Source: an uncultured virus (IMG/VR IMGVR_UViG_3300048503_000069) (lineage: Duplodnaviria > Heunggongvirae > Uroviricota > Caudoviricetes). From it: a stretch of DNA of 64,000 bases. The stretch is from the IMG/VR virus record IMGVR_UViG_3300048503_000069. One strand, written 5' to 3'. Positions 1-64,000 of the stretch are shown here, piece by piece. The translations under genes were made by a program, and so were the position numbers. Every line of letters begins with the position of its first letter. Positions within the stretch are counted from its first letter, which is position 1. The notes beneath the pieces were generated by a model. It ran no database searches, was not told the origin of the DNA, and saw nothing but the letters and a program-made list of their open reading frames with translations.

Positions 1-291
1 GCTAACCACCACTGCGCCTACGGCGCGGGCGACGGGCTGCTGCCGGCATGGAGCGCTTCTACACACGCCCCTTTGAGGGGCCACCAACCATAAAGCCTCC
101 GGCTCTCCTAAGGAACAACCTTTGTTCCTTGCCTTATTGTCCAGACCTTTGGTCTGGTACCCCACTGCCGGAGGATACTTACCAACCATTTACTGCACGG
201 CACCCCGACCCTGAAGGGCGCCCCGGTACCCGGCCGCGCCCTTTCAAAACCTGAGATTCGTCAAGGGCTGTCAGGGGACTAAACTGGAAGT

Positions 292-1947
292 GTGAAGATC
301 GCACTGGCCCAGATCAATCCCACGGTGGGGGATTTCAGGGGAAATCTTGAAAGAATCGTTGCCACCAGCCGGCGCGCCGCCGCACAGGGTGCGCGGCTGA
401 CGGTTTTCTCCGAACTTGTCATCTGCGGCTATCCTCCGGCCGACTTTCTTGAAAAGCCGAGTTTCCTGGCCCGCTGCCGCACAGCGGTCGATGAGTTGGC
501 CGCGGCTACAGGCGATTTGTCGACCGCCGTGGTGGCGGGCGTGGCGCTGGCGGCGGAGGCTGGAAGCGGCAAGCCGGCCGTCAACGCCGCGGTTCTGCTG
601 GATGGCGGCCACCTGTTGCTGGAGCAGCATAAGCGTCTGTTGCCGTTTTACGACGTGTTCGACGAGCAACGGTACTTTGCCCCGTCCCGTCCGCAGCAGG
701 TGGTGGAACTGGACGGGATGCGGCTCGCCATTACCATCTGCGAGGACGCCTGGAACGACAAGAACTTCTGGCCGCGGCGGCTGTATACGGTCGATCCCAT
801 GGAAGAGCTGATGCGCCAGCAGCCCGCGGTGCACATCAATCTGTCGTCGTCGCCGTTCTGGCACGGCAAGCGGGCGATACGCCGTGAGATGCTGGCAGCG
901 ATTGCGCGGCGGGATGGCGTGCCGGTGCTGATGTGCAACCAGGTGGGCGGCAACGACAGCCTGATCTTCGACGGCTCGTCGCTGGCCCTTAACGGGCGGG
1001 GCGAGTTGACCGCCCAGGCGGCCTCATTCGAGGAGGATCTGGTGGTGCTGGATCCCTTCGCTGCGCCGGGCCCGGAAATGCAGGGGAGGGCTGCGGAACA
1101 GGACGATACCGCAGCCGCTTTCAACGCCCTGGTCCTGGGCACGCGGGATTACGTTCGCAAGTGCGGATTTCGCCAGGTGCTGGTGGGCCTGAGCGGCGGC
1201 ATCGACTCGGCGCTGGTGGCGGCCATTGCCAAAGAGGCGCTGGGCGCAGAAAACGTGGTTGGAGTAGGGATGCCCAGCCCGTACTCCTCGGCCGGCTCCA
1301 TCGACGACAGCCGCCGGCTGGCCGCCAACCTTGGGATTCGATTTGAGGTGATCGGCATCAGCGGATTGTTCGAGGAGTACACTCGCGCGCTGCAGCCGCA
1401 TTTTGCGGGGATGAAGCCGGACACCACCGAGGAGAACATCCAATCCCGCATTCGCGGCAACCTGCTGATGGCGCTCTCCAACAAGTTCTCCGCCCTGGTG
1501 CTGACCACGGGCAACAAATCGGAGATGGCGGTAGGGTATTGCACCCTCTATGGCGATATGGTGGGGGCCCTGGCAGTGATCGGCGACCTGGTGAAGACGC
1601 GCGTGTATGCGGTGTGCCGCTGGCTGAACCGCGACGGCGAGGTGATTCCCGCGGCGATCCTCAAAAAGCCGCCTTCGGCGGAGTTGCGTCCGGACCAGAA
1701 GGACACGGACTCGTTGCCGCCCTACGAGGTTCTGGACCCCATCCTGGAAGCGTATGTGGAGCGCTATGAGAGCCCGGAGCGCATTGCCCGGGAGCACGGA
1801 TTTGCCCTGGAACTCGTCCAACAGGTGGTGCGCCTTGTGGAGCGTTCCGAATACAAACGCCAGCAGGCCGCGCCGGTCCTGAAGGTGACCTCCAAATCGT
1901 TTGGCATGGGGCGCCGATTTCCCATCGCCGTTAAAGTGCAGGTGTAA
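292..1947 (+). CDS. nadE: Glutamine-dependent NAD+ synthetase
   Basis: N-terminal nitrilase domain (ELVICGYPP, ICEDAW); synthetase motifs GLSGGIDSA, ENIQSRIRG, TGNKSE, PPSAEL. Confidence 0.96.
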   Translation: MKIALAQINPTVGDFRGNLERIVATSRRAAAQGARLTVFSELVICGYPPADFLEKPSFLARCRTAVDELAAATGDLSTAVVAGVALAAEAGSGKPAVNAAVLLDGGHLLLEQHKRLLPFYDVFDEQRYFAPSRPQQVVELDGMRLAITICEDAWNDKNFWPRRLYTVDPMEELMRQQPAVHINLSSSPFWHGKRAIRREMLAAIARRDGVPVLMCNQVGGNDSLIFDGSSLALNGRGELTAQAASFEEDLVVLDPFAAPGPEMQGRAAEQDDTAAAFNALVLGTRDYVRKCGFRQVLVGLSGGIDSALVAAIAKEALGAENVVGVGMPSPYSSAGSIDDSRRLAANLGIRFEVIGISGLFEEYTRALQPHFAGMKPDTTEENIQSRIRGNLLMALSNKFSALVLTTGNKSEMAVGYCTLYGDMVGALAVIGDLVKTRVYAVCRWLNRDGEVIPAAILKKPPSAELRPDQKDTDSLPPYEVLDPILEAYVERYESPERIAREHGFALELVQQVVRLVERSEYKRQQAAPVLKVTSKSFGMGRRFPIAVKVQV

Positions 1948-2054
1948 GCTAGAGTGCGGGAGCTTTTCCGCGCTATAAGGAGAATCAGCTTGGTTGGTAG
2001 GTAAGCCAAGTAATCCCTTTGGAAATAGTAAGTCATTGATTTTATTGGAAAGGA

Positions 2055-2090
2055 AAATCTCGGGAATCTCGGAAATCTCGGTAAATCTCG
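2055..2090. repeat. Short tandem repeat, 4 x (A)AATCTCG(G)
   Basis: aaatctcggg aatctcgg aaatctcggt aaatctcg seen directly. Confidence 0.75.
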
Positions 2091-2120
2091 AAGTCTTTTT
2101 AGCATTCTCTTAGCAAGAAA

Positions 2121-2156
2121 GAGACCCACCAGGCTGACTGTCTCGGTGGGTCTTTG
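2121..2156 (+). terminator. Putative intrinsic terminator hairpin
   Basis: agacccacc...ggtgggtct stem followed by T-rich tract, A-rich upstream. Confidence 0.5.
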
Positions 2157-2507
2157 TGTGTCTGGATACGCCGACGCGAAGTCAGGACGTGAGCAAGGCG
2201 TAGACGCGGTCAGGGAATCACTCTGTCCAGATGCGGCCGCTGTGGCGTTGTGGCCGTGTGGTGAGCTTTGGGTACCACGATAGTTTCCTTCTCAACTACC
2301 TGGACGCGATCGTGTGTACCAATCTTCCCGACTGGGCCGTAACGAGCGCGGGCATTGCCGTATGCGCTTTCAATCTTGGAAACTATTGCCGGCGGTTCGG
2401 AAAGGCCTGGGTTTCAAGAAAGACGACGCGTTGAGATCCCGAATGAAAATACCGGTGAGCGTTATGGCGTTTCCCGAAATAGTATGGTCTTTGTTGCTGA
2501 GTGCGGG

Positions 2508-2950
2508 GCCGTCGCTCCCCGTCAACTGCCACTCGATCGATTTTCCATATAGCCTGGCAATCCTGAAGAGGATCGTGGCGCCGGGTTCCTTTTGGGGAAC
2601 GAGAGCGCCTGAAGAACTCGGGTTGAATTGCATCGTTGCGCTCAGACGGGTTGCCGGCAATTGAAAACCCCCGTCGGCCGAGTAGGCGGACGGGGGTTTT
2701 GGACGTGCAGGGCGGGGGGGGCCCGCGTCGGTGAGCTGACGCTTTCCTAAGAGAAGGCAGCTCGTTGATATGCACTGGGATCAACTTAGCAGCTCCGCGA
2801 TGTGCCGTCTGGTCAATAGTGCGCAGACGACCCTCGCGGGTGGGGGCGCCAGCCTCATCGACCCTCGCCGTCGCTCCCCGTCAACAGCCACTCGATCGAT
2901 TTCCCATACAGCCTTGCAATCCTGAACAGGATCGTGGCGGTGGGTTCCTT
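2508..2950 (-). pseudogene. Two degenerate XRE-family HTH gene fragments (~84-bp imperfect repeat, 2508-2591 and 2867-2950)
   Basis: Minus-strand translations KEPGATILFRIARLYGKSIEWQLTG and IA*SYLPALERRLKEPTATILFRIARLYGKSIEWLLTG, the latter with an in-frame stop. Confidence 0.6.
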
Positions 2951-3100
2951 GAGCCTGCGTTCGAGGGCTGGGAGGTAGCTCTAGGCGATACTGACATTCG
3001 GCTGGCGCCGGTGTCGGATAGAGGGTCTCGCCGCATTCCGTCGCAATTGAATTAACCCCGTACTTCTCAGCCCTGGACAGTGCCAGGTTCTCTGATCGCT

Positions 3101-4522
3101 CTACGCGGCGGTCTCCATGCTGGATTTGTTGATCTGTGTGGCGTTGCGGGGCTCCCTGTAGTAGCGGAGAATAATTCTCAGTTTGTGCGGGAGCATCGCA
3201 GCTTCGAGAAATTCCGGCAGTGTCGAACGCAGCGCGCAGGCCACGACCAGTTCCGAGGGCGGCAGTGCTGGATTGATGGTGCGCAGCCAACTGCGGAATT
3301 GCCGCCAGACCTCGGCGGTGTGATTCAATGCCAGATGCTGAAGCAGTCCTTGTGCTATGCAGCCCAATTGCACATGCAAGTGAAATGCGTTCATCTTGTG
3401 CCGGACGGCGTCGCGATAAGTGTGGCTTTCGCGGTGCAGATACTGGTCGCCCTGTCCGCGGCGGCGCGGCTTCATGGTGGCCATCCAGAAGTGGTATGCA
3501 TAACTTCCCACCCCATGCACGGCTTGCCGGAATCCCAGTTCGATCTTGAAGCGATAGCCGTAGAGCAGGATGATCTCCATCGGCTCCAGAGTCAGATCGG
3601 TGGCCAGCAGAAAGATGGTGCCGCGCAGCGGATGACAAACAATGACAAAACGCACCAGCCGTCCCGCCGGCCGCCACACGAGATCGATGGCGCGATAGCG
3701 CAGCGTAACATTCTGCTCGCCGTAGACGGGGCTGGGCGCGGAGAGAAACTGTCCCTGGTCGCGGGCCAGATCCTTGAGCTTCACTTTTTCGCCGTAGAGC
3801 CGTGGCCGTCCGCGGCGGCGCTTGCCTGGCGCGGGCGCGGGCCAATAGGCCACGGCGTTGGACTTGGCGCGAGTTACAAGATGGTGGCCTTGAGTTAGTA
3901 ACTGTCCAATCATCTTTCCGCTGGCGTAGTAAGCATCGGCGACCAGCAGCAGCTTGCGATCGATGATGCCGGCCAGTGAAAACAGCAGCAAGGCCAGCTT
4001 GTCGAGCAGGGTGCGCGTATCGCGGTTGGACCAGACCAGCCCCTCGTGAATGCGCGAGACCAGCGGCACGGCGGCGACATGGCCAGCCGAGCCCCGGACC
4101 AGCAAACTGACGGCCTGAAAGCTATGGCCCATGATGTATTCCGGCTTCGAGTTACTCGCCGACTGCTGATGGAGCAGTTTGACGGCGGGCATCTTGCGGC
4201 CTTCTTTCGGAGCCTTGATGCCATCGGCCAGGCAAACCAGCCGCTCCCCCACGGCGACGGGCTCAAAGAGCCGCAAACACAGCCGCGCCCAGCAGGCGGT
4301 GAGCGCGTCCAGGTCCAGGGCGCGGCTGTGAAACAGGTGCAGGAAGCGTCGATAGCCTCGGTTGCCGAAGCCGAAGAGGCGAACCAGGCTGGTGACGCCG
4401 GCCCGCTCCGGGCGGCACGAGAGGCCGGCCAGGGCCAGAATCATCCAGAGGAAGGTGTGGAATCTTCTCGATGCGGGGCGGAGTGCGCGCACGGCATCGA
4501 ACCAGGCGGTCCAGAGAGGCAT
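3101..4522 (-). CDS. DDE transposase (IS701/IS4-like)
   Basis: LADGIKAPKEG, LVADAYY and Y..RFKIELGFR motifs; lies inside the IRs. Confidence 0.85.
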   Translation of the reverse strand: MPLWTAWFDAVRALRPASRRFHTFLWMILALAGLSCRPERAGVTSLVRLFGFGNRGYRRFLHLFHSRALDLDALTACWARLCLRLFEPVAVGERLVCLADGIKAPKEGRKMPAVKLLHQQSASNSKPEYIMGHSFQAVSLLVRGSAGHVAAVPLVSRIHEGLVWSNRDTRTLLDKLALLLFSLAGIIDRKLLLVADAYYASGKMIGQLLTQGHHLVTRAKSNAVAYWPAPAPGKRRRGRPRLYGEKVKLKDLARDQGQFLSAPSPVYGEQNVTLRYRAIDLVWRPAGRLVRFVIVCHPLRGTIFLLATDLTLEPMEIILLYGYRFKIELGFRQAVHGVGSYAYHFWMATMKPRRRGQGDQYLHRESHTYRDAVRHKMNAFHLHVQLGCIAQGLLQHLALNHTAEVWRQFRSWLRTINPALPPSELVVACALRSTLPEFLEAAMLPHKLRIILRYYREPRNATQINKSSMETAA

Positions 4523-4613
4523 AATGCCAATGCAAGCATGAATGCCGATAGCAGTACAGTGCTACCGGTCACAGGATGCGCAAGCCGGCATCTGCTGCGT
4601 TATGCTTTAGACG

Positions 4614-4958
4614 ATGACCATCTCCAGGGAAAAGCTCTTGCTGCGGCAAATCGCGAAGGTGAAAGCGCAACTGGCGGCGCTCGGCGATCTGCGTCCGGGC
4701 AGCTTGTCGACGCAGTGGAACGTCTGCGGGACGCCGGGATGCCGGTGCAAGGCCACGCCGCCAGAAAAGCACGGGCCATACTATCAGGTCAGTTTTACGC
4801 GCAAGGGAAAGAGCAGTTCGAAGTTCGTGCGCAAGGAAGATCTCGCCGCCGTTCGCCGGGAACTGAAGAACTACGAGGTCATGAAGATGCTGATGGACCG
4901 TTGGATCGATCTGGCCACCGAACTATCCAACCTCCGCCTGGCCAACAAGCGCTCCTGA
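4614..4958 (+). CDS. IS-associated small protein (DUF6788-like)
   Basis: LRPGSLSTQWNVCGTPGCRC...HGPYY motif; inside the IS, divergent from the transposase. Confidence 0.7.
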   Translation: MTISREKLLLRQIAKVKAQLAALGDLRPGSLSTQWNVCGTPGCRCKATPPEKHGPYYQVSFTRKGKSSSKFVRKEDLAAVRRELKNYEVMKMLMDRWIDLATELSNLRLANKRS

Positions 4959-5355
4959 TCCCAACCGAGAACTTGGCACTGTCCAGCTCAGCCCAGTTGA
5001 TGATTTTAAACTGAAAGCTCAGAATGCGGAGACCGCTGCGCGGCAGCTTGCAGTGCGAGTTCTTTTAGGCTCTCGGTTCCATCTTAGTGACGAAGATTCC
5101 CTTTTGAACAATGGCGGCTATTTCTCGACCAGAGGCACGGAACCCTGCAATTGGATACAGCAATTTGCCGCCACCTGCAGTCTGAGGGAACGTACAGTCT
5201 CGTCCACCCTTACGGCTCCCGAACTTACTCCAGCAGTCCTGACAACTTGCGCGCGATATAGGCGAAGGCTGTAAAGACGCGGGCGGCTCTGCCGGTCGTC
5301 TGGTGCAGGACACGAGCCACAATGTCAGTTCCGCAACTCCCCGGCAGTCCACTTC

Positions 5356-5550
5356 TTATTTCGCTACGTCGATCTCCGGATATTTCCGCTTGACCGCCGC
5401 CACCACCGTCGCGTGTTCCGGCTTTCCGCTGGACCGGGCCAGCGCATCTCGCGCGTGCGCAGCGTCCTCAATCGGGTAGCGCCGCGTCTTCGGAAAGACA
5501 AAATCCCCTTTGGGCATTTCCTTCCGCTCCTCATACGTAAGCTTTGTCAT
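5356..5550 (-). CDS. Small hypothetical protein
   Basis: FVFPKTRRYPIEDAAHARDALAR motif; GGGAG RBS upstream. Confidence 0.7.
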   Translation of the reverse strand: MTKLTYEERKEMPKGDFVFPKTRRYPIEDAAHARDALARSSGKPEHATVVAAVKRKYPEIDVAK

Positions 5551-5851
5551 CGTGACTTCTCCCGCCCTTCCTGTTCCAGGCCTTGCTCACAGGTAGGATG
5601 GCCCCGGCCCACCCCGAGTTGCACCAGGGCCGCCGATTCGCACGCAGGCGTTTGGCAAGGGATTCGGTCATTACATCTTCAGATTTGACTTCCATGGGCC
5701 CAACGAAAATCTCGTTACGTCGTCCATATACGGGTAGCCAGGTTCCGGCGCCCAGGGCAATCGCATGAACGTCATGTTGATGAAAACCTCGCCGTCTGTG
5801 CCGCCCCTACAGGGCTAACTGGCTATTTCTGGCTCCTTTCCCCGCGCTTCA

Positions 5852-7344
5852 CAGTCCGTTACGAAACTGTTTTCCGAAGTTGAGGGCCGGAGAGGTGCTC
5901 TAGTTTTGAGTGCTTCCTCCGGCTCCTCGGAAAGCGGAGTTTCACGCTTCTTCGGATCAGGTTTGCATCATCGTGGCTAGTTTTGCTCCGCCCAGCACGT
6001 TCATCATGCGTTTCAGGTTGTAGGCCATGATCCCGAGGCCTATTTCGGTCGTGGCTCCGGCTACTCCGCGCAACAGGAAGCGCGGATGGCCGAAGATGCG
6101 GTATTTCAGAGTTGCGAAGGGATGCTCGACCGTACATCGTCGGAGGCGCATCACGGCCGGAGTGGCGCGCTCGTGCATACGCGTTAGCGCGGCCTCGTGT
6201 AGGTGCAGGTAAACAGATCGGTGCGCGGCCGTGGTACAGCGACTCTTCAAGGCACAGGCATTGCAGCTTTCTTGCGGCGCGGCGTAGAGTATGCGAGGCT
6301 TGTCTGTTTGCACGCCCCTGCGCGTGAGCGTCTGTTCCCCAGGGCAGCGTAACGTGTCGCTGGCCGCGTCGTAGCGAAACTGAGTGCGGTCGAACAGCGT
6401 TCCGTCGCCACGATTGTTGACCCCGCGCAACGCTGGCACATGAGGCACGATGCCGCGTGCCTCGCAGGCGGTGGCCTGAACGCCGTTGGAGTAGCCGGTA
6501 TCGGCCACCACGTTCAGCAAGGGCGGATCGCCCAGCGCCTGCTGCGCCGCTCGGGCCATCGGCTCCAGGCTGCGGTTGTCGCTCTTCTCCACGGTCACCT
6601 CATGGGTCACGATCAGCGCGTGTTCGGCATCTACGGCGGTCTGCACGTTGTAAGCCGGGTGCGCGCCATGGCCCTGGCTCATGCGCATAAAGCCGGCCTC
6701 CGGCTCGGCATCTTTCTTCAGCTTCTTGAGCGCCGCTTCGACTGCACTGGAATCGATCACCGGCTCGTTTTCAGCGTCCCCTGCCTCGACCGCATCCAGA
6801 TACCGTTTCACCGCCTCACGTTCGGCCACGCTGCGCGCGCTGGCCACCGCCTGAAATTTCGACCCGTCGATGGCCACCCACTCGCCGCGCACCAAACCCA
6901 CGCTGCGCGCAAATCGCACCAGTTCCGCGCCAGCCTCGGTCACCGCTTCCCGGTGCAGCCGCCGAAACTCCGCGATCGACTTGTAATCAGGAGCTAAACG
7001 CCCCAGCAACCACATCACTTCCACATTGCGACGGCACTCGGCCTCCAGCCGCCGAGAAGAACGCACCTGCTGCAAATACCCATAGAGATAGAGCTTCAAC
7101 AGATCCCGCGGATCGTAGCCCGGTCGGCCCGTATCGGCCGCTTCAGCGCGCACAAAACCCAGCTTGCGAAAGTCCAGACTCTCGACGAATGCCTCAATTA
7201 CGCGACACACATGATCGGTTGGTACCAGATCGTCCAACGCCACCGGAAACAGTGCCTGCTGATTCCGCGCCTCGCCGTGGATATAGCTCATACCTGCATT
7301 TTGCCACGCTTTTACTCGCCACTACCGAGTTTCGTAACAGACTG
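5852..7344. mobile_element. IS1182-family element inserted in a REP-like hairpin
   Basis: IRs cagtccgttacgaaact / agtttcgtaacagactg; flanks ccccgcgcttca and tgaagcgcgggg. Confidence 0.85.
5957..7291 (-). CDS. IS1182-family transposase
   Basis: GRPGYDPRDLLKLYLYGY, RSSRRLE, AIDGSKFQA, ADTGYSN, RRCTVEHPFATLK. Confidence 0.95.
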   Translation of the reverse strand: MSYIHGEARNQQALFPVALDDLVPTDHVCRVIEAFVESLDFRKLGFVRAEAADTGRPGYDPRDLLKLYLYGYLQQVRSSRRLEAECRRNVEVMWLLGRLAPDYKSIAEFRRLHREAVTEAGAELVRFARSVGLVRGEWVAIDGSKFQAVASARSVAEREAVKRYLDAVEAGDAENEPVIDSSAVEAALKKLKKDAEPEAGFMRMSQGHGAHPAYNVQTAVDAEHALIVTHEVTVEKSDNRSLEPMARAAQQALGDPPLLNVVADTGYSNGVQATACEARGIVPHVPALRGVNNRGDGTLFDRTQFRYDAASDTLRCPGEQTLTRRGVQTDKPRILYAAPQESCNACALKSRCTTAAHRSVYLHLHEAALTRMHERATPAVMRLRRCTVEHPFATLKYRIFGHPRFLLRGVAGATTEIGLGIMAYNLKRMMNVLGGAKLATMMQT

Positions 7345-7381
7345 TGAAGCGCGGGGCTAACCACCGCTGTGCCTCCGGCAC
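7345..7381. repeat. REP-like element half (other half 5798-5851; related partial copy at 1-24)
   Basis: gctaaccaccgctgtgcctccggc resembles gctaaccaccactgcgcctacggc at the window start. Confidence 0.6.
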
Positions 7382-7513
7382 GATAGAAATCGGAACCAGT
7401 CTGGTCAACAAAATGGATTCATGCGATTGCCCTGCAAAAGGCTCGCGGCTTGGGCCAGGCGGCGCTTCCACGGGCTATACTCTCTTCTGTCTGATTTTGA
7501 AGGGAGCTTTCCG

Positions 7514-8884
7514 ATGTCTTCATTAGCAGTTGATTACGCCCGCCAGAACTACCCACGCTTTCTCGATGAGTTGAAGGCGCTGTTGCGCATTCCCTCAGTC
7601 TCAACCCTGCCGGAGCACAAGGGCGATTGCCGTCATGCCGCGGAGGTGCTGGGGGCCGAACTGACCCGCATCGGCATGGAGCACGCGCGGCTGATCGAGA
7701 CCGCCGGCCACCCGCTGGTTTATGCCGATTGGCTGCACGCGGCGGGCAAACCCACGGTGCTGGTGTATGGGCACTATGACGTGCAGCCGCCCGACCCGCT
7801 GGACGAATGGCTGTCTCCGCCCTTCGAGCCCACGGAGCGCGACGGCAACCTCTATGGACGCGGCGCGGATGACGACAAGGGGCAGGTGTATTCGCATGTG
7901 AAGGCGCTGGAGTCGCTGCTGGGGGCCAACGGGAAGCTGCCGTTGAACGTGCGCGTCCTGCTGGAGGGCGAAGAAGAGGTTGGAGGGGAGGGAATCAGCC
8001 GCTATGTGGCGTCGAAACCGGCCGAGCTGAAGGCGGACTTTGCGCTGGTGTCCGACACGGAATTGTTCGCGCCCGACCTGCCCACGCTGTGCGTCGGCCT
8101 GCGAGGCATGATCTACACGGAGCTCGAGGTGCGGGGCGCCAAGACCGACCTGCACTCCGGCATGTACGGCGGCGCGGCCCCCAATCCGTTCATCGCCGTG
8201 GCGCAGATTCTGGCCAAGCTCAAGGACGAGGACGGCCATGTTCTGATCCCCGGCTTCTACGACGACATCATTCCTCCCAGCCCGGAGGAACTGGCTGCCT
8301 GGAAGAGCCTGCCCTTCGACGAGGAGCAGTACCGCATTGCCGAGGTAGGCTCGCGCACACTGGTGGGCGAGGCCGGCTACAGCGTGCTGGAGCGGACCTG
8401 GGCGCGGCCCACGGTGGACGTACACGGCATTCCCGGCGGCTTCACGGGCGCGGGCGCCAAGACGGTGATCCCGGCCAAGGCGGTGGCCAAGGTCTCGATG
8501 CGGCTGGTTCCGGGCATGACGACGACCAAGGCTTTCGCGCTGTACAAGAGCTACGTGGAGAAGATCGCGCCCGCCGGCGTGGATGTGGAGGTGCGGCTGA
8601 TTTCCGCCGGCGACCCGTGCCTGATTCCGGTCGACAACCCGTACGTACGGGCGGCCACCCTCGCCCTGCATGAAGTGTGGGGCAAGGACACGGTGTTTAT
8701 CCGCTCCGGCGGGTCGATTCCGATCGTGGGGGACTTTGACCGCCATCTGGGCATCCCAAGCGTGATGATGGGCTTCGGGCTGCCTGACGATAACATCCAC
8801 GCTCCCAACGAGAAGTACCGACTGAAGAACTTCGCACTGGGCATCGAGTCCATCATTCGCTTTCTGGAGGAGGCTGGCGGTTGA
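7514..8884 (+). CDS. M20-family dipeptidase (ArgE/DapE-like)
   Basis: YGHYDVQP, GRGADDDKG, EGEEEVG, DLHSG, IHAPNE; start placed at ATG 7514 after GGGAG. Confidence 0.93.
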   Translation: MSSLAVDYARQNYPRFLDELKALLRIPSVSTLPEHKGDCRHAAEVLGAELTRIGMEHARLIETAGHPLVYADWLHAAGKPTVLVYGHYDVQPPDPLDEWLSPPFEPTERDGNLYGRGADDDKGQVYSHVKALESLLGANGKLPLNVRVLLEGEEEVGGEGISRYVASKPAELKADFALVSDTELFAPDLPTLCVGLRGMIYTELEVRGAKTDLHSGMYGGAAPNPFIAVAQILAKLKDEDGHVLIPGFYDDIIPPSPEELAAWKSLPFDEEQYRIAEVGSRTLVGEAGYSVLERTWARPTVDVHGIPGGFTGAGAKTVIPAKAVAKVSMRLVPGMTTTKAFALYKSYVEKIAPAGVDVEVRLISAGDPCLIPVDNPYVRAATLALHEVWGKDTVFIRSGGSIPIVGDFDRHLGIPSVMMGFGLPDDNIHAPNEKYRLKNFALGIESIIRFLEEAGG

Positions 8885-9171
8885 GCGAGGCAGCCCGCGA
8901 TGCGGCGCCGGACGCCGTGGGCTTTGTGCTGGCCGGAGGGCGGTCCAGGCGCATGGGCGAGGATAAGGCGCGGATCCGGCTCGGCGGCCAGCCGCTGGTG
9001 GCGCCATGCTCTGGGGATTTTGCGGAAGGCCGGTCTGGGGGCGTCTGTGGCGGGCGCGGGCTCGGTATTTGGGGCTCTTGCGCCGGTGGTGGAGGATGCA
9101 AAACCCGGCCTGGGCCCTTGGGGCGGCATTTGCGCAGCGCAGAGGGTCAGCAGCGGATTCTCATCGCGTAA
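8881..9171 (+). pseudogene. mobA: Molybdenum cofactor guanylyltransferase, frameshifted and truncated
   Basis: VLAGGRSRRMGEDKA in one frame; HALGIL...VVED..PGLGPWGGI continues in another frame after ~9003; C-terminal half missing. Confidence 0.72.
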
Positions 9172-9186
9172 GCTGATTTCACGGCC

Positions 9187-10038
9187 ATGTCCGATTCCGC
9201 ATCCAATCCGGAGTTCCCCGAGATGCTGCCTGAAGTTTCTGGCGCGGAGCTGGAGGCGACGGTTGCTATACCCGCAGATGAGCCCTCAGTCCCCATGATC
9301 TCCTTTGGCCACGTCTCCATGTGGTTTGACGAGCACCAGGTTCTGGATAACGTGAGCTTTACGGTGAACCGCGGGCAGACGCTCTGCATCCTGGGCAGAA
9401 GCGGAGTGGGGAAATCAGTGGTTTTGCGCATCCTGATGGGGTTTCTGAAGCCGCAAGTGGGCTCCATCCGGGTGGACGGCGAGGAGATCAACGGCCTGAG
9501 CGAAGAGGGAATGCAGGCCATCCGCAAGCGCGTCACCATGGTTTTTCAGAACGGCGCGCTGTTCGATTCGTTGAGCGTGCGCGAGAACGTGGCGTTTCCG
9601 TTGCGCGAGCGCGGCGGCCTGGCCGAGGAGAAGATCGATTGGATCGTGGCGCAATTGATTGGCCTGGTGGGGGCTGAAGACGCCGCGGATGCTTTTCCGG
9701 CCAGCCTCTCGACGGGGCGCAAACGCGCGGTGGCCATTGCCCGGGCACTGGCCGCGCAGCCGGAGGTGGTGCTCTACGACGAGCCAACCACCATGGTCGA
9801 CCCTATAATTGCCCGGCGTCTTGGCGACCTGATCCAGCGGGCCAAGGACCAGCTTGGGTTCACCAGCATCGTGGTTACGCACGACATGCGTCTTGCCGGG
9901 CGACTCGCCGACCAGGTACTGTTCCTGGATCAGGGCCGAGCCCGGTTCTATGGGCCGCTCAAGGGTTTTCTTGACTCCCGCGACCCGGATATTCAACAAT
10001 TTCTTACGTTGGACGCGTACATATTACCGTCGGAATGA
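9187..10038 (+). CDS. ABC transporter ATP-binding protein (MlaF/Ttg2A-like)
   Basis: Walker A GRSGVGKS, VFQNGALFDSL, LYDEPT, VVTHD. Confidence 0.9.
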   Translation: MSDSASNPEFPEMLPEVSGAELEATVAIPADEPSVPMISFGHVSMWFDEHQVLDNVSFTVNRGQTLCILGRSGVGKSVVLRILMGFLKPQVGSIRVDGEEINGLSEEGMQAIRKRVTMVFQNGALFDSLSVRENVAFPLRERGGLAEEKIDWIVAQLIGLVGAEDAADAFPASLSTGRKRAVAIARALAAQPEVVLYDEPTTMVDPIIARRLGDLIQRAKDQLGFTSIVVTHDMRLAGRLADQVLFLDQGRARFYGPLKGFLDSRDPDIQQFLTLDAYILPSE

Positions 10039-10615
10039 GTTGTATACCAACTAGTAATCGTTGAATCTAAAGATTTTTCTTGCCAATGTCCGGGAGTTTG
10101 GGGCTATGCTTGAACTTCAGCTTTGCCGGAGGCCTGACAGAAAGAATTTGGGGAATGAGATCTTGGACGTGGGGTGCTTCGACCGGGCTCGTTTTGGTAG
10201 AATCTGCTTCGATCATTGGGTTTCGCCCCAAAGAGGACGGCTTTCAGAATTCAGTAGTTCTGTTTGGCTTTCATACCTTGGCCCTTATCCATTTGCGGTA
10301 AAATCAGCGCGCTTGCGGCAACAAAGTTCAGCTGACGGTCCACGACGACTCACCCCACCCCTCAGTCGCCGGGCGCCAGCGAAGGGTGACGCAGGATCCA
10401 AGAGTCGTGCGACGGCACAATCAGGCCAGCACGGCTCACCACAAGGAACGAGGCGGGTTGCATTTTGACCGGCAACCCAAGACCGTAAAAAGAGTCGAAC
10501 GAAAAATTAGTCCACATATCACTGGGCGCGATTTACTTTCCTCCCACAGCTCGTTGGTGGGAATTTTCCCAAGGTATCCCCGTCGAATTGGACGTTTGAG
10601 GTCTGCGGAACGCAT

Positions 10616-12133
10616 ATGGCGACATCGGATTTCTGGCAACGGGTATCGGCTTCTGTTTCTTCTTCTTCTGAATGGGCGGGCGCGTCAGCAGAAGCCCCTG
10701 CGCGCAACTCAAGGGGCACGGCCAAGTTGTGGATGGTTCTGGATGGCATCACCATCCTCGGGTCGGCGATGCTAGCCACCCTGTACGAGATGCATAAGGG
10801 GCCGGTGACCGGGGTAAAAGGCTTCTGGCATGGCACGCTGATTCATGGCCGTTCGATGGGCATCCTGCTGGCGCTTCTGTGCGGATTTGCGGTGTCGCTG
10901 ATGATGACCAGCCGGCGGTTGCATTTGTACACGCCCATACGGCTGACGAGCTTTCTGCGTGAGCAGCGGCTGAGCGTGCAGGCCTGCTTCACCTCCGGGC
11001 TGCTACTTACCGGGACGCTGTACCTGATTCATGCCGAGGACATTCCGCGCAGCATCGTGCTGATCACGGTGGGTCTGGTGACCATCTTGCTGAGCCTGCG
11101 GCGGCTGGTTTACCGGATGCTGATCTACCGGCGGTTCGAGCGCGGCGTGGGCACCCGCAACGTGCTGATCGTGGGCACCGGACCTGAGGCGCAGGCACTC
11201 CGCCTTCACCTCGAGAACCTGCGGCATCTGGGCTACACCTTCAAGGGCTTCATCGACTTTCCGGGCTCGGGTTCCCGCTTTAAGACGACCTCCGGCGATG
11301 TTGTGGGCACGCTCGATACGATGTTCCAGGTCGCGCGCAAGCAATTTGTGGATGAGATATTCTTTACCAATCCCTGCGCACGCGGGATCGTGCAGGAGGC
11401 ATTGGCGCAGGCGCGGACGCAGGGCGTGGATCTGCGCGTGGTTCCCGACTTGTACGACGGCCTGGCATGGAACAGCCCCATCGAGTACATCGGCCAGTTC
11501 CCCACCATTCCGCTGCACTGCGGCCACGTACCGGAGATTGGCCTGCTGCTGAAGAGAACCATGGACATCGTGCTCGCGACCCTGTTCCTGATCGTGATTT
11601 CTCCCGTATTGCTGGCGATCGCACTGGCGGTGCGGCTGGATTCGCACGGCCCGGTGTTCTACTTCTCCGAGCGCCTCGGCAAGAAGGGCCGCGTCTTCCG
11701 CTGCATCAAGTTCCGCACCATGGTTCGCGACGCGGAGAAGCGCCGCGCCGACGTGATGCACATGAACGAGCGGGACGGGGTGTTGTTCAAGATCGCCAAC
11801 GATCCGCGCATCACCAAACTGGGCCGGTTCCTGCGCAAGTATTCGCTGGATGAGCTGCCCCAGTTCTTCAATGTGCTGCGCGGCGACATGAGCATCGTCG
11901 GCCCTCGTCCGCCCATTGCCAGCGAGGTTAAGGAGTACGAGCTGAACCACCTGCGCCGGCTGGACGTGACGCCGGGCATCACCGGTCTGTGGCAGGTGCA
12001 AGCGCGCCAGGACCCGTCGTTCGACAACTATATCTCGCTGGATGTGACGTACATCGAGACCTGGAGCATCTGGCTGGACCTGAAGATCATCGGTCGCACC
12101 GTCGGCGTGGTGTTGGCGGGAACGGGCTCCTGA
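10616..12133 (+). CDS. Priming sugar transferase (WcaJ/CpsE-like polyprenyl-phosphate hexose-1-P transferase)
   Basis: N-terminal TM helices; KFRTM, DPRITKLGRFLRKYSLDELPQ, VGPRP, PGITGLWQV. Confidence 0.93.
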   Translation: MATSDFWQRVSASVSSSSEWAGASAEAPARNSRGTAKLWMVLDGITILGSAMLATLYEMHKGPVTGVKGFWHGTLIHGRSMGILLALLCGFAVSLMMTSRRLHLYTPIRLTSFLREQRLSVQACFTSGLLLTGTLYLIHAEDIPRSIVLITVGLVTILLSLRRLVYRMLIYRRFERGVGTRNVLIVGTGPEAQALRLHLENLRHLGYTFKGFIDFPGSGSRFKTTSGDVVGTLDTMFQVARKQFVDEIFFTNPCARGIVQEALAQARTQGVDLRVVPDLYDGLAWNSPIEYIGQFPTIPLHCGHVPEIGLLLKRTMDIVLATLFLIVISPVLLAIALAVRLDSHGPVFYFSERLGKKGRVFRCIKFRTMVRDAEKRRADVMHMNERDGVLFKIANDPRITKLGRFLRKYSLDELPQFFNVLRGDMSIVGPRPPIASEVKEYELNHLRRLDVTPGITGLWQVQARQDPSFDNYISLDVTYIETWSIWLDLKIIGRTVGVVLAGTGS

Positions 12134-12596
12134 ACTTGCTGTGAGCTTCCCGGGCTTCATGGGCCGTCTCTCTAAGAGGCGGCCCATTTCAATTGGGGGA
12201 ACCCCCGGCTTTGCCGGGGTGGCAGTAGCAGTTTGACATTTACGGGAGTTTGACATGGGCCTGCGGCGCACCCATATGCATGAAAATCCGGGCTTTCCGC
12301 CCTGACTTTCGACGGAGTCTCTCCTCCCGGTTGTTCTCGCAAGAACGTTAGAAGGGCGCGGAGCATGAGCGCCGTCCCTTGTATGTTGCATTCAGAGGCG
12401 TGAGGATAGATTCACGTTTCGGCGGTAAGGCCGTCCGTCCCTTAGGCCAACCTTGGTTGAGCCTGTCCCGTAGATCGGCCGCCGCCCCTCTCTTCTTACG
12501 CCGTGGAGAATCGAAGGCCTTTTGAGCCTGCATGTTCAAGGTTGACGCAAAGAGTGAGTCCGTGTGCGCGGACAGGGGCGGCTGCCGAAGCTCATC

Positions 12597-14588
12597 CTAG
12601 CGCATGTTTGCCGTGGAGGCGTTTAAGTGGTTGAAATGATTGGAGCGATTTTTGAAGTTGGTCACTACACGAGGCATTGTTTGTTCTCCGGCGGTGGGGG
12701 TGGATCGATTTGAGTAATGCCGAGCGCGCGGAGCACTTCGGAGGCATGTTTGTTTCCGCGGGTGACGCAGGATTTGCTGCGTTGCTGGCCGAGATCGACT
12801 TCGACGGAGCGGATTGTTTCCAGAGCTTGCCAAGCAAAAGGCGAGGATAGTTGGCTGCTCGCGGAGCGCAGATTCTTCTCCAAGGCGCGATCCAGTAACA
12901 GCGCCAGCGCAGCTACGAAGACATGAGCCTGCACCCGTTCATCGGTGTGGTGATACACGGGACGGAGTTCGAGCAGGCTCTTGAGATGAGAGAATCCGCG
13001 CTCGACCTCGTTCAGTTCCTTGTAGGCGGCCACGGCCTGAACCGGGGATAGATTGCACTCCTCGGTCTGGATGACGTACTTGCCCTCCAGGGCCATCTCC
13101 CGGGCCAGGTTGGTGGGATGCTCGAAGAAGTGGAACTTGCCGCGGCGCAGTTCCCAGTCAAAATAGCGCTGGCCGTGATGGCGGCGCAGGCGGGTGGCGG
13201 CAGCGGCGCCGATCTTGTCGGCTCCCTTCAATTGCCCTGATTCCACTTGCGCTTTTAAGGCCTCGAGCTCTTTGCGCGCCCGCCCCATGGTCAGTTCCCG
13301 CATACTGCGCTCGTAGACTTCGCGCTCCTCACTGTGCACCACGAAGACCCGCACGCCGGCTTGCTTGCCCGCCACCTCGACTACCCGCGTCTGGGGCACG
13401 ACCATCTTTTCCGCGGCGGCGATGCCCACCGGACACTGCTGCCAGTCGGTGCGTGCTTCCGCCTGCTGGATATAGTCGAAGGTGTCCTTGCGATTGCGTC
13501 TCTGCAGTCCCAGCAAGTAACCCTGCTGGCTCTGCCGCAGCTGCTCCACGTTGCCCATGGTCATCATGCCGCGATCACCGACGAACACCACACGGTTCAG
13601 AGCAAAACGCTGGTTCAGATCCTTCACCACTTCCAGCACTGTGGTCTGGTCCAGACGATTGCCGGCGAAGACGTGATGGGCGACTGGCCATCCATCCATC
13701 ATCACCACCCCGATGACGATCTGCCGGTGGCGCGGCTTGCCGTCGCGACTGTAGCCGAATCGTCCCAACTCCGCCGGGCCGGCCCCTTCGAAGTAGGTCG
13801 AAGTAATGTCGTAGAAGACCAGGTCCGGCTGCAGGCTGAACAGATCACGCAACTCCAGGTAGATGGCCTTTTCGATGCGCTCTTTTTCGGCCAGCAAATC
13901 GTCCAGGCTCTGATACCACAGCTTCAACTGGTCGAAGCCCACCTTGACCCTGCCGGACTGTTTCCACACCGGCATCCAACGACTGCCCTGGGCCGTGCAC
14001 ACATAGAAATCTTCCAGCCATTGCGCCAGCGCGTGCTCGCTGCCCGGACGGCTGAGCCGGTTGGCAAGCAAGGGAAAGATCCTTTCCGACAGCGGCTGCC
14101 CATGGCGCCGGGGAGCCTGGCCGGCATCCAGGATAGCGCCCAAAGAGAGTTTCTCGAAAAGATGCCGGGCGACTAAAACCGGTCCCCAGGTGGAGGCGCG
14201 AGGAGTAGAGATGTCATCGACGGCAACCCAGCCCGGATTCCCTTTCGGCTCTGCCAGAAGCCGGATCAAGGCACCCAGGTGCGGAGTCAACAGGTCCTTG
14301 CGTCCCAGATGAGCTACGATGCGCTGCTTGACCTTGTCCCCTTCGCGAAACGATTCCACCAGGCGGAGATACTCCTGTTGGCCATTGCGTGACTTCACCG
14401 AGCGCAGAAACATGAGACAGGCTCCGAATGACACTACATATAGCGCATTCACGCCGCATAATCAATGATTATTTGCGCACTCAATCAAAATATGTTGGCA
14501 CTACACTTTTCGAAAATCCTCGCTACTGACGATGATAATAAAGGACTTAACTGCTTCCACCCCGCTTTCCATGGCAAACATGCGCTAG
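12597..14588. mobile_element. IS1634-family element
   Basis: IR ctagcgcatgtttgccgtgga (12597-12617) vs tccatggcaaacatgcgctag (14568-14588), 20/21. Confidence 0.88.
12665..14452 (-). CDS. IS1634-family transposase (start probably MFLRSV)
   Basis: FYDITSTYFEG, FGYSRDGKP, VGDRGM, YKELNEVERGFSHLKS..LRPVYH. Confidence 0.93.
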   Translation of the reverse strand: MNALYVVSFGACLMFLRSVKSRNGQQEYLRLVESFREGDKVKQRIVAHLGRKDLLTPHLGALIRLLAEPKGNPGWVAVDDISTPRASTWGPVLVARHLFEKLSLGAILDAGQAPRRHGQPLSERIFPLLANRLSRPGSEHALAQWLEDFYVCTAQGSRWMPVWKQSGRVKVGFDQLKLWYQSLDDLLAEKERIEKAIYLELRDLFSLQPDLVFYDITSTYFEGAGPAELGRFGYSRDGKPRHRQIVIGVVMMDGWPVAHHVFAGNRLDQTTVLEVVKDLNQRFALNRVVFVGDRGMMTMGNVEQLRQSQQGYLLGLQRRNRKDTFDYIQQAEARTDWQQCPVGIAAAEKMVVPQTRVVEVAGKQAGVRVFVVHSEEREVYERSMRELTMGRARKELEALKAQVESGQLKGADKIGAAAATRLRRHHGQRYFDWELRRGKFHFFEHPTNLAREMALEGKYVIQTEECNLSPVQAVAAYKELNEVERGFSHLKSLLELRPVYHHTDERVQAHVFVAALALLLDRALEKNLRSASSQLSSPFAWQALETIRSVEVDLGQQRSKSCVTRGNKHASEVLRALGITQIDPPPPPENKQCLV

Positions 14589-14603
14589 CGCCCCAGGAGG
14601 CTT

Positions 14604-14972
14604 ATGAGCAAGCAAATCGTTTCCATCGGCAAGTCTGTTTCTTCCTCTGACACATCAACGGAAACTTCAACCAACCCCCAGCAGGCAAGAGTTTTTTGTG
14701 GCATTGACGTCAGCCGCGAGTCTCTGGCCGTGGCCGTTCTCACGCCGGACCAACCCATCGAACAACGCGAGTTTGCCAACTCGGCCAGCGGCCACAAGGC
14801 GCTGATTGCCTGGCTGGGCAAGATGAAGGCTCTGGCGCGGGTCTCACTGGAGGCTACCGGCATTTACTCGATGGACCTGGCGCTGGCGCTGGATGCGGCT
14901 ACCGGAATCGAGGTGGCAGTGCTGAACCCCAAGCGGGTTCATGATTTTGCCAAGTCGATGATGCGGCGCTCA
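14604..14972 (+). pseudogene. IS110-family transposase, N-terminal part only, cut at the junction
   Basis: CGIDVSRESL, LEATGIY, VLNPKRVHDFAKSMMRRS; sequence switches just before the expected KTD motif. Confidence 0.85.
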
Positions 14973-15461
14973 AGCAAACCACTTCCCCATAGAACGCTTG
15001 TTTATGTTCAGCCGTTTTATCACACCTTCAATCGGGCGATGCAACACTATCTTGACGTTTCCTATCTTTGACAGCATTAAATCATCTGCTTTAAGAGCGA
15101 ATCCCATTTGTGGGTAGGTGAATGAATCATAGCGCCCTTTGCCTTTGAACCTCGGATAACCTGCTTCTTTCTCTCCTGCTTTGACACGTCTAAAGAACGC
15201 TTTGAAGGCTAAGTCCACACGTTGAGAGACTTCTTGTAGCACTTGCGAATGAACGCTTGTCAGCTCCGGTCTATCACGCTTCCATATTGGTATCAACTTG
15301 TTCGTGTCATATCTGCCAAGTGTCACACCCTTTGACTCATATGCGGTCTTTCGCGTGGCTAATACCTCATTATATACCCATCGGCACAACTCTAAGGTTT
15401 GATTCATCTTAGTTTCCTGTGCCTTTGTCGGATAGAGCCGATAGCGATAGACCTTATGCAT
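14970..15461 (-). pseudogene. tnpB: TnpB N-terminal fragment, truncated at the junction
   Basis: YRYRLYPT, CRWVYN, AFKAFFRRVK, GYPRFK; closely similar to 56332-57432; no RuvC. Confidence 0.9.
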
Positions 15462-15556
15462 TGTTTATCTATTGGCATTATTAGCATAAGAATGTTAGGG
15501 TTAGGAACGCTCTGTATCCCCACCTTAAAAGGTTGGGGTTTTATCGCTGCTCACTC
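15462..15556 (-). mobile_element. IS605/IS1341-type left end
   Basis: Minus strand TTTAT followed by hairpin ccccaacc-ttttaa-ggtgggg upstream of tnpB. Confidence 0.65.
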
Positions 15557-15779
15557 ATAAAGAAAGCATCATAGCAAAATACGGCCAAATAGGCGACGAC
15601 GAGCAGGTACACATAGTTCAGTTTAGAAGAGAGTAAAAACTATTAACAAGTGTTAACCTATCTAAAGTGAGGGATTTCGTTCCTAGGCTCAACGAGACGG
15701 GAATGGATTCCCGTTTTTCACTTTAGGAGGAAGACACCATTCGAAAAAGAACTAAAGTTTTAATAGTATCGGCGTTCTC

Positions 15780-16004
15780 GTGCTACTTCTCATACTTGGC
15801 GTTTATCTGGTGATTAGTCCGCCGTCGGTTACCCCTACACCAACACCGTCACCAACGCCATTAGTCACACCAACGCCGACACCCACCCCACCACCGTCAC
15901 CAAGCCCGAAACCGACACCAACACCGAACCCGCCAGCGCCAGCACCAAAACCTGCACCAATTCCCTCGCCAACGTGTCGACCGTGTTATGTGACTTATGG
16001 ATAA
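15780..16004 (+). CDS. Membrane-anchored Pro/Thr-rich protein
   Basis: Hydrophobic N-terminus then (PT)n repeats; start uncertain. Confidence 0.55.
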
Positions 16005-16252
16005 GTGCGATAGCTGCGCGAACTATCTTCATTGCGACATAAAGCCGCGAGAGAACTGCGACGCGTATCGATACAGCGAGCTTCGTGATACGGCGCGGTG
16101 GGTCTGCTAAACTTCTAAGCTAGAAAAAGCACCTACCGCTTTTATTCTTCTTTTTCTCTTAACTATCATAATATCAAAATAGCATTAGCTATTTATACAG
16201 GGGCGGCCTTTAGTAATTTGTGTGAAGTGTAAGCTTCACGAGGTGACTAACA

Positions 16253-16540
16253 ATGCCTACAACCGAAGAAAACTGGGAATTCCTCGAGAACCTCGTTCTT
16301 AAGGAAATCGACCGTGAAAACGAAAAACTCGCGTACTGGGTAGAAGTGCTCGCAGAATATGGCGCAGACCTTCATAAGATTAGCGAGGAAGAACTAACTT
16401 CCGTTCCCGCGCACGTCGAGGTCAACGAAAAGCTCATCGGTACTCTTACGGGTATAAAGACCGCAGTAGCCGCCGCTGAGAAGTCGAACAACGCGCTTCT
16501 TATCGCGAAGCACCAGCTTCTCGAGCTTTACAACGCGTAA
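16253..16540 (+). CDS. Hypothetical helical protein with its own promoter
   Basis: tttatac TATA ~16192, 5' hairpin, GAGGTGA RBS, clean ORF. Confidence 0.75.
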   Translation: MPTTEENWEFLENLVLKEIDRENEKLAYWVEVLAEYGADLHKISEEELTSVPAHVEVNEKLIGTLTGIKTAVAAAEKSNNALLIAKHQLLELYNA

Positions 16541-16585
16541 CAGCAGACGAGATGGTTAAGAGGCTTATACGAACGTGGAGGTCGG

Positions 16586-17026
16586 TCACCTCATAACTTC
16601 GCGAATTAAATCCTCTTTCGTATCGTTCTCTTTTTCTTTTTCTATAACCCTAACTACATTAAGTAGGTCATAGAAAATAATACGTCGAAGGTGAATCTCT
16701 TCGTATAAAAAAGTTTTAAGGTCTTCATCGCGCACGTTGCTCGCGAGATGTTCAGCGTCTTGGATAAGTCCTAGGATATGTTCTACTTGCGCTAAGTGCG
16801 ACTCGTGAGGCACATACTCCTGCGGGTCGTACCTCGCAGGGAAGTACACCTGCCAAACGCCACCAAACTCTGAATCGATTCGTCGAAACTTAGTTATACA
16901 ACGCGCGTGGCAGGTTCTATCTCTAGAATCTAGAATTATACTCTCGTCAAAGCCAGCTCTATCGGTTATTCTATGCGCCGTGCTTTCACGAATCTTAGGT
17001 TTTTCTTTCTGTGTCATAACCTGCAC
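16586..17026 (-). CDS. Hypothetical protein
   Basis: 146-aa ORF downstream of the minus-strand HNH gene. Confidence 0.55.
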   Translation of the reverse strand: MQVMTQKEKPKIRESTAHRITDRAGFDESIILDSRDRTCHARCITKFRRIDSEFGGVWQVYFPARYDPQEYVPHESHLAQVEHILGLIQDAEHLASNVRDEDLKTFLYEEIHLRRIIFYDLLNVVRVIEKEKENDTKEDLIREVMR

Positions 17027-17061
17027 TCGATTTCATAAATGTGCGCGATTCATTATAAAGT

Positions 17062-17646
17062 CTACGGTTCACTTGTAGCCGCATCATCTTTATCGTGGGG
17101 ACAAAAACCGTAGTGGCCTATTGAGGTGTTACAGTTATGACATAAAACACGATAGCCACTCGGAAAGTTATTCTTCTTTAGCCACCTAAAGATTCCGTTT
17201 CCGCGGTAGCCTAGCTCATTTAGTTTAGCTCTATGTTTCGCACCACCGCCGTCTTTATGGTCTATCGCTAAAAATTGAATATGAGATTCGCCACAACACG
17301 CGCATCTTAGCGTACCGTTAGAATAATGAGAAAGAACCTCTTTTCTAAGTTTTTCTCTATGTTGTTGCTTTAATTCTTTATTATTTAATACGCGGCAGCT
17401 ATTACAATAGTCCGTTGTATTACTTCTTATGCTTCTTGGTCTAAACTCTACTCCACATCGCTTACATAGCTTTTGCGGTGGTTGGATTAAGTATGTATAA
17501 CACTCGTCGCAATAATAAAGCGTGAAATGTGGCACAGCATTACCGTGTCTGGTAGTGGTAAAGATTGTACCACAACGTTTACATGGCTTAGGTTCTGTCC
17601 CTATGCGTCGCGATTGATTGTACTCAGCTACCTTACCTCGTTGCAT
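17062..17646 (-). CDS. Zn-finger HNH endonuclease, family A
   Basis: HYSNG..CACCGE..FLAIDH..G.G..HR...WL..FPSGYRVLCHNCN..G.YGFCPH. Confidence 0.85.
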   Translation of the reverse strand: MQRGKVAEYNQSRRIGTEPKPCKRCGTIFTTTRHGNAVPHFTLYYCDECYTYLIQPPQKLCKRCGVEFRPRSIRSNTTDYCNSCRVLNNKELKQQHREKLRKEVLSHYSNGTLRCACCGESHIQFLAIDHKDGGGAKHRAKLNELGYRGNGIFRWLKKNNFPSGYRVLCHNCNTSIGHYGFCPHDKDDAATSEP

Positions 17647-18018
17647 TATAGAGATGTATGATATACTAGCTTATAGATATTACGCGCTATCGAAATTAAC
17701 CATATGTTAATTATACACGATAAATCTCACTCTCATAAAAACACTTAAATACGATATAGGCGCTCTATGTATTGAAAACTCTAAAGGAGGTAGTATATCA
17801 GGAAACGTGCAAAAGTTCGGTGCAATAGAGAAATTCGGAGACGTGCGTCTTTAAACATTCATCTCCAAAAGATAGAGCTTTCGACACACGTCTTTTAAAT
17901 TTATCGACTTTGTCACCTCAGCGCCTAGGGTGCGACTCTGTAACCTCACCTCCCGCAGTGTCGCGCCCTCGTATCTCAAAGAGTTTTTATCGAAACATAA
18001 AAAAAGGAAAACAATATA

Positions 18019-18525
18019 ATGCCTAAATTCTATACCGCAGAGGAAGTTAGCGAAATGAACAGCGCAGAAACTTCCGAAGACCAATCAGACAACGACGCCC
18101 CGTCGAACGGAAGCTATGAATCTTCCTTCGAGCATCAGTCTTTTAAGCTGCAACGCCCGAAGAGAGTAGCTAAGATTCCCGTAGGCGAATACGAAGCAAC
18201 GATTTCTAAGATAAAACAAACTCGAGAGCCGAGTTATGAAGACCGCGAGATTCTTGTTGATAGAGTTGCGGTTCTACTCGAGTTAGACTATAAGTCGCTC
18301 GTAACGGGAAAAGAAGAACATGGCTTCGTTCAAAAGAGAATGAATCTAAGCTTCCACGAGAAAGCTAAACTTTCCGAGTTTCTACGAGCCGCCACTGGCG
18401 ACCTGCCGGATGAGGTCGATAGCGACGCACTCATAGGAAAGAAGGTTAAAATAACTATTCTACATAACGAGTCAAAAGCAGGAGATACGTACGATAACGT
18501 AGCTAAGTTTTCGAAGGTGAAGTAA
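18019..18525 (+). CDS. Putative ssDNA-binding/replication protein (DUF669-like)
   Basis: IPVGEYEATI, LSFHEKAKL, DALIGKKVKITI, TYDNV pattern. Confidence 0.55.
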   Translation: MPKFYTAEEVSEMNSAETSEDQSDNDAPSNGSYESSFEHQSFKLQRPKRVAKIPVGEYEATISKIKQTREPSYEDREILVDRVAVLLELDYKSLVTGKEEHGFVQKRMNLSFHEKAKLSEFLRAATGDLPDEVDSDALIGKKVKITILHNESKAGDTYDNVAKFSKVK

Positions 18526-18794
18526 TGTCTCAGCTCAAATACGACGATGTAATGGGTAAAGAGGCACAAGATAAGCTAACCGGGCTTAAAGGGATTATTG
18601 TAGCCGTAGGGGAATACTATAACGGCTGCGTTCAGTACCTCGTTAAACCGGCAGAGATAAAGGACGGTAAACGCATCGAGGGCGAATGGATTGATAGAGA
18701 ATTCTTAGAAATTCTCGGTCAGAAGCTCACACGCGAGAACGTTAAACCGGCCGGTGGTCCTAGTTCTAGTGACCCGCCGTTGGGTGTTATTTAA
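18525..18794 (+). CDS. Phage hypothetical protein
   Basis: DKLTGLKGIIVA..EYYNGCVQYLV pattern; overlapping start/stop. Confidence 0.7.
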   Translation: MSQLKYDDVMGKEAQDKLTGLKGIIVAVGEYYNGCVQYLVKPAEIKDGKRIEGEWIDREFLEILGQKLTRENVKPAGGPSSSDPPLGVI

Positions 18795-18795
18795 C

Positions 18796-18978
18796 GTTTC
18801 AGGCGGGAAGTCTCCTTCCGAAAGGTGGGAGATGAGAGCCGCTCTTATCCAACACAAACCTTTATAGTTATAGAAAACAATGAGGAACTATGAAATATCA
18901 ACTAAGCAAAGGCGCTCATTCCGTCTACGCACTCCAATACCACTTCGTTCAGTGTGTCAAATATAGGCGCGATGCTTT
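18796..18978 (+). mobile_element. IS200/IS605 remnant: left end plus tnpA 5' fragment
   Basis: TTAAC then gtttcagg and hairpin; MKYQLSKGAHSVYALQYHFVQCVKYRR identical to tnpA at 55931, then diverges. Confidence 0.85.
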
Positions 18979-19074
18979 GGTTGAGCCATGGCTCAGTGAG
19001 AACGATTATCCTGTCTTGAAAAAAGTAGACGGCGTTCTTAACTGGGAATGGGTTATGTGGCAACTTAGGCAATT

Positions 19075-19764
19075 ATGATAGACACAATAATCTGCGGCGA
19101 CTGCCTTGAGGTTTTAGAAGAGATGCCTGATAACTATGTGGATGCAATTATAACTGACCCCCCTTACTCAAGCGGTGCGCGACGTGACGCAAACGCGAAT
19201 CTGCGACAGGCGCGTCGTCGAGGGGAAGATAAGCGCGCGTTCAGCAATGATACACTCACAAGCAAAACGTTCGCGTGGTTTATGCGGGCGTGCGGCTTAC
19301 AATGGGCGCGCGTCTTAAAACCAGACGGCCATTTATTAATATTTATTGACTGGTATCACGGATATAATATAGCAAACGCATTAGAAACGGCTGGGCTGAA
19401 ACAGGTTAATTTAGTTGTATGGGACAAGCAGTACTTTGGTATGGGGCATTACTTCCGCAATCAGCATGAACTAATATTACATTTTTTAAACTACGAACGT
19501 CCAAAACCGTTTGCGCAGAACGTAGGAAACGTTATCTCAATAAAACCAATCCGTAACGGAATACACCCAACGGAAAAACCAGTTGAGTTGATAGAACGTA
19601 TGTTACCCGTGGTAACTAATGAATACGACACCGTTCTCGACCCCTTTGCGGGCAGCGGCACAATCGCAGTCGCATGCCGTCGCAGCAACCGCCACTATAT
19701 CTGCATCGAAAAAGAACCAGAATACTGCGCGATTGCTGAGAAACGAATCGCGGAGATGTTGTGA
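19075..19764 (+). CDS. DNA N6-adenine/N4-cytosine methyltransferase, beta class
   Basis: TDPPY, HPTEKP, VLDPFAGSGT in beta order. Confidence 0.93.
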   Translation: MIDTIICGDCLEVLEEMPDNYVDAIITDPPYSSGARRDANANLRQARRRGEDKRAFSNDTLTSKTFAWFMRACGLQWARVLKPDGHLLIFIDWYHGYNIANALETAGLKQVNLVVWDKQYFGMGHYFRNQHELILHFLNYERPKPFAQNVGNVISIKPIRNGIHPTEKPVELIERMLPVVTNEYDTVLDPFAGSGTIAVACRRSNRHYICIEKEPEYCAIAEKRIAEML

Positions 19765-19856
19765 ACGCGCGATAAAATCGGAATGGAGCGTATTCCAGAA
19801 TATAAAGAACTAATGATAGAAACAAATAAAAGAACGAACGTGTTAAAGCATTAGCT

Positions 19857-19952
19857 GTTATCGGTGGGTTCTCCGTCGCTGGTCAGCTCACCAATAACGT
19901 CGACCGCCGACTTACATTCGGTTAGTCACCTCGTAAGCGGCGGTTAACTTTT
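19857..19952 (+). ncRNA. Candidate double-hairpin RNA/terminator with antisense loop
   Basis: Stems 19857-19898 and 19899-19948 then T-run; 19921-19934 is the exact reverse complement of 16238-16251. Confidence 0.5.
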
Positions 19953-19958
19953 ATTCAT

Positions 19959-20327
19959 ATGAAAAAACAATGCGCGTGCGGGACGGTTTTGCTCTATGCT
20001 AAAGAGCGGGGTATTGTTATTCTTCAGTGTCCTAACTGTGGTCGACACTATTCTCTTGGATATATCTATAACGAGATAGAAACCTCATTACCGCTCGACG
20101 TCACCGATAGAAAAATACTATCGTATCTATGCGCGAAACCGTGTTGCACACCCCTAGAGATATGCGCGCTCTTCGACGACGAAGCACCGTCATATGATAC
20201 GATTCTACGTAAAGTGCAAAGACTAGCTAGACACGGCTACGTTGAAGCGCAGAAAAGAAAGAACGGCCGGTGGATTTACTACGCCACCGAAAAGCTAGAG
20301 AGTTTAAATCGAGGTGAAAGGCGCTGA
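19959..20327 (+). CDS. Zn-ribbon plus winged-HTH regulator
   Basis: CACG/CPNCG; LDVTDRKILSYL...VQRLARHGYVE. Confidence 0.7.
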   Translation: MKKQCACGTVLLYAKERGIVILQCPNCGRHYSLGYIYNEIETSLPLDVTDRKILSYLCAKPCCTPLEICALFDDEAPSYDTILRKVQRLARHGYVEAQKRKNGRWIYYATEKLESLNRGERR

Positions 20328-20408
20328 GTTGCCACTAAGAAACAGCTTAGAAAACCCTTTATACGTAACCTTTAAAGAATTAAGCAGCTCATCGCCCACC
20401 AAATATAT

Positions 20409-20945
20409 ATGCAAAAACCAAACTTCTCGGAAGACCTCGCATTTTCATTAGACCCATTACACGCTGAGATGATGGATACATTTTATATCGATTTCTTCGG
20501 CGCGATGGGTCTAGAAGTAGTAGAGGTTAAACACATCACCGACCGAGCAGAACAGAAAAAAGGCTACGATAAGCTCATTAAGCTCGATAACGGGCAGTTT
20601 ATCCGCGTGGAAGAAAAACGAGATAGATACGTTACAGGAAATTTAGTACTAGAGTTATGGTCGGACTCGGATAGAAAAAGAGGGTGGTTGTACACCAGTA
20701 CTGCCGATTTTCTTTGTTATCATTTCATTAATACGGGAATCACTCATATGCTTCCAATGCCGCTATTACGGCGCGCGTGGATGCTTAACGAAAAGTTATG
20801 GCTAGACGTCTACGACGAGAAACATATTAAAAATCGCGCATGGACGACGATAATACTTCCCGTACCTGTGACCGTTCTTCGTGCTGCGCTTATGGAAGCG
20901 ATGGAGCACGACCACGTTTTAATAGCTGAGAAGTGTTTAGTTTAA
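20409..20945 (+). CDS. PD-(D/E)XK-like phage nuclease
   Basis: QKKGYD..IRVEEKRD..TGNLVLELWS..GWLYTSTAD. Confidence 0.6.
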   Translation: MQKPNFSEDLAFSLDPLHAEMMDTFYIDFFGAMGLEVVEVKHITDRAEQKKGYDKLIKLDNGQFIRVEEKRDRYVTGNLVLELWSDSDRKRGWLYTSTADFLCYHFINTGITHMLPMPLLRRAWMLNEKLWLDVYDEKHIKNRAWTTIILPVPVTVLRAALMEAMEHDHVLIAEKCLV

Positions 20946-21257
20946 ATGATTCACCCACGACCTAAACCACTATCGTCATATCCTGCTCACGAGAAAAACA
21001 GCCTAGAGCAGATACCGATATTAACCTATGAAGTAGGCGATTTGGCTAAGATGTTTGCTTATGCTCATCGCTATAGGTTGGTCGATAAAGAGAGAAGTAA
21101 AGGCTATAGAATCGAAGCGCGAATAGCCGCTTCTGATGTTATAGCTCAAATGGTCGTGATGTGTGAGCGCGAAGGCTGGAATTTTTATGAAGTGAAGAAG
21201 CTCGGCGAGGAACGCTTTAGGGAGAAAATAGAGCGGCATAGGCTCTATAAAGTATAA
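20946..21257 (+). CDS. MazG-like NTP pyrophosphohydrolase fold
   Basis: YEVGDL...SDVIAQ helical pattern. Confidence 0.45.
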   Translation: MIHPRPKPLSSYPAHEKNSLEQIPILTYEVGDLAKMFAYAHRYRLVDKERSKGYRIEARIAASDVIAQMVVMCEREGWNFYEVKKLGEERFREKIERHRLYKV

Positions 21258-21823
21258 TGGCATACAAAGACCCCGAGAAGAAAAAGGAACGCGATAAAGC
21301 GTATCACATAGCGAATAGAGAAAAACGAAACGCGTATGCTCGGCAATGGCGTGAGAAAAATCGAGAGAAACTTTATATAACTCAAAAAGCGTGGCGAGAT
21401 TCTCATAGAGAGCACATCTTACAAAATAAAAAGGAGTATTATCAGAAGAACCGCGAGAAAATTCTAGAACGTGAAAAAGAGCGCTATAACGAGAAGCGGG
21501 GTAATCCGAAATATATCGCGAAGCATAGAGAGTACGGTCGTAAGCATCGTCAAAAAATACGCGATATAGTTATTGCGCACTACGGTGGCGATTCACCCCA
21601 CTGTATGTGTTGCGGCGAAACAACTCTACAGTTCTTAACAGTGCATCATATTAATGGAGATGGTGCGGCCCATAGGCGCTCGATTGGTAATTCTGGTTTA
21701 TATGAGTGGATTATAAAGCATAACTATCCTACGGGGTTAGAATTACAATGTTGGAACTGTAATCTAGCAAGTTATCAGTATGGGATATGTCCTCATAAAA
21801 TAAAAGAAGGCGATAAATTTTGA
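21257..21823 (+). CDS. Zn-finger HNH endonuclease, family A
   Basis: Basic helical N-terminus; CMCCGE..FLTVHH..CWNCN..YGICPH. Confidence 0.85.
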   Translation: MAYKDPEKKKERDKAYHIANREKRNAYARQWREKNREKLYITQKAWRDSHREHILQNKKEYYQKNREKILEREKERYNEKRGNPKYIAKHREYGRKHRQKIRDIVIAHYGGDSPHCMCCGETTLQFLTVHHINGDGAAHRRSIGNSGLYEWIIKHNYPTGLELQCWNCNLASYQYGICPHKIKEGDKF

Positions 21824-22812
21824 AAATATTATTTGTATGCAGAAAGCGCGGCCCCTACGGATACTTATCATCGGGGCTTTTTAATTCGGTGAAGTTTCTC
21901 GTCGATATGCTCGACGATATGGGGATAGACTCGAGAATGGTCGACGTGGTTAATAACAACCAAATCGATAAAGAAGTTAAGTCGTACCAGCCGACTCATG
22001 TTATAATAGAAGCGCTATGGGTCGTTCCTAAGAAGTTTAAAGTTCTCATGGAACTTTACCCTAATGTGGAGTGGGTCGTGAGACTTCATTCGGACATACC
22101 ATTCCTAGCAAACGAGGGTATAGCTTTTGAATGGTTATTCGAGTATATAACAAACGGGGTAACAATCGCTTCGAATAAAGAAAGCGTGGCTAAGTTGCTT
22201 ACGAAGGTTCTTCGAACGGAAGTAAAGTACCTACCGAATTATTATCCCGTCACGAATGAACCCTTCGAGCACGGTGCTAAGCACGGCGACACGCTAAACG
22301 TGGGTTGTTTCGGCGCGATTCGCCCCCTAAAGAATCAGCTCGCACAGGCGTTCGCGGCCATTCGATTCGCCGATGAACAAAATAGAAGACTAAGATTCCA
22401 TATGAACGTCGGGAGGGTCGAGGCGTGCGGCGAGACAATCGAGAGAAACATACGTGCCGTTTTTAAGAACCTTCCGGGGCATCACGAGCTTATAACTCAT
22501 AAATGGTACGACCACGACGAATTCACGAAATTATGTAAAAAGATGAATGTAGGTATGCAGGTTTCTTTTTCTGAGACCTATAATCTAGTTACTGCTGATT
22601 TCGTAAACGTAAATGTGCCAGTGGTGGTTTCTAGTGAAGTGCGGTGGGTTTCTAAAGAGTGCGTAACGAGTCCGAATAACATAGAGAGCATAGTTAAAAC
22701 GATGAGTCGAGTATTCAACGATGGTAAACTCGTTCGCGCGAATCGTGAGTTGCTCATTTGGGAAGACGTAAAAACTAAAACCGCGTGGGCGGCATTTTCA
22801 CTCGAGGGATAA
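21820..22812 (+). CDS. Glycosyltransferase (GT-B/GT4-like)
   Basis: MKILFV start, GCFGAIRPLKNQ, QVSFSETYNLV..D...VPVVVS. Confidence 0.72.
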   Translation: MKILFVCRKRGPYGYLSSGLFNSVKFLVDMLDDMGIDSRMVDVVNNNQIDKEVKSYQPTHVIIEALWVVPKKFKVLMELYPNVEWVVRLHSDIPFLANEGIAFEWLFEYITNGVTIASNKESVAKLLTKVLRTEVKYLPNYYPVTNEPFEHGAKHGDTLNVGCFGAIRPLKNQLAQAFAAIRFADEQNRRLRFHMNVGRVEACGETIERNIRAVFKNLPGHHELITHKWYDHDEFTKLCKKMNVGMQVSFSETYNLVTADFVNVNVPVVVSSEVRWVSKECVTSPNNIESIVKTMSRVFNDGKLVRANRELLIWEDVKTKTAWAAFSLEG

Positions 22813-24131
22813 TGGACGCGTTTAAAGGGCTTATTTCTGAAAAATCCGCGAGAATAGCGGTAATTGGATTAGGCTACGTCGGCTTATCTACTGCTGTTGC
22901 GTTCGCAGACGCTGGCTTTCAAACGGTCGGCGTCACGCGCACACAGAGCAAAGTAGACACATTAAACGCCGGGAATAGTTACCTACCCGACGTGCAGCGG
23001 GACACTATAATTAGCTCACTCGTCGGTAGCGGATTATTAAAGGCAACAACTAATGTAGAAGAAGCAGTTGAATGTAGCGATGTTATTATTATTACGGTTC
23101 CTACGCCGCTCACGAAGTCAATGGAACCCGACCTAACGGCGATTAAAGATGTAGGTAAACAAATAGGTAAAACATTAGATACGGGGCAGCTTATCATCCT
23201 AGAATCGACCGTCTATCCCGGCGTTACCGAAGACGTGTTAGCACCACTTCTCGAAGAATCGGGGCTTAAAGCAGGTAAAGATTTCGGATTAGCCTATTGT
23301 CCCGAGAGATATAACGTAGGAGATATAGCTCATTCTATATCGAATACGCCTCGAATCGTGGGCGGCATAACCGATGAATGGGGTAGCTTAGCGGTAGAGC
23401 TGTATCTTCATATTACAAAATACGTGTCTCTCGTTAAGAACATTAAGACCGCAGAAGCCACGAAGTTAACAGAGAACATTCAACGAGACGTAAACATTGC
23501 CTTAATGAACGAACTAGCGGTAGCATATCCAGAGATGGGGGTTGACATAGAAGACGTCATAGACGCAGCGAGCACGAAATGGAACTTTAACGTTTATAAT
23601 CCGGGCGCAGGGGTTGGTGGAGAATGTTTACCAGTTAACGCGTATTATCTCACCTACCGCGCGCAGCAGCTCGGGCATTATCTCCCACTCATACGAACCG
23701 CGCGATTAGCGAATGATGCTATGCCTTATCATGTCGTTAAACTCACACTCGACGCACTACGACAACATCAGTGTAAGATAGACGATTCGCGCGTAACGGT
23801 TCTAGGGGTGTCATACAAACCAAACATTGCAGACCGGCGCGGAAGCCCGAGCTATGAAGTTATAGATACGTTAAAGAACCACGGTGTTGAGGTGCGCGTT
23901 AGCGACCCGTACCTTCCATATAATGAGATAGAAGTTGACGTTCTCGACGACACCGATGTAATAATTCTTATGACCGCGCATATGGAATACCTAACGCTCG
24001 ATTTTAAAGAAATAAAAGAATGGGTAAGAACGCCGATTATCATCGACGGGCGTCGAAGGCTTAATGGTGAATATCTAAAAAGTTTAGGATTTACGTATAA
24101 AGGGGTAGGCGTGGTAAATGGAAGTTATTGA
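22812..24131 (+). CDS. UDP-N-acetylhexosamine 6-dehydrogenase (WecC/WbpA family)
   Basis: IGLGYVG, ITVPTP, LESTVYPG, CPER, GVGGECLP, SYKPN. Confidence 0.92.
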   Translation: MDAFKGLISEKSARIAVIGLGYVGLSTAVAFADAGFQTVGVTRTQSKVDTLNAGNSYLPDVQRDTIISSLVGSGLLKATTNVEEAVECSDVIIITVPTPLTKSMEPDLTAIKDVGKQIGKTLDTGQLIILESTVYPGVTEDVLAPLLEESGLKAGKDFGLAYCPERYNVGDIAHSISNTPRIVGGITDEWGSLAVELYLHITKYVSLVKNIKTAEATKLTENIQRDVNIALMNELAVAYPEMGVDIEDVIDAASTKWNFNVYNPGAGVGGECLPVNAYYLTYRAQQLGHYLPLIRTARLANDAMPYHVVKLTLDALRQHQCKIDDSRVTVLGVSYKPNIADRRGSPSYEVIDTLKNHGVEVRVSDPYLPYNEIEVDVLDDTDVIILMTAHMEYLTLDFKEIKEWVRTPIIIDGRRRLNGEYLKSLGFTYKGVGVVNGSY

Positions 24132-24497
24132 ACCGAATCTAGTTACTATCCCCGCTGAAGACCAAATCTATGAGCTAATTAAGCTCATTAAAGATAGTCG
24201 CGGTAATAAAGTTGATTTTCTAATGGGGCCTCTATGGCGCGAAGATACGATAACATATGATGGAAAGCTCGTATCGCGTATCTATCATTTAATAAACCAC
24301 CATATTTACATTGTGCAGACTCTCGGCGTAGCGGGTAAGAATGTTTACCTACGTGTCTCAGGCCGTGGAAACGTGAATGAGATTACAAAAGAAGAAGCAA
24401 TAGAAATAATAGGTCTACGTAAAGGCTACATTGAAGACAGCGACTTAAGGGATATTGGGCCGAATGATGACCCCGAAATACCATATCTAACATCGAC

Positions 24498-25094
24498 ATG
24501 CGACTGGTGAAAATGACGGAAAGGGTTTGTTCTAATTGTCATAAGCCGTTCGACGAACCTCACGAGTTTAAGCAGTGTGATAGGTGCCGCAAAATAGGGC
24601 GCGAAACTAAGCTCAAATGGTGGCACGAAAAAAGAAGAACGGCGGCAGGTCCCGTGTGCTCAATATGTCTTAAACCACACGACGGAAAATACAAAACTTG
24701 TGAGCGATGCCTTAGCTATAAGCGAAAATTTCGTAAAGAGCATCCAGAAGCCGACAATGAATGGTATCTAGCGCACCGGGACGAACTGCTTAAGAAATCT
24801 AAAGAATACCGTGAACAGACCCGCTTGATGGTTTTGACACATTATTCTAACGGGGAAACTCCGCGCTGCGCTTGTTGTAACGAACAAAATATTGAGTTTC
24901 TTTGTATAGACCATATAAACGGAGGGGGGCGTCAGCATAGAAAACAGCTAATAAAGAGCGGGATAACCCCGTATCTTTGGCTTGTTAGGAATGATTTTCC
25001 AGAAGGTTATCGGGTTCTTTGTTGGAACTGTAACTCATCACTCGGACTTTACGGATATTGTCCCCACGATAAGGTGCCAAACTGTGATTTTTAA
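24498..25094 (+). CDS. Zn-finger HNH endonuclease, family A
   Basis: Two extra CxxC pairs N-terminal; CACCNE..IDHI..CWNCN..YGYCPH. Confidence 0.85.
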   Translation: MRLVKMTERVCSNCHKPFDEPHEFKQCDRCRKIGRETKLKWWHEKRRTAAGPVCSICLKPHDGKYKTCERCLSYKRKFRKEHPEADNEWYLAHRDELLKKSKEYREQTRLMVLTHYSNGETPRCACCNEQNIEFLCIDHINGGGRQHRKQLIKSGITPYLWLVRNDFPEGYRVLCWNCNSSLGLYGYCPHDKVPNCDF

Positions 25095-25429
25095 AATGCA
25101 AGAGCTAAGATTAATCGGTGAAGAACTACACGAGGTCCCGATACAGTGGGAGGGACACATCGGTAGGCTACGTTGTCGAAAAAGTTGTTGGCAGCCTATT
25201 CGTGGTATTACGCTTCGACGCTGCTACGATTGTAAAAACTATGCCGGTCGGACTAAAAAGGTGGTATTTTGCGTGCTAAAAGTAAAAGAGTGAATAGAAT
25301 AAAGTGTGAGTGTGAGGCGAGCCACAATTTTAATTATATTTACGTTAGTGGTTTTACGGTAGATGATAAAAAGTCGGGCATCCGGCAGCATTGTGAAAAA
25401 TGCGTACGCGCACAAAAAGATGAGGATTA

Positions 25430-25951
25430 ATGAATATCTGTTCTCAGTGTCATAAGTCACACGACGGTAAGTTTAAAACGTGCGAGCCGTGTTTAGACCA
25501 CACTCGTAAATGGCGAAAGGAGAATCTTAGAAGAAATCGAGAGATAGGTCTTACGTATTATTATGCACATCAAAAAGAAATATTAGAGAAAGGCCACATA
25601 TACCGTCAAGTAAATCGAGAGAAAGAAAACGCACGTCAGCAACGGTGGCGCAAAGAGAATCCAGAACGATTAAAAGAACAGAGACAAGATAAACGATTTA
25701 TGGTGCTACAGTACTATTCGCGTAGTGATATACCCTTCTGCGACTGCTGCGGCGAAAAAACATTAGAGTTTCTATGTATCGACCATATAAGTGGAAATGG
25801 TAATGAGCATAGGCGCGAAACTAAAAAAGCGCCGATTTATGCTTGGTTAATTCAGCATAACTTTCCAGACGGATTTCGAGTTTTATGTCATAATTGTAAT
25901 CTATCATTAGGTTTTTATGGCTATTGTCCGCATAAGAGTAAAGAGGTATAA
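25430..25951 (+). CDS. Zn-finger HNH endonuclease, family A
   Basis: CDCCGE..IDHI..CHNCN..YGYCPH. Confidence 0.85.
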   Translation: MNICSQCHKSHDGKFKTCEPCLDHTRKWRKENLRRNREIGLTYYYAHQKEILEKGHIYRQVNREKENARQQRWRKENPERLKEQRQDKRFMVLQYYSRSDIPFCDCCGEKTLEFLCIDHISGNGNEHRRETKKAPIYAWLIQHNFPDGFRVLCHNCNLSLGFYGYCPHKSKEV

Positions 25952-25952
25952 A

Positions 25953-26747
25953 ATGGTGCTTAGAAGAGAATATAAGGGAGGGATAGGTCGCGTTTATGTG
26001 GATGAGAATGACCGAGAGTACCCCTCAGTAACTACCGTCTTACAGACGCTCTCAAAGGGGCCGTGGTTAGAACGGTGGCAAGACACGATGCGCGTTAACC
26101 ACTTTACAGAGACATTCGATAAACACATTGAAAGCCTCGACGGAGATACGCGTAATAAAGTAAATAAAGAAAAGGTTCATCGTATCTTTAAAAGCGCACT
26201 AGCCGCGCCTAATAATTATAGAGATATGAAGGGCGCACAGGGTGACTTTTATCATAAGATGCTCGAGTCGTATTTAAAAGACGATAAAGGCGAACATCCG
26301 GTAGAGTGGTATCTCGCGCAGGACGAGAGAGCGGAAAAGGTATTAAATAACTTTAAAAAATGGGTGTGGAAGACGCAGTTAAAACCGATAAAGGTCGAAC
26401 ATTATCTACACTCAACGAAATACGGTTTCGCTGGAACCGTTGATTTAGTTGGTACGCAGACAACAAAAGACGGCGATAAGGAGTTAGTTCTAGTAGATTT
26501 TAAGACGGGAAGCGTGCAGAAAGACCAGTTGCTTCAATTAGCCGCGTATGCTAAAGCATACGAAGAACGATTCTTCTTACGACCTAAACGAGCTTTCTTT
26601 TTAAAGGTCGACGTCGATGCGGGGTCGGTAGGTGAACAATTACGGGTAGAAAATGGCACCCTAGAACAATTATTTGAGCTATATATGTGCTCATTTAGAT
26701 TATGGTGCTGGCGGAATGATGTTAAGTTTCAAGTGTTAGATGAGTGA
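25953..26747 (+). CDS. PD-(D/E)XK exonuclease (RecB/Cas4-like)
   Basis: YPSVTTVL, AGTVDLV, VDFKTG, QLAAYA; start at ATG 25953 after GAGGT. Confidence 0.85.
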   Translation: MVLRREYKGGIGRVYVDENDREYPSVTTVLQTLSKGPWLERWQDTMRVNHFTETFDKHIESLDGDTRNKVNKEKVHRIFKSALAAPNNYRDMKGAQGDFYHKMLESYLKDDKGEHPVEWYLAQDERAEKVLNNFKKWVWKTQLKPIKVEHYLHSTKYGFAGTVDLVGTQTTKDGDKELVLVDFKTGSVQKDQLLQLAAYAKAYEERFFLRPKRAFFLKVDVDAGSVGEQLRVENGTLEQLFELYMCSFRLWCWRNDVKFQVLDE

Positions 26748-27286
26748 ATTCGATAATTTGGATAGGCTTTCTATCGAGGAATTCAATAAACTATTAAACG
26801 ATTTAGCGCGTAGTAACATAACGAGTAAAACAAAAGTAAGAGTATATGACGCACGATTTACGGTCGACCACACAATTAACACGTGTAAATATGACACTAA
26901 GGCTATGCAGAGGCTCGAGCGAAGAGTAGTTCGTGAGAGCTGGAACTTTAAAGGGGTGTAAGATGGCTAAAGAGTATGTGGTTCAGGATTTAGAAGACGA
27001 GAACCGTACCTTAAAAGAAGATGTGGAGTTTTTAGGGGCGATTCACGAAACCGATAGAAAACGAATCGAAAAACTCGAAGAAACAATTTCTATACTACGT
27101 AGTCAGCTCGAGGACGAGGCCGATAAGAAATGGGAGCTTCAACAAGAATTAAATCGACTTAAACCTGATACGGGGATGAAGATATGAGCTGGTTTAGTAA
27201 TAAGGGAAAAGAATTAAAGATAGTGGAATGTAAAAAAATGCCGGAATTAACCGAAGAAGAATAATAAAAGTTGGAGAACATAAAAC

Positions 27287-28456
27287 ATGAATCATACGTG
27301 TGTTTACTTCATCGCGGGGGATTCGTATTCGAACCTTCCCGAGATTAGAAGTGCAGGAATTATAGACGCCCACCTAGTTATTCATGGTGGGGGCGTAACA
27401 CCGCCAAGCCAATTCGTAAAAGACTGCATTGCAGCCGGTCTAAGCCCGATATGCAATAACGGGAACGATGGTGGTGCAGGTTGGGATGGCTCAGCTAGTT
27501 ACTACCCTAATCTATTTAATATGGGCTATCACGCGGCCGGTGGCGAATCCGAGCAAGCAAACGAGATTGATGCGATAATGAATTCTGGTATATTCCTCGA
27601 CTACGGTGGAGAAGGAACCGGCGGGGGAACCAACGACGATGTTTGGAAGGAAACACATACCGCGCCCGTTCACGGCGGGGGCTGTGCCGGTTACTACGAA
27701 ACCTACGATGGTTCCGATAACTTTTGGGGTTGGGACGTCGTAGGTAGTGGAATGAAAGACGCGAAAGCGCACGGCGTGAAAGAAATAGGCATAATGATTG
27801 GCTCGTGGATGCTAGACCACTCGACTGTGCAAGACTACATAACACTCGCGCAGACGATGGAATCTAACGGAATCACTTGTGCGGGTTTCGGGGTGTGGTC
27901 GGGCTATAATAATAACATGAATAACGTCTATAACGAGTTTGCGAGCTGGTATCAACAGCTAATGGCGATTTGGCCGCCAACAAGCATCACAATGAAGAAT
28001 CGGTTTAGTGGTCCGACACCAACGCCAACACCCACACCGGCACCAGTAGCCGCCGACGGCTCTAATCCCGCAGTAACGTATCTAAACGGCGTGAAGTATT
28101 CATTCGCTCGTGGCCTAAGTAACGCGCTATATTACCTCACCGATGGCGCGACGAAGTGGCTCTCTCTCGGTGGTACGTTAACCTCGGGAGTAGCGGCCGA
28201 AACAGTCGGTAACGAGATTTACATATTCGGTAGAGGGGCCGATAAGAAAACAACATACTATCGAACACTCACGAAAGAATGGACTTCAATCGGTGGAATC
28301 GCTACGAGTTCGCCCGGCTTAACACTCGACAGCAACGGTAAGACACTTCTCGTAGAAGTTCGCGGTGGTGATAAAGCAGTCTGGTATAGGACTCTCGATA
28401 CCACAACAGGCGCAGTATCGCCGGAGTGGCTTTCTCTCGGTGGGGTGCTTAATTGA
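27287..28456 (+). CDS. Putative hydrolase: unknown N-domain, PT linker, W-x-SLGG repeat module
   Basis: PTPTPTP linker; ARG..NALYY/WLSLGG repeats. Confidence 0.6.
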   Translation: MNHTCVYFIAGDSYSNLPEIRSAGIIDAHLVIHGGGVTPPSQFVKDCIAAGLSPICNNGNDGGAGWDGSASYYPNLFNMGYHAAGGESEQANEIDAIMNSGIFLDYGGEGTGGGTNDDVWKETHTAPVHGGGCAGYYETYDGSDNFWGWDVVGSGMKDAKAHGVKEIGIMIGSWMLDHSTVQDYITLAQTMESNGITCAGFGVWSGYNNNMNNVYNEFASWYQQLMAIWPPTSITMKNRFSGPTPTPTPTPAPVAADGSNPAVTYLNGVKYSFARGLSNALYYLTDGATKWLSLGGTLTSGVAAETVGNEIYIFGRGADKKTTYYRTLTKEWTSIGGIATSSPGLTLDSNGKTLLVEVRGGDKAVWYRTLDTTTGAVSPEWLSLGGVLN

Positions 28457-28963
28457 GTTCAGTAGAAGAGATGCTAAAGCGCGAGCCGAGTTGGCGACCA
28501 ACAAAATGGTATGAGGAAGCCGTGATGAAAGACGAGATTCGCAAACGAATCGTTAATAGAAAGAAAAATGACGGCTGAGATATACTATACTCGAGATGGG
28601 GTGCGCTATCGGCGCGTCCCGCCTTTTTTTAAAGAAGAGGAAGATGAGCAACAAAAAGAAGATACCGACGAGAACGCCGTGTAGGTGTGAATCCTGCGGG
28701 AGAGTTAACGGAGATATGGGAATTATAATATTCGAAGATTGGGGCGAATCGGTGTATTGTCAACTAAAAGACGCGTGGTTTCCGATGGGCTACACGTGTT
28801 ATAGCTTTTTATCGTCTGCGTGGTGAACTATGGGAAGTGTGTACTATAGAGTACCCGTATGCGACGACATACTTAAGTCGATTAAGATAAAAGCCAACGA
28901 AGAAATGGCCACGGTTTCGGCGGTAGCAGAAAAGCTCATTGACCAATTTATCGCGGAGCTTGA

Positions 28964-29356
28964 ATGAGAAAATGTACTAAATGTAGTAATATGATTAATG
29001 CCGACGATAGGCATAAGCTATGTCCTCGTTGTCGTGAAAAGAATAAAGAAATAAAGCTTAGAGTAAGAAAAGGCCGCGAAGAAAGAGGCGTCTGTACGCA
29101 ATGCGGTAAAAAAAGAGATAGTGAGTTGTACCTCTTATGCGCTAAATGTCGTGATAAAAAAAGTCATAGTCCCTCTCGCGTAAAGCGTGGCGTTAATAAA
29201 ACAAATCCAGTTCGCGTGTATCCTACACACATTAACCTAAGTAAAGCGTATATCATCAAAGTAGACGAGGTGGCCGCGAGAGCGCACCTAACTAGAACGG
29301 ATATAATGGAAACGCTCATCTCGAAATATATAAATCGCGTTGAGGTCTGGAAGTGA
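28964..29356 (+). CDS. Zn-finger protein with RHH-like C-terminus
   Basis: Four CxxC pairs; THINLS...VDEVAARAHLTRTDIME. Confidence 0.55.
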   Translation: MRKCTKCSNMINADDRHKLCPRCREKNKEIKLRVRKGREERGVCTQCGKKRDSELYLLCAKCRDKKSHSPSRVKRGVNKTNPVRVYPTHINLSKAYIIKVDEVAARAHLTRTDIMETLISKYINRVEVWK

Positions 29357-30015
29357 GTTCTAATTCGCAAGAATATAATCAACGGTGGCGGGAAGCAAAT
29401 AAAGAGGCCATACGCGACTCAAACCAAAAATATCGTTTAGCTCACGCAGAAAAGATTTCTAAGCAAATTAAGATACGGTATCAACGGCTTCGCGATAGTG
29501 GGTTATGTGTCAGGTGCACTAATCCGCGCGAAAAACATAAGCAGTATTGTGATAGCTGTCTTAAAAAGCATAACGCCGAAGTTAAAAAATGTCGAGAAAA
29601 ACATATTAAAAGTGGATTATGTCGCGCTTGCGGCCTCCCGCGCGAACAAGAAAATAAAGTACATTGTAATAAATGTCTTATGAAGTATCGCGACGATACA
29701 AGAAAGAATCAGGAACGATTTAGACACACCGCGCTTTCTTTTTTAACGGACGGAAAAATGTGCTGTAGTAACTGCGGGTTGCCTATCTATCAAACTCTTG
29801 AGTTCGACCATATAAATAACGACGGGGCTGAGCATAGACGACGAGAAGCTGGTAGGTGGTTCAGTTTTCCTAAATGGCTTATCGATAATAACTTTCCTAA
29901 TGGCTTTCAGGTTCTTTGTGCGAATTGTCATAGTTTTAAAACAAAAGGGGGTAAGTTACCAACTAAAAATGAACTTATCGCGGCGTATGAAACCGCGATT
30001 AAGTTTTTGGAGTAA
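29353..30015 (+). CDS. Zn-finger HNH endonuclease, family A variant
   Basis: CSNCG..LEFDHINNDG..HRR..WL..FPNGFQVLCANCH. Confidence 0.8.
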   Translation: MSSNSQEYNQRWREANKEAIRDSNQKYRLAHAEKISKQIKIRYQRLRDSGLCVRCTNPREKHKQYCDSCLKKHNAEVKKCREKHIKSGLCRACGLPREQENKVHCNKCLMKYRDDTRKNQERFRHTALSFLTDGKMCCSNCGLPIYQTLEFDHINNDGAEHRRREAGRWFSFPKWLIDNNFPNGFQVLCANCHSFKTKGGKLPTKNELIAAYETAIKFLE

Positions 30016-31144
30016 GAAAATGAAATTAAGCGACATTCTAGAGTTTATAACGTTATTCGAATTAGAGCGACTTAGTGAGGGGATTGTGGAAGTTAAAACA
30101 GAGAATGACATTTTAGCGGTTTATCACGTGTATGTAATGATATACAGCGCTTGGGAACATTATTTTAAAAACGGTAATGTATAGTTATTTCATAGGTAAC
30201 GATAAGCGAGAAGCTACCGGCTTCTGCACGAAGTGTCAGGTTCCGCTTAGTATGCGAGCTTCAACGATAGAGGGGCAGTTCTATTGTCCTTTCTGCGCGG
30301 ACTTACTTATTAGACAATATCTAGAAACGTATGGGTTCGGCTTAGCTCTCGAGAAAGACTTTAGCACAGAAAAAACGGAAAACGTGAGTCACTATGGATA
30401 AGAAGAGCGAATATTGTAGAACCGGCTGCATGTGGCTTCTTTGGACTAAACTGGGGAATCATAATAAATGTCTCTTAGATACAGAGCCGACACGGGCCGA
30501 TAACGGTTACATTTACTGCGACGATTATAAAACTTAGAAGGAGATGAGTAAGATACCCGCACACTATCATCCTTGTGCCAACTGTGCTAAGGCCCGAGAG
30601 TCGGGCTATCCGACTATGTTCTATTGTGAAGCAAAAAGCATACAAATTCCGAATGAAGAAACGATGCACGGTTGCATAACCTACGCGCCGAGAACGGACG
30701 GGCAGGTATACATATGAAACGCGACATTCTTGGCGAAACTAAGTTTTGTGTTGTATGTAAAAACGAGTTTCGAGATACGCTCGCACACTGGAATGGAAGA
30801 CTTCTCGTGTGGAAGCGCGGCCGGTCACGAACAAACTGTTGCTCAGACGTGTGTGCAAAGAAACGTAAAGCCGCACGAGACTTAGCCTATAAACGCGCGC
30901 GAACCGTAAAAAATCGCGCGAGAGAATATGAGTGAAGAAAAGCGGCATATGTGTAGAGACTGCCTAAAGGCGCTTCGCACAAGAGAAGACACAAAGAGTA
31001 GACGGTCTGAAATAAAATGTACGGTTACTAATACGTGGCTTAGTCCTTTCGCGGACACGTGTAAGCATTTTAAGCTGCGCGGCGAAGACCGAGGCATAGG
31101 TAGGGCGCTTAAGACCCTAATAGACGGAAGAGTTCAATTAAAAG

Positions 31145-31729
31145 ATGAGCGAAATAAATACTAAGGATAATCCTTATTTCATTCGTGAAGAGGAAGTTTC
31201 GTTAGACAAGCTTAAGCCTAACGAGAAAAACCCGCGAAAGCATCCCGAAGACCTTATAAAACGATTAGTCGCGAGTATAAAAGAATTCGGTAAGACCATG
31301 CCGATGATTGTCGACGAGGATTATAATATCATTGCGGGTCACGCGCGGCTTAAAGCAGCGCAGAGAATGGGCTTAACAACCTTTCCGGTTAGAGTATTCA
31401 AGTTTCCGGCCGGAAAGGATAGGGCGTATCTAATTGCCGATAATAAACTAGCCGAGATGAGTGAGTGGGATACCCCTCTTTTAGCAGATATGTTCGAAGA
31501 GCTATTAGAAGCAGGTATTCATCTCGATATAACCGCGTTTACCATAGAGGAACGCGATGAGATTATGGCCGAGCCTATGATGGCTCCCGATAGCGAATTC
31601 GGCGCGGGAGAAAAGGACTTCGTTATAGTCTCCTTTAGAATGACGAAGGACGAATTCGAGTTATATAAAGCTGATGTTGATGAGTTCATAGGAAAAACCA
31701 ATTTAACGCCCCACATACAGGAGATATAA
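31145..31729 (+). CDS. ParB/Srx N-terminal domain protein
   Basis: LKPNEKNPRKH, SIKEFG, IIAGHARLKAA, ADNKLAE. Confidence 0.88.
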   Translation: MSEINTKDNPYFIREEEVSLDKLKPNEKNPRKHPEDLIKRLVASIKEFGKTMPMIVDEDYNIIAGHARLKAAQRMGLTTFPVRVFKFPAGKDRAYLIADNKLAEMSEWDTPLLADMFEELLEAGIHLDITAFTIEERDEIMAEPMMAPDSEFGAGEKDFVIVSFRMTKDEFELYKADVDEFIGKTNLTPHIQEI

Positions 31730-32106
31730 ATGAGACTTACGGCGAGCCGAGTAGAAGAGTTAAACGTCTTCGTGTTTGTATTTTGTATGACCGTTGGAAC
31801 GCTCGAATTAGTTCTAAATGTCCCTATTCTTTCGCCGGTGTTCGCGTCGCTCGTGTATTCTCTAGGAATTCTAAATCTTGTGTGCTTTATACAAGGATAC
31901 TAAAAAATGCCGATTAAAGGCTGGCCGCTACCGTGGGAATAAATTATGAAGCGAAACATTCATCAAAATACGGTTAAACGAATCATAAAAGGAAGCTCGA
32001 CTATCGAGGATTGTCCTCTCTGCAAAGAGAAAGATTATATGTACCTAACATTCTGCTTAACGTGCCTCGATAACGAAGGCGTTAACCGCGAGAAAGGCTA
32101 TGTCGA

Positions 32107-32721
32107 GTGCGGCCGGAAGAAATAATGAAATCAATAAAAAAAGAAAAGAGACTAACTAAAAAAGAGCAGCTTCAAAAAAGAAGATATGATTTTTGGAGAC
32201 TTATGTCTCACGGCGCAACTCTAGCCGACGCCGTTAAGATGATTTCAGAGAAATACGGTGTCGGTAAAGCCGTTTTATATAGCGATTGGGCTAAACGAGA
32301 GGAATGGGGTGTCGTCGAGGAACCAGAGAAAAATAGAATAGTAAAAGATGGTCTGTTTTCATTACAAGAAACAAGACGTTATCTTTGGAATCTTATTAAC
32401 GCTTCACCAGAACAGCTTAACGAAGACGGGGTATTAGTCGACTCTCGAGGCGTGCCGATGTGGCCGTTTGAATTACCAGATGTTAAGTTAAGAGCTACTA
32501 CGATAGCGAAGATTATAGAAACAGATTTCGCGGTTATCCGAATGACGCAAAGCATAGGCATCGTTCCGCAAAAGGGAATGACTATTTCTATGTTATCCGA
32601 AAACTCTGCTGAAATAGAAAAGAACCTAGACGCGTATTGCGGTGACGATGTAGAGCTAAAAAGAGCGGTATTAGTCGCACTCGATACGATGGCGAGGGGT
32701 GTAAGTGGCGAAGACTCCTAA
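32107..32721 (+). CDS. Putative terminase small subunit (HTH)
   Basis: HTH-like N-terminus; overlaps the TerL ATPase gene. Confidence 0.5.
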   Translation: MRPEEIMKSIKKEKRLTKKEQLQKRRYDFWRLMSHGATLADAVKMISEKYGVGKAVLYSDWAKREEWGVVEEPEKNRIVKDGLFSLQETRRYLWNLINASPEQLNEDGVLVDSRGVPMWPFELPDVKLRATTIAKIIETDFAVIRMTQSIGIVPQKGMTISMLSENSAEIEKNLDAYCGDDVELKRAVLVALDTMARGVSGEDS

Positions 32722-33583
32722 ATACACACTAAAGAAAAGACCGCGCGGTAGGCCGCGTAAAGAGAAACCGGCAGCGAAAGAGAAGAAAGAATACTCTACC
32801 GATGCAGTTCGTTATCTAAAGTATAAGATGGCCCCGGACGTGTGGGTAGAAGAAAACTATGATATAACGCTCGATTCGTGGCAGAAAGAAGCATTAAACA
32901 CCCAATCGAATCGCCTACTACTTAATTGTTCAAGACAGGCGGGAAAATCGACCGTTGTTTCTCTATTAGCGCTACACCATGCGTTATTTACACCTAAAGC
33001 ATTAGTCCTCGTCGTCTCACATACGGATATTCAAGCGAAAGAAACGTTTAAGAAAATAGCCGATAGCTTCCACGACCTAAAGACCGAATGGTATAAAAGC
33101 GAAGTAGACACCGTTTATGAGATTAGGTTTAACAATAAAAGTCGTATCATAGCACGAACGGGACAACAACCAGATAGCTTACGAGGGTATAGTGGTGTTA
33201 CGCTTTTAATCATCGACGAAGCTGCATCAGTTTTAGAAGAAAGTTATATGGTTCTTAAACCAATGCTTGCCGTCTCGAAAGGAAAGGTAGTTTTGCTTTC
33301 TACGCCTAAAGGTAAACGAGGTTTCTTCTATGATGCGTATAAAGACGCGCACGAGAATAACCGAGAGAGCTGGCATTACTTAGAAATAAAAGCCGACGAT
33401 TGTCCTAGAATCACGCAAGAATACTTACTAAGTGAAAAAGAGCGCAATCCCGATTGGGTATTCGAGCAAGAATACTATTGTGTCTTCATTTCGAATGTGA
33501 GCAACATTTTTCCAAACGTTGCCGACTTATTTATAGAAATGCCCCTAGACGACCACTGGTCATTCGATTTAGACTTGGATTAA
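32705..33583 (+). CDS. Terminase large subunit, ATPase domain only
   Basis: LDSWQ, SRQAGKS, LIIDEAA, LSTP..G.FY, EQEYYCVF, then stop. Confidence 0.88.
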   Translation: MAKTPKYTLKKRPRGRPRKEKPAAKEKKEYSTDAVRYLKYKMAPDVWVEENYDITLDSWQKEALNTQSNRLLLNCSRQAGKSTVVSLLALHHALFTPKALVLVVSHTDIQAKETFKKIADSFHDLKTEWYKSEVDTVYEIRFNNKSRIIARTGQQPDSLRGYSGVTLLIIDEAASVLEESYMVLKPMLAVSKGKVVLLSTPKGKRGFFYDAYKDAHENNRESWHYLEIKADDCPRITQEYLLSEKERNPDWVFEQEYYCVFISNVSNIFPNVADLFIEMPLDDHWSFDLDLD

Positions 33584-33619
33584 GAATAAATATATAAGGT
33601 TATACGTCCTTTTGATATT

Positions 33620-34240
33620 ATGGATAAAAAAGAGTACCAAAAGCAGTATCGAGCTAGGCATAGAGATAAGCTAGCCGAGTACAGCAAGCGGTACTACGCC
33701 GAGAACAAGGATAAATTTGCTAAATTAAATAAGCAATACCGCGAAGAGCATAAGGAAGAGTTAGCTGCTAAGGCAAAAGAGTACAATAAGCATTACTACG
33801 TTGAGAATAGAGAGCAGGTACTAGAGCGTTCGAATAAATGGAAAGCCGAGCATAAAGAAGAGTTAAAAGTAAAGTCTAGAGAATATTATCTTAAGCATTA
33901 CGAAGATACGTTAAAATGGAACGTCGAGCATCGAAAGAAAAAAGCAGAAATCGCTAAACGTTATCGTGAGACTCTTAATAAACGAGTAGAAGAGATTAGT
34001 CCTAATATCTGTTTTTTTAATGACGAACACGCTTGTAGAAGTCGTAAAGGCTGGAAGCTAGACCTACACGAAAAAAGTGGAAACGGTCATAATAAATGGG
34101 CCGTTAGGATTATTCTCGACGATACATCGAAAGCTAATGATTTTGTACGCTTATGCTCAAAACATCACGATATGGTACACGCTTTAATGGAGCTAGGCCG
34201 AACGTGGGATGAGATAGAGACGTTTATTAACATATGTTAA
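33620..34240 (+). CDS. HNH-like endonuclease with basic repeat N-terminus
   Basis: C..C..LDLHE...LCSKHHDMVH; own TATA ~33588. Confidence 0.65.
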   Translation: MDKKEYQKQYRARHRDKLAEYSKRYYAENKDKFAKLNKQYREEHKEELAAKAKEYNKHYYVENREQVLERSNKWKAEHKEELKVKSREYYLKHYEDTLKWNVEHRKKKAEIAKRYRETLNKRVEEISPNICFFNDEHACRSRKGWKLDLHEKSGNGHNKWAVRIILDDTSKANDFVRLCSKHHDMVHALMELGRTWDEIETFINIC

Positions 34241-34732
34241 CATAGGTGAAGAAATGACCTGCTACGAAGACTACGACTTTGGGCGCAGTGCTTCTCTCAC
34301 CGCGTCAAGGGTGGGCTTTCGCTTGTCGCTAAACCGTCCCAAGACGAGCACGACTTTCGAGGTCAGGGCATCAATGATATTGTGAGGCCTCTCATATGTT
34401 GTTAATAAGAAAATAAACTGAGCCATCTCAAACCCACACGTGGATAGCGGTAATTGAGAAAGAGCATAAGAAAATAGGCTATATTCTTATCACGAAGGAG
34501 ATTATGAGAAAATTTAGTGGGTGATAATATTGGACGATAAAGAGATATTAGATAACGTACTAGAGCTAGCAAAAGTTTACGCTATGCCGGGTATGCCCGG
34601 CGCACATCGCTTTACGCAAGTGTGTGAGTTTATCGTTGGGAGTAGAGCGGAGAACATACCTAAAATTGATAAGCGGTTAACTGCGCTAGAAGCTGAAATA
34701 GGTGCACTTCGCTGTTTAATTGCTAAGAAAGA

Positions 34733-35215
34733 ATGAAACAAGAAGACGCCTATAAAATCGCCGAGAAACACTGCACAGGGATTCGGTGGGACGGAAGCCC
34801 GTCAATCAGTCACATAAGACGAACCGCGCAGCTCACCGAGGACATAGTTAGGGACGTTTTTAACGAAGACTATCTTAACGTAGTTAAATGCGCGGCGATA
34901 CTTCACGACGTGATTGAGGATTGTTTAGATAAAGATGAGTTTGATAACTCCGCGCTTGACGATGTTATAATTTTTGACGACGTACATAGCGGGTTATTAG
35001 AGATAGTTTCTACACTTACACATCGTAAAGATGAACCTTATGAGAACTATATTAGTAGAGTTATTAATTCGCCCAATCTAGCCCCAACGTGTATTAAAAT
35101 AGCCGATATGATAGATAACTTAACCTCTAAAGGTGTAACCCTAAAGCAGCAGGCTAAGTATCGGAGAGCGCTACCGCGGTTAATTAAACGAATGTCTGGA
35201 TTAGAAAAGAGGTAG
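34733..35215 (+). CDS. HD-domain hydrolase (RelA/SpoT-HD, Mesh1-like)
   Basis: H.G..R..G.P.I.H, AILHDVIED, LTH, KIADMIDN. Confidence 0.8.
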   Translation: MKQEDAYKIAEKHCTGIRWDGSPSISHIRRTAQLTEDIVRDVFNEDYLNVVKCAAILHDVIEDCLDKDEFDNSALDDVIIFDDVHSGLLEIVSTLTHRKDEPYENYISRVINSPNLAPTCIKIADMIDNLTSKGVTLKQQAKYRRALPRLIKRMSGLEKR

Positions 35216-35216
35216 A

Positions 35217-35939
35217 ATGAAAGCTCTTTGTCACGTTTCGTATGAGCTAAAACCTAAAAAACCGTCACTAGCCGCCGGAAAAGTATTCGGTAGCTTTGGG
35301 TTAGACTCGGAACAGGGTAAGCGCGAGTATGTGAAACCATTCACTCTCGAGTTTAAAGAGAGAGACATTATTGCGTTTGTTGGCACCTCTGGAACTGGTA
35401 AAACAACCTGCTTACAGCAGCTAAAAGCGCAAACGCTCGGGCTCGACCTAAACGAGTTAGTTTTCGATAATGATAAAACCGTTATAGAACATTTTAATGA
35501 TTATGACGTTGGGCTAAAGAACCTAAGCATTTGTGGTCTAGCCGAAGCGCAACTTTTTATGCGGTATCCATTCGAGCTAAGCGACGGGCAAAGGTATAGG
35601 TTTAGAATGGCTCTCGGGCTTAGCGATAAACGAAACGTGTTAGTGTGCGATGAGTTTCTAGCCACGTTAGACCGGATAAGCGCGAAAACTATTGCGTTTA
35701 GCATTAGAAAACTAATTTCGAATAGCGATAAAATCTTAGCGATAGCCACCACACACGAAGATATTCTCGAAGACCTGCAACCGAACATAATCGTTAATTT
35801 CGGCCCCGAAGGCGTAGAAATCGCGAATAAAGAGATAATTAAAAAAAAATCTCATTTTATAATAATCTCGTCATTGCACGGGGCTCTAGAGCAGATTGGA
35901 ACCGGTTTAGTAAGTGGCACTACCGAGGAAAAGAAATAG
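35217..35939 (+). CDS. ABC-type ATPase (N-terminal part of ABC-GNAT)
   Basis: GTSGTGKT, LSDGQRYR, CDEF, ATTHED. Confidence 0.85.
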   Translation: MKALCHVSYELKPKKPSLAAGKVFGSFGLDSEQGKREYVKPFTLEFKERDIIAFVGTSGTGKTTCLQQLKAQTLGLDLNELVFDNDKTVIEHFNDYDVGLKNLSICGLAEAQLFMRYPFELSDGQRYRFRMALGLSDKRNVLVCDEFLATLDRISAKTIAFSIRKLISNSDKILAIATTHEDILEDLQPNIIVNFGPEGVEIANKEIIKKKSHFIIISSLHGALEQIGTGLVSGTTEEKK

Positions 35940-36478
35940 GTTTTTTGAAGTATGCGTATATCCTCATTCACGATGACGAACCGATTGCCTTCTGTGGCTT
36001 CTCACCACCGGGGCTCGCAAACTCAGTTAGAATTCGTATTTTTCGCGGTAGCTATAAGAAAATGACGACACGAACGGCAGAAATCATTAATTCTAGGTTT
36101 ATAAACCTAAGTCGTATCGTTATCGACCCTAGATATAGGGGTGCCGGAATTGCTAGTGATTTCGTTAAAGCGTGCTGCTTATATGATGATTTAGTAAAAG
36201 AGCGATTCATCGAACTTATTACCTCGATGGGACAGATAAATCAATTCTGGAAGAAAGCCGGATTTAAAGACTACGGGCAAACGATGAGCGACACCATCGG
36301 CGGAACAGTTTCAATCGGCGGTGCTTCGCGAAAGAAGAAAGCAAAGACCGGGCAACATAATTGGCCCCACGAGAATCAGGGTGGACACGTTCGCTCAGAA
36401 ACGAAAGCTCAAAGTAAGTTGGCGGTCATGAGATACTATCTACTCGATATAAAGAAGGCTAAAGGAGAGAATAAATGA
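35841..36478 (+). CDS. GNAT acetyltransferase domain reached by -1 shift at A9
   Basis: -1 frame is open from the A9 run: KISFYNN..WNRFSKWHYRG..LSRIVIDPRYRGAGIA. Confidence 0.72.
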
Positions 36479-36723
36479 TAAAAATATATTCACTGCCGGT
36501 ATGTCCGAATTGTAAAGTATTAAAAACCACCTTAAAAGAACGTAACATTACGTTCGAAGAGGAAGAACTCGGAACACCCAAAGTAAAAACAGAAATGCTT
36601 ATGCACCACGTTTTTACAGACATGGCACCAGTACTTCGTGTTGATGATAAATATTATACCTCTATAGAAATCTTTAATGAAAAAGGAGATGTAAAGGTAG
36701 ACATACTAAATACGCTATCGTAA
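36475..36723 (+). CDS. Glutaredoxin-like protein
   Basis: IYSLPVCPNCKVLK, APVL. Confidence 0.85.
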   Translation: MIKIYSLPVCPNCKVLKTTLKERNITFEEEELGTPKVKTEMLMHHVFTDMAPVLRVDDKYYTSIEIFNEKGDVKVDILNTLS

Positions 36724-37108
36724 AATGGCAGACCCTAATACATTAGTAATAAACGACGGAGTAAGCGACTACTCGACTGAACCAATACTAGAACAGTGTC
36801 TAACCTGCGAGCACGTAAAACTAGACGACGTGCAGGGCGGGGGTCTAGTCTATAATGTTACGTGCGGCGCGTTTCATACGCCGTATCTTAAATTCACGGC
36901 AGAAGGAGAAGGAGATACACTTGTTGTTACCGAAGAGCATTGTAAATATCGCGTACGAATAAGAGATGAAAAATGACAACATGGACATTTCCGCCGGAAC
37001 TCCAAGTGGAAAAGCGATAAACTGTGGAACGATTGGCATTGTCTAGTAGAATATTATGGTACGATGTGTTTTCAAAAGAAAAGAAGGACTATATGGCTTC
37101 CTTAGACG

Positions 37109-38852
37109 AAAAATCCGCGAGAGAATAGTATGTGGATACTACACGACACGACATTTACCTTTTTTGATGATGTATTTATTTTTAGTAAAGCGTTCGAAGT
37201 AATAGGCCGCCCTAGTTACGTGATTCTTCATTGGCAGAACGAAAATATTGCACATTCGATTGTTGATGAAGAGTCATATCGACAAACAAAGGATAAATTA
37301 CATAATTTAGCTAAGAGATTGCTATCGAGAGATTTATGGCAAATGGCTGATTATCATAAAGCGCTTGCTAGGCCGATTATAACGCCCGAAGTCGTTGAAA
37401 GACTAGAATCGCTTGTAGGCACGCGCATATATCGAGACTTAGTCACAGGCATAGAAACGCGCGAAGCCTACTACGGTGAAAAATCGCGAGGGAAAAGATA
37501 TGACTAAACTAATAATTAGCATAAGTGATGAAAACATAGCGTGCTGGGAAGAATATAAACTAGATTTAGCTTATGAAGCGCGAAGATGGGCCGAAAAAAG
37601 AGAAGTTAAGCTCGGTAAAATAATAATAACCGACGATGAAGCTATCTCGGGACTTTTCGACTGCGTAGAAGAGGAAGGAATTTTCTGTTGGGACCTTCTA
37701 TGGAAAATCGTAGAACGAAATGCTTTAGAAGGCGAATTAGAGCCACAATAACGAAAAATCCGCGCGGGAATAACATGCCGAATTGTAAAGATTGTGAAAA
37801 TAACGTATTACCTAACTATTGGCCTCCGTGTGCGTTTAGCGCGCCTAAGAACATAAAGATGCACGATAAAGAGTGTTCAAAATTTACTCCTATGAAGTTT
37901 CCGCATACCTTTTGGCGCGGAATGTCTCATGGCGGCTGTTACATCATAAACGAAAAAAGAGAGGTCATAAACGACATTAAATTCGGCCCGTATGACTAAA
38001 AATCCGCGTGTGAGAAGAAATGACTAACGAATCGTTTGATATAATAACAGAAATTAAATACGCCGACCGTATAACAGGGGATATCGTCGAATATGCTAAA
38101 GGCATGGACTCTACAGGAAAAATACATTATTTCTTATTAGAACCGATGGGTACTAAAACTCGCTGGACTGAATTAAACGAATATGCCTATGAGAAAAATA
38201 AATTCGATATGAAAGATTTATTTATGATTGTTCCGAACGAAATAAACCACGTAAAGACTCTCTAGACTAAAAAATCCGCGTGTGAGATGAAATGACTAAC
38301 GACACACAATTTATTATAAAAACATTCCATAACGATAGTGTGTATATTAACGACGCTATAGACTTAGAAATATCCGACGTAGGCGAATACGACCTTTTAG
38401 CCTTAATGAGATTAATCATAATAGAACTAGAGACTCGGCATCTAATCCCGCAAGATATGGCGTATGAATACTAAAAAATCCGCGAGTGAGCTAAACGATG
38501 ATTAAAAAGTCTAAACGAATCGAAACTAAAGAAGTCGAGGACGTTACCTACATCTGCGACCGCTGTGGTAAGGCGGCAAAACGAGGCAATTATACTCCCG
38601 CACTTCGAGAATGTTGCATATGTGGTCGGTGGATTTGTCGTTCCTGCGCTATCGGTTTTGACTCACTTGAATACGAGGGGTATGCTTATGACCGCCCGTA
38701 TTATCGTGCCTGTCGTGAATGTTTAGATGCTGGCGATTATAGGCAACGAATAAAAGAAGCACAAGAAAACGCAGATATGATAAAGGCCGCTGTTTTAAAA
38801 GAATGGAGAATGGCGTCTAAAGTGAAAAATTTCGCGAGAGAGTAGAATAATG
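37109..38852 (+). repeat. Seven AAAAAT(C)CGCG-type motifs, each just upstream of an ATG
   Basis: Motifs at ~37109, 37479, 37754, 37998, 38269, 38473, 38825; ATGs at 37130, 37500, 37775, 38020, 38292, 38498, 38850. Confidence 0.85.
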
Positions 38853-38999
38853 AGCCTAAGAGAAGTACCATGTATCACCTGTAACTATAACATGGAATAT
38901 TACACTCGTAGTAACGGAAGACTAGAACACTGTGGAGCGAAATGTCTTCGATTAAGAAAAAGGAGAGCCGTAGCTCAGGCGCCTCCAGCGACCTACTAA
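38850..38999 (+). CDS. Small Cys-containing protein (49 aa, not in the ORF track)
   Basis: MSLREVPCITCNYN..HCGAKC; follows the seventh motif. Confidence 0.55.
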   Translation: MSLREVPCITCNYNMEYYTRSNGRLEHCGAKCLRLRKRRAVAQAPPATY

Positions 39000-40398
39000 A
39001 CTGAAAAAACATAGCTCGACCCTCTCGGCATACATCTTCACACACGAAAGGTATTAGGGTGGCGTATCATCCCTATAACGGCCTTCTTTGCACTTCGAAA
39101 AAAGAAAGGATAAGGTAGTTGCTAGGTGACGCTACATATCGATAGGTAGGGGTCGAAAAAAGAAAAGAAAGAATAACATCCGGCGAAGTTTAGGTTTAGG
39201 GGCTGTGAAGCGCTTCGATACCTCTTTTTCTAGATGAGCACCTAAGGTTAATAATGAATAACGCCTACACTTCTTTCTTTTTTCTAACGAAGCAATATGT
39301 CTCGGGTAAGTTCTTTAACGAAGCCCGTAGCGGCCATTTCTGAAAATGTTGATAAAGAGAAATAACGGTGACTGCCACACCTTCCGTTAGCGCTTTATTC
39401 CCGCGATGTAGGAACAATGCTCATCGGTGCGTGTGGTCGAGGCCGTTAAGATACAAAAGAAGGGTAAGGTATCTTCATCACCACGACTCGCGCGATGAAC
39501 GTGCGGGTAGGTAACGGACAACAGAACGGACAACCAACGGACAACTAATCGGCCACTCTCAACCCGACCACCCGGCTACAACCGATGACTCATTGGGTGG
39601 TGTGGCATTGGTGGAGTGTGGGCCTAGAGGCAAGAAGGCCACTAGGGGTAGTATGTCACCCACTACACCATTAGACATAGCCACACTCTCCTTCTCTTCA
39701 TCACGAGACGAGGGTGAGTCGGGTGGGTGAGGGCGAGTCGCGGGTAGAAGGCCACTCAGCGACTTGGCCACTATGCCATCCGAGAAGGTAGGTGTAGTCT
39801 ATAGATAGGCGGGTGGTGTAGAGTAGACTGATGGGTGTGATAAGGTGGTGGGCTAAAGGCCACACGGCCACGTGGGCCACATAGCAACAGAGATGAGGCT
39901 AGTCTTTGTTAGTTCGTGCATCGAAGAGACGACGAGCGATGGGCTAGGGAAAGAAATACTAGCAAGGCAACTATAGTATCATCCCTTTATTAATTCTTTA
40001 ACCCAACCGAGCCACCGGCCTAGGTAGGGGGGTAGGTATACACGGAGAGTAGTTACGGGTGACATATCTTGGGCTATAGGCCGACCGACGGATAAAAGGC
40101 CGGCGTTATGGCGACCAATTAAAAGAAATCTGCTGGAAAAAATGAGTCTCGCCACCAATCAGGGCGTGCAAACAGGCAATACGCCCTTCGGGAACGGCGT
40201 CAATTTTTCGGAATTCTCTAGAATCTTCGTAGTAAATTCGAAAGTAGCAAAACGGCGATTCGGTTTCCTAGGCGGTGATAATTTTTCCGAAAATCGAGTC
40301 GAGTAAGGAATCGTGCCTTTATATACCCCTACTCGTGTTAACATATGTTAATTTCCTTTACGAAATATATATAACATATTCCGCACTATAGAAATTAT
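39000..40398. other. Long non-coding region with AACGGACAAC x3 and GGCCAC x7
   Basis: No credible ORF; direct repeats 39513-39545; co-oriented GGCCAC 39551-39880. Confidence 0.7.
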
Positions 40399-40876
40399 AT
40401 GTGGACGTGCAGTTGCGGTAGAAACTTTATCGCTCGACCTGACGCTACGGGTGAACTACGAACAAAGTGCAGTACGTGTCTAAGTGAAGAGCACCGTAAA
40501 CTTCCCGAAGTTATGGAACAAACGCGCGCGCGAGAAAGAAGATGGTATGCTAAACATATAGACTACCGGCGAGAGTATCAGCGAAATTATCGCGCGCGTC
40601 GTAGGGGTGCGTAACGGTGGCCCACTGTGCGGGTTGCGGTAAGACGTTTATCGCGAAGAAAAAGAAATTGGCTCGAGCTAATAAACGAATATTCGAAGCG
40701 CATACGCTATGTTCGCTATGTAAGCATAAAGAATATAATAAGGCGTGGAGAGATAAAGTTGTTATCTAAGGTAGTGATGGAAATTGGAATATATTTCATA
40801 AGCGGTATTCTAGCGATAGGACTTATAATTACTGAAACTCTTTTATTTATAGAACTAAAGCTTAAGAACCAAAAGA

Positions 40877-41632
40877 ATGCCACGTAGAGCGCCAATTTGG
40901 GGTCTTGAACATCTTTCAGATGATGAATACAAGACATCTTTAGAGGGTCGATATAAGGATAGAGAACTCCCGACAGAAGCCACACTAAAAGCGCGTAAGG
41001 AAAGCCAAGAGAAACGCGAAAAAATAGTTATAGTTGGCATAGACCTCGGAAAGGAGGTTGATGCAACTGTTTTAGCCATCGTCGAACCAACCGAGAACTA
41101 CGAAAATCCTATTTATCTAGTGCACAATGTTATCCCCGTCCGCTTAGGGACAAGTTACGCAACGATAATAAGTAGTGTTGCGGCACTCGACGAACAGCTT
41201 CGTCTCCGTAAGAACGCAATTGATGTTAAGTACGTAGTAGACGCCGGGGGTGCGGGGGGCGTCGTCGATAGTCTCGAAGAAGCGCTGCCTAAAGCGGATA
41301 TTTATAAGGTGCATATAACCTCGGGGTACGAATCCACTATCCATGATGATTTTAAAATCGGGCTCCCTAAACGCGAGTGGGTCACCACCCTTAAAAAAGT
41401 ATTAGAAGCGAAAAGAGTTAGGTTTCATTATATCGACGACGACGGTAGAAGAGATTCGGGGATGAGACTCTTAGAAAACGAAATTAACAATTTTCAGATG
41501 AAGATTTCTCAAACGGGATACGATAAATACGAAGCAAGTAGCGGACATCACGACGACGCGGTTCAAGCATTAGGGTTAGCCATCTGGTTCGGCGAGCGTG
41601 AAGCGGGGCGTGGGCCGTTACGAATATGGTAG
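40877..41632 (+). CDS. Terminase large subunit, RNase H-like nuclease domain only
   Basis: VGIDLGKEVDATVL, VVDAGGAG, HHDDAVQALGLA. Confidence 0.82.
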   Translation: MPRRAPIWGLEHLSDDEYKTSLEGRYKDRELPTEATLKARKESQEKREKIVIVGIDLGKEVDATVLAIVEPTENYENPIYLVHNVIPVRLGTSYATIISSVAALDEQLRLRKNAIDVKYVVDAGGAGGVVDSLEEALPKADIYKVHITSGYESTIHDDFKIGLPKREWVTTLKKVLEAKRVRFHYIDDDGRRDSGMRLLENEINNFQMKISQTGYDKYEASSGHHDDAVQALGLAIWFGEREAGRGPLRIW

Positions 41633-42278
41633 TAGAAAGATGTAGAGTAGCACTTGCTAATCTTATCGATTCACAAAACACGCGATTAGCAAAACTACCG
41701 CGCGCACGAAAAGATAGAGCGCCATTTCGAAAGCGGCGGTACGCGGGGTGGATTCTCACAGGTCCCGACGTAAAAACTAAAGTCTTTATTAGACAGTATC
41801 TAAACGGCGAAGTTAGGTAACGCAGGTGTTAAATGTTCGTCTGTGAGTATTGTAAATTCCCGATTAAACACACCGAATTCGGTTTCTCGACCGGCGATGG
41901 AAAAGTATGGCATAATGATTGTCTTGTTAAACAACTATTCGGCGAGGTAAAGGATGAACTACGAGAAGATGAACGTCCGGCAACTCTTAGAGAAAAGTAA
42001 AGAACTCGACCACGAACTACAAAATATTAATCAGGTTCTTTCTAAAAAATTAGAGCAGTTTTATAAACTCACTGAAGACGAGAATTTTGATTCTCCTTAC
42101 TATTGGCAGATATATGACGCAACATTCGGCACGGCGAGTAAAGTATAAAAGGAAATACAATAATGAGAGAAGTGCGTTGTAAGTTAGACAACATCTTAGT
42201 TCAGTTCGCCGACGTCGCAGGCACGATACCTAAAAAGTGTGTTACCTGCGAATTTCTGCGTTCCGAAGCGAAAGTTAG

Positions 42279-42689
42279 TTGGTGTACGCAATGAACTGTT
42301 CGGGACTCTGTTGCGCGACATATGCAGTTATCCCGCTTCGAGCGGGAGAAGCTAATCGAATAGCAGAGTACCTAGAAATCCCAATAGACGAGTTTCGTGA
42401 GAACTACATTCAACCGTGGCGAAAAGAAGCACATTACGAAAGCGCTAGAAATGGCGATATGCTTGCTGAAAGCTTTAAGATTAGTCCTGCGTGCGCCTTC
42501 TGGACAACCGGACTATGCGGAATACACGAAGTAAAGCCACTCACTTGTAAACTCTTCGCGCCTGCGTGCGTCGCGCACTCGTGGCTCGAGCGCGAAGAAT
42601 GCGTACAGAAGCATAAAGACCGACTTAAAAGACAGGAACATTATCTAAACGTAAACATTTTAAGGGACTATTATGGTAAAGGAAATTAA
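42279..42689 (+). CDS. YkgJ-like Cys-cluster protein
   Basis: CSGLCC, CAF..CGIHEVKPLTCKLF. Confidence 0.72.
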   Translation: MVYAMNCSGLCCATYAVIPLRAGEANRIAEYLEIPIDEFRENYIQPWRKEAHYESARNGDMLAESFKISPACAFWTTGLCGIHEVKPLTCKLFAPACVAHSWLEREECVQKHKDRLKRQEHYLNVNILRDYYGKGN

Positions 42690-45600
42690 AGTAGCACATA
42701 AGAAACTCGACATTAGCGAGTTACGAGCAACGCTTAAAGAACTAGCGGAAGACACGGTCTTCGAGGACTTCGACGATTTTACAATTTCTATAGTCGGTAA
42801 AGAAGTACCCCCTAAAGAAGTAAGGCTAGTATTCTAAGATGGCCCCGCTAAGCACGGCAACAAGCGTAGCAATATCCTTACCAGCAATAGTAATTGCTTT
42901 TTGGTTAACAACAACGCACTTCGCGCAGCCCACTACGCTATTCGGCTTCATAGGCGCGGGTATCGTGGTATACCTACTGTTCTTAGTCTTCTGCTTAATT
43001 ATCGGGGTGCCTATGTATCTACTATCGGAGCAAATAAACAAGTGAGCACGAGACAAAACGATTTTTTCACCTACGCGGAGTTTATTATGATGTTGATTAT
43101 TATATTCGGCATCTACTATGGTGCGATGGTGGTAGGTAGATGATAGAACTCCTTAAGCGAATCTGGTATAGAATAAAAGGATTTAAGGTATTCAAAAACA
43201 CCGGCTATGAGATTCTAGCAATATCAGGTAACGATTGGATAAGCATACAATATTCAAACCAACGCGGCGAGAAGCCGATAGACATCTTAACAGATAAAGA
43301 CGCGCGGATAGTTATAGGCCCATTCCCGGCACGGAAGTTCGGTAAGAGTCTTTTCGTAGACGCTGGAAAAAATAACGTAGAGCGAATAAAAGTCCCGAGA
43401 GTATAGATGAGAATAACAATAACCTGTCCCGATTGTAACACCCAAATGGTGTTCTTTCACGGCGATATTATAAACAACCAGAGAGCAACAATAACCGCTC
43501 AGTCTGAATGTCCTATATGCGCGGCGCATTTCGTTGTAACGGTAATCATAGAGCGAGAACGGTTAACAAGTGTTAACTTCGAAGAAGACGATGAGGACGA
43601 AGATGGAAGGTAAGTATTGGATGTATTTCATCCTCGGGCTACTCGTGCTTTTAATAGCCGCTGGCGCGCTCGGGTGGAAATGAAAGAGATTTGGCTCGAG
43701 AAGCCGACGTTCTCCGGTCGAATACCTAATACATTAATTAGAGGGTATGTATTTCCCGACCGATACTATGAACATACGTGGGTGCTTTGTGCAGACCTCA
43801 CCGATGAAACGTTAGAAGAGGAATTCGATGGGATTTTGTCAAGAGGATGAAGAAGAGAGAGACGGTAGCGACGATGCGTGTACCGTTGGTAAAGATGAAA
43901 CCGGCGAAGAGATAGCCACGTGTGAAGAGTGCTGTTTATTCGAAGAGCGAGACTAAATGCTAAAAGACTATAAACAACCAATCGTCTACGCGCAAAACGA
44001 CTTAGCTATTCTTAGAAGTAAAAAAATGGTCATAGGGGTTTCTTACGAACTCGAAATGGACGCCGAGGCGTGGGTATTCACCAAGACAAGTAAAAACATA
44101 ATCGAAATTCGTAGTCGTAAAGACGATAAAAAAGAGAAAGGGACTAAGAAAAAGAAAGTGAAATCAGTAAAGCCAGCAGAGATACTCAATGAAACAGACG
44201 CCGAAGCCGTGTGAGAGCTGTAGATTTTATAATGGGTTTAATATGCCGCTAAGCGGAAAGCATTACTTTTGTTGGCTAAAGCATCGCCCTCGTAACGACG
44301 AATGTAATCATTTTTTAGAACTATGACGATTTGCGAAACATGCACAAATGAAAAGTGTCCGTATCCTAAAGATTATAGACTTCTTAAAAGTAGGTACGGA
44401 AGTTGTATTCACTTTCGAGAGAGGGAAACTAAATGGGAATCTGTACCGTAGTATCACAACAAATGGAGATACACACGGCCTCGTATATCACGAGAGCCAT
44501 AGATAACGAACCGGCTTTCATAGCTGAAGAAATAATTGCACGTGTTTCGAAGATGCACAACGACGTACTAGCTGGAAAACTTGAGGTAGACGAAATTAAA
44601 TTTTCGTGGCCGTATTAAAATGAGATATAGCGTCGCTGGCGGAAAGGGTGTTAACGTCTCCGTTCACATCACGAAACCAGACCTTTCACACGATAAATAT
44701 TATGAGTCTACCGTGTGCTTCGAAGCACCGAAAGACTTTAACGTAGGCATATACGCGGAAGCACTTTTACAACTTACTGAAAAGGCATTACGAGGTGAAG
44801 ACCTCGGCGTGAGGTTTACTAAAGAAAGCATATGTCACGAAAACATAAAGAAACTGCCGAAGTACCGCGGGTAAATCAAGAAAAGAACGCCGTACCAATA
44901 CCCTCGTCGGTTAGCGTTAGTGACTCGCTTGATGAATTAAAAGACTTATTCGCGAAAGCTTTCGAGCACGAGCACTCAAAAAAGATACTCCTAGAAGCGA
45001 TTGAGAAACTAACTGGTCAAATAGATGAGTGTAATAAACAGCACGAGGAAGACCAAGCGATAATTAACATTCTTCTTAATACCCTCGAATACGAGCCGAA
45101 ACTAACGCGGTTTAGAACATGGTTGAAGAAATAACCTGCCCGTATTGTCAAAGTCCTTTAGACATAAAGGGTGCTTTTAGAAATGCTATCGTTATCGTAA
45201 GCTGTAGTAAATGCGAGAGCTGGTGGCTTACGGTGCCGAATCGATTTACGCGAGAACTTAAGGCTTTGCTTCTCGAGAAAGCAACGTTGCGAGAACGGCT
45301 TTTCGGTATTAAATATAAAGGAGAGAATAAATGATGGAGAATATACCTATAGACGACGCGGCGATTCGAGACGGATTTGTTCATAATCTTCTTATCGTTA
45401 TCGGCGCGATTACAGCCGCGGAGATGAATAAGAACGGCCGACAGATGGTATTCAACACGCTAATAGAGTTAATGGCGTACCTACAGAACCCTTCAAGCGT
45501 TACCGAAGTTACACCCGTAGCGCCTATGAATATGTATCAGTAATATGTCAATAATGAAATACATAGGAGTTAGAAGCCTATATAGCGGTAAGGATATGGT

Positions 45601-47502
45601 GGTCGATAAGAGACCCACCTTTATGAACGAAACTTGCGTAGAGTGCTGCTTTAGTACTATACGCGCGACGCCCGACCTAGACGGGAAGATTCGAGACGCG
45701 TGGCGGTGCGCGATACGACACCATGAAGAAGCCTCTAGTTGTGAGTTAATGAGAATAATAAACTACTACGACGGAATCATTCTTAAAGAGCATATGAAAG
45801 AAAAAGATAAAGAGCGCTCGAATACCTCTTCAGCGTCTACCGTCGGCTACGTAGACGACCGCGGCGAGTTACGTTTTAGCTATGTCTTTTAAATGGAACC
45901 TCTTCGCTGAAGGCGAGGTAGAAGATATAAAAGATTTGCCGAAGCTAGATAACGCGTTGCTCTATGTTCTAGTAAAGTGTCGCGTGTGTAACGAGACGGT
46001 CTGGATAAAACATCCCTTAACAGTGTGTTCTAATTGTATTCCATAAAATGCTATTTAAATTCCCCGATGGAGAAGAACGGCCGTGTCCGCTCGGTAGAGC
46101 GAAAGAAAGCGCCAAACCGTGCGCGACGTGCGTGCATTGCGACGTGATAGGATTCTGTTACCATCCCGAAGAGATAGAGAAACCAAAAACACCTGTACGA
46201 GCGTGGCTTCCGGCGTTACAAAGGTATTCTGATGAGGTCGAACTGCGTGATAAGAAATTCTACGATAAAGACGGTAACGTAGTTAAGTTTGTTAAACTAA
46301 GCGAACAGAAAGATTGCCGACTAGAAGAGAAATGAAACAAGAAGAAATTAAATGCCACGACTGCTCCCACTTTCTAATGAAAGATGGAAGCGTGAAGGTC
46401 GATTTAAGTGGTTACATCGTTACGGCAACGGCCGTTTATGATTGCGACATTAGCAAAAAGCCAGATTCGTGTAATAAATACTCTAGGGCGTATATAGAAG
46501 ATTTAATATATTTTACACGCGGGACACCTAGAGGTAACGATGCTCCTTAAAGAAGACCAGCCGTTACTCGATGGGCTTATCGCCGCTCGAGAAGTAATTA
46601 GCGACTATCGAAATATGGTATGCGATTATAACTCATCAGAGCAGTTTATAGCTAATAGACCCGCGTGGGATAAATTAACAGGTGTTATTGGAACGCTTTA
46701 TACGGTGATTCAGCACTTCGAGAAACCAAAGGAACACATGAGAGAGGACATTCTTGAATTTCTCGATAAGAATGTATCTTTCTACGACGGCGACGAAGAG
46801 AACAGTTTTAATTTAGTTACATTTAAAAAAGATTTAAACGACTTTCTCGACCATCGAGAGAATTGGGAGCTGCATAGAGAACGATACTATAGCGGCGGTT
46901 CTCGTTACTATTACGTTAAGAAGGAGAAACAATGTTAAAAGACGTAGACGACCAATTAAAAAAGTTAGGCGTAGCGCCACCCGTTCAACCAGCGATAGAC
47001 CAGCTTAAAGCGCTCGAGATGGATGATTTAGGCGATAAAGTTACAAAGATAACCGAGTCAATTCAAGCCCTCGCTACGCGAGTCGAACGTGTAGAGGATT
47101 ATATGATAAACGAAGCACTTGGCGAAGACGAGAAGGATAAAATTCTCGATGACATTCAAAACGGTCGACTCGTGATTAAGATAGGTAAATAAAATGCCAA
47201 CGAAAGAGCTACGAGAAAAACGCAGAGTAAAGATGATTCCGCGCGAGAAAGACATTCAGTGCACGATAGGCGTAGTCATTATCTGGATTGTTCTAACTGC
47301 TCTCGCGCTCTCTTGGGGATTCATACATTAAGGAGAAATAAATGAGTGTAGTTACAGTAGGCTTAGCTAATATATTCCTATGGTTAATGGTATTCACGGC
47401 CGCACTCTTCTACGGGGGAAGTCTTAACGGGGTCTTAGCACTTACGCTAATGTTTATAGCGTTATTATTCACGCTTGCCGGTTTATTCATACGCGATTAA
47501 AG

Positions 47503-47850
47503 ATGTTAGGAAACACGTACTTAAAAGACCGGCTCACTGGCAAAGTAAAGTCCGGCGAGAGTAGAAGCCCTAAATGGCCTGAGGTTAGAGATGCGTTCTT
47601 AAAAGAAAACCCTACGTGTGCGGTATGTGGCGAACGAAAGAAACTACAAGCACATCATAAATACCCGTTTCATCTTTGGCCTAATCTAGAGCTTGAGTCA
47701 ACTAATTTAATAACGCTATGCGAAACTACCTCGAATCATCATCTTTTATTCGGGCATCTAATGAACTGGCGAGCGTATAACGTAAACGTAGTTTTAGACG
47801 CTAAACAGTGGTGGATACGAATTAAATCTCGACCGTATGATAAGAGCTAA
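47503..47850 (+). CDS. HNH endonuclease
   Basis: CAVCG..AHHKYPFHL..NLITLC..HHLLFGH. Confidence 0.85.
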   Translation: MLGNTYLKDRLTGKVKSGESRSPKWPEVRDAFLKENPTCAVCGERKKLQAHHKYPFHLWPNLELESTNLITLCETTSNHHLLFGHLMNWRAYNVNVVLDAKQWWIRIKSRPYDKS

Positions 47851-48192
47851 ATGAGCGATTCTAGAGAGATTCGGAAAGAAAAATTAGCATTAGCCACATT
47901 TACGCGAAATCGCGAATGGGATAAGCTTCAAAGAAGGTTTCTAAAGCAGCACCCATTATGTGCGGTATGTGGTACTAAACATCCAGAGGTGCACCACATA
48001 AAACCGTTTCATCTTTTTCCGAGTCTCGAGCTAGAAGAATCAAATTTAATTGCCTTATGTTTCGAGCATCATCTTTTATTCGGGCATCTAATGAGTTATA
48101 AATCATATAATCCGAATGTGCTCGAAGATGTACAGATATATAAAGAAAAGATACGCGCGCGGCCTAAGCCGCGAATAAAAGAAGGAGTGTAA
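47851..48192 (+). CDS. HNH endonuclease (tandem paralog)
   Basis: CAVCG..VHHIKPFHL..NLIALC..HHLLFGH. Confidence 0.85.
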   Translation: MSDSREIRKEKLALATFTRNREWDKLQRRFLKQHPLCAVCGTKHPEVHHIKPFHLFPSLELEESNLIALCFEHHLLFGHLMSYKSYNPNVLEDVQIYKEKIRARPKPRIKEGV

Positions 48193-48564
48193 AATGAGAG
48201 AACTAGAGTTTCTGCAATCAGTACCGCCTTATCGAGTTGGAGAGATAGCGTGCTTCGATGACGAACACGCCGCTAAGCTCGTGAAGGTCGGTGCAGCGAA
48301 ATATTATAAGAGAAAGTGAGACGATGGCGCATAAGCATAAGGACGAAGACTTAAGCGACCTCGGAAAGATGCGAGCTAAACAATCTAAGAGAAATAAAGA
48401 GCTTGCTAAGCAGGTCGATAAACGTTTAGCTATGGTAGATGAACTCGATAAAAGAGTGCGTTACCTAGAAGATACGTTTAGAAAACAGAGAGGAATAAAC
48501 TACCCACGTATTCCATATTTTAGCGGAAAACATTAAGGAAATGATAAAAGGAGATACATAGAGA

Positions 48565-49812
48565 ATGAGTAAACCATTTAGAAGAGGCTTAGGCTGTAAT
48601 CGTGACCCGCCCCACAAGGACGCACCGCGCCTACTAAGCCGCGAACAGATAGAAAAACTCCCGGCGAGTTATATGATTAAAGACTTAACTCCTGTGGGTG
48701 ACCAAGGAAACGAAGGGTCCTGCACAGGTAACGCTGGTGACAACGTATATAAAATCCGCGACGCTATGATAAACGGAACGTTTGTTAACGGTGCGCGGCA
48801 GCAGATTTATCAGTGTGCCTTAGCCCACGACGGCAATCCATTTCAGGATGTGGGCTCTAGTCTATCAACAATAGCGTGGGTTCTCCAGAACGTCGGTGTT
48901 GCGCCTGAGTCGGAGTTTCCGTACACTGGGGGAATGCAGGGCGCAGTTCCAACCGCCGTACTTAACGACGCTAAGAAACACGAAGCCACAAAAGAACTAC
49001 GTCTCGACGCAACAGATGAAACCACAACAATAGCTAACGTTAAAGCGGCAATCGCACCAAACGCAGTTATACAATCTAGTTACCCGGTCATGTTCGGCTT
49101 TGACGTGCCTGAGTCTTTCTTTAACACTGGTTCATCAGGTAATATGCCCACTCCTAGCGGTGGCATTGCAGGTGGCCACGCTAACGTTTTCATAGGCTAC
49201 GACGACGCACATACGGGTAACTATGACGGAAGCAAAGGCGCGTTTTATATTAAGAACAGTTGGGGCTCTGGTTGGGGTGCTAATGGGTATTGGTATATGC
49301 CCTACTCGTTTTTCCTAGATACCGACGATGGGGTCGGTGACTGTTGGGCCATAATAAATACCTCGGACTTTAACCCTAGCCCCACACCCGGTCCCGCGCC
49401 AGTAGCAGCAGATGGCTCGAATCCTGCAACGTGTGTCGTTAATGGAACAACGTATGCGTTTGGGTGGGGTTTAAGCAACGCGCTTTACTATGCCATTCTA
49501 GGTGGTAATACGTGGAAGTCTCTCGGCGGAACGCTAAGCTCTGGTGTCGCAGCGGTTACCGTGGGTAATGACGCATATATCTTCGGACGTGGCGCGAATA
49601 AAGAAACGCTTTATTATCGAACGCTTACGAAGAATTGGGTCACGGTGCCTATGGGAACCCTAGTCGCGACGTCAGCACCGGCAGTAACCGCGAGTAACGG
49701 TATCATAGCACTCGAGGTTCGTGGCGGCGATAAGGCAGTCTGGTATGTTACGCTTAATACCGCTACTGGTGCGTTCGGTAAGTGGACAAGTCTAGGTGGT
49801 CAGCTAAACTAA
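48565..49812 (+). CDS. Papain-like C1 cysteine peptidase plus W-x-SLGG repeat module
   Basis: DQGNEGSC, GGHAN..GYDD, KNSWG catalytic motifs. Confidence 0.88.
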   Translation: MSKPFRRGLGCNRDPPHKDAPRLLSREQIEKLPASYMIKDLTPVGDQGNEGSCTGNAGDNVYKIRDAMINGTFVNGARQQIYQCALAHDGNPFQDVGSSLSTIAWVLQNVGVAPESEFPYTGGMQGAVPTAVLNDAKKHEATKELRLDATDETTTIANVKAAIAPNAVIQSSYPVMFGFDVPESFFNTGSSGNMPTPSGGIAGGHANVFIGYDDAHTGNYDGSKGAFYIKNSWGSGWGANGYWYMPYSFFLDTDDGVGDCWAIINTSDFNPSPTPGPAPVAADGSNPATCVVNGTTYAFGWGLSNALYYAILGGNTWKSLGGTLSSGVAAVTVGNDAYIFGRGANKETLYYRTLTKNWVTVPMGTLVATSAPAVTASNGIIALEVRGGDKAVWYVTLNTATGAFGKWTSLGGQLN

Positions 49813-50049
49813 TTGAATGAGAGAGTCAACTAAATGCGAAGGCTGTGACCGGCCGGTTTTTATCGAACCAGCGGTAGAACGCGAGACCGGTCAGCTTTAT
49901 TTATTTTGTCCCTTCTGCGAACGTAATAATTTTTTACCGATTATAGAACGCGAATCGAATCCCGAATTAAAAGACATAGCCACTGATACGGAAATAGTTG
50001 AGGAAATAGTCATAAAGAAAAGACGAAGAAGAGTTAATGGTAAGAAAAA

Positions 50050-50688
50050 ATGAGTAAAGCGTGTTCGATATGCGGGGCGTTATTCGAATCTAAGCAATTT
50101 AAAACCTGTGATAAATGTCGCGCTCGGACGCGCGATTGGAAAAAGGCCAATCATAAAAAGAATAGTGAATATAACCGTAAATATCGAATAATAAATAAGG
50201 TTAGATTAGTAGAATACGCACATAAATATTATATGATTAATCGCGAGCAGATTTGTAAAAAAGCACAAGAGTATAAGAAACTAAATCACGATGAGATACT
50301 AAAACGCGGTTTAATTTACCGCGAAGCAAATCGCGAAAGAGAAAATAAACGTAGCTGTTTATGGTTAAAAGTTAATCGTGAGAAATGTAGAGTACAGGAA
50401 CACACTCGACGCGCGAGAATTAACGGAAGTAGTGGCTCTTACTCTCTACAAGAAGAGATGGAATTGTTTACTTGGCAGGAAGGTAAATGTCATTATTGTG
50501 GTAACTTTCTATATCTCTCATACCCACAGAAATATCATATAGACCATAAAACACCGTTATCGCGTGGCGGTTCTAATCTAATCGACAATATCGCGCTATC
50601 TTGTAAGTTCTGTAATATACGTAAAGGTACTAAAACTGAATTAGAATTCTTTAAGTTTTTAGTTAAAAACGAGGAAAAAAATGAGTAA
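50050..50688 (+). CDS. HNH endonuclease, family B
   Basis: WQEGKCHYCG..HIDHKTPLSRGGSN..NIALSC..CN. Confidence 0.88.
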   Translation: MSKACSICGALFESKQFKTCDKCRARTRDWKKANHKKNSEYNRKYRIINKVRLVEYAHKYYMINREQICKKAQEYKKLNHDEILKRGLIYREANRERENKRSCLWLKVNREKCRVQEHTRRARINGSSGSYSLQEEMELFTWQEGKCHYCGNFLYLSYPQKYHIDHKTPLSRGGSNLIDNIALSCKFCNIRKGTKTELEFFKFLVKNEEKNE

Positions 50689-51303
50689 AGATAGTATTCC
50701 CATTAGGCCCGTAGACGGAAGCGACGCGCCGAAAGACGCCCCGATAATGGTAAATCCAAATAATCTCATGGGCTTCACGATAACGGTAGAGAATCCACCC
50801 ACTAATAATCGAAAAGCCTTTGTTGTTTTCTTAGTGATTCTCGCGATAACGTTTCTTATGGGTGTAATGGTGCAAGCGCAGTTTCATCTAGTATGAGTAA
50901 AAACCCGTTTGATTACATCGTCTTTGACCTAAAATTCGCGCTAAGAAGATTCTGCGCGGCTAACGGATTAAACTACGACCTTATGACCTTCGAGACACTT
51001 AAGCACGAAGAGAAAAGAAAAGGTAGGATGGTCTTTACGCTCGAAGCGCGCTCGATTGAAACAGAGAAACACCCTAACCCGAACGGAAGGTATGTAGTAG
51101 TGCATTTCACTACACCACCGGGGTTATACGCGCGGATAAAAGGAGTGAGATGAGCGAGCTAATCTGTGGCTCGTGTCAGCATTATAGGCTCTTTTATCCG
51201 CGAGCGAATACGTTTCGAACGTATTGCGAGATTCTATGGCACCTGCATAGTAATGATGTATGTTATCAGCGTTCGGATTATAGAATGAGCGATTGGTTAT
51301 AAA

Positions 51304-53202
51304 ATGCCACCGAAAAGCGATAAGCGAACCCCCGAACAAGAGAACCGACACCAGCAGCTAGGGACTCTTCTTAGAAACTTTAAGCTTGTTCAGTTACGGC
51401 TAGCGAGAAACATCATAAACAACGCAATAAAGAAAGACACCGGCTACGTTCGCTCAATTTTCGCGTCGCATATGGACATAAGCCACACTCAACAAGAGCT
51501 ACAAAACCATTACCGAACCGTTGCACCGCAGATTTGGGAAGAGGCTATTAAACAAATCTGGTTACAGGTCGGTAAAGAAAGCATAACACTTCATCAAGCG
51601 TTCTTTACGGGAAAAGGGGCCGTCGCGTATGAGAAAGATTATGACGAGGCCGAGTTTGCTATTAATTATTACGATGACGAACCTCTCGCGATAGTGAAGT
51701 CAAGTGACGATGAATGGGAACCGATACCGGCGTTTAACTTCTTCGAGCCGGAACCCGAACTCGTAATTAAAACATGGTTCGGCGAAGTTGAGTGGAAAGA
51801 CGTTAGCGCTATTAACGACACATGGGCTGGAACAGTTAATGATTATATTAAAGACCAAGCGGATAACCGCCTTAGTGGTGTTGCCGACACAACGTGGGAC
51901 GGGATTAAGAACACCATAGCCGACGGGATTGCGAACGGCGATAGCCATATCGATATAGGAAAAGCGGTAGAATCTCAGTTAAGCGAGACGTGGGCCGGTA
52001 GGGGTGAAACAATCGCGCGAACGGAGACCGCAGCGGCATCTAATTACGCCTCGCTCGTGACCGCGCAAGCCTCCGCTTCGGATTTAAATAAAATATGGAT
52101 ATGTTCTTTTGTTAACTCTAGAGACGCACATATAGACGCGGACTCGGATTACGGTAGCGGAAGCGGAATCCCGCAGGATGAACCTTTCGAAGTAGATGGC
52201 GAAGATTTAGACTACCCCGGCGACCCGAGCGGCTCGGCCGAGAACGTTATTAATTGTATGTGCTCTATCGGCTACGAACCCGCTTCGGAAGAAGAAACAT
52301 CACCGACAACCGAAGAAAGCGGAGAAGGCGCACAAGCCGCCGAAGGCGACGAAGGCGTTTCAGCGCTTACGGGACTCACTGACGACCAGACATCTCAATT
52401 AAGCGGTCTATTCGACCAATTAGCAAGCGGTGAGGGACCATTAAGCGACGAAGCGCAGTCCGCGTTAATGAGTCAGATGCAAGATATATTAGGTATCGGG
52501 GTAGAGGCTGAAACGCCAGTAGCGGCGGCAACCGCGACCGCCGACGTAAGCGAAGCAGTTCCAACGCTCGAGGCCCCGCAGTTTAGCTCTTCGAAGGAAG
52601 CCGTTCAGTGGCTAAAGGATAAGGGACTTGTAACCGATACGTTTAAAATAGCTAACGTAGACCCCGAGCTACTACAGGCAGTAGCGACGAGTCTTAATTC
52701 TAACCTCTCGGCAGACCTAAACTATATGCCCGACTCGATAGAGGCTCTTACTAAATACTCTGGAAAAGGCTTACCAAGTTACGGAATGGAAACAATTTCG
52801 GCGTATAGTAAATATCCTGCAATACCGGATAATTTAATAAAGACCGATTTACGAATGGGTATAACATCAATGTCTGATTGGTATAAAGAATGGGAGATAA
52901 CGTCAGCAACCTTAACAGAAACGGGTGTTCCAATAAACGCTACCGGATTTTTCGCGCAAGAAGACGCAGCGGAGGTAGCGGCCGACCACGAAGTAGGACA
53001 TATGCTCTGGGCTCAGCTTCCGTCGGAAGTACAGAGCGAATATATATCAAACGCTTATATGGACGCAAGTAAACTAACTAAGTATGGTGCATATGATATA
53101 CAGGAATCGTTCGCTGATAATTATGCTGTATGGCGGCGCGACGCAAGTCTTATGAATCCTTCGGTTAAAGCATTTTATGATGGGGTGTTATTATCACACT
53201 AA
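51304..53202 (+). CDS. MuF/SPP1 gp7-like minor head protein with C-terminal HExxH domain
   Basis: TIARTET, RDAH, YPGDP..AENVINCMC; C-terminal HEVGH..ESFAD. Confidence 0.85.
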   Translation: MPPKSDKRTPEQENRHQQLGTLLRNFKLVQLRLARNIINNAIKKDTGYVRSIFASHMDISHTQQELQNHYRTVAPQIWEEAIKQIWLQVGKESITLHQAFFTGKGAVAYEKDYDEAEFAINYYDDEPLAIVKSSDDEWEPIPAFNFFEPEPELVIKTWFGEVEWKDVSAINDTWAGTVNDYIKDQADNRLSGVADTTWDGIKNTIADGIANGDSHIDIGKAVESQLSETWAGRGETIARTETAAASNYASLVTAQASASDLNKIWICSFVNSRDAHIDADSDYGSGSGIPQDEPFEVDGEDLDYPGDPSGSAENVINCMCSIGYEPASEEETSPTTEESGEGAQAAEGDEGVSALTGLTDDQTSQLSGLFDQLASGEGPLSDEAQSALMSQMQDILGIGVEAETPVAAATATADVSEAVPTLEAPQFSSSKEAVQWLKDKGLVTDTFKIANVDPELLQAVATSLNSNLSADLNYMPDSIEALTKYSGKGLPSYGMETISAYSKYPAIPDNLIKTDLRMGITSMSDWYKEWEITSATLTETGVPINATGFFAQEDAAEVAADHEVGHMLWAQLPSEVQSEYISNAYMDASKLTKYGAYDIQESFADNYAVWRRDASLMNPSVKAFYDGVLLSH

Positions 53203-53417
53203 TATTACCACAATGTCTTATATGTAAATGGCTCGAGAAGGGGATTAACTGTAAAGCTTTTCCGAAGCCGCAAAGGATACCGGACGAGATTTTACTTAAT
53301 ACGTTCGACCACCGTAAGCCATATCGCGGCGACCACGGCGTTCAGTTCGAACTAGCGGCCGGTAAAGAGCCTATGAACTTTACTCATGACGAGACGACGA
53401 TTATAGAAGATAAATAA
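53190..53417 (+). CDS. Small Cys/His protein downstream of MuF (non-canonical start)
   Basis: PQCLICKW..CKAFP..IPDEI..DHRKPYRGDHGVQFE; no in-frame ATG/GTG/TTG at the 5' end. Confidence 0.6.
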   Translation: MITLILPQCLICKWLEKGINCKAFPKPQRIPDEILLNTFDHRKPYRGDHGVQFELAAGKEPMNFTHDETTIIEDK

Positions 53418-53419
53418 AA

Positions 53420-53917
53420 ATGAAACAACGATTCGAGCCGAAGCTAGTTAAGCAGTTAAATGAATTCTTCGACGTAACGAAGACAAAAGCTATTGCATAT
53501 AGGCTTCGACCACAACAAGGAAGTTATGGCTACCAAAATATCGATATATTAGTCGATGGCGAAGAGTATTACTTGGGAATAGAATGTAAAAGCGTTTTAG
53601 TACCTTCACAAAATAAAATTTATTTTAGAAGTCACTTCACCACGGACTCAAAAGGAATTCATCAAGTGACCCGCATAAACGACTTTCTCTCGAAAAGCGG
53701 CAGAAAAGGAATTTGTGCAATAGAGTTACGCGATGATACGAATAGAAAAATCGCAAAGACTGATGTTCGTTTTATGCCGTGGCGCGAAGTAGCAAGAATA
53801 TATGAAAGTGGCGCTAAGGCCATCGAATACGAAGAAGTTCGCGCGTGGCCGCAATACATGAAGATTAAAGGGGTCTTTAATCTAGATGCATGTCTAGAAA
53901 CGTGCTTCGAGACGTGA
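53420..53917 (+). CDS. Hjc/RecU-like Holliday junction resolvase (PD-(D/E)XK)
   Basis: FE..L, IDILVD, GIECKS. Confidence 0.65.
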   Translation: MKQRFEPKLVKQLNEFFDVTKTKAIAYRLRPQQGSYGYQNIDILVDGEEYYLGIECKSVLVPSQNKIYFRSHFTTDSKGIHQVTRINDFLSKSGRKGICAIELRDDTNRKIAKTDVRFMPWREVARIYESGAKAIEYEEVRAWPQYMKIKGVFNLDACLETCFET

Positions 53918-54094
53918 GAGTGGCTAACCACACTCGAAATACGGCTACAAGAGTTGCGTTTTTAGCGATTAAAGCTCTTATAGCTCTTCTTTTATAGCGC
54001 GTATCTATAACCCTACGAGTATCGTCTCGATTAGGGCCATAGAGGTAACTATAGCTAGATAAATATATAAGAAATTACGATAGTTAAATAGAAG

Positions 54095-54556
54095 ATGGTA
54101 AAAAGAAGCGCATATCAAGCGCGAAAGAATAGAATGTACGTTCGTTGTAAGAAATGCGATAGCTCCTTTATGATAGAGCCGTTTGAAGCGCATGCACATT
54201 GTCCTACTTGTGGATGTATGCGAGTAGCATTTAAAGTTAAACCATTTGACCGCATAACTAGAGAAGAGTATAAAGCGAACGAAGCTAGAAATAGAGATAA
54301 AGGTACTTATTTTATATTATGTAGAAATGGTGGAAATCCAGATTATGTAAAAATTGGAAAGGTTGTAGGCAATATAAAGGCCGCACAGAAAAGGGTTGTG
54401 AAGTTACAGGTTGGTTGTCCTTATGAGTTAGTCTTACTAAAATTTACACGTAATTTAAATGAACTAGAGACTCAAGAGAAATTTAAAGAAGATTTAATTC
54501 GCGGTGAATGGTTTGCGTACACCGAAGAACTACGTACTTTTATAGATAATCTATAG
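54095..54556 (+). CDS. GIY-YIG (T5orf172-like) nuclease
   Basis: YFI..VKIG..RV..LQVGCPY..GEWF. Confidence 0.78.
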   Translation: MVKRSAYQARKNRMYVRCKKCDSSFMIEPFEAHAHCPTCGCMRVAFKVKPFDRITREEYKANEARNRDKGTYFILCRNGGNPDYVKIGKVVGNIKAAQKRVVKLQVGCPYELVLLKFTRNLNELETQEKFKEDLIRGEWFAYTEELRTFIDNL

Positions 54557-54814
54557 CCCCCCGAGCGCACTTTCGTTATTATTATTTTTCTTTTTTAGCT
54601 TTTCTTCAGCTTCAGCTATGATAAATTCCCACTTATAGGATTCGTTGGGTAAGATGATATACTCCATTTTTCTTTTTCACTCTCCGTAGATAGAGAAGTC
54701 GTATAGCATAGTAGTAGTTTCGCACATAGAACATAGAGAACTCCTTTTTTTCGAGGTGAGGTTTACACGTGTTAATTTATTTCGAAACTCAAAGGTATAT
54801 ATACATAATGATAT

Positions 54815-55213
54815 ATGTGCTATGTAATGAAACCAATTGTAATTAGTGAAATAACGTATCGTAAAATGAATGAACTAAAAATAGAATTATTCTCGAAAAG
54901 AGGCGTACAATATACTTTTGATAGGCTTATACGAGAATCCATTGGGTTACCACCGGATGAAGTCGATGCGCGTAAAAGAGGGAGTAAAACGTATTTTATT
55001 CTATGCGATAATTTTATAAAAGTTGGTAGTTCCGATGACCCTAAATCGCGCCGTACGCTGTTACAATGTGGTAATCCTTATAAGTTACATTTATTAAAAG
55101 TAGTTGAAGAGGATATTGAAAAAGAAGTTCAAGAAAAATTCTATCATCTAAGAACTAACGGTGAATGGTTCTACTACGATGATAAATTAAAAGAGTTTGT
55201 TGAGAGTATCTAA
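54815..55213 (+). CDS. GIY-YIG (T5orf172-like) nuclease
   Basis: YFI..IKVGSS..LQCGNPY..GEWF. Confidence 0.78.
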   Translation: MCYVMKPIVISEITYRKMNELKIELFSKRGVQYTFDRLIRESIGLPPDEVDARKRGSKTYFILCDNFIKVGSSDDPKSRRTLLQCGNPYKLHLLKVVEEDIEKEVQEKFYHLRTNGEWFYYDDKLKEFVESI

Positions 55214-55555
55214 CATAGTTATATATAGTTAAACATAGTATAACATATTGTCGAAAGACAAAACGAGCGGCGCTCGAGCGTGAAATCGAGCGCGGTCAAT
55301 TTAGGAGACGATGGAGGGTGCTATAGATGACGCACGTGGTAACGGAAAAAGTGACATACAAACCAAATAAGACAAAACGAAATTGGGACGGTCTACCGTA
55401 TCTAGAAGGACATTTTAAGCTCAGCGACGGCACGAATACGAAGTTCGCAGTCACGCACGAACAAAGCTGGCATCAATGGGGCAACTCGTATGATAACCTA
55501 GGAGTTACCATTGATAGAATCGAAGAACTAGAAGCAAAGTTACACGAGGGATATT

Positions 55556-55837
55556 ATGGATGAAACGGCTAAGAGACTATTAGACACGTTAAAAGAAACG
55601 ACTAAGAAAACAAAAAAGTTCAACGATGATATACGAACGTATTCGGTGGAACTCGATGAGGTACACGAATACACCAACCATATCATCGCGAACTACAAAC
55701 GAGAGATAAGTTTAGTAGTAAATGAATACGGTAAACCAGCGTTCGCTAATCCTGACTCGCGAGAAGGCGAGCTACAGCATCGACTCGATAACAACGAACA
55801 TTACGAAAGCTATCTAAATAAAACGAAGAAAGTTAAC
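55556..55837 (+). pseudogene. Coiled-coil gene interrupted by the IS insertion
   Basis: ORF runs into the IS left end at TTAAC. Confidence 0.6.
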
Positions 55838-55930
55838 GTTTCAGGTGGGAAGTCTACTTGCGAAAGCTGGTAGATGAGAGCCGTTCTTATACACCATAAA
55901 GTTTATAGTTCTATAAAACAATGATAAACT

Positions 55931-56326
55931 ATGAAATATCAACTGAGCAAAGGCGCTCATTCAGTCTATGCACTCCAATACCACTTTGTTCAGTGTGTAA
56001 AATACCGGCGAAACGCTCTTGCTAACTCAGAAGTCGTGGCACTACTCAAAGACAAGATACACGAAATAAGCGAGACGTTTGAGGTCGATGTGCTGAACAT
56101 AGAAGCCGATAAAAACCACTTTCATATGATATTCGCAGCGAAGCCAACGCTTGACATTCCACGATACATCAACGCGCTAAAGACAATAACATCGAGAGAG
56201 ATACGGCGAAACTTCCCCGAAGTCAAAGAAACGCTGAAACGGGGGACGTTCTGGTCTCGCTCGTATTTCCTAGCTACTACAGGACAAGTGACACTCGATA
56301 AGCTGAAACACTACGTTGAGAGTTAG
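55931..56326 (+). CDS. tnpA: Y1 HUH transposase
   Basis: YHFVQCVKYRR, NHFHM, FWSRSYF, HYVE. Confidence 0.95.
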   Translation: MKYQLSKGAHSVYALQYHFVQCVKYRRNALANSEVVALLKDKIHEISETFEVDVLNIEADKNHFHMIFAAKPTLDIPRYINALKTITSREIRRNFPEVKETLKRGTFWSRSYFLATTGQVTLDKLKHYVES

Positions 56327-56331
56327 GGACG

Positions 56332-57432
56332 ATGAATAAAGTCTTTCGTTATAGGCTGTATCCGACCGCACACCAAGAAACGGTGATGAAGCAAACGCTT
56401 GAGCTGTGCAGATGGGTCTATAACGAAACACTGGCAACACGGCGCAACGCGTATGAAGCAACAAAAGACTTCCCATATTCTCGACACGTTTTGTATTCTC
56501 GATACGACACGCAAAAACTACTGTTGCTCTGGAAACAAGAACGACAGATACCTGTGTATTCTCAGGTGCTCCAAGAAGTTCAATATCGAGTAGACTTAGC
56601 CTTCAAAGCATTTTTCCGGCGGGTAAAAGCTGGAGAGAAAGCAGGATACCCGCGTTTCAAAGGTAGGGGCTGGTGTGATTCATTCACTTACCCACAGTCA
56701 GGTTTTGCTCTCACAGGTTCAACGCTACAGTTGTCAAAGATAGGTGATGTCAAAATCAAACTACACAGACCGATAGAGGGCGAGATAAAGCGGCTTAACA
56801 TAAAGCGCAGTTCAACAGGGAAGTGGTTTGCGTGTTTCACTGTTGACGGTTGGAGAGAGATACAAATAGCACCTAACAATGCTGCGGTTGGTGTTGATGT
56901 TGGCATAAATTCGTTTGCCACACTGTCAACTGGTGAACACATAGACAACCCACGTTTCTTTAGAGCTGAAGAAAAACAGTTAGCGAAAGCGCAGCGAAAT
57001 AAGGCAAAGAAGGTAATTCCGAAGATACACGAACGCATAGCGAACAAGCGGAGTAACTTCGCTCACCAGTTAAGCAGAAAGCTTGTCGATACATACGGCA
57101 TCATCGCCTTCGAGGACTTGAATATCAAAGGGATGATGCAAAACAGCCACCTAGCAAAGTCAATAGGCGATGTGGCGTGGAGTCAGTTCATCACATTCAC
57201 GAAGAACAAAGCTGAGAACGCTGGTTCAGTAGTGGTGATGGTTGACGCAAAGAATACAACTCAAGAATGTTCGAGATGTGGTCAGATAGTTCATAAAGAG
57301 CTGAAAGACCGCGTTCATTCGTGTGACTGCGGACTTGTCTTAGATAGAGATGAGAACGCGGCTAAGAACATACTCGGTCGTGGGCTAGCGACCGTTCGTG
57401 GAAACACGATAGAAGCTGCTTGCGTAAGCTAG
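56332..57432 (+). CDS. tnpB: RNA-guided nuclease TnpB
   Basis: RuvC GVDVG, AFEDL, DRDENAA; Zn finger CSRCG/CDCG. Confidence 0.96.
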   Translation: MNKVFRYRLYPTAHQETVMKQTLELCRWVYNETLATRRNAYEATKDFPYSRHVLYSRYDTQKLLLLWKQERQIPVYSQVLQEVQYRVDLAFKAFFRRVKAGEKAGYPRFKGRGWCDSFTYPQSGFALTGSTLQLSKIGDVKIKLHRPIEGEIKRLNIKRSSTGKWFACFTVDGWREIQIAPNNAAVGVDVGINSFATLSTGEHIDNPRFFRAEEKQLAKAQRNKAKKVIPKIHERIANKRSNFAHQLSRKLVDTYGIIAFEDLNIKGMMQNSHLAKSIGDVAWSQFITFTKNKAENAGSVVVMVDAKNTTQECSRCGQIVHKELKDRVHSCDCGLVLDRDENAAKNILGRGLATVRGNTIEAACVS

Positions 57433-57561
57433 TAGAGTAGTCACTGTCGAACTCGATGCGATAGAGATGAGAACGCGGCTAAGAACATACTCGGTCGTGG
57501 GCTAGCGACCGTTCGTGGAAACACGATAGAAGCTGCTTGCGTAAGCTAGTAGAGTAGTCAC
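57343..57561 (+). repeat. Perfect 102-bp direct repeat of tnpB 3' end/right end, separated by 15 nt
   Basis: 57343-57444 equals 57460-57561; spacer tgtcgaactcgatgc. Confidence 0.93.
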
Positions 57562-57900
57562 GGAGTGATGTAAAATGATAAAAGAAGTACCAAAGAAAAC
57601 GAAAGAATACGCACAGGACTATGTATCTATTATAATTCTCTCATTTATGGCGGTGGGGCTATTTATAGTCGAAATCGTCGGCGGAGAGAAACCCGTATCG
57701 AAGAAGAATAACGGAAAGAAGCATCTAAGAATATTCTAACGGTGAAACAAAAATGATAAAAAGAAGTGGATACTACTCAACGTTTCGTCTACAACTCGAC
57801 GAAAATGTAGGACTCGCGCTCTATGACGCCGCGAATAAGCATAACGTAACGCCGGACTATTATATCGAGAATTTACTCGATTCGTTGTTAAGGTAATATC

Positions 57901-58395
57901 ATGAAAAAAGTGATTATAGCCGCTCTAAGTGTTGCGCTCGTTGCGATATTTCTAACGGGTGCGGTATCGGCTCAGACACAGGTTAATACCTCTGTCACGC
58001 AGACTATTATCCAGAAGCAAGTGATTAACGGCTGTAACGTTAAGCCAAAGCCGAGAATTGCGACATCAATCTACGGTAATCCTATGTTTAACGCGAATCC
58101 GACCGTTGTATACAATAGAGCATCTGTAGGATGGGGATTCGAGGTCGTTCCAACGGGACAAGCGAAGGTACTCTCCGTTCCGGTTACCGTAACCGTGGAT
58201 AGCTCAATATACTGGTGGACGCAGGGTAAAGTTACACAAGTAAAGGGCGGAACTGAAACGATTGCGTTTACGTTGCCAGCGAAATCAACGGCGTGTCTCG
58301 CTCTCGGTAAGCACACGCTTATCGTGAAGTTCGCAGGTAATAGTCAATACGCACCGTCGACCGCGACATTTAACTTTTGGGTTCTAAAGCAATGA
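57901..58395 (+). CDS. Secreted protein with Ig-like domain
   Basis: Signal peptide; GKHTLIVKFAGNSQYAPS. Confidence 0.7.
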   Translation: MKKVIIAALSVALVAIFLTGAVSAQTQVNTSVTQTIIQKQVINGCNVKPKPRIATSIYGNPMFNANPTVVYNRASVGWGFEVVPTGQAKVLSVPVTVTVDSSIYWWTQGKVTQVKGGTETIAFTLPAKSTACLALGKHTLIVKFAGNSQYAPSTATFNFWVLKQ

Positions 58396-60339
58396 ACGTG
58401 GAAGGTACTTTAGACTTAGAAAAGTGTGGGTATTTGCGTCAGTCTAAAATCGGAGACTGTTGGGACACCTGTACGTTTAAATTATGCACCCTACTACGCG
58501 TAAATCCCGCGAAGAAAGTAGACTATAGCGCCAAAAAAGGCGCGTATGAACTGTACAAACAAAAAGAATGAGTGTAAGCATAAAAGAGATAGTCGCTATT
58601 ATCGTCGGCTATGCAATAGTTATCGTGGCGTTTAGCATCGTAAATAATACGAACCTAGAACTAGCCACGATACTAGCGATAATGATTTCGCTCTTTTACC
58701 TACAGATGAGAACGGAATACGTGGAGTAGAGAAAAATGCCATTAGATAGGCGCGAGAAGATATGCGTCGCGAGACGTCACGGACTTTTAGCCGATAAATA
58801 TCGGCTTAGAACACTACAAAAAGAAATTGACCATGAGAGAAGAGAACTAGCTCGACACTGTAATAAGAACATACGGAGGAATTAACATATGTTAAGTAGC
58901 TGGTTAGAAAGAACCGTACAACTCTTTCTTGTTAATAAGGGCGGTATGGACGTTAAGTTAAGAAATTATAACGACGACGGTATAATGGTAGAACACGAGA
59001 AGGGGCAAGACTTTGTCCCATATAGTGCAATTCTACTAATGCGACTTCGTAATGAAGAGAAAAAACCGGGAAGAAACTTTGAACGGTTCTCTAATGAAGC
59101 GGAAAAAGAAGACAGCAACGCTTGATGAGCGTGTCGCCGCGTTCGTGAAAGAAGAATACTCGTGGGCGAAAAAATATTCAATCGAAGGTTGTAATGGGGC
59201 CTATCTAATTACGTTATCCTTCTATGCCGGAACCCCGAGGATAATTCGAATCACGACGAGTAATAATAAAATAGATAGTGTGGAGGAATTATGAGTAACC
59301 GAAATAAACAGCGACAAATAGTGATTCACGATAGCACATACTTCGCGCTTCTCGATGTGCGACTTAGGTTATCGAAAAATTTAAAACGTAGTGCAACGTT
59401 TAATGAAGCGATACAGGAGGCACTTAGGTTAGCGTATGATGTGCGATTTGAATAGGTAATTAGAGATGAGTAATAATCTTATAATGTGCGAAACCTGCGA
59501 GCACTATGATAACACGAGCTTAGGGGGTTTAGTCTTCTGCTCGTGTCCCCCCGGCTCTACGGTACTATTTGATTGCCTCGATTGTCCGTATTATACAAAG
59601 GTAAAAAAATGACGAATCCGTATATATGTGCAGAATGTAACCAGAAGATAGACATTTGTGAGTCTCATTTCGCATCAAAAACGCAACGATGGCATAAAAA
59701 GTGTTATAAAAAGAAAAATGGGGTAAAAACTTGAACGAAGAACCAACGATTGAAGAGCGCGTGACGCAGCTCGAGATAGCGATGATAGAACTACAACAGG
59801 CGTTTAATAACTTAGTTCAATTAGCTGTTAGAACGAAAGAAGAAGAAGAGGAACCATCTATGCGCGCGAGCGTAGGTCATAGAGGCCCGGCTCGATGCAA
59901 GAACGAAGAATCGTTAAATAACGGTCATCTTTGTATATGGGGCTTTAATCTCCCAACGAAGCTTGACTGTCACGAGTGCATTGGATGATGAAGTGTAAGA
60001 ACTGCGGACACCTTAAACAAACGTCTAAAGACGCCGTGTGCGACATTAATCGAGAACCCGATGAGTTTAATTGTTGTCCTAAGTTTTTTAATGGCTATAT
60101 TAATCGAGTTTTAACGGGTGAATAAAAATGCTATGGTTTTATGATTTACTTATAATAATAGGCATAGCTATTATAATAGACGGCATAGGTAGCGCGCTTG
60201 TACAGGGTGGACAATATCATACTCTCTGGTTTGATGGTGAGCGATATGCGCGAGCCGCAGCGGGTGTTGCTATAATAGTTCTCGCGATGTATGCTGGTTA
60301 CGTAAACTAAATAACGATATAGCCACTAATAACGAAACG

Positions 60340-60831
60340 TTGATAAACTTTAAACCTAAGCCGTGTAAGAGCTGCGAAGTAGTATTTATTCCTCGCGGTA
60401 ATAACCAGAAGTATTGTGACGCGTGCGCGAAAGAAGTTAAACTGATTAGTAATAGACGCAACGAGCTTAAGTATAGACTTAACCACCCCACTGAAAAACG
60501 CGTAAGAGATAGTAACTATTATCAAACGCATAAAGAAGAAAAACTTGCTCGTGGAAACGAAAGGCGGCGCTTGTTAAGGATTAAAGTTCTTTCTCATTAC
60601 GCTAACGGTACGCCAAAATGTGCGTGTTGTGGCGAATCTCATATTCAATTTTTAGGGATAGACCATATAGACGGTAATGGTGGAAAACATAAAGCTACAA
60701 TAAAAAGACCCGGTAATCAATTCTATAGTTGGTTAAAGAAGAATAATTTTCCAAGTGGCTTTCGGGTTTTATGTCATAATTGTAATCTATCTTTAGGATT
60801 CTACGGTTTTTGTCCCCACCAACAAAGGTGA
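60340..60831 (+). CDS. Zn-finger HNH endonuclease, family A
   Basis: CACCGESHIQFLGIDH..CHNCN..YGFCPH. Confidence 0.85.
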   Translation: MINFKPKPCKSCEVVFIPRGNNQKYCDACAKEVKLISNRRNELKYRLNHPTEKRVRDSNYYQTHKEEKLARGNERRRLLRIKVLSHYANGTPKCACCGESHIQFLGIDHIDGNGGKHKATIKRPGNQFYSWLKKNNFPSGFRVLCHNCNLSLGFYGFCPHQQR

Positions 60832-60886
60832 TGTGGCTACAAGCGGTAGCGAACGCTTAAAAGCTCTCGCAAGCTTTTAATACACG

Positions 60887-62308
60887 GTGGCACAATCCGC
60901 TCAGCGAACGCTATTTAGACGACTTGCCGATAGTGTAACTTTTAGACAACGAGCAGGTATTCAACAACTAAATCAAACGCCGAGTAGCGACCAAGACGTT
61001 CTCGCGCGAATCGTTGGCGACCAAGTTACTGCTTCTATAAAGCGAGATATTCCCGCGTATCTAAAAGCATTTGCCGAACTACCGTGGTTACGAACCTCGG
61101 TGACAAAGGTAGCTAATTCTATTGCTCAGAACGATTGGGACATTCGTTTTGTTCGACGCGAGCCGAGCAAAACCGGCGGCATGGACGTCATAGAAGAAGA
61201 GCCACAGAACGTTATCCCGCTTCAAGATTTTATTAATAATCCTAATTCTAATTTTAGCTTTCAACAGCTTATTTGGCTTACGCAGGTCTATTTAGAACTC
61301 GTTGGCGAAGCGTTTTGGTGGATGGTGCCAATACAGAGCGTAGTACAAGCGTATCCTATCTCGCCCGGTAAAGTAGTTAGAACACCGACCGCTGATGAGG
61401 CGTTTTTTACTATTTCGGGGCCGAAGGGCGAATTTAGAATCGATATGGATGAGATGATATGGTTCGCTCATCTAGACCCGGCCGACCCGTATTCTCGAGG
61501 CGTAGGTTTAGCACAATCACTTTCTCACGACCTCGACACTGACGACGCTGCTTCTCGTTATGTATTAAGCTACTTTAATAATCAAGCTCGGCCACCACTG
61601 CTCATTTATGGGGAAGGGCTTAACGCAGAACGGGTGAGACAGCTCGAAGACGATTGGAACTTACAGCATCAGGGCTTTTGGAACGCTGGTAAAGTTCGGT
61701 TCTTAAGTCGAAAAGTCGAGATTAAAGAACTAAGTCAAAAGTTCGAAGGCGCGGATATTGTAAATCTACGACAGCATCAAAGAGACGTCGTAGCTTCAGT
61801 TATTGGCGTACCGCCTGAGATACTTGGTATTCTTCAGTCGTCGAATCGAGCAACTATAGATGCAGCCGACCTTTTCTTTTCTCGTTACACGCTTCGACCC
61901 CGACTTGACTTTTTACAAGAAGTTCTTAATAAACAATTAATCCCCCGGTTTGACGACACTGGCGAATTAGTAATGCTCTACGTTAATCCGGTGCAAAAGG
62001 ATAAAGACATAATTCTAAAAGCGGCTCGATTTATGCCGAGTGCGCTTATGATTGACGAATGGCGAGCATTAATGGAATACGACCCGTTACCCGATGGAGA
62101 TGGTGAATGTTTCGTTGTACCAATTAACGTGCAGGTTCTCTCTAGTCTAAAGAAAGGCATTGTGCAGGTTCCGGCCGTCGCGCCACCACCGCAAGCCGGT
62201 AAAGAGGCATATGGTGAGACTCAAACGCCGTTCGGAAAGATTCGCGGTAAGAAGACGAAGCGACTCCGCGATTTAGAACGATACACACGACGACCGAGGA
62301 AACAATAA
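60887..62308 (+). CDS. HK97-family portal protein
   Basis: NPN..LELVGEAFW, YFNNQARP, IGVPPEILG, IDEWR..PLPDGDG. Confidence 0.9.
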   Translation: MAQSAQRTLFRRLADSVTFRQRAGIQQLNQTPSSDQDVLARIVGDQVTASIKRDIPAYLKAFAELPWLRTSVTKVANSIAQNDWDIRFVRREPSKTGGMDVIEEEPQNVIPLQDFINNPNSNFSFQQLIWLTQVYLELVGEAFWWMVPIQSVVQAYPISPGKVVRTPTADEAFFTISGPKGEFRIDMDEMIWFAHLDPADPYSRGVGLAQSLSHDLDTDDAASRYVLSYFNNQARPPLLIYGEGLNAERVRQLEDDWNLQHQGFWNAGKVRFLSRKVEIKELSQKFEGADIVNLRQHQRDVVASVIGVPPEILGILQSSNRATIDAADLFFSRYTLRPRLDFLQEVLNKQLIPRFDDTGELVMLYVNPVQKDKDIILKAARFMPSALMIDEWRALMEYDPLPDGDGECFVVPINVQVLSSLKKGIVQVPAVAPPPQAGKEAYGETQTPFGKIRGKKTKRLRDLERYTRRPRKQ

Positions 62309-62548
62309 TGCCTACAAAATTGCCAATTATCACCTTAATGCCGCCCGACCACTGCGCTAACTGTAAAACGTCGTGGTTTAACGACGACGGTTCATCAAAA
62401 CGATTTACATTATTTGGAACTCCCGAACATCTAAAGTGGCTCTGTAATCCGTGTTTTATAAAGCTTGCAACGCTCGAGAAAGAAGAGCAGAACAAGTTAA
62501 TCGACGTGAAGTTGCTGCCTAACGATAATACCTAACGGCGGTGGAATT

Positions 62549-63160
62549 ATGGAAGACTTAAAGAGGGACGTTAAGGCCGTTAAAACCGAACTTGACGCGG
62601 AACTTAAGAAAATTAATGAGTTTAGTTCCAAGTTAGAAAAAAGTACCTCACTTATCGAAAGCATACGCGACGAACAAAAGCACGTTTCGCTTGTGCATAA
62701 AGAAGAATTAGGCGCCATGGAAAACTGCGTGAAACAGTGTCAAATAAGCCTCGGTCAGCACGACGAGCGTCTTAAAGCGTACGAGGCAAACAGTATTCGA
62801 CAAAACGGCATTCTTAATAAGCTCGACGAAAAAATCGACGAGTTGGGTACGGATATTCACGGCATTGTAACAAAAGTCGACGCTATGGATTTAAACATAG
62901 CAAACCGGATGAACTCGATTGAGCGAAATGGCATAAAGCGAGAAAGCGCGACCGAAAAAGCAAGACTCGCCAGCGATGCAGCAACGAGAATAGCAACCAC
63001 GGAAGACATAGGCGAACTGCGTGCGGAGTTTATAAAACAAAACGCCGTAGAAACAAGCGCACTTCACTGGAAGATTATAGGCGCGCTTTCGTCACTTGCG
63101 TTCCTGTTTATTCTTGTATTTATTTCATATTCATTTCACGTATTTGGTGGATTACCCTAG
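62549..63160 (+). CDS. Coiled-coil protein with C-terminal TM helix
   Basis: Heptad-rich body, hydrophobic tail. Confidence 0.65.
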   Translation: MEDLKRDVKAVKTELDAELKKINEFSSKLEKSTSLIESIRDEQKHVSLVHKEELGAMENCVKQCQISLGQHDERLKAYEANSIRQNGILNKLDEKIDELGTDIHGIVTKVDAMDLNIANRMNSIERNGIKRESATEKARLASDAATRIATTEDIGELRAEFIKQNAVETSALHWKIIGALSSLAFLFILVFISYSFHVFGGLP

Positions 63161-63249
63161 CCACAACGGGGGTATGAATGATGTTAATTCATTTATTAGA
63201 GAAAAACGGCATCTCGCTAGAGCATAAGACTGACGATAAGAGGTAGGAC

Positions 63250-63684
63250 ATGAGCGATAGACGCGCGTATTATGTAGAATACTGGCAACTTAATAAAGAG
63301 AGAATACACGCGCGACAAAGAAGGTATCGTCAAGAAAACGCTGATAAGATACGAGAGCGAAACCGCGCGTATTATAATACTCATCCCGAAGTTTGCCATG
63401 CGATACTAAAGCGCGCTAATCATAAACGCAGAGTGAATAAAGCAGGCAATGGCGGTTCGTTTACATTCGACGAAGAAATGGAACTCTTCGCTTGGCAGCG
63501 CGGCGATTGTCATTACTGTGGTGAATTTTTGTACGTGGCTATGCCATATCACGTCGACCACAAAATCCCGATTTCTCGTGGTGGGTCGAATAATATTGAT
63601 AATATTGCGTTAACGTGTCCGTCTTGTAACCGTAGACAACATGCGAAGACGGAATTAGAATTTTTACAGGAGCTGGCTACATGA
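63250..63684 (+). CDS. HNH endonuclease, family B
   Basis: WQRGDCHYCG..HVDHKIPISRGGSN..C..CN. Confidence 0.88.
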   Translation: MSDRRAYYVEYWQLNKERIHARQRRYRQENADKIRERNRAYYNTHPEVCHAILKRANHKRRVNKAGNGGSFTFDEEMELFAWQRGDCHYCGEFLYVAMPYHVDHKIPISRGGSNNIDNIALTCPSCNRRQHAKTELEFLQELAT

Positions 63685-64000
63685 CACTTACAAAAGACGT
63701 GATTCAAGGCACGCCGCGTTTTAAGACGCTAAAACTATCGGAGGTTAAAGACGTTTCGACACCTAGTGCGATGCGTCTCGCTTTTACGATTAGTAACGAA
63801 GAGATAGACCGCGATGGCGATAGTTTAGACGCAAAAGGCTGGACGCTCGGGAACTATGTTAAAAACCCCGTCGTTATGTGGGCGCATCAGTACGATAAGT
63901 TGCCCGTTGGTAAAGCTATAAAAACTTGGGTAGATGTAGACGCGCTTAAATCCGTTGTTGAATTTACACCAGATGAACTTTATTTAGACGAGAAAGGTAA
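63681..64000 (+). CDS. HK97-type prohead protease (partial, runs off the window)
   Basis: Own translation: ISNEEIDRDGD..GW.LGNYVKNPVVMWAHQYDKLPVGK. Confidence 0.85.
   Translation, partial: MTLTKDVIQGTPRFKTLKLSEVKDVSTPSAMRLAFTISNEEIDRDGDSLDAKGWTLGNYVKNPVVMWAHQYDKLPVGKAIKTWVDVDALKSVVEFTPDELYLDEKG

Follow-up and report, generated by a model that had tools for sequence, protein, structure and literature searches.

An intergenic two-hairpin element

The 194-nt gap between an N6/N4 DNA methyltransferase gene (19075-19764) and a gene for a small regulator with a zinc ribbon and a winged helix (19959-20327) ends in a structured element. Two hairpins, one directly after the other, occupy its final 100 nt (Table 1). 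Unless a contig is named, positions are those of the window, the whole 64,000-nt stretch of DNA from the uncultured virus IMGVR_UViG_3300048503_000069 that was analysed. A small coding gene in the gap (19765-19958) is ruled out, as there is no ORF with a start codon and the stop-to-stop frames are at most 31 aa long. A tRNA was also considered, and ARAGORN found none. An end hairpin of an IS200/IS605 element was rejected as well, since the right end of the full copy does not resemble the intergenic region. Rfam gave no family at gathering score in the window, and none overlapping 19846-19958 at E values up to 1.

Table 1. Features of the element, of its putative target and of the shared leader (window coordinates unless a contig position is given)
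Feature	Position	Strand	Remarks
Probable promoter of gene 16253	16181..16208	+	Box AGCATTAGCT (16181-16190) and TATA-like TTTATAC (16202-16208); presumed role
Target leader ACGAGGTGACTAAC	16238..16251	+	Shine-Dalgarno core GAGGTGA, 6 nt before the ATG at 16253
Target gene	16253..16540	+	95-aa acidic, soluble-looking, helical protein; no Pfam family
Upstream gene, N6/N4 DNA methyltransferase	19075..19764	+	Stop codon 135 nt before the hairpin
TATA-like AATATAAAG	19800..19808	+	Possible promoter of an RNA or leader with both hairpins
Second AGCATTAGCT box	19847..19856	+	Same orientation as at 16181; directly before the two-hairpin element
Upstream partner hairpin	19857..19898	+	Forms, with the next hairpin, the two-hairpin element of ~100 nt
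Loop-bearing hairpin	19899..19948	+	15-bp stem, 17-nt loop; dG -22.8 kcal/mol, z -4.4
Loop AUUCGGUUAGUCACCUC	19916..19932	+	Holds the anti-Shine-Dalgarno core UCACCUC
U-run UUUUAUU	19949..19955	+	Adjoins the 3' side of the stem; the ATG of gene 19959 is 3 nt further on
Downstream gene, 4-Cys zinc ribbon and winged-helix regulator	19959..20327	+	Named ArsR family by one source; without its own Shine-Dalgarno sequence
Leader copy 1	contig 28,676	+	Then ...ACAAAAATG; small basic ORF, then SWIM-finger gene
Leader copy 2	contig 34,262	+	Then ...TTAAAAATG; 289-aa lipoprotein-like gene, Orc1/Cdc6 gene ~600 bp on
Leader copy 3	16,238	+	Then ...AACAATG; gene 16253
Leader copy 4	19,934	-	Then ...AACCGAATGTAA; no gene; inside the hairpin loop

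The stem of the second hairpin is formed by 19899-19900 with 19947-19948, 19902-19909 with 19938-19945, and 19911-19915 with 19933-19937. It is interrupted by a bulged A (19910) and by one unpaired base on each side (C19901, A19946). A sequence-only reading of the region had described a 14-nt antisense match lying mostly in the loop of a stem of about 16 bp before a T-run. This description is borne out: the stem has 15 bp, 12 of the 14 nt are in the 17-nt loop, and UUUUAUU follows. When the segment 19897-19950 was folded (dG -22.8 kcal/mol, z -4.4), none of 200 shuffled sequences was equally stable, and the hairpin ranks 13th among the folds of the viral part (non-overlapping 70-nt segments, both strands). 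For the two-hairpin element as a whole (19846-19958, 113 nt) the plus strand gives dG -43.2 kcal/mol and z -5.0, again with 0 of 200 shuffles as stable. The minus strand gives -42.5 kcal/mol and z -5.7, so folding favours neither strand.

Like an intrinsic terminator, the hairpin has a G+C-rich stem of 15 bp with UUUUAUU adjacent to it, and it lies downstream of a gene. It is unlike one in the size of its loop, which at 17 nt is far above the usual (a consensus scan for loops of 3-8 nt made no call), and in its position, between a stop codon 135 nt upstream and an ATG 3 nt downstream. The consecutive U residues in the run 19949-19955 number only four. In archaea a U-run alone is the usual termination signal.

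The orientation of the surrounding genes is uniform. From 18019 to the end of the window all 54 of the 54 non-nested ORFs of at least 90 aa are on the plus strand, and for this reason a plus-strand RNA that crosses the element and carries the loop is to be expected. In the vicinity of the element there is no minus-strand gene and no convincing minus-strand promoter, and no TATA-like box is rightly spaced for a minus-strand RNA spanning the whole hairpin. A T-rich run, which on the plus strand corresponds to 19820-19840, follows the element on that strand. The box AGCATTAGCT precedes both the element and the leader of gene 16253; at the latter, TTTATAC and the leader are about 30 nt apart, and the box at 19,847 is not followed by a good TATA box. 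If that box were part of a promoter with the geometry found at 16253, an RNA might start near 19,898, at the foot of the hairpin. An origin of the RNA in a 3'-UTR, as had been suggested, is one possibility; an independent RNA, or the 5' leader of gene 19959, is just as conceivable.

Other structured regions have been detected in the viral DNA. A second plus-strand hairpin (17927-17971), upstream of gene 18019 and followed at 17984 by UUUUUAU, has a 13-nt loop, AACCUCACCUCCC, which is an anti-Shine-Dalgarno sequence that mimics the 16S 3' end. This loop pairs over 11 nt with GAGGTGAGGTT at 54753-54763, a match that alone is not significant. The 2-kb region 38845-40877, in which 39552-39786 is the most notable segment, has no ORF of at least 90 aa, yet no other local fold in the viral part is as stable as the one it holds (-34.7 kcal/mol per 70 nt). 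Searches for tRNAs and Rfam families there were negative, and it could contain an unknown structured RNA.

The virus, its probable host and its relatives

The GC content of the window is about 60% from 1 to ~14,900 and about 43% from ~15,500 to the end. Genes in the ~43%-GC part encode terminase, portal, a head-morphogenesis protein, many HNH endonucleases, a ParB-like nuclease, a PD-(D/E)XK exonuclease and the DNA methyltransferase, and the same part has one full IS200/IS605 copy. An 80,483-bp IMG/VR viral contig matches the window at 99.7-99.8% identity from 14,971 on, and a 37.9-kb metagenome contig matches it at 99.9% identity from 17,897 on. On the far side of 14,971 the two sequences part: the window has 60%-GC DNA upstream of this point, the IMG/VR contig 43%-GC viral DNA that includes a full tnpB of 372 aa. 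Because the contig has viral DNA and a full-length tnpB at this place, the left 15 kb of the window are probably the product of an IS-mediated rearrangement or an assembly chimera, and lie outside the virus. At the junction itself (14970/14971, within 14585-15461) the truncated N-terminus of an IS110 transposase (plus strand) abuts the N-terminal 163 aa of tnpB (minus strand). For counts over the virus, a composite of 86.5 kb was used, in which bases 1-38,100 of the IMG/VR contig were placed in front of the window sequence that starts at 15,542. In its upstream 38 kb that contig carries tail genes, two further tnpB genes and an Orc1/Cdc6-type AAA+ protein (Cdc6_lid, E 2e-19), the gene for which lies outside the window (L107:15747-16889, i.e., IMG/VR contig 35747-36889).

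The closest relatives of the TnpB proteins (48-64% identity) are mostly archaeal in name: most of the 80 loci listed bear the name Methanothrix, Methanosaeta, Methanocrinis or Methanotrichaceae. An Acidobacteriota MAG gives the single best match. Sigma-70-like promoters are depleted, with 4 observed against 9.3 in shuffles. Because of these TnpB relatives and this depletion the host is taken as probably archaeal, and the Orc1/Cdc6-type gene on the IMG/VR contig supports the assignment. The virus is therefore probably an archaeal tailed virus. A host call from the 60%-GC left part was also tried; a single conserved gene there matches Methanotrichaceae genomes (64-82%), and nothing else, which is uninformative.

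A hypervariable patch (15766-16048) holds 21 of the 22 differences between the window and the IMG/VR contig in the 11.3 kb compared, including indels of 2 and 6 nt; it lies in or just after ORF 15780-16004, which encodes a membrane anchor and a Pro/Thr-rich repeat. Three paralogues, at 17062-17646 (minus strand), 24498-25094 and 60340-60831 (both plus strand), share blocks of nucleotide identity, the first and third being 81% identical. Among these three, PHROGs called only 17062-17646 an HNH endonuclease; further HNH genes are at 29353, 47503, 47851, 50050 and 63250. The full IS200/IS605 copy (55838-57562; tnpA 55931-56326, tnpB 56332-57432) is inserted after TTAAC, and 65 nt of its tnpB 3' end and right end are directly repeated (57380-57444 and 57498-57562). 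A remnant of such an element (18793-18985), consisting of the left end and the first ~32 tnpA codons at 88% identity, precedes the methyltransferase gene.

In the 99.7-99.9% identical contigs, the sole DNA relatives found, neither the hairpin loop nor the leader site of gene 16253 described below shows any variation. More distant relatives of the element were sought in several collections. Against viral_contigs, queries with gp19959, gp16253, the stem pattern, P0005 (a protein 52% identical to gp16253), the A2 profile and the exonuclease returned the near-identical contig only, and a 16-mer query added three unrelated chance matches. Relatives of the methyltransferase are without the two-hairpin element, and RNA model R1, run over 5 records, did not find it. 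The matches from a metagenome scan were a single near-identical contig and three loci of Lrp or RND type, which are unrelated, and GenBank phages gave no relative. A gp16253 profile matched 0 of 105 Methanotrichaceae genomes, and gp19959 matched 2 of 392 genomes of the class, by weak winged-helix matches only. According to the protein clusters, relatives do exist. P0008 clusters at 90% identity with P0001, itself a protein with 93% identity to gp19959, and P0010 is in the cluster of P0005; each is on a JGI contig of 13,170 bp, probably one and the same contig.

The antisense match and the shared leader

The loop-bearing hairpin was singled out for its complementarity to a distant translation start. 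As had been claimed, 19921-19934 on the plus strand, GTTAGTCACCTCGT, is the exact reverse complement (14/14) of 16238-16251, ACGAGGTGACTAAC, a segment that ends 1 nt before the ATG of ORF 16253-16540. The proposed extension through two bulges was also found. With one bulge the pairing becomes GCTT(C)ACGAGGTGACTAAC, in which 16233-16251 matches 19921-19938 at 18 of 19 positions, and a second bulge adds AATG; CAUU at 19915-19918 can pair with the AAUG of the target leaders. Read on the minus strand, the hairpin shows a Shine-Dalgarno sequence, 8 nt, ATG and TAA, in agreement with the same reading.

By itself such a match means little. The window contains 71 inverted 14-mer pairs, of which about ten are isolated singletons like 19921/16238, and when the 86.5-kb composite is shuffled with its dinucleotides preserved, each shuffle still yields 10-29 inverted matches of at least 14 nt. 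The bare inverted 14-mer is at chance level because shuffles produce so many. For the narrower class of an intergenic segment antisense to a start site over 14 nt, about 0.18 are expected per virus; a hairpin-loop requirement would lower this figure further, but the class was defined after the match had been seen, and very many windows were scanned. A pure coincidence, in which a stable intergenic stem-loop happens to hold one of the ~10-29 chance inverted 14-mers, would account for all of this. It would be helped by the presence in both partners of a common Shine-Dalgarno or anti-Shine-Dalgarno core, GAGGTGA being found 13 times in the window against 4.8 expected (an excess that comes partly from the host-like part). 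The matched motif, however, is no random 14-mer but the conserved core of the leaders of three genes, and this repeated leader is what lifts the match above the bare chance level. Given the 7-nt core, seven more matching bases are estimated to have p ~6e-5 per site pair, or ~0.003 over the ~40-60 pairs that bear the core. A second shared box, AGCATTAGCT, also joins the same two regions. On this balance coincidence appears improbable.

The repeated motif is the 11-mer ACGAGGTGACT, with 4 copies in the virus composite: 3 on the plus strand and 1 inverted in the hairpin loop (Table 1). Each plus-strand copy lies 4-6 nt before an ATG and has a TATA-like box ~30-38 nt upstream. Copies 1 and 2 are known from the near-identical IMG/VR contig, outside the window. 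Since the Orc1/Cdc6 gene lies downstream of the lipoprotein-like gene of copy 2, the leader class may include a replication module. The loop is complementary to all 11 bases, and its contiguous matches to the three leaders are 14, 13 and 12 nt long. Beyond the 11-mer the flanks agree at random level (0-4 of 9 positions per pair, counted manually). The 16S rRNA 3' end, which we take to be ...GAUCACCUCCU, accounts for GAGGTGA only, or 7 of the 11 bases. The four extra bases, conserved in three independent leaders, would therefore require another reader besides the 16S rRNA, and the 11-mer is the sharply bounded conserved leader of a small class of genes. Its rarity at gene starts is in keeping with a special class: of the 51 starts listed in the window, that of 16253 alone has GAGGTGA. 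Family size is not decisive, because of 40 shuffles 19 contain 11-mers with at least 5 G/C and at least 4 copies, though never more than 3 such 11-mers in one shuffle. The leader-family argument rests on the location of the copies and their sharp edges, not on copy number.

Other repeated sequences are present in the virus. A second leader family, AAAAATCCGCGAG, precedes the ATG of small tandem genes by ~8-10 nt. Its six copies (22840, 37109, 37754, 37998, 38270 and 38474) all lie on the plus strand, with no antisense counterpart. An operator-like palindrome, ATTAACATATGTTAAT, is found at 34226, 40339 and 58881 with a variant at 17699, and another, TTAACAAGTGTTAA, has 4 copies in the virus, 2 of them in the window (15644, 43564).

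The anatomy of the inverted copy suggests a different history. On the minus strand the copy keeps GAGGTGA, 8 nt and ATG, the same spacing as in the leaders at contig 28676 and 34262, with TAA immediately after. It could be the relic of an inverted translation-start cassette whose gene was lost, leaving ATG-TAA, so that its pairing with the leaders is incidental. The structured region around it would then be ordinary, serving RNA 3'-end formation or stability (the hairpin and U-run do resemble a terminator) or as leader structure of gene 19959. The virus is mosaic in such modules: the promoter module TATATAGTTAAACAT has 3 copies, at leader copies 1 and 2 and, leaderless, at window 55,222, and AGCATTAGCT is found both at gene 16253 and in the gap of the element. 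If the copy is young, its complementarity is explicable without selection. Against this, a neutral copy should decay like its flanks, yet the matches are contiguous over 14/14 and 13/13 while the flanks are random. There is also the lack of a minus-strand gene or convincing promoter nearby. The copy is moreover placed in the loop of a 15-bp stem made partly from the leader flanks (GCTTAC/GTAAGC), and the relic is disfavoured because chance insertion fails to explain this placement. A relic without function is thus unlikely, although a more serious contender than coincidence. Inverted duplication is in any case a common origin of antisense regulators, and is compatible with function.

The motif might also be read as DNA, or from the minus strand. 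In one version ACGAGGTGACT is an operator bound by a viral protein, e.g., the zinc-ribbon/winged-helix regulator, present at three promoters and inverted before the regulator's own gene; at three genes the motif does lie downstream of a TATA-like box and ahead of the ATG, its distance from the regulator's ATG is 25-38 nt, DNA sites function in both orientations, and the virus has other repeated operator-like palindromes. ACGAGGTGACT, however, is without dyad symmetry, and in all copies there is a perfect Shine-Dalgarno sequence at the correct distance from ATG, which suggests a reading at the RNA level. In the other version a minus-strand RNA would act as a decoy, showing Shine-Dalgarno, AUG and UAA in its loop to ribosomes or to a leader-binding factor. 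The minus strand does fold equally well and leads into a T-rich run, but it offers no properly spaced TATA-like box for an RNA of the whole hairpin, and no minus-strand genes lie downstream. Taken jointly these two versions are considered very unlikely.

A candidate anti-leader RNA

The only antisense copy of the three-gene leader is on the coding strand, in a very stable structure, beside a regulator gene. This arrangement is consistent with a functional virus-encoded anti-leader RNA that works like c4 of phage P1 or sRNA41 of Methanosarcina mazei, a reading to which we give a probability of roughly 0.4. In such a scheme the two-hairpin element (19857-19955) would be transcribed from the plus strand, as the tail of the methyltransferase operon, as the leader of regulator gene 19959, or as a separate short RNA. 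The second hairpin would expose 5'-GGUUAGUCACCUCGU-3' in its large loop, and the loop would pair with the leader ACGAGGUGACU(AAC), 4-6 nt before the AUG of three viral genes. The targets would be gene 16253 and a pair of genes in the upstream portion of the virus; one of the pair heads the stretch with the Orc1/Cdc6-like replication gene. The duplex would cover the Shine-Dalgarno sequence and, by way of a bulge or internal loop, the AUG as well, and so keep ribosomes from binding. With increasing transcription of the plus strand in this region, the set of genes with this leader would be switched off, giving a temporal or immunity switch. What the analysis shows is the sequences and their fold, duplex energies that favour pairing, a leader that recurs, and a position on the coding strand; that the RNA accumulates, pairs in vivo and lowers translation, we infer. 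After the cost of opening the hairpin, cofolding gives ddG values of -9.4, -6.9 and -3.4 kcal/mol for the three leaders, the first being that of 16253. A counterpoint is the ATG at 8-nt spacing in the inverted copy, which antisense function does not need.

Known systems provide two parallels. The P1/P7 C4 RNA is described as an antisense RNA needed for full repression of ant (PMC8198154). The element resembles c4 (immI) as a predicted phage-encoded structured RNA with an exposed segment complementary to the RBS region of a gene that it does not overlap. It differs in its probable archaeal host, and in having three dispersed targets with the same leader where c4 has a single downstream target in the same operon. 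The c4 RNA masks the icd RBS and blocks expression of an early or anti-immunity function, and Rfam includes a C4 model; the element has no match in Rfam even at E up to 1 and is not a member of the C4 family. In M. mazei, sRNA41 and sRNA154 use an anti-RBS in a hairpin loop to mask the RBSs of several mRNAs and repress their translation, and RBS masking by loops is, on that account, an established mechanism of archaeal sRNAs (PMC5867862). Here, too, an anti-Shine-Dalgarno sequence, UCACCUC, is found in the loop (19916-19932) of a stable hairpin, and several candidate targets, the three ACGAGGTGACT leaders, share a complementary RBS motif. The M. mazei RNAs are chromosomal, stress-regulated, mapped transcripts, in contrast to a candidate virus-encoded RNA aimed at the virus's own leaders.

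Type I toxin-antitoxin pairs are a less suitable comparison. Antisense complementarity to the RBS of a target mRNA is shared with them. Their toxins, however, are small (usually <60 aa), hydrophobic membrane proteins, and gp16253 is an acidic, helical protein of 95 aa; their antitoxin RNAs adjoin or overlap the toxin gene, while here 3.7 kb and five ORFs separate the two sites. A search of 1.84 billion representative proteins with gp16253 gave 4 proteins at E up to 0.001: itself, one 94-aa homologue with 52% identity, and two large repeat proteins, one of them with ankyrin repeats, to which gp16253 has a weak likeness. Because the target is no small hydrophobic toxin and the RNA is not adjacent, the antitoxin-like role first proposed is unsupported. 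The more general proposal, a trans-acting antisense RNA against 16253, keeps the complementarity, the hairpin, the U-run, the favourable duplex and two more leaders in its favour.

Antisense RNAs that act in trans by masking an RBS are familiar from bacteria and their phages, with a few examples from methanogens. For archaeal viruses, regulatory RNAs are, to our knowledge, almost unexplored, and a full-text literature search, which was not exhaustive, found no virus-encoded RBS-masking RNA of an archaeal virus. It is possible, if more tentative than an anti-leader function as such, that this hairpin RNA of an archaeal virus masks the Shine-Dalgarno leader of three dispersed early units as a c4-type switch, and that it arose by inverted duplication of its target. 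One of the masked units would then lie just upstream of the gene for the Orc1/Cdc6 replication initiator, and the RNA would be made beside the gene for the zinc-ribbon/winged-helix regulator, or as its leader. We know of no earlier switch of this kind in an archaeal virus.

If the match is a relic or a coincidence, it has implications for the reading of other viral sequences, since exact antisense 14-mers are routine in genomes of 60-90 kb and call for caution. If an anti-leader RNA is made, one loop and three leaders would provide a compact, testable model of RNA-based gene timing. It would also be an example of a regulator born from the inverted duplication of its own target, and would give a handle on which genes of an uncultured virus share one regulon.

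Follow-up and report, generated by a model that had tools for sequence, protein, structure and literature searches.

From position 14971 onward, the window (the whole 64,000-nucleotide stretch of DNA analysed here) is an uncultured tailed phage of 43% GC, from a long-tailed lineage with no relation to the phages isolated so far: portal identity to any of these is 31% at most, a blastn search of 36000-40500 against GenBank phages gave no match, and the lineage may infect Acidobacteriota. A 7.3-kb accessory block, flanked by the two halves of a split large terminase, holds an array of seven small genes, each led by a copy of the same short motif, and an outlying eighth copy lies next to a ParB-like gene (31145-31729, carrying a ParB N-terminal domain only) (Table 1). 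The nuclease half of the terminase is a prediction: its AlphaFold model (pLDDT 67) matches terminase nuclease domains in Foldseek with E-values of 2.6e-6 to 1e-4. The phage also encodes a PD-(D/E)XK exonuclease (25917-26747) and an SSB-like protein (18019-18525), which speak for the homology-driven exchange proposed below; against it, no single-strand annealing protein was identified, the one candidate examined (27287-28456) resembling a beta-propeller (a weak lead from an Atlas look-up, below 0.9). The only mobile-element genes are IS200/IS605 tnpA/tnpB at 55931-57432, HNH endonucleases were also found, and Rfam detected no family at gathering score in the window; its one match in 36900-40900, to a snoRNA (E 0.84), is at the level of chance.

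Table 1. Motif copies (m), array genes (g), the gene behind the outlying copy and the terminase halves bordering the accessory block.
Feature	Position	Strand	Remarks
m0, outlying motif copy AAAAAATCGCGCGAGAGAAT	30908..30927	+	24.1 bits; abuts the ATG at 30928
78-aa Cys-rich gene	30928..31164	+	just 5' of the ParB-like gene; kept in distant relatives without the motif
Large terminase, ATPase half	32705..33583	+	left block border; Pfam Terminase_6N E 3e-18; T4 gp17 ATPase E 1e-10
m1, motif copy	37109..37129	+	25.8 bits
g1, 125 aa, ORFan	37130..37507	+	3' end runs through m2; no PHROG match, no Pfam match
m2, motif copy AAAAATCGCGAGGGA	37479..37499	+	Y position missing; 20.2 bits; within the end of g1
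g2, 83 aa	37500..37751	+	L023 has an unrelated 84-aa gene upstream of g3 instead
m3, motif copy	37754..37774	+	L023 homology starts inside, at 37755
g3, 74 aa, Cys-rich	37775..37999	+	kept in L023, 88% aa identity
m4, motif copy	37998..38019	+	left copy of the 33-nt repeat; L023 homology stops in the A-run, 38002
g4, 81 aa	38020..38265	+	unrelated 72-aa gene in its place in L023
m5, motif copy	38269..38291	+	right copy of the 33-nt repeat; L023 homology picks up at 38270
g5, 60 aa	38292..38474	+	kept in L023, 95% aa identity
m6, motif copy	38473..38497	+	5' part present in the chimeric L023 copy
g6, 115 aa, zinc-ribbon/RING-like protein	38498..38845	+	missing in L023; 3' end runs through m7; Pfam Prok-RING_2, E 1e-4, 22.9 bits (cut-off 22.4)
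m7, motif copy AAAAATTTCGCGAGAGAG	38825..38849	+	3' part present in the chimeric L023 copy
g7, 49 aa in the window	38850..38999	+	67 aa in G001, L144 and L023
Large terminase, nuclease half (predicted)	40877..41632	+	right block border; Pfam Terminase_6C E 1.2e-3, under cut-off

The motif has the consensus A4-6 T (Y) CGCG N G N G A and stands 20-25 nt upstream of eight ATGs. A relaxed regular expression run over the whole window returned exactly these eight copies on the + strand and none on the - strand, recovering all seven consecutive copies (37109-38850) and the further one ahead of 30928 that the sequence-only reading had pointed out; the distance from A-run start to ATG is 20, 21, 21, 21, 22, 23, 25 and 25 nt in site order, and motif-to-motif distances within the array, estimated earlier at about 200-370 bp, measure 370, 275, 244, 271, 204 and 352 bp. 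With at most one mismatch, the strict 15-mer AAAATCCGCGNGNGA occurs five times against 0.20 expected, and five or more matches arose in 0 of 100 shuffles. Scanned with a position-weight matrix, the whole window yields the eight sites at 20.2-26.9 bits, a next-best score of 15.7 bits away from any gene start, and no weak additional copies at other gene starts, a scan that is partly circular because the matrix derives from the same eight sites plus two from relatives. The motif is thus a discrete class, with eight sites at or above 20 bits and the next at 15.7.

Its occurrence is narrow. None of the eight copies lies at a structural gene, and the motif was found neither in the remainder of about 95 kb of the phage nor in two distant relatives; G001, a near-identical 80-kb contig, has nine copies only (eight in the array and one at the equivalent of 30908), and the AAAATYCGCGNGNGA pattern is absent from a 5.1-Mb MAG and from an 86.8-kb related phage alike, so that a motif common genome-wide, which would have spoken against the earlier reading, is not what is seen. 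In IMG/VR, the single motif AAAAATCCGCGNGNGA matches at least 120 stretches, and among the 80 listed each has one match except one, which has two; a two-motif pattern with a gap of 232-262 nt matches 14 stretches, with arrays confined to two contigs, G001 with 8 copies and L023 with 4. Two further candidates were discarded, L148 (2 copies on a 68% GC contig, neither ahead of an ATG) and L152 (the match is an unrelated 329-bp tandem repeat). On the coding strand, CGCG lies 9-14 nt ahead of the ATG in 8/8 window copies and in six more from G001 and L023.

The genes behind the motif are, as claimed from the sequence, mutually unrelated: all-vs-all BLASTP of 18 proteins gave E < 0.05 only for orthologues between lineages, the best other pair reaching E = 0.056. 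The sole database homologue of g4 is g4 itself, and homologues of g6 (52-54% identity) were found on short metagenome contigs only, while the protein cluster of g6 itself represents 14 contigs, of which the longest has 92,764 bp. The gene at 30928 has homologues in L168 (60% identity) and L162 (40%, both by tblastn), and comparison of upstream sequences with these relatives places the leader and seven extra codons (MSEEKRH) ahead of a conserved MCRDC start; leader and extra codons were grafted onto a gene that relatives carry without them.

An anchored alignment of 14 copies gives the consensus A4-6 T(Y)CGCGNGNGA, with a conserved length of about 17 nt that extends to 33 nt between some copies, no conservation upstream of the A-run (at most 0.5 bit of information at -12 to -8) and a one-base shift of the A/T boundary in 3/14 copies. 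The 10 non-orthologous copies never differ at three of the A positions, in CGCG or at the Gs of +5 and +7, but the intervening positions +4 and +6 each show three different bases; this position-specific conservation favours selection and disfavours decay of a relic. The units around g4 are also alike beyond the motif: the resemblance running into the coding start (MTNE/MTND) that had been noted there proves to be a 33-nt direct repeat, 97% identical (37998-38030 versus 38270-38302; repeat search, family D2 in L144 coordinates), which flanks g4 and extends 11 nt into both reading frames; one crossover, of a copy that was circular or misaligned, would leave just such a trace. Similarly, m7 and m8, the copy ahead of a further gene described below, have GAGTAGAATAATGAG in common, running into the start codon.

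Such repeats also suit a purely historical account, in which each insertion duplicated an old junction (stop codon, ribosome-binding site and start), the array being stacked serial duplicative insertions and the copies scars with no role beyond that of an ordinary ribosome-binding region. The repeat around g4 takes in the first 11 coding bases and the m7/m8 stretch reaches the start codon, as duplicated junctions would, and elsewhere in the phage the HNH gene at 50050-50688 lies between copies of a 14-nt repeat, AAAAAATGAGTAAA, at two gene starts. We nevertheless regard this account as improbable: conservation over the 10 non-orthologous copies is bimodal, with eleven invariant positions beside three-base saturated ones, which is hard to reconcile with scars because changes that accumulate neutrally should be distributed evenly; a copy of the leader occurs at 30908, 6 kb off, on a conserved gene; and two copies (m2 and m7) are retained despite lying within the upstream coding sequence.

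Alternatively, the copies could be DNA sites for a phage regulator, in the manner of stoperators, or for proteins that package or partition the DNA (TerS, ParB-like), whose binding would silence or organise the block. Stoperators of L5-like (Cluster A) mycobacteriophages are scattered along both arms of the genome, where binding of the phage repressor blocks elongation; they resemble the present copies as short asymmetric sites repeated in short intergenic spaces along the transcription direction, and differ from them in that the sites here are tied to start codons and no repressor was found. The single orientation and asymmetry of the copies and their short intergenic locations, as for stoperators (contrasted in the available text of PMC3203893), the ParB-like gene beside the outlying copy, the position of the array between the terminase halves, and the palindromes TCGCGA, TCGCGCGA or CCGCGCGG present in some copies all agree with such sites. 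However, no dyad is conserved across the 14 copies, the irregular spacing of 204-370 bp tracks gene length rather than forming helically phased close repeats, a DNA site would not have to keep its distance from the ATG constant to within 5 nt, the ParB-like protein is limited to the N-terminal domain, and no repressor or integrase module was found. The packaging- or ParB-site alternative of the sequence-only reading is not supported, the element being strand-specific and tied to start codons, and we give DNA-site readings as a whole very little credence.

Searches of viral, metagenome and genome collections for relatives, with portal, ABC-like ATPase and terminase nuclease half as queries, returned the near-identical G001 and L144, one sister lineage (L023, a single partial contig ending inside the array) and the distant, motif-free L019/L161/L168 and L162. 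Compared with the window lineage, L023 has unrelated genes in place of g2, g4 and g8, and differs in the presence or absence of g6; six of the seven visible breakpoints fall inside motif copies. Where g6 is missing, the L023 copy at 1030-1060 is a chimera, matching m6 on its 5' side (20/21) and m7 on its 3' side (13/13). Gene gain and loss exactly at the motif, which the earlier reading had suggested looking for, is thus what the sister lineage displays, in evidence that rests on four differences because the searched collections hold a single informative sister lineage whose contig ends within the array. Homology ends in the A-run at m4, past CGCGAG.GAGC at m6/m7 and, for m8, at the ATG; this variation of the crossover point between copies agrees with general homologous recombination over a short leader that the copies have in common, not with a site-specific system.

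Not all exchange involves the motif. The same two lineages show whole-gene indels bounded by motif-free start regions at 43143-43404, 50056-50689 and 50895-51147, and selection would in any case be expected to retain mainly breakpoints located at gene borders, which weighs against a recombination role. Further, a 488-bp deletion private to the window, starting at 38971, has neither breakpoint within a motif; it shortened g7 to 49 aa and removed a stretch holding a ninth motif copy (m8), the 47-aa gene g8 and an AT-rich spacer.

These observations bear most directly on a dedicated, integron-like system, in which a recombinase would recognise the motif and excise and insert single-gene circles. 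Integron gene cassettes recombine through attC x attI by means of IntI, and attC, which lies 3' of the gene, consists of imperfect inverted repeats that fold as a hairpin. The likeness lies in an array of single, unrelated, co-oriented genes with a repeated element at each boundary and a content that varies at that element between lineages, and the mini-circles described with PeSLs (phage junctions discussed below) in the available text of PMC2839356 are a precedent for circular intermediates. Yet the 61 + 24 + 20 window proteins scanned include no tyrosine or serine recombinase or integrase by PHROG and Pfam, in accordance with the earlier remark that none was visible; the junctions have no inverted repeats and no foldable structure resembling attC; crossover points differ from copy to copy; and the motif, ribosome-binding site included, is 5' of each gene. 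A dedicated system is accordingly the least probable of the readings considered. Of the earlier proposal that the copies are recombination joints, the exchange at the motif thus stands, and the dedicated joint is argued against by the varying crossover point, the missing inverted repeat or fold, the motif-free indels and the deletion that avoids the motif. We infer that the recombination is driven by homology rather than targeted by an enzyme.

With moderate confidence, we favour a view of the motif as a portable expression leader tied to gene starts, its repeated copies providing short homology for cassette exchange. The invariant AAAA(A)T-(Y)-CGCG box, directly 5' of the purine tract, would be recognised at the mRNA level, either by the ribosome or by some factor of phage or host origin, and would give a common translation regime to one class of small accessory genes on a polycistronic message. 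As a near-identical leader of about 20-35 nt fronts every cassette, the copies would be the sole homology between otherwise unrelated genes, so that general recombination between them, within one genome or between co-infecting relatives, could delete, insert or replace single genes in register, each incoming gene bringing a working start region.

The array genes are co-directional, 4-26 nt apart or overlapping, and 36400-41000 contains no terminator-like site, a tight packing that fits one message. Anti-Shine-Dalgarno pairing averages -3.82 kcal/mol both in the 8 motif genes and in 76 other ATG genes, compared with -2.25 at 500 random positions, computed with a generic anti-Shine-Dalgarno sequence that may differ from that of the host 16S rRNA; the purine tract (GNGNGAR) is thus probably a Shine-Dalgarno sequence of ordinary strength. 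The action of the AAAAAT-CGCG box in translation, part of the favoured reading, is inferred. We know of no rRNA pairing for AAAAAT or CGCG and RNAalifold predicts 0 pairs over the 14 junctions, so that neither rRNA pairing nor a shared fold accounts for the invariance of AAAAAT and CGCG, which weighs against the favoured reading. Two other possibilities were set aside. Antisense control by the adjacent ORF-poor region (39000-40876) receives no support from duplex energies, the best of which beat the best of 25 background chunks for 0/8 leaders on the + strand and exceeded the background best marginally for 2/8 on the - strand; and frameshifting or slippage at the A-run was rejected because most junctions have the stop codon of the upstream gene ahead of the A-run or in overlap with it.

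The closest precedent is found in the PeSLs (promoter-early stem-loops) of T4-type phages, regulatory junctions that act as recombination points (Arbiol et al. 2010, PMC2839356; see also Comeau et al. 2014, PMC4122927). In the available text of PMC2839356 and PMC4122927, PeSLs are repeated regulatory junctions fronting small ORFans in a hyperplastic region, run from the upstream stop codon through the Shine-Dalgarno sequence to the start codon, bound the indels and replacements that distinguish close relatives (as do six of seven breakpoints here), leave a chimeric copy where a gene is missing (as at m6/m7 in L023), and are proposed to exchange genes by homologous recombination between copies. 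They differ, on the same texts, in that about 100 bp are conserved, with a consensus sigma-70 promoter and a stem-loop terminator, whereas the present motif conserves about 17 nt without -35/-10 hexamers, stem-loop or terminator, and forms one tandem array, in an unrelated phage lineage, instead of being spread across many regions.

A possible alternative is that the copies are minimal promoters serving a single class of genes, in effect compact PeSLs, with cassette exchange by homology as in the favoured reading. AAAAAT would be the -10 element, (Y)CGCG a GC-rich discriminator and the invariant G seven bases past the T the transcript start, implying leaders of 8-13 nt that begin with the purine tract. 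In the anchored alignment of the 14 copies the hexamer is followed by six bases and then the invariant G between variable positions, a geometry that agrees with the usual spacing of 6-8 nt between -10 element and start; a one-base shift of the A/T boundary would be tolerable; and no small gene of the array shares its copy with another, an arrangement also seen in PeSL arrays according to the available text of PMC2839356. However, there is neither a -35 element nor a TG extension, nor conservation upstream of the A-run; a sigma-70 scan of 36400-41000 found 6 sites against 9.0 expected, one of which (38822-38851, 9/12) overlaps a motif copy; no terminators or stem-loops separate the genes; two copies lie inside upstream coding sequence; and since neither the structural operons nor any of the other small genes that look early carry the motif, such a promoter would need its own factor, with none evident. 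We consider a promoter function unlikely, though worth keeping in view.

The motif also resembles, in its position and form, the start-associated sequences (SAS) of Cluster K mycobacteriophages (Pope et al. 2011, PMC3203893), which, together with the extended ESAS, are given as still untested in function in the available text of PMC12699233. As described in the available text of PMC3203893, SAS are short asymmetric motifs in a single orientation a few bases ahead of the ATGs of non-structural genes of different families, sometimes contain the upstream stop codon, are specific to a phage group and missing from the host, and combine a Shine-Dalgarno-like core with invariant positions that rRNA pairing leaves unexplained (a likeness that here depends on the generic anti-Shine-Dalgarno sequence). 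In contrast, the Cluster K sequence is GGGATAGGAGCCC, with at most two mismatches allowed, which the present consensus does not match, the 11-19 copies are dispersed over half a genome compared with 7-8 in tandem plus one outlier here, and that text does not describe SAS as recombination joints; moreover, the invariant part of the present motif lies upstream of the purine tract, and no ESAS-like inverted repeats accompany it.

Small ORFans that come and go fill phage genomes, and how they are exchanged without wrecking their neighbours is understood for few groups. Gene shuffling at such junctions is already known from T4-type phages; here, a shared start leader of 17-33 nt appears sufficient to mark exchange points without the promoter and terminator parts of T4-type PeSLs. 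The motif is also a further case of start-associated sequences, a class still unexplained, and one with a simple, mutable core (A-run, CGCG and alternating G). If this core binds a factor, the swappable accessory genes behind it would make up a regulon, whose role in anti-defence or host takeover would be a guess. It is conceivable, although we think it a long shot, that the array is a phage-borne gene-capture device, in which a factor acting on AAAAAT-CGCG gives captured ORFs the same translational or transcriptional switch and promotes the exchange of single-gene circles between co-infecting phages; if so, it would be a minimal, integrase-free counterpart of the integron in a tolerated gap between split-terminase halves.

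Finally, the distant relative L168 carries an oriented heptamer of its own, CCCGCGA, with 29 occurrences on the + strand and 2 on the - strand; these lie inside genes, in all three frames, and are not start-associated, and we treat the heptamer as a phenomenon separate from the window motif.

The motif placed by the sequence-only reading ahead of seven consecutive small genes, with a further copy before 30928, was recovered with a relaxed regular expression as eight matches, all on the + strand and all with 20-25 nt between the start of the A-run and the ATG (copies m0 to m7, table); a strict 15-mer with one mismatch allowed gave five matches against 0.2 expected. Anchoring on CGCG of 14 copies (the eight of the window, one extra copy from the near-identical virus record G001, and five from L023, a partial contig of a sister lineage) gives the logo A-A-A-A-(A)-T-(Y)-C-G-C-G-h-G-d-G-A-R, with CGCG lying 9-14 nt before the ATG. 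The ten non-orthologous copies agree without exception at three A positions, in CGCG and in the Gs at +5 and +7, and the intervening positions, +4 and +6, each take three different bases. A motif common genome-wide had been named as an outcome that would speak against recombination joints, and it is not what a weight-matrix scan of the 64 kb returned: the eight sites scored 20.2-26.9 bits and everything else at most 15.7 bits, none of it at a gene start, the result being the gap rather than the scores themselves, as the matrix was built from the same sites. All other small genes of the phage lack the motif, which is a real, discrete class.

Features of the window and of distant relatives, with positions and strand
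Feature	Position	Strand	Basis or remark
m0, A-run start; ATG	30908; 30928	+	relaxed regex
m1, A-run start; ATG	37109; 37130	+	relaxed regex
m2, A-run start; ATG	37479; 37500	+	relaxed regex
m3, A-run start; ATG	37754; 37775	+	relaxed regex
m4, A-run start; ATG	37998; 38020	+	relaxed regex
m5, A-run start; ATG	38269; 38292	+	relaxed regex
m6, A-run start; ATG	38473; 38498	+	relaxed regex
m7, A-run start; ATG	38825; 38850	+	relaxed regex
Large terminase, ATPase half	32705-33583	+	ORF
Large terminase, nuclease half	40877-41632	+	Pfam match below threshold; structure-model matches
Contents of the 7.3-kb gap			HD-domain protein, ABC-type ATPase, GNAT, glutaredoxin, array, 1.4-kb ORF-poor stretch
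Terminase halves, L019	12149-12997 and 13343-14152
Terminase halves, L162	7636-8496 and 9968-10717
Whole gene absent in L023	43140-43406		edges at start codons
Whole gene absent in L023	50050-50688		edges at start codons
Whole gene absent in L023	50893-51153		edges at start codons
Bacterial genes	1-14970		NAD synthase, M20 peptidase, ABC ATPase, sugar transferase, several transposases
Phage part, encoded			SSB-like protein, DNA methyltransferase, PD-(D/E)XK exonuclease, ParB-N-domain protein
Phage part, encoded			terminase, portal, head-morphogenesis proteins, at least 8 HNH endonucleases, IS200/IS605 pair

The genes behind m1 to m7 (g1 to g7) are mutually unrelated, as had been claimed. Of the 12 cassette proteins of the two lineages, g6 alone matches a family (Prok-RING_2, just above cut-off); short contigs also encode two homologues of it, 52-54% identical. 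A search of 5.8 billion proteins found no homologue of g4 but g4 itself. Array genes are 4-26 nt apart or overlap, and two motif copies lie within the upstream coding sequence. The start sequence of about 37 nt said to be common to two units is a real direct repeat, but of 33 nt (97%), placed around g4 and extending 11 bases into the coding sequence of both g4 and g5, precisely the trace expected of one crossover involving a circular or misaligned copy. Ahead of the first cassette, a 153-nt gap (36977-37129) contains short ORFs only, ending inside m1, perhaps what is left of a former cassette. The gene behind the outlying copy at 30908 is also present in distant relatives (60% and 40% identity), there without the motif, so the leader can move onto other genes; in the window the leader and seven extra codons precede the conserved MCRDC start.

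Gene gain and loss exactly at the motif, proposed as a check, is found in the sister lineage, where the array lies at the end of a 26.9-kb contig with 80-94% identity in shared genes. Blockwise alignment shows four differences, with six of the seven visible breakpoints inside motif copies. Downstream of an unrelated 84-aa gene, homology starts at window 37755, inside m3, spans g3 and breaks off within the A-run of m4 (38002); where the window has g4, L023 has an unrelated 72-aa gene. Homology returns at 38270 in m5, spans g5, reaches CGCGAG.GAGC in m6 and picks up again in the 3' portion of m7 to span g7, g6 being missing; the single L023 copy at this gap matches m6 on its 5' side (20/21) and m7 on its 3' side (13/13). 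Past g7 and the ninth copy, m8, homology ends at the ATG and is back at the stop codon of g8, an unrelated 36-aa gene standing in between. The crossover point within the motif differs in each case. The proposed recombination joints are partly supported; a deletion in the window itself does not follow the motif: at 38971, G001 and the equally near-identical L144 hold 488 bp that the window lacks, comprising the end of g7 (67 aa with this stretch, 49 aa in the window), m8, the 47-aa gene g8 and an AT-rich spacer, and neither of the two breakpoints is in a motif.

Beyond the array, the window and L023 lineages also differ by three whole-gene indels with edges at start regions (43143-43404, 50056-50689 and 50895-51147), so gene starts serve as exchange points in this phage group generally; the second indel is an HNH gene with a 14-nt direct repeat, AAAAAATGAGTAAA, on either side of it, at two gene starts. 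A number of genes nearby begin ATGAGTAAA. By itself, selection would retain in-register events and no others. A uniform null would give a very low probability that six of seven breakpoints fall in ~8% of the sequence, but this null is too generous, because gene-start exchange is general and selection keeps in-register events, and we do not rely on it. The array itself is set apart by how long and how constant its shared junction is, and by the chimeric copy. Comparison with this single sister lineage suggests that the motif marks points of cassette exchange, most likely driven by homology rather than targeted by an enzyme.

Closest in action are the PeSLs of T4-type phages, described as regulatory junctions that recur ahead of ORFans in hyperplastic regions, delimit indels and replacements, and also occur as chimeric copies (PMC2839356, PMC4122927); the window motif, however, has neither of their structural features, promoter hexamers and a stem-loop, and so is not a PeSL. 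In appearance it comes nearest to the SAS element found in Cluster K mycobacteriophages, described as asymmetric, in one orientation and a few bases before ATG starts, with an SD core, unexplained invariant positions and sometimes the upstream stop codon (PMC3203893), and with a function still called unverified in 2025 (PMC12699233); the window motif differs from it in sequence and in its tandem arrangement. Integron membership was rejected on three counts, namely the integrase, none being visible as the sequence-only reading had noted, attC structure and a fixed crossover point.

The purine tract 3' of the CGCG box pairs with a generic anti-SD sequence, which may not be that of the host, at a mean of -3.82 kcal/mol, the same as for 76 other ATG genes and against -2.25 at random positions. 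By this measure the tract is an ordinary ribosome-binding site, and such pairing does not account for the invariant A-run and CGCG. No shared fold was found over the 14 junctions, nor a terminator-like hairpin in 36400-41000, an Rfam family in the window, or complementarity of the array leaders to the neighbouring ORF-poor region above background. A serious rival is that each copy is a minimal class-specific promoter, since AAAAAT followed by six bases and an invariant G reproduces the usual distance from -10 to transcript start, although a promoter scan does not single out the motif copies. On the basis of the tight packing and overlap of the genes, the two copies in coding sequence and the absence of the motif from all other small genes, we prefer to see it as a probable mRNA-level, start-associated signal on a polycistronic message, cassette exchange then being a consequence of the repeated leader.

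The array lies between the two halves of the large terminase, which are separate ORFs throughout the clade. A model of the nuclease half (pLDDT 67) matches terminase nuclease domains of PhiV-1, HSV, HCMV, G20c, T4, RB49 and Sf6 (Foldseek E 2.6e-6 to 1e-4). The gap between the halves measures 345 nt in the distant relatives L019 and L168, 1.5 kb with a 385-aa ORF in L162, and 7.3 kb in the window; its size thus differs by lineage, which makes the place of the split a hot spot for insertions. None of the cassettes is present in the distant relatives' 20-kb loci around the terminase, and the array is therefore a lineage-specific accessory block in an insertion-tolerant place. Relative to L168, the ABC-ATPase, GNAT and glutaredoxin genes are on the other side of the ATPase half. 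Directly after the array, the ORF-poor stretch (39000-40398; about 1400-2960 in L023) has only 69-77% identity to L023, below the flanking genes, and matches no Rfam family; against 20 shuffles, the fold of 39000-39900 has z = -2.18. Ahead of it, G001 and L144 have a ~230-nt AT-rich segment with a GTATATAC palindrome, lost in the window. Candidate roles for the stretch are those of an origin, of a packaging region and of a structured RNA.

Base composition shifts at ~15 kb from ~60% to ~43% GC. From 14971 to its end the window is 99.9-100% identical to G001, an 80.5-kb IMG/VR record, which to the left carries tail and replication genes, not the window's bacterial stretch. The left 15 kb (60% GC, bacterial) contains three DDE transposases, and at 14971 a truncated IS110-type transposase ORF (14604-15071) meets a truncated IS605 OrfB/TnpB N-terminus (14970-15461, - strand) at the point where G001 goes on with phage DNA; this points either to a chimeric assembly at mobile elements or to a joining event mediated by an IS. 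Phage genes are almost all on the + strand, and the portal has at most 31% identity to those of isolated phages. An IS200/IS605 tnpA-tnpB pair lies at 55931-57432, and a 62-aa ORF (18890-19078), which shares its first codons with tnpA and has similar upstream sequence, therefore looks like a second, truncated tnpA copy; G001 has one more tnpB (27345-28454, - strand).

One distant relative of the phage is carried on a Candidatus Korobacteraceae (Acidobacteriota) MAG contig. In L168 (MAG contig G002:C5, whole 20.7-kb locus) CCCGCGA occurs 29 times on the coding strand and twice on the other, falling within genes in each of the three frames (8, 6 and 10) and not tied to starts, and 11 of 27 genome-wide matches of the 10-mer GCCCCGCGAA are on this one 95-kb contig; the window phage has no such bias (3 vs 2). 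CCCGCGA is in L168 an oriented, dispersed, phage-specific word: is it Chi-like, or does it set translocase or packaging polarity? Cargo of the window unusual for a phage includes a 415-aa cysteine protease of the papain family (Peptidase_C1; 48565-49812) and a UDP-glucose dehydrogenase adjoining a glycosyltransferase-like protein (21820-24131).

Follow-up and report, generated by a model that had tools for sequence, protein, structure and literature searches.

Does a TnpB element with two guide-RNA ends in a tailed virus represent a first step toward a guide array, the scar of a single repair event, or an error of assembly? We examined this question in a window of 64,000 nt, the whole stretch of DNA that was analysed, from an uncultured virus of the Caudoviricetes (IMG/VR record IMGVR_UViG_3300048503_000069). 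The original prediction had described the locus as one TnpB with two guides, resembling an early CRISPR array. Our analysis indicated an ordinary, probably active IS200/IS605 element, which carries a strain-specific duplication of its right end; the reality of this duplication is uncertain.

An intact IS200/IS605-family element lies 3' of TTAAC

The locus is an intact IS200/IS605-family element, with a Y1 TnpA and a TnpB, placed 3' of TTAAC in the genome of a tailed virus (Table 1). The tailed virus was recognized by its large terminase (32705-33583), its portal protein (60887-62308) and a Mu-F-like protein. The Y1_Tnp match of TnpA covered profile positions 1-119 of 121, and HFH and SYF motifs, presumably with the role that they have in Y1 transposases, are visible in the translation. 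TnpB residues 2-353 matched the ISDra2 TnpB structures 8bf8, 8exa and 8h1j (E 1.8e-45), a full-length match, and TnpB shows the RuvC triad and zinc ribbon of the IS605 group. Its D189, E261 and D340 aligned with the ISDra2 RuvC residues D191, E278 and D361, the last of which is the third residue of that triad. D191 and E278 are named as residues of ISDra2 TnpB in PMC8612924.

TTAAC preceded all three left-end junctions that we found (window 55838, a remnant at window 18796, which corresponds to L003, and L129), which supports TTAAC as target site and inferred TAM. The motif is not depleted in the window (179 observed vs 173 expected). The right flank of the element is not TTAAC, so the insertion is without target duplication, and the ends are formed by hairpins, not by inverted repeats. 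The left ends of L129 and L003 were 85-86% identical, with compensatory changes in the hairpin (CTAC..GTAG vs CTCC..GGAG). The right-end hairpin covaries as well; subterminal hairpins are thus present at both ends.

The best match of TnpB among named phages was 51.5% identical and came from a Caudoviricetes record listing a Methanosarcinales host. No near-identical DNA was found among named phage records. A search of GTDB genomes with the right-end pattern gave 0 matches, and hence no host copy of the element was identified.

The remnant in the window is a decayed left-end copy (18791-18969) that comprises TTAAC, the left end and about 26 tnpA codons, 88% identical to the intact element. It runs into unrelated sequence (ORF 18890-19078), before a DNA methylase gene (19075-19764). 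Elsewhere in the window, two adjacent ORFs (54095-54556 and 54815-55213) have similar C-terminal halves and an exact 12-mer in common; ORF 54815-55213 gave a Pfam MUG113 match (E 1.6e-6).

Table 1. Features of the element and its surroundings, in window coordinates.
Feature	Coordinates	Strand	Remarks
TTAAC target site, inferred TAM	55833..55837	+	directly 5' of the left end
Left end (LE)	55838..55930	+	subterminal hairpin at about 55854-55873; resembles the right-end (RE) hairpin region
tnpA, Y1 (HUH) transposase, 131 aa, intact	55931..56326	+	PF01797 Y1_Tnp, E 6.2e-36
tnpB, RNA-guided nuclease, 366 aa, intact	56332..57432	+	Pfam HTH_OrfB_IS605, OrfB_IS605, Cas12f1-like_TNB
Predicted core omegaRNA scaffold, copy 1	57327..57444	+	stem-1-like helix, pseudoknot strand, three hairpins (all predicted)
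Repeat copy 1 (A1)	57343..57444	+	last 30 tnpB codons and right end
15-nt filler x	57445..57459	+	first guide of the original prediction
Repeat copy 2 (A2), true outer right end	57460..57561	+	without the 16 nt equivalent to 57327-57342, of the predicted stem-1 5' strand
Flank y, guide of the outer right end	57562..57577	+	includes ribosome-binding site and start of gene 57575-57739
CTAAG, then TGTTGCGCTCGTTGCGATA	57925..57948	+	window version of the likely source of x; signal-peptide region of gene 57901-58395

The right end is present in two identical copies

A repeat search of the window identified a direct repeat of 102 nt, 100% identical between its copies, with a start-to-start spacing of 117 nt; the 15 nt between the copies were designated x. 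The final 30 nt of the repeat occurred twice in the window and 0 times in 100 shuffles. Both copies terminate in ..GTAGTCAC, and their flanks are unlike each other, with TGTCGAACTCGATGC.. after copy 1 and GGAGTGATGTAAAATG.. after copy 2. To place the right end, we aligned the final 260 nt of the window element with those of 12 relatives (11 related loci and the second tnpB of G001, the nearest record, which was used for comparison with the window). TCAC was terminal in 13/13 aligned right ends and AGTCAC in 11/13, and beyond the end the flanks were unrelated. The invariant TCAC and the loss of similarity beyond it indicated that both repeat copies stop at the true transposon right end, which is the scaffold-guide boundary. 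Thus, the anatomy first noticed at this locus, an intact tnpA-tnpB followed by repeat, 15 nt, repeat and new flank, with each repeat stopping at the right end, was recovered at the same coordinates.

The junction of copy 2 with the outer flank, designated y, is the same as that in contigs with a single right end, and the y flank is identical in L005, L006, L125 and L126. Within the window, y matched only itself at up to 2 mismatches.

Predicted structure of the guide-RNA scaffold

The last ~118 nt of the element are predicted to specify its guide RNA, with the DNA beyond ..GTCAC supplying the guide. RNAalifold analysis of 13 sequences gave 25 predicted pairs, 17 of them with compensatory changes. 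Three covarying hairpins occupy the last ~88 nt (57375-57394, 57396-57409 and 57416-57435), all within the repeat. RNAalifold also paired 57343-57345 with 57440-57442 (-102..-100 with -5..-3), in columns that are invariant or show wobble changes only. According to section 9 of PMC10097598, the ISDra2 pseudoknot joins -105..-103 with -5..-3, and its strand sits in the loop of stem 1; the pairing predicted here mirrors that pseudoknot.

The minimum-energy fold in the native context contained a further helix, 57327-57341 with 57347-57361, whose 5' strand lies outside the repeat. In this stem-1-like helix, 72.8% of the alignment cells were paired, compared with 29-46% when the partners were slid. 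It showed no real covariation, and its changes were one-sided and in conserved codons, indicating pairing potential in coding sequence only. In ISDra2 a stem of this kind belongs to the guide-RNA core; by analogy, its 5' strand is probably missing from copy 2. If the stem-1-like helix is real, copy 2 would be short of 16 nt of the core scaffold and copy 1 would be complete. The earlier suggestion of a 5'-truncated second scaffold is plausible in the light of this predicted helix and the ISDra2 architecture described in PMC10097598, at the level of pairing potential. For other TnpBs, PMC10278001 lists processed scaffolds of 79-466 nt, one of them 106 nt long, and by this measure 102 nt may suffice. 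No Rfam family matched 55500-58000, even with E values up to 10 allowed.

Spanning contigs of the same strain carry one right end only

A search with the right-end sequence located three loci in IMG/VR and two in metagenomes. L005 (3975 nt), L006 (2626 nt) and L125 (1023 nt) contain tnpB and a single right end, followed by GGAGTGATG.., and L126 (526 nt), whose first base lies 26 nt inside the right end, reads on into this flank as well. Once the 117 nt are taken out of the window, each of the four is contained in it without a mismatch. The same-strain contigs from other samples that span the site therefore have a single right end in 3/3 cases. Over 55400-57444, G001 showed 100% identity to the window, but its contig breaks off precisely where copy 1 does, at 57444. 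Among the related elements, a right-end 14-mer sought over 600 nt, with up to 3 mismatches allowed, recurred in 0/11. The duplication is therefore confined to the window assembly, and no substitution has arisen since it formed.

L132, a relative with 60% identity, has a second occurrence, 28 nt further on (2630-2675), of the terminal 6 nt of its right end together with 5 nt of flank (AGTCACCGCGC). This recurrence is a miniature right-end/flank duplication.

The window assembly contains a probable chimeric joint

Window 14971-57444 corresponds to G001 37530-80483, save for a 488-nt indel at window 38971. The indel involves G001 61522-62010, and its surroundings are 99.9-100% identical. Window 1-14970 has ~60% GC and no counterpart in G001, which has 42-49% GC throughout. 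The joint, at about 14966-14971, passes in mid-ORF to viral DNA of ~43% GC, and at this point G001 continues with 37.5 kb of viral DNA. It cuts an IS110-type transposase ORF (14604-15071), in which the Pfam DEDD_Tnp_IS110 match ends at residue 125. A second tnpB, without tnpA, is likewise cut by the joint after 163 codons (window 14970-15461, minus strand) and is intact in G001. This second tnpB has about 68% DNA identity to the main tnpB and is found at about 1501-2636 of L002, minus strand; its right end in G001 reads ..AGTCAC and then GCCCCGCC.. The joint at about 14970 is probably a chimeric contig join, and consequently the assembly is not to be trusted blindly and an artefact at the doubled right end is a serious rival explanation.

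The ~60% GC part of the window also encodes a 595-aa DDE transposase (12665-14452, minus strand). On the other side of the genome comparison, window 60586-60843 is 81% identical to G001 39888-39623 in inverted orientation. The match pairs a segment just upstream of the portal gene with the G001 region adjoining the second tnpB, and could represent a dispersed repeat.

No perfect target for either guide in known siblings

We searched the window and G001 for x at up to 2 mismatches and found no match besides x itself. The exact 15-mer occurred at at least 118 loci in IMG/VR, and it was preceded by TTAAC or GTCAC at 0/118 among the IMG/VR matches listed. The pattern [G/T]T[A/C]AC+x (KTMAC+x) had 0 viral matches. 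In GTDB it had 12, all in unrelated bacteria (8 TTCAC, 3 GTCAC, 1 GTAAC and 0 TTAAC), and none of these 12 had the right end before x.

For y, the exact empty site GTTAAC+y had 0 matches in IMG/VR. Two siblings free of the element, L163 and L164, encode an upstream gene with 95% protein identity (250/274 at the DNA level). In both, 97 nt (2777-2873), the last 32 codons of the upstream gene, lie between the left flank and y; the window counterpart (55829-55837 / 57562) is without those 97 nt, suggesting that the neighbouring DNA, as far as the right end, was lost during or after insertion. In these siblings y is preceded by TTTAA. Hence the known IS-free siblings contain no perfect TAM-plus-target for x or y. 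It had been proposed that the guides might be used against IS-free sibling viruses, and that TTAAC plus each guide should be sought in related viruses. Such a search gave none for x and TTTAA for y; in the known siblings neither guide adjoins TTAAC, and the proposal was not supported.

Origin of the 15-nt filler

Extended by GATA, the first four nucleotides of copy 2, x forms a 19-mer that matched L163/L164 at position 3231 with 17/19 identities. The homologous window site (57930-57948) lies 368 nt beyond the outer right end and matched with 15/19. The x-like site is preceded by CTAAG, which agrees with TTAAC at 3/5 positions, in register. A match of this quality was reached by 0/1000 shuffled 19-mers, both in L163 alone and across the 246 kb scanned; this 19-mer test was picked only once the match had been seen. 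With the 15-mer alone, 3/1000 shuffles did as well in L163 and 147/1000 over all DNA scanned. The x allele would place Glu and Asp in the signal-peptide core and is thus not obviously a functional allele. The exact x allele followed by GATAT had 0 matches in IMG/VR, and a degenerate search for the site pattern returned only the 4 known contigs. An element copy with flank x was not found in the IMG/VR, metagenome or GTDB collections. The original prediction had invoked microhomology (gatagag) between two nearby insertions. The part concerning a nearby flank was partially supported by the 17/19 sibling site 368 nt downstream; the microhomology itself is GATA (4 nt), not gatagag.

Several other sources of x were tried and rejected. 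A 12/15 match at window 55645 was at chance level, and the flank of the second tnpB reads GCCCCGCC.., not x. Left-end sequence or a tnpB variant was rejected by eye (6/15 to the tnpB bases replaced). The 97-nt segment of the siblings gave no significant match, 280/5000 and 1331/5000 shuffles being as good. A further conceivable route, an RNA-templated insertion from omegaRNA cDNA, would need blunt joins.

Repair scar, artefact or array

We consider the chances about even that the 117-nt addition is a very recent, unselected recombination or repair scar that arose via a second insertion of the element. We infer a second element copy, a break and a repair route as follows. A DNA end near 57343 would have been extended on a second copy of the element at another target; the likely one is the TTAAC-like sequence at the position 368 nt downstream, as carried by a sibling strain. 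DNA synthesis would have run through the right end of that copy and 19 nt of its flank (x plus GATA), and the extended end would then have rejoined at 57343 via the 4-nt GATA microhomology. The 17/19 match of x+GATA, together with CTAAG before that site, suggested this reading, in which a second insertion was the template for the extra right end and its flank. Its sharp left boundary and its right boundary, which is the transposon end of the family, fit a genuine element-flank junction from another insertion. Against the two-insertion route stand the failure to find an element copy with flank x, the presence of CTAAG instead of TTAAC, the lack of significance of the 15-mer alone over all DNA scanned, the acidic residues that the x allele would bring into the signal-peptide core, and the probable chimeric joint elsewhere in the assembly. 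If the route is correct, the complete scaffold would now bear guide x, and the homing guide y would stand behind a scaffold without the stem-1 5' strand. TnpA would be able to cut at either right end, and recombination between the 102-nt repeats would bring back the single-end form.

The extra 117 nt could also belong to no viral genome and have come from a chimeric read or from a contig end mis-joined at the repeat, an assembly or library artefact that we regard as possible, at well short of an even chance. It would account for a duplication seen in the window only, given the single right end in each of the three spanning contigs of the same strain. The end of G001 at 57444 and the start of L126 inside the right end indicate that assembly graphs branch here, and the joint of ~60% GC and viral DNA at 14970 means that at least one joint in the window assembly is suspect. 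An artefact explains less readily the positions of the two junctions, the first precisely at the end of the transposon and the second at 4 nt of microhomology, or the likeness of the filler to a nearby site. Blunt concatenation of contigs overlapping by k-1 was judged a poor fit, as it would need a 1-in-256 coincidence at GATA, and a de Bruijn (k-mer) graph should be unable to jump on only 4 shared bases unless reads hold the join. A real duplication by replication slippage, or by end joining with random filler, would make the likeness of x to the downstream site a matter of chance. The frequency with which shuffled 15-mers equalled x over all DNA scanned, the failure to find an element with flank x and the insignificant likeness to the sibling 97-nt segment are in line with such an origin. 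The 19-mer with GATA, which 0/1000 shuffles equalled, speaks against it, and a random event would in addition need to stop by chance exactly at the TnpA cleavage site. We therefore consider it unlikely.

The reading least favoured by the data is a functional two-guide proto-array, in which one TnpB would load both scaffolds and direct x and y against rival genomes. Several features are compatible with it: the three covarying hairpins and the predicted pseudoknot strand all lie inside the 102-nt unit, the processed scaffolds listed for other TnpBs in PMC10278001 include one of 106 nt, the predicted catalytic residues of TnpB are present, and PMC10691335 describes omegaRNA arrays and their emergence from duplicated omegaRNA segments. 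Yet the arrangement is unconserved, a second right end being absent from all three spanning same-strain contigs and all 11 relatives. No TTAAC+x was found in the window, in GTDB or among the IMG/VR matches listed; the nearest x-like sibling site has 2 guide mismatches and CTAAG for TTAAC, y is preceded by TTTAA in siblings, and copy 2 probably lacks the stem-1 5' strand. The identity of the two copies also leaves no time for selection to act. A functional array is thus highly unlikely, and the two-guide array of the original prediction was not borne out: we found no evidence of a selected or used two-guide system.

Relation to known systems and implications

The element resembles ISDra2 and IS608-type elements in its combination of a Y1 transposase with TnpB, its insertion on the 3' side of a constant five-base motif that is not duplicated, its subterminal hairpins at both ends, and a putative guide RNA that overlaps the 3' end of tnpB, with conservation dropping sharply at the right end. 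The predicted pairing of -5..-3 with about -102..-100 corresponds to a pseudoknot in ISDra2, as laid out in PMC10097598. It differs from these elements in three respects. The target and inferred TAM is TTAAC, not TTGAT or TTAC; the tnpB stop lies only 12 nt from the end, so that the predicted scaffold is almost wholly coding; and the window copy has a second, partial right end. PMC8612924 describes a homing role for TnpB, and cleavage by it at 15-21 bp from the TAM, whose sequence is that of the TnpA target.

Long-repeat omegaRNA arrays with sharp scaffold-guide boundaries, and a model in which arrays originate by serial duplication of omegaRNA segments, are described by Altae-Tran et al. (2023; PMC10691335). 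Like those arrays, which belong to TnpB and Cas12f relatives, the locus has direct repeats of the scaffold downstream of the nuclease gene and a sharp scaffold-guide boundary. Unlike those arrays, it has two repeats only, which are 100% identical, and one 15-nt spacer without a target; moreover, the element still appears mobile, with tnpA, and neither other contigs of the strain nor related elements show the arrangement.

The structure might also be a snapshot of guide capture, in which repair synthesis past the right end of one copy brings its guide into another copy as an internal, portable spacer between two scaffolds; as things stand, we regard this as decidedly improbable. If TnpA used the outer end, the captured guide would move with the transposon and TnpB would load both guides. 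If true, this would show in concrete terms how the proposed duplication of omegaRNA segments could give rise to arrays.

If the duplication is an artefact, the locus is a warning that transposon ends can break and mis-join viral metagenome assemblies. If it is real, a single recombination step would have given a TnpB element both a foreign guide and a second scaffold, with the same strain without the duplication at hand for comparison. Published models of how omegaRNA and CRISPR arrays arose take such raw material for granted.
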